A DNA stretch of 16,290 nucleotides from Candidatus Wukongarchaeum yapensis (GCA_016840425.1 JAEOSI010000025.1:1-16290), one strand, 5' to 3'; shown: positions 1-16,290, counted from the first letter of the stretch. A program made the numbers and translations. The notes: generated by a model from the sequence alone, not told the origin.

Positions 1-342
1 ACTTTTTGGAATAAATCCTTCCTCTGCCGCTATATTAGTAATCGCTTGAATAACATCTTCAGGCTTCGCGTTTTTTGCACACCTTTCTGAACACAAACCA
101 CAAGTAGCACAAAACCAAATCTTTTCATCTTTCAAAATCTCTTCCTTACCGCCTAATATCGCTTTTATAATGATTTTACGGGGATTAAAATCTTCATCAA
201 ATTTTCTAATTATACAACTCGCAGAACAAATACCACAACTCATACACTTAATAATCCCTATTCCTCCCGCCCTAGAAATAACTTCGTTAATAAAATCAAA
301 ATCTATGCGCTTTCCAGCAGCTGTATCTGAAGAAAAAGACAA
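1..342 (-). CDS. hdrC: Heterodisulfide reductase subunit C (2x[4Fe-4S]), 5' part; truncated at the window edge
   Basis: Manual translation (absent from the ORF track). TTG at 342, preceded by AGAAGGG, gives MSFSSDTAAGKRIDFDFINEVISRAGGIGIIKCMSCGICSASCIIRKFDEDFNPRKIIIKAILGGKEEILKDEKIWFCATCGLCSERCAKNAKPEDVIQAITNIAAEEGFIPKS... It has two ferredoxin-type Cys motifs plus the HdrC-typical FNPRKII and IWxCxTC segments. The frame is open up to 408, so an upstream TTG at 387 is an alternative start. Confidence 0.9.
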   Translation of the reverse strand, partial: MSFSSDTAAGKRIDFDFINEVISRAGGIGIIKCMSCGICSASCIIRKFDEDFNPRKIIIKAILGGKEEILKDEKIWFCATCGLCSERCAKNAKPEDVIQAITNIAAEEGFIPKS

Positions 343-446
343 AATATATTCCCTTCTAACTTCGCTTTTTCTTGTAAAAATAACCAAAAGTTCTAAAATA
401 TATGAGTTTTATCAATACTTTATTAAAAATAAAAATGGTTAATACC

Positions 447-467
447 TTTAAAAATTTATCCTTTTTC
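447..467 (-). promoter_or_regulatory. Possible BRE/TATA promoter for hdrC
   Basis: Minus strand GAAAAAGGATAAATTTTTAAA in the 194-nt AT-rich gap between gcvH and hdrC. AT-rich DNA yields such motifs easily. Confidence 0.3.
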
Positions 468-536
468 TATAAATTATAAAAATTAAAGCATAAAAGCATA
501 TTTTTTATAACTTAAAAATTAATAAAAAATCAAATT

Positions 537-977
537 TTAAAGATAACCTCTATCTTTATAATCTTGTATCTCATCCTGAATCCAGCTTCTAATAGCTTTT
601 CCCCCTTTGATAAGATCCGCTAAATCCTCTTCTAAATTAAAAGGTTCCACAACAAGAATCCAATGCTCATAACAAGACTCATTAATCAACCTAGGCTTTT
701 TCATAACTTCCTCATTAATTTCAACGATTCTCCCCGAAATAGGCGATTTCACAGGACCTACATATTTGCCCGATTCGATAGTACAAAAGGTTTTTCCCTT
801 CTTAATTTCCATACCGGCAGGATATGTATCAATATTTTGAATACGTCCCGTTAACTGCTGACCAAAGTCATCCAAGCCAAGAACTACTTTTTTAGGGTCT
901 AGAATTTTGACCCAGACATGATCAATCTGCTTGTAATAAAATTCCTCTGGCAAATCAAATATGTCAATTTTTACCAT
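537..977 (-). CDS. gcvH: Lipoyl-carrier protein, glycine cleavage H family (GcvH/LbpA-like)
   Basis: H-protein signatures: DHVWVK, LGLDDFGQQLTG, TIESGK71YVGPVKSPISGRIVEINE (lipoyl Lys71), PRLINESCY..W, plus a C-terminal helical extension. AGGTG RBS upstream of the ATG. Confidence 0.92.
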   Translation of the reverse strand: MVKIDIFDLPEEFYYKQIDHVWVKILDPKKVVLGLDDFGQQLTGRIQNIDTYPAGMEIKKGKTFCTIESGKYVGPVKSPISGRIVEINEEVMKKPRLINESCYEHWILVVEPFNLEEDLADLIKGGKAIRSWIQDEIQDYKDRGYL

Positions 978-1048
978 TGCATATCTACACCTTTTTTTAA
1001 AAATAATGAAAAGAAAGGATCAATAAATTTGTAACTATTGTAGGCAGA

Positions 1049-1297
1049 TTATGTTTTTCTTATAAAAACGTGCCAAAGTTCTATTTCGACGTCGACGATT
1101 TCGTATTCTAATTTTTTCAGTCGACAAAAGTTTGGTATGCTCTTTAAAACAGGATGACGCTCATCTGATATTACTTTAAGCACTTTGCCATCATCCATGG
1201 TTTTTAATGCTTTTTTTACTTCTAGCAAAGCATAAGGACAGTGAACTCCTCTAATAATCAGCTCTTTATCCGGTTTTTCATCCTTTAAACTTGCCAT
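1049..1297 (-). CDS. tusA: TusA/SirA-family sulfur carrier
   Basis: 82 aa. RGVHC20PYALLEVKKALKTM..GKVLKVISD and IPNFC58, matching the E. coli TusA CPEP...IPGFC layout. AGGTGGT RBS. Confidence 0.88.
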   Translation of the reverse strand: MASLKDEKPDKELIIRGVHCPYALLEVKKALKTMDDGKVLKVISDERHPVLKSIPNFCRLKKLEYEIVDVEIELWHVFIRKT

Positions 1298-1398
1298 AAA
1301 ACCACCTACTAAACATCCAAAAAAATGAAACCTTTTTTTGTTTATGATATACGATCTATTATTTTTTTAATAACGACGGATTTCTCCTTTATAAAAAA

Positions 1399-1686
1399 TT
1401 ATAGTTTTAGAATTTTAACTAACCACTCTTTCTCTCCCCGTTTAGTCACAACAAATTTCCACTTTTTTATTCGACACATATTAGGTATACTAGTTTCAGC
1501 CGTACTTTTGTTATCTGTCCTTAACTCTAAAATTTCTCCCACTTCAAGGGTCCTTAATGCTTTTTTTGTGTCGAGCAAAGCATAGGGGCAAACAAGTCCT
1601 TTCAAATCAAGGTGTTTTACTGGTTTACCGAAAAGTACGAAGGTTCCCTCTTCTTTTATTACCGAATCCGTCAATGGAAAACACAA
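1399..1686 (-). CDS. tusA: TusA/SirA-family sulfur carrier (second paralogue)
   Basis: LDLKGLVCPYALLDTKKALRTLEVGEILELRTDN...IPNMCR. The true start may be the TTG at 1674 rather than 1686. Confidence 0.9.
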   Translation of the reverse strand: MCFPLTDSVIKEEGTFVLFGKPVKHLDLKGLVCPYALLDTKKALRTLEVGEILELRTDNKSTAETSIPNMCRIKKWKFVVTKRGEKEWLVKILKL

Positions 1687-1725
1687 CCTTAAAAATCAAC
1701 GTTTTGAACTTTTATTTATTCTCAA

Positions 1726-1741
1726 ATATTAAACTTTTCTG
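1726..1741 (-). promoter_or_regulatory. Putative archaeal BRE-TATA promoter for the tusA-tusA-gcvH unit
   Basis: Minus strand CAGAAAAGTTTAATAT (purine-rich BRE followed by TTTAATA), about 40-50 nt upstream of the tusA start. Confidence 0.45.
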
Positions 1742-1802
1742 CGTTTTTATACCTCTTTCTGAACGGTTTTTACTTTTTTATATGGTGTACTCAAAACTCT
1801 AA

Positions 1803-2096
1803 TCAGGCAAAATTTACCACTTTATTTTCGACAATAAGGTCTATTAACTGCGGGTAATCTATCATTTCAACATCCTTGATTTTACCTTCCAACCCTCTTC
1901 TTCTAACATCTTCTTCTATCGCATATATTTTAACCCCTTTAACTTTTAATTCTCTCAAAGCATCTTCTTCTATCGTGTAATATACTCCATTCATTATGAG
2001 CACAATAGCGATGTTTTCATCCTTTTTTGCCTGCATTTTCGCTATTTCTAACCCATTTTCTCCATACGGCTTATTAATCAAATATAAAATCCCCAT
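1803..2096 (-). CDS. dsrH: DsrH/TusB sulfur-relay subunit
   Basis: ILYLINKP, VLIMNGVYY, IYAIEEDVRRRGL, IDYPQLIDLI: the DsrH/TusB pattern. Third gene of the E-F-H triad. Start is ATG 2096 or TTG 2102 (the latter overlaps the dsrF stop). Confidence 0.88.
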   Translation of the reverse strand: MGILYLINKPYGENGLEIAKMQAKKDENIAIVLIMNGVYYTIEEDALRELKVKGVKIYAIEEDVRRRGLEGKIKDVEMIDYPQLIDLIVENKVVNFA

Positions 2097-2098
2097 AG

Positions 2099-2473
2099 TC
2101 AAAAAGCTCCTACAGTAACATCAGCTTCACTTACAATACGAGCTATCTCTTCTCTACTTACAATTATCCACTTGTCCCCTACTTCATCTGCTTCTATTTT
2201 TCTCTCTTTTAACGACTCCTCTTCCACTAAAAGTTTTCCTGGAACTTCTAATCTGTTTAAAAAAGTATCTATGTATCTAAAAACTTCCTTTCTTTCCACG
2301 TTTTTCAAAACATTATAAACCCCCTCTCCTAAACATACAACGATAACCTCATGTTCATCTATGCCTGCTCCAAGCCCTACAGATGCTCGAAACCCTTCAG
2401 CATAATGAAGCGACCCTATAGGCGGCTTATTAAAAAAAACTACAACCTTCTTCGCTGGCATCTTGATCCACAT
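2099..2473 (-). CDS. dsrF: DsrF/TusC sulfur-relay subunit
   Basis: FFNKPPIGSLHYAEGFRASV, LGEGVYNVLK, LVEEESLKERKI: the DsrF/TusC pattern. Alternative start is ATG 2461. Confidence 0.88.
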   Translation of the reverse strand: MWIKMPAKKVVVFFNKPPIGSLHYAEGFRASVGLGAGIDEHEVIVVCLGEGVYNVLKNVERKEVFRYIDTFLNRLEVPGKLLVEEESLKERKIEADEVGDKWIIVSREEIARIVSEADVTVGAF

Positions 2474-2483
2474 TCCGCTATTT

Positions 2484-2843
2484 TTATCCCCAGAAGGTTA
2501 TTATTTTGTCTACAAGGCTAACTACATTTGCAAAATCCGCTAACCCCCCTACAGTAACCTCTTTTATATATCCTTTACCTTCCTCCAACCCCCTTAGATC
2601 AACACAAAGACCACAAGCTATAATTTCTGCCCCTTTTTCTATCAATCTTTTAAAGTCGTCTTTCGGCAATCTTTCCCATTCAGGAAATTCTTGCGCCTCC
2701 ATGGGCGAATATACTGCTTCATCATAGAGAAAAATTGTGACCTCATGTCCTTTATCAAGGGCAGCTTCTGTAATCTTTACCGCAGTATAATGGCTCTGAT
2801 TTTGAAACGGCGCTGCATTCAACATTATTCCTATTTTCACCAT
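2484..2843 (-). CDS. dsrE: DsrE/TusD sulfur-relay subunit (persulfide-forming)
   Basis: AAPFQ..SHYTAVKITEAALDKGHEVTIFLYDEAVY, AC77GLC80VDLRG, GGLADF. Cys77 sits at the position of the active Cys78 of TusD/DsrE. GAGGAG RBS at 2855-2860. Confidence 0.92.
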   Translation of the reverse strand: MVKIGIMLNAAPFQNQSHYTAVKITEAALDKGHEVTIFLYDEAVYSPMEAQEFPEWERLPKDDFKRLIEKGAEIIACGLCVDLRGLEEGKGYIKEVTVGGLADFANVVSLVDKIITFWG

Positions 2844-2865
2844 CTTTTTACAATCTCCTCTTTCT

Positions 2866-2880
2866 CATATAATTTTCTCG
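2866..2880 (-). promoter_or_regulatory. Possible BRE/TATA for dsrEFH in the divergent dsrE/ykgJ gap
   Basis: Minus strand CGAGAAAATTATATG, about 23 nt upstream of the dsrE ATG. Confidence 0.3.
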
Positions 2881-3032
2881 TTAATTCTTCACTAAACTTA
2901 AAACAATCAAAATATAAACATAACCCCATATAAAAACTAAATCAGGTTTATGCCTTTTTGAAACCTTACATATGTCAAAATCAGAGTTAACTTTTTTAAA
3001 GCAATAATAACCATGTTTAATCGGGGAGCTTG

Positions 3033-3502
3033 ATGAAACCCCGGCGTTTTAAATGTGAGCGTTGTGGAAAATGTTGTAAATTGCCCATATTTCTAACCCC
3101 TGAGGAAGCTTCGATCATAGGAGAATTTTTATTAAAAAATGATAAAATAAGATCCGTTGCCGCGAAAAATCTGAATACTACTGAAAAAAATCTTTTTTCT
3201 AAACTTTGGGGAGACCCAAAAATACCTGAAAAATTTGATTTTAAAATAAATAAACAGGCGAGTTTTGCCCGTTTTTAGGGGGTAAAAATCAACCCGTTAA
3301 AACTTGCCTTATTTATCTTGTTCGACCAGTTATTTGTATAAGTTATCCTGAAGATGGTCTATGTATTAACGGCATTAAAGGAACATCTTTCTGGAACGAA
3401 GAACCCAAAATTTATGACCAAATACGCCGCCATTTTTTTAATCTACTTGAAATGATTTTAAAAATTAAAAAGAAAAGAAAGCTTTTTACCTCTTCTTTCT
3501 AA
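3033..3502 (+). pseudogene. YkgJ-family (CxxCxxCC) Zn/Fe-chelating protein, split by a -1 frameshift at about 3252-3266
   Basis: Frame A (ATG 3033, GGGGAG RBS) encodes FKCERCGKCC and stops at TAG 3276-3278. The -1 frame is open from 3254 to TAA 3500-3502 and encodes TGEFCPFLGGKNQPVKTCLIYLVRPVICISYP..., the C-terminal motif of this family. The joined product is about 156 aa. Confidence 0.82.
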
Positions 3503-3541
3503 AGAAGAAAATCTTTTCAGTTGTCCTTTTCTATATTCTTT

Positions 3542-4291
3542 TTATTTTTTCATGAAGATAGCTATAGGCGCATTTGCTTTTTTCCATTTCGCCGCAACCC
3601 CCTTAAACCCTATTTTTAGCTCCTTTTTACCGTGATTGCCAACAATACAAAATATCGTTTTCGTTTTAACTTGATCATGGAAAAGTTTTATCCATGTGCT
3701 AGTTCTAGTTATAAGCTTTTTTAAAACTTCTTCAGGGGGTGCAAGCTTATATTCTTCATAAAGTTCATCAAAGTCTGAAAACTGTACCGAAATAAAATCA
3801 AACTTATTAAGGCGCTTTACTATTTCAGTATACGCTTCTGAGTCATTTTTTACATAAACTGCTTCTGCCCTCCCACAATAAGCATCTAGATCCCCCTTTC
3901 TTCCAATAGCTATCCCAGATAAACCCCTTGATCTCAAAAAATCGATCATGTTAAAGGCCCCTTCGGGTAACCCCCCGTGGAAAATATCATCAGTCATTAG
4001 TTTTGCATAAGGATTCTTTGTTTCAAAGAGGACAAAAACATCTAAAAGCTTAATAAGCTGTTTGCCTGCCCCCAAACCCCCAAAATACGTACACTCAAAA
4101 AGCCCCCAGTTATCAATTAAAATCAAAACAACTTGTTCACATTCAAAATATTTCTTAGGAAGTTTGATTTTTTTCAAGTTTAATGGTGGTTTTTCTCCCA
4201 ATATAGTGACTAATGTTGCAGGAATTTCTGTAGGACTCGCTTTTATGCTTGGAAATTCCTCCTCAACTTTTGAGCTCAATAAAAACACCAT
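3542..4291 (-). CDS. Alkaline-phosphatase/phosphodiesterase-superfamily fold protein with degenerate metal site
   Basis: VVLILIDNWG (first metal-ligand strand), FISVQFSDFDE, and IFCIVGNHG in place of the usual xTADHG. 249 aa. Confidence 0.6.
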   Translation of the reverse strand: MVFLLSSKVEEEFPSIKASPTEIPATLVTILGEKPPLNLKKIKLPKKYFECEQVVLILIDNWGLFECTYFGGLGAGKQLIKLLDVFVLFETKNPYAKLMTDDIFHGGLPEGAFNMIDFLRSRGLSGIAIGRKGDLDAYCGRAEAVYVKNDSEAYTEIVKRLNKFDFISVQFSDFDELYEEYKLAPPEEVLKKLITRTSTWIKLFHDQVKTKTIFCIVGNHGKKELKIGFKGVAAKWKKANAPIAIFMKK

Positions 4292-4561
4292 GATATCTTA
4301 TATCTTTTCTCTCTTTTATTTATGCTGGGTTTTCTCTCAATATAAATAAAACTTATACGCTTTGTTTATATTCATCAATTTTGCTTATATGCTCTTATCA
4401 ATTCCTATTTTCTCCATATTTCAAATATTTATACTTATTTTTTTTGTTAAAGTTTTAAAAAAGGTTTTTTATTTTTAGATAACGGTGTTAAATTAAATTA
4501 GATTAAAGAGAAAAACATTTGTAGAAGGGCTTTAAATTTTTATTTTTGGTAGTGGTTTTTC

Positions 4562-5620
4562 ATGAGCCTATCTGAAATCGTTACAGAACTAATATCTAAG
4601 GGGGAAGAGATCGCTGAAGAAGTTATAAAACAGATGAAAAAAGCCAAGGAAATAGTTCAAGAAATTAAAGGAAATGAACTACCATCCTCCAATAAAGACT
4701 TTTCTCTTAACGAATTAGAAGTTGGCGCTGTAGACGGGGGGATGGGTAAAGTAGAGTTAACCGCCACCACCATAATCCTAATAAAAAGTTTTGGGGGGAT
4801 TTTTAACCAAAATTCTACTCCTAAGTGGATAAAACGTGCCCACATTGAAGCTATAACATTATCAAGAAATATCGACAACTACGTCCGTCTTTTAAGGGAG
4901 ATTTTAGAGATAGAAACTGCTATAGAACTTGCCAAAAAAAACATAGATTACCTCCTTTTAGATGGCTCCCTTGCAACTTTAGCTGAAAGAGGAATACCTT
5001 GGGCTTTTTTAGCTCCACTTCAAAGAAAGGGCGAGATAGATTTAACTGAAAATAAAAAGAAGTTTATAATCCCTTATAAGAGATTTATTAAAAGTTTAGA
5101 CCGATTATTTAAAACGTGTGAATCAAGAAATACCCTTTTGATCGGCGTTTCTAAGGATTCCAGAGCAAAATACCTCAAAATAAATGATGAAATCCCTTCC
5201 TTCACCGATAGTGCTTTAGTGTCACTGGCCCTCAAAGATAAAACAGGTTTTATAGGTCCAATAAAAGTATCAATAAAAAGAGATCCTGGCATAACTGATC
5301 TTCTTAGAAATGAAAAAGTTCTTTTGAATCGCGACAAATTCTTCACCTTTTACGTGAAATTAAAACCCCACGCTAAACCCTTCAGATTCGACTTATTGCC
5401 TAATTCTGAACAACGAGCTGAAGATGCCCTGAAGCTCTTTCTTGCCCTTGAAGATGGACACGGATTCATACTTCCCCCTCACTTTGTCCATAATCAAGCG
5501 ACAGTTTCACAAGAAGAAATTTCCCTCGTAACAGAAAATATTAAACACCAAATCCTTGCAAAAGCTCCAATAGCATATAACTTATTGTTAAGCCCCCGAA
5601 GGAGAGATTTTTTTGGATAA
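4562..5620 (+). CDS. nurA: NurA 5'-3' nuclease
   Basis: VGAVDGG, LLLDGSL, LIGVSKDS, C-terminal HNQA. First gene of the operon and overlaps the herA start. Confidence 0.92.
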   Translation: MSLSEIVTELISKGEEIAEEVIKQMKKAKEIVQEIKGNELPSSNKDFSLNELEVGAVDGGMGKVELTATTIILIKSFGGIFNQNSTPKWIKRAHIEAITLSRNIDNYVRLLREILEIETAIELAKKNIDYLLLDGSLATLAERGIPWAFLAPLQRKGEIDLTENKKKFIIPYKRFIKSLDRLFKTCESRNTLLIGVSKDSRAKYLKINDEIPSFTDSALVSLALKDKTGFIGPIKVSIKRDPGITDLLRNEKVLLNRDKFFTFYVKLKPHAKPFRFDLLPNSEQRAEDALKLFLALEDGHGFILPPHFVHNQATVSQEEISLVTENIKHQILAKAPIAYNLLLSPRRRDFFG

Positions 5621-7220
5621 AGAAAACCATTTAGAAAAAGTGGGTGTAATAGTCGGCACTACAACGGTGGCAAAAATACTCATTAACGTTGACCGGAGTG
5701 CTATCCGACATAACCCCCTTCAACGAGGAGAATTCATCCTCTTACAATATCCTACAATCAAACAATCTGTTTTAGCCGTTATAACCGAATTAGGTCTATC
5801 AAACCTCCTAATCCCAGAAACATTAGTAAGAGACCCGCAAGACATGGAAAAAATAAAGCTCATTGGCGGTTTGGAAGAAGGAGAACAAATATTTGCTGAA
5901 GCAAAAATCATTGGTTACATGGGCGACAGTGGAAAAATAATCGCTCCTAGACATCCTCCTGTCCCAGGATCCTACGTCTATAAAGCATCAAAAGAAGTTC
6001 TTGAACCGCTTTTCACCCAAGATAACGGGATAAAAATTGGCACTCTTCTCGCTCATTCCGAAGTACCCGTATCCACAGACTTAGGCGAAATTGTGCGCCG
6101 GCATTTAGCAATTCTCGCGATCACTGGCGGAGGCAAAGGGAACACAGTTGCGATCCTTGCAAAAGGCATCCTATCTCTCGGTGGGTCTATGATCATTATT
6201 GACCCCCATGAAGAATATCCGCAAACTAGGAATGTTTTTGGTGATGAAAAAGTTTTAGTGTTTGCTTCTGAAGCTGATTCAATAAAGCGATACCGCCCTA
6301 TACGGTTTAAAATATCAAACCTTGATGCAGAAGAATTAGCAAGCTTATTTGAACTCCCTAGAGGCGCAACTAAACAATACTCTATCCTTAAAAGCGCAGT
6401 TAAAACCCTAAAAACTGCGGGAGGGAACTGGGATTTCAACGATCTAAAAAATGCGATAATTGAAATACAAGAAGGAAAAAAAGAGTTTTCAACATCTGCT
6501 GAAGGTCTCCTCGCTCGAATGGATAAAATAACAGATACTCTCATCTTCGACCCAGAAATTGAAACCCCCCTACATGATCCTGACAACCCTTGCCTTGTAA
6601 GACCTAACCAATTAACAATCGTTAATGTTTCAAGCTTATCCCTAGGAACCCAACAGTTAATCGTTCAACGCTTACTTAAAAGAATCTTTAGAGGAGGTAT
6701 CGCGTGGCGTAGAAGTTTTCTAGGGGAAAAAATCCCTGCCCCAGTTTTAATTGTAGTGGAAGAAGCACACAATTTTGCTCCAGCAAAAGGTGATGCTTAC
6801 TCCCTTTCGACTTTAAAGAAAATAGCGGCAGAAGGTAGAAAATTTGGTGTAGGATTGTGTATAGTAAGTCAAAGGCCTGGTAAAGTTCATCCTGATATTC
6901 TAAGCCAGTGTAACTCTATGATCATCCTGAAAATCGTTAATCCCTTCGATCAACAGAACCTTGAACAAAGCGCTGAAGCCCTAAGTAAAGACCTTTTTGA
7001 AAACTTGCCTGGTCTCAACGTTGGCGAAGCCGTTGTTATAGGCCCTGCAATTAAAATCCCAGCTGTTATTAAAATAGATAAGTTTGAAGGCAAACTTGGC
7101 GGGGATGACATCGACATTATTAACATGTGGAAAAAAGCTAACAAAGAAGAAGAAAAAAATCAAAGCAAAAAAACCGAAATCCCAAACTTTATGGCCGATG
7201 ATTCCGAACTTTTTGGTTAA
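5613..7220 (+). CDS. herA: HerA bipolar DNA helicase/translocase
   Basis: N-terminal HAS-barrel-like region, RHLAILAITGGGKGNT (Walker A), VVEEAHNFAP (Walker B), GRKFG arginine finger, SQRP. TTG start with AGGAGA RBS inside the nurA 3' end. Confidence 0.95.
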   Translation: MDKENHLEKVGVIVGTTTVAKILINVDRSAIRHNPLQRGEFILLQYPTIKQSVLAVITELGLSNLLIPETLVRDPQDMEKIKLIGGLEEGEQIFAEAKIIGYMGDSGKIIAPRHPPVPGSYVYKASKEVLEPLFTQDNGIKIGTLLAHSEVPVSTDLGEIVRRHLAILAITGGGKGNTVAILAKGILSLGGSMIIIDPHEEYPQTRNVFGDEKVLVFASEADSIKRYRPIRFKISNLDAEELASLFELPRGATKQYSILKSAVKTLKTAGGNWDFNDLKNAIIEIQEGKKEFSTSAEGLLARMDKITDTLIFDPEIETPLHDPDNPCLVRPNQLTIVNVSSLSLGTQQLIVQRLLKRIFRGGIAWRRSFLGEKIPAPVLIVVEEAHNFAPAKGDAYSLSTLKKIAAEGRKFGVGLCIVSQRPGKVHPDILSQCNSMIILKIVNPFDQQNLEQSAEALSKDLFENLPGLNVGEAVVIGPAIKIPAVIKIDKFEGKLGGDDIDIINMWKKANKEEEKNQSKKTEIPNFMADDSELFG

Positions 7221-7264
7221 AACGCCCTTACTTAATATCAAGTACCTGTTAAAGGTGTCATAGC

Positions 7265-8575
7265 GTGAACCCTATAAAATTTGCTCACATTAGTGATTTT
7301 CACCTTGGGTATTGTCAATACGGGCTCGCCAAAAGGTTTACTGATATCGGAAATGCTGCTCGCATAAGCATAGAAAAAGCTTTAGAAAGAAATGTGGATT
7401 TTATCCTCTTTACTGGAGATCTTTTTCACTGTCACTCTCCCTCATCAGGCACTTTAAGGCAAGCAATCAAAATTTTAGAAATGCCAAAAAAAGCTAGCAT
7501 TCCCTTTTACGTTATTCGTGGAAATCATGATGCTTCCTATGCAAGAAGCGAGAGATACGGCGGAGATGTCCTTGATTTCTTATCCGACTTAAGATACCTC
7601 CAGTATATAAAAGACTCTTATATCGACCATGATCCTTTGAGAATCTGGGGTGTAGGTTACTATGGTATACGGGCTAAAAAAAGGTTGTTAGAAGTACTTG
7701 AAAACCGAAAAAAAGAAGACGGAGAAGAACGGCTAGAAATTTTAGCCTTACACGCCCTAATCGAAGGACAGATGCCTTTTCATGAAATCGATCTTTACAC
7801 TTTGGCAAATCTGTCATTTAATTACATCGCCTTAGGTCACTACCACAATCGGTGGGAGTTGGCAAAACATAACTTATACTGTCCTGGAGCAACAGAACAC
7901 ATGGATACTCGGGAATGGAAATCCTCCCGAGGTTTTTACTTTGTTGAAGTTAAAAATTCAAAATTTAACACGGAGTTTATTGAAATTCCTGTAAGATTAA
8001 AAAAAGATATTAAAGTAGATCTTGGAACCGTGGATTTAAATGAAGCCCAAAGAAAAATGGAAGCGATAATCAAAGAAAATGATATAAAGGATGCAATGCT
8101 TCGATTCGAATTTACCGGACACTTAGCTCAAGGAAAGAAAGAACAGATATCTACCGCTCAACTCCTAAGTTTAGTTAGGCAAGCTTTCTACGTTGTAGAG
8201 ATTCGAAATTCATTAGAAAGCAAAACTATGCCAATAAAAGCAGCAGATCCTCAAGAGGCAATAAAAAAACTTCTATTAAAACTCCTTGGAAAAAAGAATG
8301 AAGAAGAAATCTTACCTGAAAGCGAATTAGTACAAGTTCTTTTAAGAGTTCTTGGTGAAGAAGGAGACATTGAATCTTCTTTAAAAATCATCGATGATTT
8401 CTTCCAAAAAAAGGAAAACATTAAACTTAAAGTTCAGCAAATCCCTGAAAAAGTTGAAATTTCAAAGGCTTTTAAGGAAAAAGAAGCTTTAAAGTCCCGC
8501 CCGTCTGAAAAAAACACTAACATTACTAAAAAATCAGCTAAAAAAAGAGTTCTTAACGACTTCTTCACCGATTAA
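7265..8575 (+). CDS. mre11: Mre11 DNA double-strand-break nuclease
   Basis: Phosphoesterase motifs SDFHLG, GDLF, GNHD, ALGHYH, YCPGATE. GTG start with AAGGTG RBS. Confidence 0.95.
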   Translation: MNPIKFAHISDFHLGYCQYGLAKRFTDIGNAARISIEKALERNVDFILFTGDLFHCHSPSSGTLRQAIKILEMPKKASIPFYVIRGNHDASYARSERYGGDVLDFLSDLRYLQYIKDSYIDHDPLRIWGVGYYGIRAKKRLLEVLENRKKEDGEERLEILALHALIEGQMPFHEIDLYTLANLSFNYIALGHYHNRWELAKHNLYCPGATEHMDTREWKSSRGFYFVEVKNSKFNTEFIEIPVRLKKDIKVDLGTVDLNEAQRKMEAIIKENDIKDAMLRFEFTGHLAQGKKEQISTAQLLSLVRQAFYVVEIRNSLESKTMPIKAADPQEAIKKLLLKLLGKKNEEEILPESELVQVLLRVLGEEGDIESSLKIIDDFFQKKENIKLKVQQIPEKVEISKAFKEKEALKSRPSEKNTNITKKSAKKRVLNDFFTD

Positions 8576-8590
8576 AAAGGGGGATAGAAA

Positions 8591-10768
8591 ATGGCTATAA
8601 AAAACATAAAACTTGTTGATTTTAAATCCTATGCCGAACAACAAGTAGAACTGCCTATGGGCAGAATAATGATTCTAGGGCAAAACGGGGCAGGGAAAAC
8701 TACCTTGTTACAAGCAATACATTTCGGGCTTTTCGGTAAAAGTGATAGAAAAAATATAGAACTTATAAGACAGGGAGCAAAAAAAGCTACTGTCGAAGTA
8801 TCTTTCAGTACTCAAAAAGGAGATTATACTATTGAAAGATCTCTTATAATAGAAAGAAATAATGTAAAGCATGAAGCCCTAATGAAGGATGATTTAGGGA
8901 ACATTATCGCAAATAATCCTATTTCTGTGCTTACCGAAGTGGAAAAAATACTTTCTACTACAGAAAACATTTTCAGGAACGCTGTTTATGTGGGACAAGG
9001 CGAGATCGCGCAAATAGCTTTCCAGGCGCCTAGTGAGCGAAAAAAACTTTTAGATCGCCTATTAGGTCTCCAAATTTATGAGAATGCTTGGGAAAAGACC
9101 AGAGAGATAATGAAAGCTATTGGAAATAGGATTAACAAATTGGAAGATGAAATCAAAACGCTAAAAGAAGAAGCTAGCAAAAAGACCATCGTCCAAGAAA
9201 AATTACAAAAAGAAAAGACTGAAGTTAAAAAGAGTAAGGAAACTCTCCAAAACTTAAAAAAAACTCTTAAACACCTAAATAAAGACTATGAGGAGAAAAA
9301 AAAGATTAAAGATGAACTTATAAAAGTAAGAACGGAAAGAGAAAAGATTGAAGAATCTCTAAAAAACTTAAATAGCGAAGAAAAAAGCCTTAAATCCACG
9401 TTAGAAAAAGATTTGGGAGAAAAATGGGCAGAAAAAATAATGAAATTAGAGGAGATAAAGGAAAAAATAAACGATCTTGAAAAACAACTTGAAATCATTG
9501 AAAACGATTTAAATCTTAAAATAGAAAAAATGGAAAATGAAAAACAAAAATCTGTTAAATCTTTACAAGAAGAAACTAAAAGAACTTTACAAGAAGTAAG
9601 AGAAAAAAAAGATTTACTTGAACGTAAAATCGGCGAACTCACAGGAAATTTAAAACCTTTAAAAGACCAAATAAAATCCTTTTCATCCCTAAAAGAAGAA
9701 ACTATTTGTCCCACATGTCGACAAAAACTAACCCCTCAACATGTCGAAAAGATCCTTTTGGAAAGTGAGAGAAAATTTTCAGAAATAAAAGCTGAAAAAG
9801 ACAATCTTGAAAACAGTATTCTTAAACTGAAAGAAAAAGAGTCTATGGTATCCAAAAATTTGGAAGAATCCGTATCTAAAATAGAGGCAGAATTCAAAGA
9901 AAAAAAGGAAAACTTGCACAAAAATTTCAAAGAAGACAAGCAAAAATTGTCAGAAGATCTAAAAAATATGAGAAATCTTTACCAACGACTTGAAAAGGGA
10001 AGGATTTTCCAGCAACGATTAGAAAACGTTTTAAAAGATTTAAAATCGCAAGGAGATCTATTTAAATCGGTAGATGCCCGGTTCCAAGAGCTAAATAGCT
10101 CTTTCGCCACTGCCACTTTTAAACATCTTGAAGATGAAGTAAAAAAGCAAGAAAACCAAAAAGCTAAACTCGAAACCAGAATTGATCTCTCTGAAAACAA
10201 GTTAATACCAGAATTCGAAAACCAGCTTGAAACTATTAATAAAAAGGAGCAAGAACTAAGAGAAAAAGAAGAAAAACTTTCTGTAGAAAAAGAAAAGTTG
10301 CAATTAACAGATATCTTGCGCAACCTTTTCAGAGATATCCAACCAGTAATAAGGGACGCCTTAGTTGAAAGTATAAGCGAAGAAGCAACAAAAACATTCA
10401 AAGAGCTAATAAATAATCCAGAATTTGACCAATTAAAATTAACATCCGAATACGATATTCAATGTTATCGACACGGTAATCCTACAGACATTCGTCTTCT
10501 CAGTGGCGGTGAACAAATAATCGCTTGTCTAGCTTTAAGATTAGGAATAGCAGAAGTTATCGGTCGACAAGACCTCTTGATATTAGATGAACCAACAGTA
10601 CATCTAGACCAAGAGCACAGAACAGAACTTGTAGAAGTCTTATCTTACCTAAAATCAATGCCCCAATTAATAGTCGTTACTCACGACTCCACATTCGCAA
10701 ATGCGGCGGAATATATCCTAACGGTAGAAAAAACAGGAAATGGATCATCAATACATATAGAGTCTTAA
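8591..10768 (+). CDS. rad50: Rad50 SMC-like ATPase
   Basis: GQNGAGKTT (Walker A), YVGQGEI (Q-loop), coiled coils, CPTC zinc hook (Cys373, nt 9707-9718), LSGGEQ signature, LILDEPTVHLD, VTHD. Confidence 0.96.
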   Translation: MAIKNIKLVDFKSYAEQQVELPMGRIMILGQNGAGKTTLLQAIHFGLFGKSDRKNIELIRQGAKKATVEVSFSTQKGDYTIERSLIIERNNVKHEALMKDDLGNIIANNPISVLTEVEKILSTTENIFRNAVYVGQGEIAQIAFQAPSERKKLLDRLLGLQIYENAWEKTREIMKAIGNRINKLEDEIKTLKEEASKKTIVQEKLQKEKTEVKKSKETLQNLKKTLKHLNKDYEEKKKIKDELIKVRTEREKIEESLKNLNSEEKSLKSTLEKDLGEKWAEKIMKLEEIKEKINDLEKQLEIIENDLNLKIEKMENEKQKSVKSLQEETKRTLQEVREKKDLLERKIGELTGNLKPLKDQIKSFSSLKEETICPTCRQKLTPQHVEKILLESERKFSEIKAEKDNLENSILKLKEKESMVSKNLEESVSKIEAEFKEKKENLHKNFKEDKQKLSEDLKNMRNLYQRLEKGRIFQQRLENVLKDLKSQGDLFKSVDARFQELNSSFATATFKHLEDEVKKQENQKAKLETRIDLSENKLIPEFENQLETINKKEQELREKEEKLSVEKEKLQLTDILRNLFRDIQPVIRDALVESISEEATKTFKELINNPEFDQLKLTSEYDIQCYRHGNPTDIRLLSGGEQIIACLALRLGIAEVIGRQDLLILDEPTVHLDQEHRTELVEVLSYLKSMPQLIVVTHDSTFANAAEYILTVEKTGNGSSIHIES

Positions 10769-10776
10769 TATTGCAA

Positions 10777-11184
10777 TTATAATTCTCCAAAAATTAAGAC
10801 GTTAACAGTTCTTGTTCTTGGGGGATCGAAATCTGTTAAAAAAATGTGTTCCCACGTACCTAAAGCCAATTTCTTATCAAATAATGGGATAACTCTGCTG
10901 TTTCCGACTATTACAGCTTTAATATGGCTATGAGCATTATTATCAATTCTATCATGTTTATATCCCGCTGACCTTGGCACTATTTTCGCAAGCGTCTCTC
11001 TTATATCCTCAACAAGACCTTTTTCATTCTCATTAATAATCACAGAAGCTGTAGTATGTGGTGTATACACAACAGCTAGCCCATTTTTAGCCCCTGATTT
11101 TGAAACTATCTCCCCCACATTTCGTGTAATATCTAATATTTCCTCTTTTGTTGTTTTCACATGAAAACTCTCTAAATAGAACAT
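10777..11184 (-). CDS. yjbQ: YjbQ/UPF0047 protein (secondary thiamine-phosphate synthase family)
   Basis: YTPHTTASVIINEN, NAHSHIKA, LALGTWEHIFLTDFD. Confidence 0.92.
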   Translation of the reverse strand: MFYLESFHVKTTKEEILDITRNVGEIVSKSGAKNGLAVVYTPHTTASVIINENEKGLVEDIRETLAKIVPRSAGYKHDRIDNNAHSHIKAVIVGNSRVIPLFDKKLALGTWEHIFLTDFDPPRTRTVNVLIFGEL

Positions 11185-11197
11185 TTAAATCCCCTTT

Positions 11198-11899
11198 TTA
11201 TTCACCTAGGAATAAGCGCTTGGCTAAAAACTCTGGAAGATCTTTCTCAATTATTGCCCTTGCCGCAGCCTGAATATCGTAATCAACCCGCGCTATCTCG
11301 ATTTTAACTTTGTGCTCTTCTTCTATGTCGATTAAAGCAAAACTTGCCCTAGGGTCAAAATCCCTCGGTTGCCCAACCGCGCCAGGATTTAAAATAATCC
11401 CATGTTCACACTCCCATACATAGGGTATATGTGTATGTCCTATAAGTATAAAATCTGATTCCATCTGTGCAAGATATAGTTCGAGACGCCTTGGAGGATG
11501 TACACTAGGAAAAATATACTCATCAGGGTCAAGGGGTGAACCATGAGCTACTGTAAAATTTATGCCTCCAATCTCTACTTCTACCCTGACATAGGGTAAT
11601 GATTCCAACCACTCCAACGATTCTTTTGTAAGGACTTTTTCAGTCCATAAAAGTGATTCCATGGCTATAGGATTAAAACCATAATAATCTGATGTTATTA
11701 TCGCACGATCGTGATTTCCTTGACACGCTTCCACAGTAATATTTTCAATCATCTCAATACATTCATTAGGGTATGCTCCGTATCCCACAATATCTCCACA
11801 ACATAATACTGCATCCACTTTCGCCTTTCTCATCTCCGTTAAAACAGCACAAAGAGCATGAAGATTGGAATGGATATCACTTATAACCGCTATCCTCAA
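11198..11899 (-). CDS. Calcineurin-like metallophosphoesterase
   Basis: SDIHSN, CGDIVGYG, GNHD, HGSP, GHTH, NPGAVGQPRD. TTG start with AGGTGG RBS. Only 13 nt separate it from yjbQ. Confidence 0.92.
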   Translation of the reverse strand: MRIAVISDIHSNLHALCAVLTEMRKAKVDAVLCCGDIVGYGAYPNECIEMIENITVEACQGNHDRAIITSDYYGFNPIAMESLLWTEKVLTKESLEWLESLPYVRVEVEIGGINFTVAHGSPLDPDEYIFPSVHPPRRLELYLAQMESDFILIGHTHIPYVWECEHGIILNPGAVGQPRDFDPRASFALIDIEEEHKVKIEIARVDYDIQAAARAIIEKDLPEFLAKRLFLGE

Positions 11900-11973
11900 A
11901 ATAAGTCTTCCACCTTTTAGCCACTTGATGATTATGCTTAAAAATTTACAACCTAAATTTTATATTCACTTAA

Positions 11974-12120
11974 TTAAACCTTTGTAAAAACCTTCCTCAT
12001 TTCTAAATCAAGTGCTTCATCTTTCAAAAAAATACCCGTTGTATCGGAATGTTTTTCCATCATTCTTCTAAATATTTCGAAATCACTTAGTTTCCCTGAA
12101 ATTCTTTTTAAATTGTTCAA
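11974..12120 (-). CDS. Possible small protein (48 aa), unknown function
   Basis: Manual translation from TTG: MNNLKRISGKLSDFEIFRRMMEKHSDTTGIFLKDEALDLEMRKVFTKV. Composition is charged and protein-like, but there is no clear RBS. Confidence 0.35.
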   Translation of the reverse strand: MNNLKRISGKLSDFEIFRRMMEKHSDTTGIFLKDEALDLEMRKVFTKV

Positions 12121-12177
12121 ACCAATATGTTTTATAAATCAGGTTAACAGAGTTTTATCGCTATTTGGAGATTTTAC

Positions 12178-12249
12178 ATGAAAGTAATTAAAGGTAAAAA
12201 GGTTTGTTCACTAGTAACAGTTCCGGGGGCTAAAAATCAGAAGATTTGA
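12178..12249 (+). CDS. Possible 23-aa small ORF upstream of thrS
   Basis: GGAG at 12167-12170, 7 nt before ATG. Encodes MKVIKGKKVCSLVTVPGAKNQKI, ending in TGA. Confidence 0.25.
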   Translation: MKVIKGKKVCSLVTVPGAKNQKI

Positions 12250-12379
12250 AAAGGATAATATAGACCACGAAAAACTATAATAAACCTAAAACCTAAACAA
12301 GTTTTGCAAAAAACTTAGCAAACTCGTATAAATGTTAATCAGTTCTCTCCAAATATTATGTTTGATGGAGGCTTATTGC

Positions 12380-14299
12380 TTGAAAATATTGCTTATTCAT
12401 GCGGATTTCTTTGAATTTGAGCCAAAAAAACGCGCTATAAAAGCTTCAGAAACCGTGGAAAAAACCGTCAAAAAATTTGACGATTGCTTGGTAGCCTTTT
12501 CTGCAGTAGAACAAGAAGATGAAATAAACATTGAAAAAATTGCTGAAAAAACAGCTATGGAAATCAAAAATGTAGCAGAACAATTAAAAGAAAAAACTAT
12601 CATAATTTACCCTTTTGTCCACTTAACTGAGAATCCCTCAAGACCCGATACGGCATTAAATGTGCTTCGGGAAACCGAAAAAATACTTCAAAACCTGGGA
12701 TTAACAGTATATAGGGCCCCCTTTGGTTGGTATAAAGCTTTCAATATCGCCTGTAAAGGTCATCCTCTCTCAGAATTAAGTCGGCATATAATCTCTGAGG
12801 AAGTGGAAAAAGAAGCTGCTTCCTCAGAAAGCATGGATATTACTGACGTTATCACAAAGGAAGAGGATGTTACTGCCCTTAAAGCAGAGGAAGAAACAAA
12901 ATCCACCTTCTATATTCTTACCCCCCAAGGCGTCCTTATACCAGCAGAAGAATACGATTTCAATGGCTATGAAAATCTTCAAAAGTTAGCTCTATATGAA
13001 ATGGCTAAAAAACGAGTTTCAGAAACTCCTCCCCCCCACACCTATCTAATGCGAAAGTTAGAGTTAGTCGATTATGCTCCTGGAAGTGATGCTGGAAACC
13101 TAAGATGGTTGCCAAAAGGATTCATCGTCAAAAACCTTCTCGAAACCTTCGTTGCAGAAAAATCTTATGAATACGGCGCTCTCCCTGTAGAGACTCCTGA
13201 AATGTATGACTACCAACATCCAGCCCTTGAAAGCTATTTAAAAAGATTCCCAGCAAGGCAATACGTCGTTAGAAGCGGCACAAAAAGGTATTTCCTCCGT
13301 TTTTCTGCATGTTTTGGGCAATTTTTGATAAAACATGATTCAACAATCAGCTATAAGAACCTCCCATTAAAAATGTTTGAGTTAACCAGATATGCCTTCA
13401 GACGTGAACAGAGGGGAGAACTTGCAGGTTTAAGACGCTTAAGAGCGTTCACAATGCCCGATATGCATACGATATGTAAAGATATAAATGAAGCTAAAAA
13501 AGTGTTTACTGAACAGTTTAATCTTTCAAGGGAAATAATGCAGGCTATAGAAGTTGATCCTGAACTCGAAGTAGCGTTTAGAGTAGCTGAAGATTTCTGG
13601 GAAGAACACAAAGAATGGATAATAGACATGATAAAACAAACAGGAAAACCAGCACTAATTGAGATGTTTAAAAAAAGATACGCTTACTTTATAACAAAAA
13701 TGGAGTTCAACTTCGTAGATTCACAAAACAAAGCAGCAGCCCTTGCAACAGTCCAAATAGACGTAGAAAACGCTCAACGCTTCGACATAACCTTTATTGA
13801 TCGAGCTGGAAAAGAAAAAACCCCCTTAATCCTCCACTGTTCTATAAGTGGAGCCATTGAAAGATGTCTTTATGCCATGTTAGAAAAAGCATATATGGAA
13901 CAACAAAAAGGAAATGTTCCTGAACTACCTTTGTGGGTATCCCCCATCCAAGTCCGAATTATTCCCGTAAGCGAACGATTCAGCGAAAAATGTATGGAAC
14001 TCTCAAACAAATTAAACAACCTCTTTATCCGCACCGATTTAGACGATAGAGAACTAACCGTAGGAAAAAAGATAAGAGACGCGGAAGTAAACTGGATACC
14101 CCTAATAGTGGTTATAGGTGGGAAAGAAGTGGAAAACAACATTCTTTCTGTAAGAATCCGAAAAGAAAGAAAAGAGCTAAAAATGACTTTAGACCAATTA
14201 ATAGAATTCGTAGAAAAATCTAGAAAAAACAAACCCAAAATATTTCTCCCATACCCAAAAGAGGTATCCAAACAACCCATATGGATACCTATGACCTAA
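12380..14299 (+). CDS. thrS: Threonyl-tRNA synthetase, archaeal type with N-terminal editing domain
   Basis: MKILLIHADFFEF...YPFVHL...APFGWYKAFNIACKGHPLSELSR (archaeal editing domain); RFSACFG, FRREQRGELAGLRRLRAFTMPDMH, HCSISGAIER; C-terminal anticodon-binding domain. TTG 12380 with GGAGG RBS is preferred over ATG 12332. Confidence 0.97.
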   Translation: MKILLIHADFFEFEPKKRAIKASETVEKTVKKFDDCLVAFSAVEQEDEINIEKIAEKTAMEIKNVAEQLKEKTIIIYPFVHLTENPSRPDTALNVLRETEKILQNLGLTVYRAPFGWYKAFNIACKGHPLSELSRHIISEEVEKEAASSESMDITDVITKEEDVTALKAEEETKSTFYILTPQGVLIPAEEYDFNGYENLQKLALYEMAKKRVSETPPPHTYLMRKLELVDYAPGSDAGNLRWLPKGFIVKNLLETFVAEKSYEYGALPVETPEMYDYQHPALESYLKRFPARQYVVRSGTKRYFLRFSACFGQFLIKHDSTISYKNLPLKMFELTRYAFRREQRGELAGLRRLRAFTMPDMHTICKDINEAKKVFTEQFNLSREIMQAIEVDPELEVAFRVAEDFWEEHKEWIIDMIKQTGKPALIEMFKKRYAYFITKMEFNFVDSQNKAAALATVQIDVENAQRFDITFIDRAGKEKTPLILHCSISGAIERCLYAMLEKAYMEQQKGNVPELPLWVSPIQVRIIPVSERFSEKCMELSNKLNNLFIRTDLDDRELTVGKKIRDAEVNWIPLIVVIGGKEVENNILSVRIRKERKELKMTLDQLIEFVEKSRKNKPKIFLPYPKEVSKQPIWIPMT

Positions 14300-14308
14300 T
14301 AATCCCAA

Positions 14309-14333
14309 TTTTTTCATATCTTTTTTTAATTTT
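14309..14333 (+). terminator. Oligo-T terminator candidate after thrS
   Basis: T6 (14309-14314) and T7 (14321-14327) tracts just after the stop, in a convergent gap. Confidence 0.4.
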
Positions 14334-14353
14334 CTCCCTTCCCAAAAACTATC

Positions 14354-14983
14354 TCAGAGAAGTTCTGCCAGCTTTTGCATAATGATCTGAAGCGCTTCTT
14401 TTCTTACCTTAGACGATAAAATGCCTCTTTTTTCAAGGACATCTCTTAAAAATTCTTTAGTATACGTTTTTTTCTCATCATCTTCAATCCAATTAGAATA
14501 GGCTAAAGACAAAATTACAGGTTCGCTTTTAATCAATTCTTCAACGATTTTTGAAGCAACTTCTTTTAAATCATCCTTCTCATCAATCATGGTAAATTCA
14601 CAAAAGCTATCCCCTAGCCCCCAGCATTTCTCCTCAATCACCTTTATTTTCTTACCTAAAGCTTCAGATAAGAAACCTGCTAGGAGCCCTGCTTCAAAAT
14701 AACAAAGAGAAGAATCCACTTTAGGCAACCCGGAACAAGCTGCACAATCAGAAATCTCAACCTTCAAATTATCAATATCAAAATCGATCATTCCTATCTT
14801 AGCACGCTCCGTCATGAGCTGAAACATACTCAAAGCAAACAAAACATCCGCATTTCCTTGAAAATACAAATTTTTACCAATCCGAGCGCCTAAACTTTCA
14901 CCTTTAGCGTAAAGATTATTTCTAAAATTAGGGTTCTCTAATAAACTTTCAATAAACATCAATCTATGAGACACATAAACCAC
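14354..14983 (-). CDS. V4R-domain protein with C-terminal helical extension
   Basis: ISDCAAC, LCYFEAGLLAGFL, VIEEKCWGLGDSFCEF: V4R Cys/Glu pattern. GTG start with GGGGA 7 nt upstream; the start position is uncertain. Confidence 0.88.
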   Translation of the reverse strand: MVYVSHRLMFIESLLENPNFRNNLYAKGESLGARIGKNLYFQGNADVLFALSMFQLMTERAKIGMIDFDIDNLKVEISDCAACSGLPKVDSSLCYFEAGLLAGFLSEALGKKIKVIEEKCWGLGDSFCEFTMIDEKDDLKEVASKIVEELIKSEPVILSLAYSNWIEDDEKKTYTKEFLRDVLEKRGILSSKVRKEALQIIMQKLAELL

Positions 14984-15229
14984 AGGATATTCCCCGGATT
15001 TTTTTTTCTTCGTATCACTACATGAAATACTACCCTCTGTCCGCTTTTCATTCCTTTTTAGCAGACTCGTAAAATTACCCCCTTTTCCGAATATCCTACT
15101 AATTATTTGTTATTAATCGTATTTAAATTAGATGTCTAAACCAACAGAAAAACTTAAAACCGTTCGAATAATCGCATTTTAAAAATATAAAATCGGAAAT
15201 CCATTTTCCTAAAAAATGAAGGAAGAGAA

Positions 15230-16290
15230 ATGCAGAAAGAAAAAGACGTAGAAGTAAACTGTAGAAAACGGCACATTTTCTGGATAATTATTATCGGCCT
15301 TATCTTACACTTATCTTTAATATTTTTCGACCATATGTATCCCAATCATCCCTTAGAAGCTGAACGAGCCCAAGATGTAGATGTTTATACCGAACGATCT
15401 CGAACAATACTAGAAGGCGGTGTTCTTTATCGCGATGTTTATACGGAGGTCCCTCCAGGTATATGTTACCTCCTTCTCCCAGCTTACCTTCTTGGCAACA
15501 GTCTGACTGTTTACATGCTCTACTTCACGCTTTTTAACATTCTTTCCGCCTTGTTTTTGTATCACTTTCCCTTAAGTAAAAATAAAATACTGGAATTCCG
15601 TGCTGCAATTCTTTTTATAACAAACCCTATAACCCTCTTAGCTGCTACAATAAAATGCACAGATGAACCAGTTTGCGTCCTATTTTTCCTCATACCAATT
15701 TACTTTCTTCTTAAGACAAACATTAATTTAGCCGCTTTATCTTCAGGTTTAGGCGTGATCATAAAATGGATTCCTGGTATTTTTTTCCCTATATGCCTCT
15801 ATAAAGCGAAAAAAAATAGAGAAAGAATCCAAGCTTCTCTCCTCTTTATAATCGTTATTATAGTGGGATTTTTACCCTTTTATTTTCTTGCACCTGACGA
15901 TTTCTGGGGACCCCTAGATCGCTATGTGGGCACTCAAAAAACAGAAGGAGACAGCTTATTAAACATTTTAAGCCTCGCATTTAGCCTTTCAATACCTCCA
16001 TTAATAAGAAAAAGCGTTTTTCTAATCTTAATCGCTGCATATATCTACACTTACAAAAAAAACCTAAATCCCTTAGCCACAAGTACTATCATAACTATCG
16101 CATTTTTAGCATCATTTACTAAACTCCAATACGAATACTTCATATACCTCTTCGGCCCCCTCTCCTTTTTCATCCACAACCATCGAGATAAATCAATGTT
16201 TTATGCAGTAACGTTCACAATTTATGCCGCCCATGAACTCAAATATTCTTACGCTTATTTTGCGCTAATATTCTCCATTCTAACGATTCT
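15230..16290 (+). CDS. Multi-pass GT-C glycosyltransferase (GT87/DUF2029/PIG-M-like), truncated at the window edge
   Basis: Manual translation (absent from the ORF track); open from ATG 15230 to the end: MQKEKD...IFWIIIIGLILHLSLIFFD...QDVDVYTERSRTILEGGVLYRDVYTEVPPGICYLLLP...TNPITL...TDEPV...GVIIKWIPG...SFTKLQYEYFIY. Many hydrophobic segments and an acidic DxD in the first loop. Confidence 0.8.
   Translation, partial: MQKEKDVEVNCRKRHIFWIIIIGLILHLSLIFFDHMYPNHPLEAERAQDVDVYTERSRTILEGGVLYRDVYTEVPPGICYLLLPAYLLGNSLTVYMLYFTLFNILSALFLYHFPLSKNKILEFRAAILFITNPITLLAATIKCTDEPVCVLFFLIPIYFLLKTNINLAALSSGLGVIIKWIPGIFFPICLYKAKKNRERIQASLLFIIVIIVGFLPFYFLAPDDFWGPLDRYVGTQKTEGDSLLNILSLAFSLSIPPLIRKSVFLILIAAYIYTYKKNLNPLATSTIITIAFLASFTKLQYEYFIYLFGPLSFFIHNHRDKSMFYAVTFTIYAAHELKYSYAYFALIFSILTI

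Follow-up and report, generated by a model that had tools for sequence, protein, structure and literature searches.

A gene cluster joining a TusA/DsrEFH sulfur relay, a putative lipoyl carrier and a canonical-type heterodisulfide reductase in an Asgard archaeon

Introduction

In the sHdr-LbpA system, the Hdr-like enzyme is encoded as shdrC1B1AHC2B2 (type I) or as shdrC1B1AHB3-etfAB-emo (type II), together with TusA and DsrE3-type transferases (PMC6067878, PMC11094781). Most bacterial LbpAs keep two cysteines, one N-terminal and one C-terminal, and some archaeal LbpAs are without them (PMC6067878). In the Ehe cluster of the Culexarchaeia, GcvH is encoded beside HdrA2B2C2 and has been proposed to carry the Hdr disulfide (PMC9723716). 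For Nerearchaeum, an Asgard archaeon, a model has been put forward in which TusA/DsrE persulfides are reduced by Mvh-Hdr (bioRxiv 10.1101/2025.07.22.663070), and the YTD, or DsrEFH type II, cluster has the order yeeE-tusA-dsrEFH (PMC13293266). The substrate of the Asgard Hdr has been termed an 'unidentified heterodisulfide' (PMC11291895).

Here we describe a cluster in which a sulfur relay, a lipoyl carrier and Hdr are encoded together in an uncultured Asgard archaeon from anoxic marine sediment, whose genome is estimated to be 92% complete. A preliminary description had put the arrangement forward as a candidate for an undescribed system. We found no description of the three-part operon in the literature, but each pairwise link among relay, carrier and Hdr has already been conjectured in print, including GcvH-Hdr (PMC9723716) and TusA/DsrE-Hdr (bioRxiv 10.1101/2025.07.22.663070). 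We tentatively propose that the lipoyl carrier would be the dithiol/disulfide partner of HdrB, and that the relay would feed it sulfane sulfur to be reduced to sulfide; we give this proposal as a whole somewhat less than an even chance.

Results

Organization of the cluster

The window, i.e. the whole stretch of 16,290 nucleotides that was analyzed, is an entire contig (C191). Seven co-oriented genes, dsrE, dsrF, dsrH, tusA, tusA, a GcvH-like gene and hdrC, run along its minus strand from 2843 to 1, and in a profile search all seven products scored above their Pfam thresholds. The preliminary description of seven co-oriented genes with intact cysteine and lysine residues is borne out by the coordinates, by the Pfam matches, and by Cys77 of DsrE, the CPYA cysteines of TusA and Lys71 of the carrier. 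The features are as follows.

3542..4291, minus strand: 249-aa protein, co-oriented; possible upstream member of the cluster, uncertain
2484..2843, minus strand: DsrE-like sulfurtransferase subunit, 119 aa; PF02635, 66 bits; motif C77-G-L-C80-x3-R84-G85
2099..2473, minus strand: DsrF-like subunit, 124 aa (120 aa in relatives' gene calls); PF02635, 38 bits; weak TusC/DsrF NCBIfam match
1803..2102, minus strand: DsrH/TusB-like subunit, up to 99 aa; PF04077, 49 bits; TIGR03011, 53.3 bits against a cut-off of 49.2
1399..1686, minus strand: TusA copy 1, 95 aa from the first TTG (91-94 aa in relatives); PF01206, 59 bits; Cys33 in CPYA
1049..1297, minus strand: TusA copy 2, 82 aa; PF01206, 55 bits; Cys20 in CPYA
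537..977, minus strand: LbpA-like lipoyl carrier (GcvH paralogue), 146 aa; PF01597, 97.5 bits; Lys71 in TIESGKYVGP
1..387, minus strand: HdrC, N-terminal 129 codons; [4Fe-4S] motifs C48/51/54/58 and C93/96/99/103
Contig C220 (L011: 1-327, 349-1290, 1327-3690): remainder of hdrC, hdrB and hdrA

Because the window is a complete contig, hdrC is cut by the contig end and is incomplete at position 1. A second contig, C220, shares 144 exact bases with the window start, an overlap that is unique within the assembly, and adds the rest of hdrC followed by hdrB (313 aa) and hdrA (787 aa), the two genes that the preliminary description had advised looking for beyond position 1. Unbroken contigs of relatives (L015, L016, L056 and L191) confirm the join, as does an 8.6-kb contig from an independent sediment metagenome that spans window position 1. 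The full order is thus dsrE-dsrF-dsrH-tusA-tusA-lbpA(like)-hdrC-hdrB-hdrA, and the identical nine-gene order is found in four other assemblies, i.e. in five in all, at 75-100% amino-acid identity. In the relatives, two small opposite-strand open reading frames lie downstream of hdrA.

Spacers of 70-190 bases, AT- and T-rich and with oligo-T runs, separate dsrH, both tusA genes, gcvH and hdrC. The cluster may therefore comprise several transcripts, which counts against reading it as a single module.

The gene for the 249-aa protein is kept upstream in relatives and lies merely 38 bp from dsrE in L016. Its product has no Pfam or NCBIfam match; Atlas feature matches to Phosphodiest/Sulfatase clusters hint at the alkaline-phosphatase/sulfatase superfamily, as a language-model lead only.

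The sulfur-relay genes

The relay resembles the DsrEFH-DsrC (rDsr) and TusBCD-TusE-MnmA systems in its three paralogous subunits, in its E-F-H order, in the DsrE active-site cysteine, and in TusA as the likely donor. In the alignment, Cys77 of DsrE corresponds to Cys78, the active cysteine of DsrE from Allochromatium vinosum (2hy5_A); 12 Asgard homologues all have C77, R84 and G85, and C80 is nearly invariant among them. The dsrF gene is collinear in relatives, and both copies of TusA, identical to each other at 31 positions of a 74-column local alignment, are retained in all four collinear relatives. In contrast to the rDsr and Tus systems, DsrH has no cysteine, a detail absent from the preliminary description, and the acceptors were not found. 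That is, profile searches of this genome gave no match for DsrC/TusE (PF04358; also 0 of 101 Asgard genomes) or for DsrAB/siroheme sulfite reductase (PF01077), and no true MnmA, PF03054 yielding only a 20-bit P-loop fragment.

As in the YTD and Nerearchaeum clusters, tusA lies beside a DsrE/F/H triad, and in Asgards such triads are tied to Hdr, with yeeE and a [NiFe] hydrogenase as further neighbors in one family. The order tusA-yeeE-dsrEFH is seen for homologous triads in other Asgards, whereas a YeeE-type importer was not found in this genome. The present cluster differs further in having two tusA genes and a lipoyl carrier between relay and Hdr; a lipoyl protein is mentioned neither in PMC13293266 nor in bioRxiv 10.1101/2025.07.22.663070.

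Elsewhere in the genome, contig C66 carries a set of tusA, a dsrE2-like gene and a cysteine desulfurase gene. This set, and the position of a sulfur relay near a lipoyl protein and an Fe-S-rich enzyme, would fit the alternative that TusA/DsrEFH provide the sulfur with which the lipoyl group, or the unusual non-cubane Fe-S clusters of HdrB, would be built or repaired. We regard this as very improbable: most LbpA-like-Hdr loci are without the relay, the source of the lipoyl sulfurs is an auxiliary cluster of LipA itself, and we know of no precedent for a relay supplying lipoyl or HdrB cluster sulfur.

The lipoyl carrier

Lys71 of the carrier aligns with the lipoyl lysine of the pea H-protein (1dxm_A). 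The preliminary description had left room for a true glycine-cleavage GcvH. However, the carrier scores 66.5 with TIGR00527, below the equivalog cut-off of 115.85, while a paralogue on contig C238 scores 152.6. In a quick tree of 144 columns, rooted on a single true GcvH, the carrier falls inside a 98% SH-aLRT clade with the LbpAs of sHdr loci, in an archaeal sister subclade, and the canonical GcvH of the genome falls outside. The motif T[IVL]ESGK[WY][VL]G is common to the carrier and to the sHdr-cluster LbpAs of Acidithiobacillus, Ectothiorhodospira and Aquificaceae. On the score, the tree and the separate GcvH on C238, we rejected the identification as GcvH; judged from these sequence comparisons, the cluster H-protein is an LbpA-like carrier. 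Its Cys65 and Cys102 are not retained outside the genus; the pair of cysteines kept by most bacterial LbpAs is not a conserved feature here, which weighs against a model that couples relay, carrier and Hdr.

The genome encodes LipA and two LplA-type ligases, and thus has lipoate machinery, for which the preliminary description had proposed to search; none of the lipoate-maturation genes lies within the cluster. As for the glycine-cleavage genes on the same list, GcvP was not found in this genome, but GcvT is encoded on another contig and an Lpd-like gene on contig C264. Together with the membership of the carrier in PF01597, the latter two genes are what could be said for an additional glycine-cleavage H-protein, with Hdr using some other small-molecule disulfide. 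With GcvP not found, a canonical GcvH on C238, a carrier score under the equivalog cut-off, and a CCG-protein neighborhood that recurs across two archaeal phyla, this explanation is highly unlikely.

The Hdr enzyme

HdrA aligns end to end with the methanogen enzyme (5odc_A; residues 4-655, 597 bits), while the sHdrA structure (6tjr_A) matches residues 324-566 only (126 bits). HdrB has two complete CCG motifs with ten cysteines (C13, C45, C46, C100, C103 and C176, C216, C217, C252, C255), and HdrC has two CX2CX2CX3C motifs, its top NCBIfam matches being QmoC and HdrC. With a four-domain HdrA, two CCG motifs and two [4Fe-4S] motifs, the predicted Hdr is of the canonical full-length methanogen HdrABC(-MvhAGD) type, and not sHdr. 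The methanogen-type references were PDB 5odc and NCBIfam NF041778 and NF040770; all three subunits miss the NCBIfam equivalog cut-offs (HdrA, 800 against 1400; HdrB, 234 against 345).

As in Methanosarcina HdrA2B2C2, an FlpD/MvhD-like domain is fused to HdrA. It has a single cysteine, the cluster ligands being replaced, unlike those of the MvhD on contig C112 and of the HdrA paralogue on C145; the [2Fe-2S] site at which electrons enter MvhD from the hydrogenase is thus missing. In Asgard archaea and Bathyarchaeia, every ~800-aa HdrA encoded beside such a carrier has a cysteine-less MvhD-like domain. The cluster also differs from methanogen HdrABC in encoding a lipoyl carrier and a sulfur relay alongside. 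McrA and ComA were not found in the genome (estimated 92% complete), i.e. no CoM/CoB route was found, and CoM-S-S-CoB is therefore unlikely as the Hdr substrate.

The likeness to sHdr-LbpA lies in an Hdr-type enzyme beside a GcvH-like lipoate carrier of the same clade (E-S-G-K-W/Y motif, with the lipoyl lysine), in the adjoining TusA and DsrE-family sulfurtransferases, and in a separate canonical GcvH in the genome. In contrast, there is one hdrC-hdrB pair, without sHdrH and without a second C2B2 or B3 unit; HdrA is a 787-aa four-domain protein, whereas sHdrA has ~350 aa (FAD and one cluster); the DsrE/F/H triad is heteromeric, and DsrE3 homo-oligomeric; lipoate-maturation genes are missing from the cluster; and the cluster belongs to an anaerobic Asgard archaeon rather than to a sulfur oxidizer. 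The core shdrC1-B1-A-H synteny and the short sHdrA of the definition in PMC11094781 are absent. We rejected an sHdr identity on these grounds, i.e. hdrC-hdrB-hdrA alone, the long HdrA and the missing core synteny. The preliminary description had proposed a hybrid relay. Its lipoyl carrier as a partner of Hdr is well supported by comparative genomics, but 'hybrid of sHdr' is the wrong frame, because this Hdr is a canonical full-length HdrABC.

These findings bear on an oxidative, sHdr-like function, in which carrier-bound sulfane sulfur from TusA/DsrEFH would be oxidized towards sulfite by Hdr, the electrons passing to ferredoxin, NAD+ or protons. The nearest characterized relatives of the carrier are indeed the LbpAs of sulfur-oxidizing sHdr systems, always with TusA and DsrE-type transferases (PMC6067878; PMC11094781), and DsrEFH types I and II are taken as markers of sulfur oxidation (PMC13293266). 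Still, we consider this function improbable, since the Hdr is without the defining sHdr make-up, the organism comes from anoxic sediments, siroheme sulfite reductase (PF01077) was not found in the genome, and in related Asgard clusters the relay is accompanied by hdrCB and an uptake-type [NiFe] hydrogenase, a better fit to reduction (bioRxiv 10.1101/2025.07.22.663070).

Distribution of the carrier, the relay and Hdr

Contig C112 of the same genome carries a second LbpA-like locus, which is arranged head-to-head with hdrA-mvhD-hdrC-hdrB and has a copy of 96.6% identity on C177. Among 20 other Asgard genomes, a CCG-domain gene lies no more than 8 kb from the best LbpA-like gene in 11, which represent at least 7 families; for DsrE-centered loci the corresponding figure is 3 of 20. 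Among 49 metagenome contigs of at least 5 kb, LplA is adjacent in 31 and an HdrB-type gene in 19, and the contigs include rows of hdrA-mvhD-hdrC-hdrB-[NiFe] hydrogenase-gcvH-lplA. Many genomes of Asgard archaea and Bathyarchaeia have such a carrier adjoining Hdr-type (CCG) genes, and it often comes with a lipoate ligase of its own. The Ehe cluster of the Culexarchaeia is likewise a GcvH-family gene adjoining a bifurcating-type HdrABC in a non-methanogenic archaeon; it differs in having no DsrEFH or TusA, in its association with SdhA, CdhA and a membrane [NiFe] hydrogenase, and in a GcvH for which no phylogeny groups it with LbpA.

DsrEFH-TusA are joined to carrier-Hdr solely within the source genus, and DsrEFH lie elsewhere in 20 other Asgard genomes. 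The search covered one further genome of this order, and there relay, carrier and Hdr parts are apart, which speaks against the relay-carrier-Hdr model. Synteny in relatives, which the preliminary description had proposed to test, thus holds for the nine-gene order but with the relay junction confined to the genus. As gene neighborhoods indicate, the carrier-Hdr association is a deep, conserved link, and the addition of DsrEFH-TusA is genus-limited.

It is conceivable, though on the whole unlikely, that two modules are mere neighbors: lbpA-hdrCBA as a redox module, e.g. one shuttling electrons between ferredoxin/H2 and NAD+ via the Lpd-like enzyme of C264, and DsrEFH-TusA as a sulfur relay for biosynthesis in general (thio-cofactors, tRNA, Fe-S) that came to lie upstream by chance in this genus. 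The one-genus fusion, the T-rich spacers, the Lpd-like gene and the relay-free LbpA-like-Hdr modules of other lineages all favor it. So does the spread of DsrEFH with TusA in Asgards (a DsrE homologue in 140 of 301 genomes), usually beside variable, unrelated genes (AsnC regulators, DsrE2-like genes, TPR or LRR proteins). Against it stand the nine-gene order, retained down to 75% identity; TusE and MnmA, the canonical recipients of sulfur from a biosynthetic TusBCD relay, which were not found; the independent DsrEFH-Hdr linkage of another Asgard family, in which tusA-yeeE-dsrEFH lies beside [NiFe] hydrogenase-hdrC-hdrB in 3 genomes; and a DsrH-E-F set that adjoins a GcvH-type gene in a third family.

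Discussion

The cluster unites a sulfur relay, a lipoyl carrier and a complete HdrABC, and therefore suggests that the partner of Hdr in non-methanogenic archaea is a lipoyl protein. In the reductive scheme that we favor, the lipoylation, all protein contacts, the direction in which the system runs and the link between relay and carrier are predicted. The GcvH paralogue would be lipoylated at Lys71 by the LplA/LipA machinery of the genome. HdrB, with its two non-cubane clusters, would then reduce the lipoyl disulfide in place of the CoM-S-S-CoB of methanogens, using electrons that pass from the HdrA flavin through HdrC. Persulfide sulfur, carried on the cysteines of the two TusA proteins and on Cys77 of DsrE within DsrEFH, would be transferred to the dihydrolipoyl arm; its source may be the C66 set or an imported sulfur compound. 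Finally, the arm would free the sulfur as H2S and revert to the disulfide. The module would be cytoplasmic, and the Asgard archaeon, fermenting and H2-cycling, would use sulfane sulfur as an electron sink. The lipoyl couple lies at about -290 mV and is a weaker high-potential acceptor for bifurcation than CoM-S-S-CoB, which is a point against this scheme. Reduction of thiosulfate sulfane sulfur by dihydrolipoate, catalyzed by rhodanese, is cited in PMC6067878.

A broader proposition, which we hold to be rather doubtful, is that, throughout Asgard archaea and Bathyarchaeia, the physiological role of CoM-S-S-CoB towards canonical HdrABC falls to a lipoylated LbpA-type protein, acting with a distinct HdrA subclass whose MvhD-like domain is without a cluster, and that one Hodarchaeota-labelled genus wired this module to a DsrC-independent TusA/DsrEFH relay. 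If true, lipoylated LbpA would be the long-sought 'unidentified heterodisulfide' of the Asgard Hdr, and the Hodarchaeota-labelled genus would have made protein-bound sulfane sulfur into an electron sink.

Architecture of the cluster

The window is the whole of contig C191 (16,290 bases) in an archaeal assembly (2.16 Mb in 277 contigs, 38% GC, estimated 92% complete). The host is an Asgard archaeon, as judged in part from the NurA-HerA-Mre11-Rad50 genes and the archaeal ThrRS that the window carries, and its GTDB class comprises three species only. The preliminary description had reported seven co-oriented genes, and these are confirmed: all are encoded on the minus strand at 2843-1, each product scores above its Pfam threshold, and the relevant Cys and Lys residues are intact.

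Genes of the cluster in the window (coordinates, strand, product)
2843-2484, minus: DsrE
2473-2099, minus: DsrF
2102-1803, minus: DsrH
1686-1399, minus: TusA, copy 1
1297-1049, minus: TusA, copy 2
977-537, minus: GcvH-family carrier
387-1, minus: HdrC-like di-cluster ferredoxin, gene cut by the contig end

It had also been proposed that hdrB and hdrA should be sought to the left of position 1, and both are indeed there. Bases 1-144 of the window, reverse-complemented, are the exact start of C220, another contig of the same genome; this overlap is unique within the assembly, in which contig-end overlaps are frequent. C220 supplies the rest of hdrC, then hdrB, whose 313-residue product is intact in both CCG motifs, with all ten cysteines, and then hdrA, encoding 787 residues. 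The join is independently borne out by four other assemblies, in which the nine-gene order dsrE-dsrF-dsrH-tusA-tusA-lbpA-hdrC-hdrB-hdrA is found on unbroken contigs, with 75-100% amino-acid identity (loci L015, from GCA_030587675.2; L016/L017; L056, from 'Candidatus Hodarchaeota archaeon DZ1B.339'; and L191). Position 1 is likewise spanned by an 8.6-kb contig from another marine-sediment run, and near-identical DNA is present in marine, mangrove and marsh sediment metagenomes. In the relatives, hdrA is followed on its 3′ side by two small opposite-strand ORFs; therefore, the cluster ends at hdrA. For the truncated first gene, the best NCBIfam match is QmoC (78 bits; cut-off 300); this identity was rejected because C220 shows a soluble HdrC (174-189 residues) followed by hdrB.

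The functionally relevant residues are in place. In alignment, DsrE Cys77 falls on Cys78, the active cysteine of the Allochromatium vinosum protein. It opens a C-x2-C-x3-R-G motif, of which 12 Asgard homologues share C77, R84 and G85 without exception and C80 almost without exception. Both TusA copies keep the cysteine of the CPYA motif, DsrH has no cysteine at all, and Lys71 of the carrier (146 residues) aligns to the lipoyl lysine of solved H-proteins.

Junctions are tight at the two ends of the cluster: dsrE and dsrF are 10 bases apart, dsrF and dsrH overlap by 4 bases, and hdrC-hdrB and hdrB-hdrA are separated by 21 and 36 bases. Between dsrH, tusA, tusA, lbpA and hdrC lie AT-rich spacers of about 70-190 bases, some with T6 runs. 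Judged from these spacers only, more than one transcript may cover the stretch from dsrE to hdrA. The sole RNA library found to contain this DNA, metatranscriptome run X20, yielded just three short contigs (hdrC; dsrE/dsrF; and the gene of a 249-residue protein) at 95-99% identity, too little to assess co-transcription or expression.

That 249-residue protein, encoded at 3542-4291 (minus strand), belongs to no Pfam family; its gene is conserved upstream of dsrE and co-oriented with it, and language-model matches hint at the alkaline-phosphatase/sulfatase superfamily. At L016 only 38 bp separate the end of the gene from dsrE. The corresponding spacer of the window measures about 700 bases and holds an 82-residue ORF on the opposite strand (3030-3278, plus), whose match to the CxxCxxCC domain (PF03692) is weak and below threshold. 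The remainder of the window carries a complete archaeal NurA-HerA-Mre11-Rad50 DNA-end-resection operon (4562-10768, plus), and 3′ of it are genes for a UPF0047 protein, a metallophosphoesterase, a ThrRS with the archaeal editing domain (12332-14299) and a V4R-domain protein.

The Hdr module is of the HdrA2 kind

To establish the type of Hdr, its subunits were compared with known structures and relatives. HdrA aligns end to end with Methanothermococcus thermolithotrophicus HdrA (5odc_A; residues 4-655, 597 bits), but with the sHdrA structure 6tjr_A only over residues 324-566 (126 bits). The best relative of HdrB is methanogen HdrB (193 bits). Because the cluster has one hdrC and one hdrB, and is without sHdrH, C2B2 or B3 units, this Hdr is not an sHdr as defined in PMC11094781. 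In sequence it is a canonical HdrABC, and its HdrA carries a fused MvhD/FlpD-like domain, as in the HdrA2 kind.

This domain (3283-3690 of the C220 locus) has lost all of its [2Fe-2S] cysteine ligands. The ligand motifs of the MvhD on contig C112 and of a paralogous HdrA on C145 are C-N-W-C, M-C-S-G-R and G-C-x3-D-C; the equivalent positions in the C220 HdrA read K-E-E-L, V-P-S-I-A-R and L-C-E-G-P-K-S. Judging from these substitutions, the domain cannot hold a cluster. The LbpA-adjacent HdrAs of about 800 residues examined in other Asgards and in Bathyarchaeia (L167, L170, L212, L072, L220) all have a cysteine-less MvhD-like domain, and every examined copy of this HdrA subclass of about 790-800 residues, in Asgard archaea and Bathyarchaeia, adjoins an LbpA-like GcvH gene. 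No description of such a subclass was found in the full-text literature, the coverage of which is incomplete. Neither McrA nor ComA was found in the genome, which makes CoM-S-S-CoB improbable as the substrate.

The carrier is related to the LbpAs of sulfur oxidisers

The carrier might simply be an ordinary, spare GcvH. Against TIGR00527 (cut-off 115.85), the GcvH encoded on contig C238 scores 152.6 bits and is canonical, whereas the carrier of the window reaches only 66.5 bits, and its paralogues on C125 and C112/C177 are similarly low. A search for the partners gcvP, gcvT and gcvL, as had been recommended, located GcvT on C264, with an Lpd-like flavoprotein as its neighbour, and no GcvP in the genome. 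We consider the spare-GcvH explanation very improbable. On C264 (locus L044, 627-1782), gcvT is broken into two ORFs of 133 and 260 residues that overlap in different reading frames, the result of either a frameshift or an assembly error. An initial count of four LbpA-like paralogues was also revised: C112 (1-993) and C177 (1-990) share 96.6% DNA identity over 990 bases, in reverse orientation, across a divergent gcvH-like/hdrA region, and are probably one locus from two strains binned together. Three distinct loci is the safer count.

A scan of 185,579 species genomes for the pattern T[IVL]ESGK[WY][VL]G recovered two groups, namely Bathyarchaeia and Asgard proteins with 41-51% identity, and LbpAs of sHdr clusters with 35-44% (among them those of Acidithiobacillus, Ectothiorhodospira, Aquificaceae, Ferrimicrobium and many MAGs). 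In a maximum-likelihood tree (87 sequences, 144 columns, quick search; rooted on canonical GcvH, with one certain GcvH only), the archaeal proteins and the sHdr LbpAs are united with 98% SH-aLRT, and the carrier is placed in a mainly archaeal subclade with 90% support. Lipoylation of the carrier is feasible, because genes for LipA (386 bits, cut-off 310) and for two ligases of the LplA type lie elsewhere in the genome, one ligase on C244 and the other as a split pair on C258.

Kinship with LbpA raises the question of whether the pathway runs in the oxidative, sHdr-like direction. The cluster, however, has neither the core synteny nor the sHdrA type of sHdr systems, and we regard this direction as rather improbable.

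Conservation of the carrier-Hdr and relay associations

The association of carrier and Hdr is a deep and recurrent one. A second LbpA-like locus of the same genome lies head-to-head with hdrA-mvhD-hdrC-hdrB. In 11 of 20 other Asgard genomes, from at least 7 families, the best LbpA-like gene is within 8 kb of a CCG-domain gene, in arrangements that include hdrCBA with an HdrA of about 800 residues, a GlcD-type flavoprotein with an HdrD-like protein, and a complete row of hdrA-mvhD-[NiFe] hydrogenase-hdrC-hdrB-gcvH. In a set of 49 metagenome contigs, each 5 kb or longer, an LplA gene is beside the carrier in 31 and an HdrB-type gene in 19. Loci of Bathyarchaeia read GlcD-HdrD-carrier-LplA or carrier-hdrCBA. 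In full-text literature of incomplete coverage, no account was found of LbpA-type carriers regularly adjoining canonical Hdr in Asgard archaea and Bathyarchaeia.

A unit of GlcD-type FAD oxidase, HdrD-like Fer4+CCG protein and LbpA-like GcvH, often with LplA, recurs in Bathyarchaeia and Asgard archaea (L019/L020, from JGI 3300009034; L175, L177, L178, L182, L184); at L072 the FAD oxidase and CCG protein are fused (916 residues).

The relay is distributed differently. A DsrE homologue is present in 140 of 301 Asgard genomes, and DsrE/F/H triads are common, mostly with TusA, but their neighbours are variable; among the genomes and metagenome contigs examined, relay and carrier-Hdr module are joined in this genus only. 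Relay and Hdr are linked independently in three genomes of another Asgard family, where tusA-yeeE-dsrE-dsrF-dsrH lies beside the small and large subunits of a [NiFe] hydrogenase and hdrC-hdrB (L033 8554-15560, L031 and L032; collinear once, head-to-head twice), in what looks like a locus for hydrogen-driven reduction of thiosulfate or sulfane sulfur. Coupling of relay to carrier, the most specific part of our proposal, is suggested by one genus and by analogy. That relay and carrier-Hdr are separate modules which simply adjoin is in our view unlikely, yet the foremost of the alternatives. In a third Asgard family, dsrH-dsrE-dsrF adjoins a GcvH with a canonical-looking ESVKA motif, together with DGC-domain and thioredoxin-domain proteins (L040, genome G007, 9618-12973).

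Sulfur acceptors and donors

DsrEFH/TusBCD relays classically deliver to DsrC/TusE. The recommended search for such partners found DsrC/TusE in 0 of 101 Asgard genomes, and neither an NIR_SIR sulfite reductase nor a real MnmA in this genome. The DsrEFH relay must function without DsrC/TusE. That it serves cofactor or cluster biogenesis instead is an explanation to which we give hardly any credence. YeeE was likewise not found in the genome. On contig C66 (L054, 246-2171) lie genes for a third TusA, with a CPVP motif, and after it for a DsrE2-like protein (DrsE_2) and a class-V aminotransferase of the cysteine desulfurase type; this second set of sulfur-mobilising genes might supply the persulfide. 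Three or four [NiFe] hydrogenases are also encoded.

A putative mechanism

The CCG domain is the disulfide-reducing site of Hdr enzymes. Because this domain is common to all carrier neighbourhoods, we propose that HdrB has the lipoyl group of the LbpA-like carrier as its dithiol/disulfide partner. Persulfide sulfur would, in this genus, be delivered by TusA and DsrEFH to the lipoyl arm in its reduced state. The sulfur would then leave as H2S, and HdrCBA would reduce the arm again, with sulfane sulfur serving as electron sink. The genes, their residues and order, the family assignments and the neighbourhood counts are observations; lipoylation, all protein contacts, the direction and the electron donor are predictions of this scheme. 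A real weakness is the potential of the lipoyl couple, which is on the low side for an acceptor in bifurcation. Dihydrolipoate does accept and reduce sulfane sulfur in rhodanese chemistry, according to work cited in PMC6067878. Our overall reading, a lipoyl carrier that partners HdrB and is fed by TusA/DsrEFH, with sulfur reduced to H2S, is a tentative one, somewhat short of probable.

In its working, the cluster would combine traits of the sHdr-LbpA-sulfurtransferase pathway with traits of methanogen HdrABC, while being a member of neither; it differs from the latter in being without the methanogen context and without a cluster-bearing MvhD. Part of the reading is anticipated by the suggestion that GcvH may be the disulfide carrier of HdrA2B2C2 in Culexarchaeia (PMC9723716). 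Another part is anticipated by a model for the Asgard archaeon Nerearchaeum, in which TusA/DsrE persulfides are reduced by Mvh-Hdr, with no carrier drawn (bioRxiv 10.1101/2025.07.22.663070). No description of a DsrEFH-TusA-LbpA-like-HdrCBA cluster was found in the full-text literature; coverage is incomplete, and this is no proof of novelty.

Implications

The HdrABC of Asgard archaea is among their most highly expressed energy genes, and its substrate is still termed an 'unidentified heterodisulfide' (PMC11291895). The cluster is real and testable, and bears on this acknowledged question: together with the recurrent carrier-Hdr neighbourhoods, it offers a concrete, expressible candidate for the substrate, a dedicated lipoyl protein whose relatives are the LbpAs of sulfur oxidisers. 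If the reading is true, lipoate would be tied to sulfur trafficking and electron bifurcation in the Asgard archaea. The reading would also be relevant to models that place a hydrogen-sulfur syntrophy at the origin of eukaryotes, and would suggest a lipoyl-dependent ancestry common to sHdr-LbpA systems and methanogen-type Hdr.
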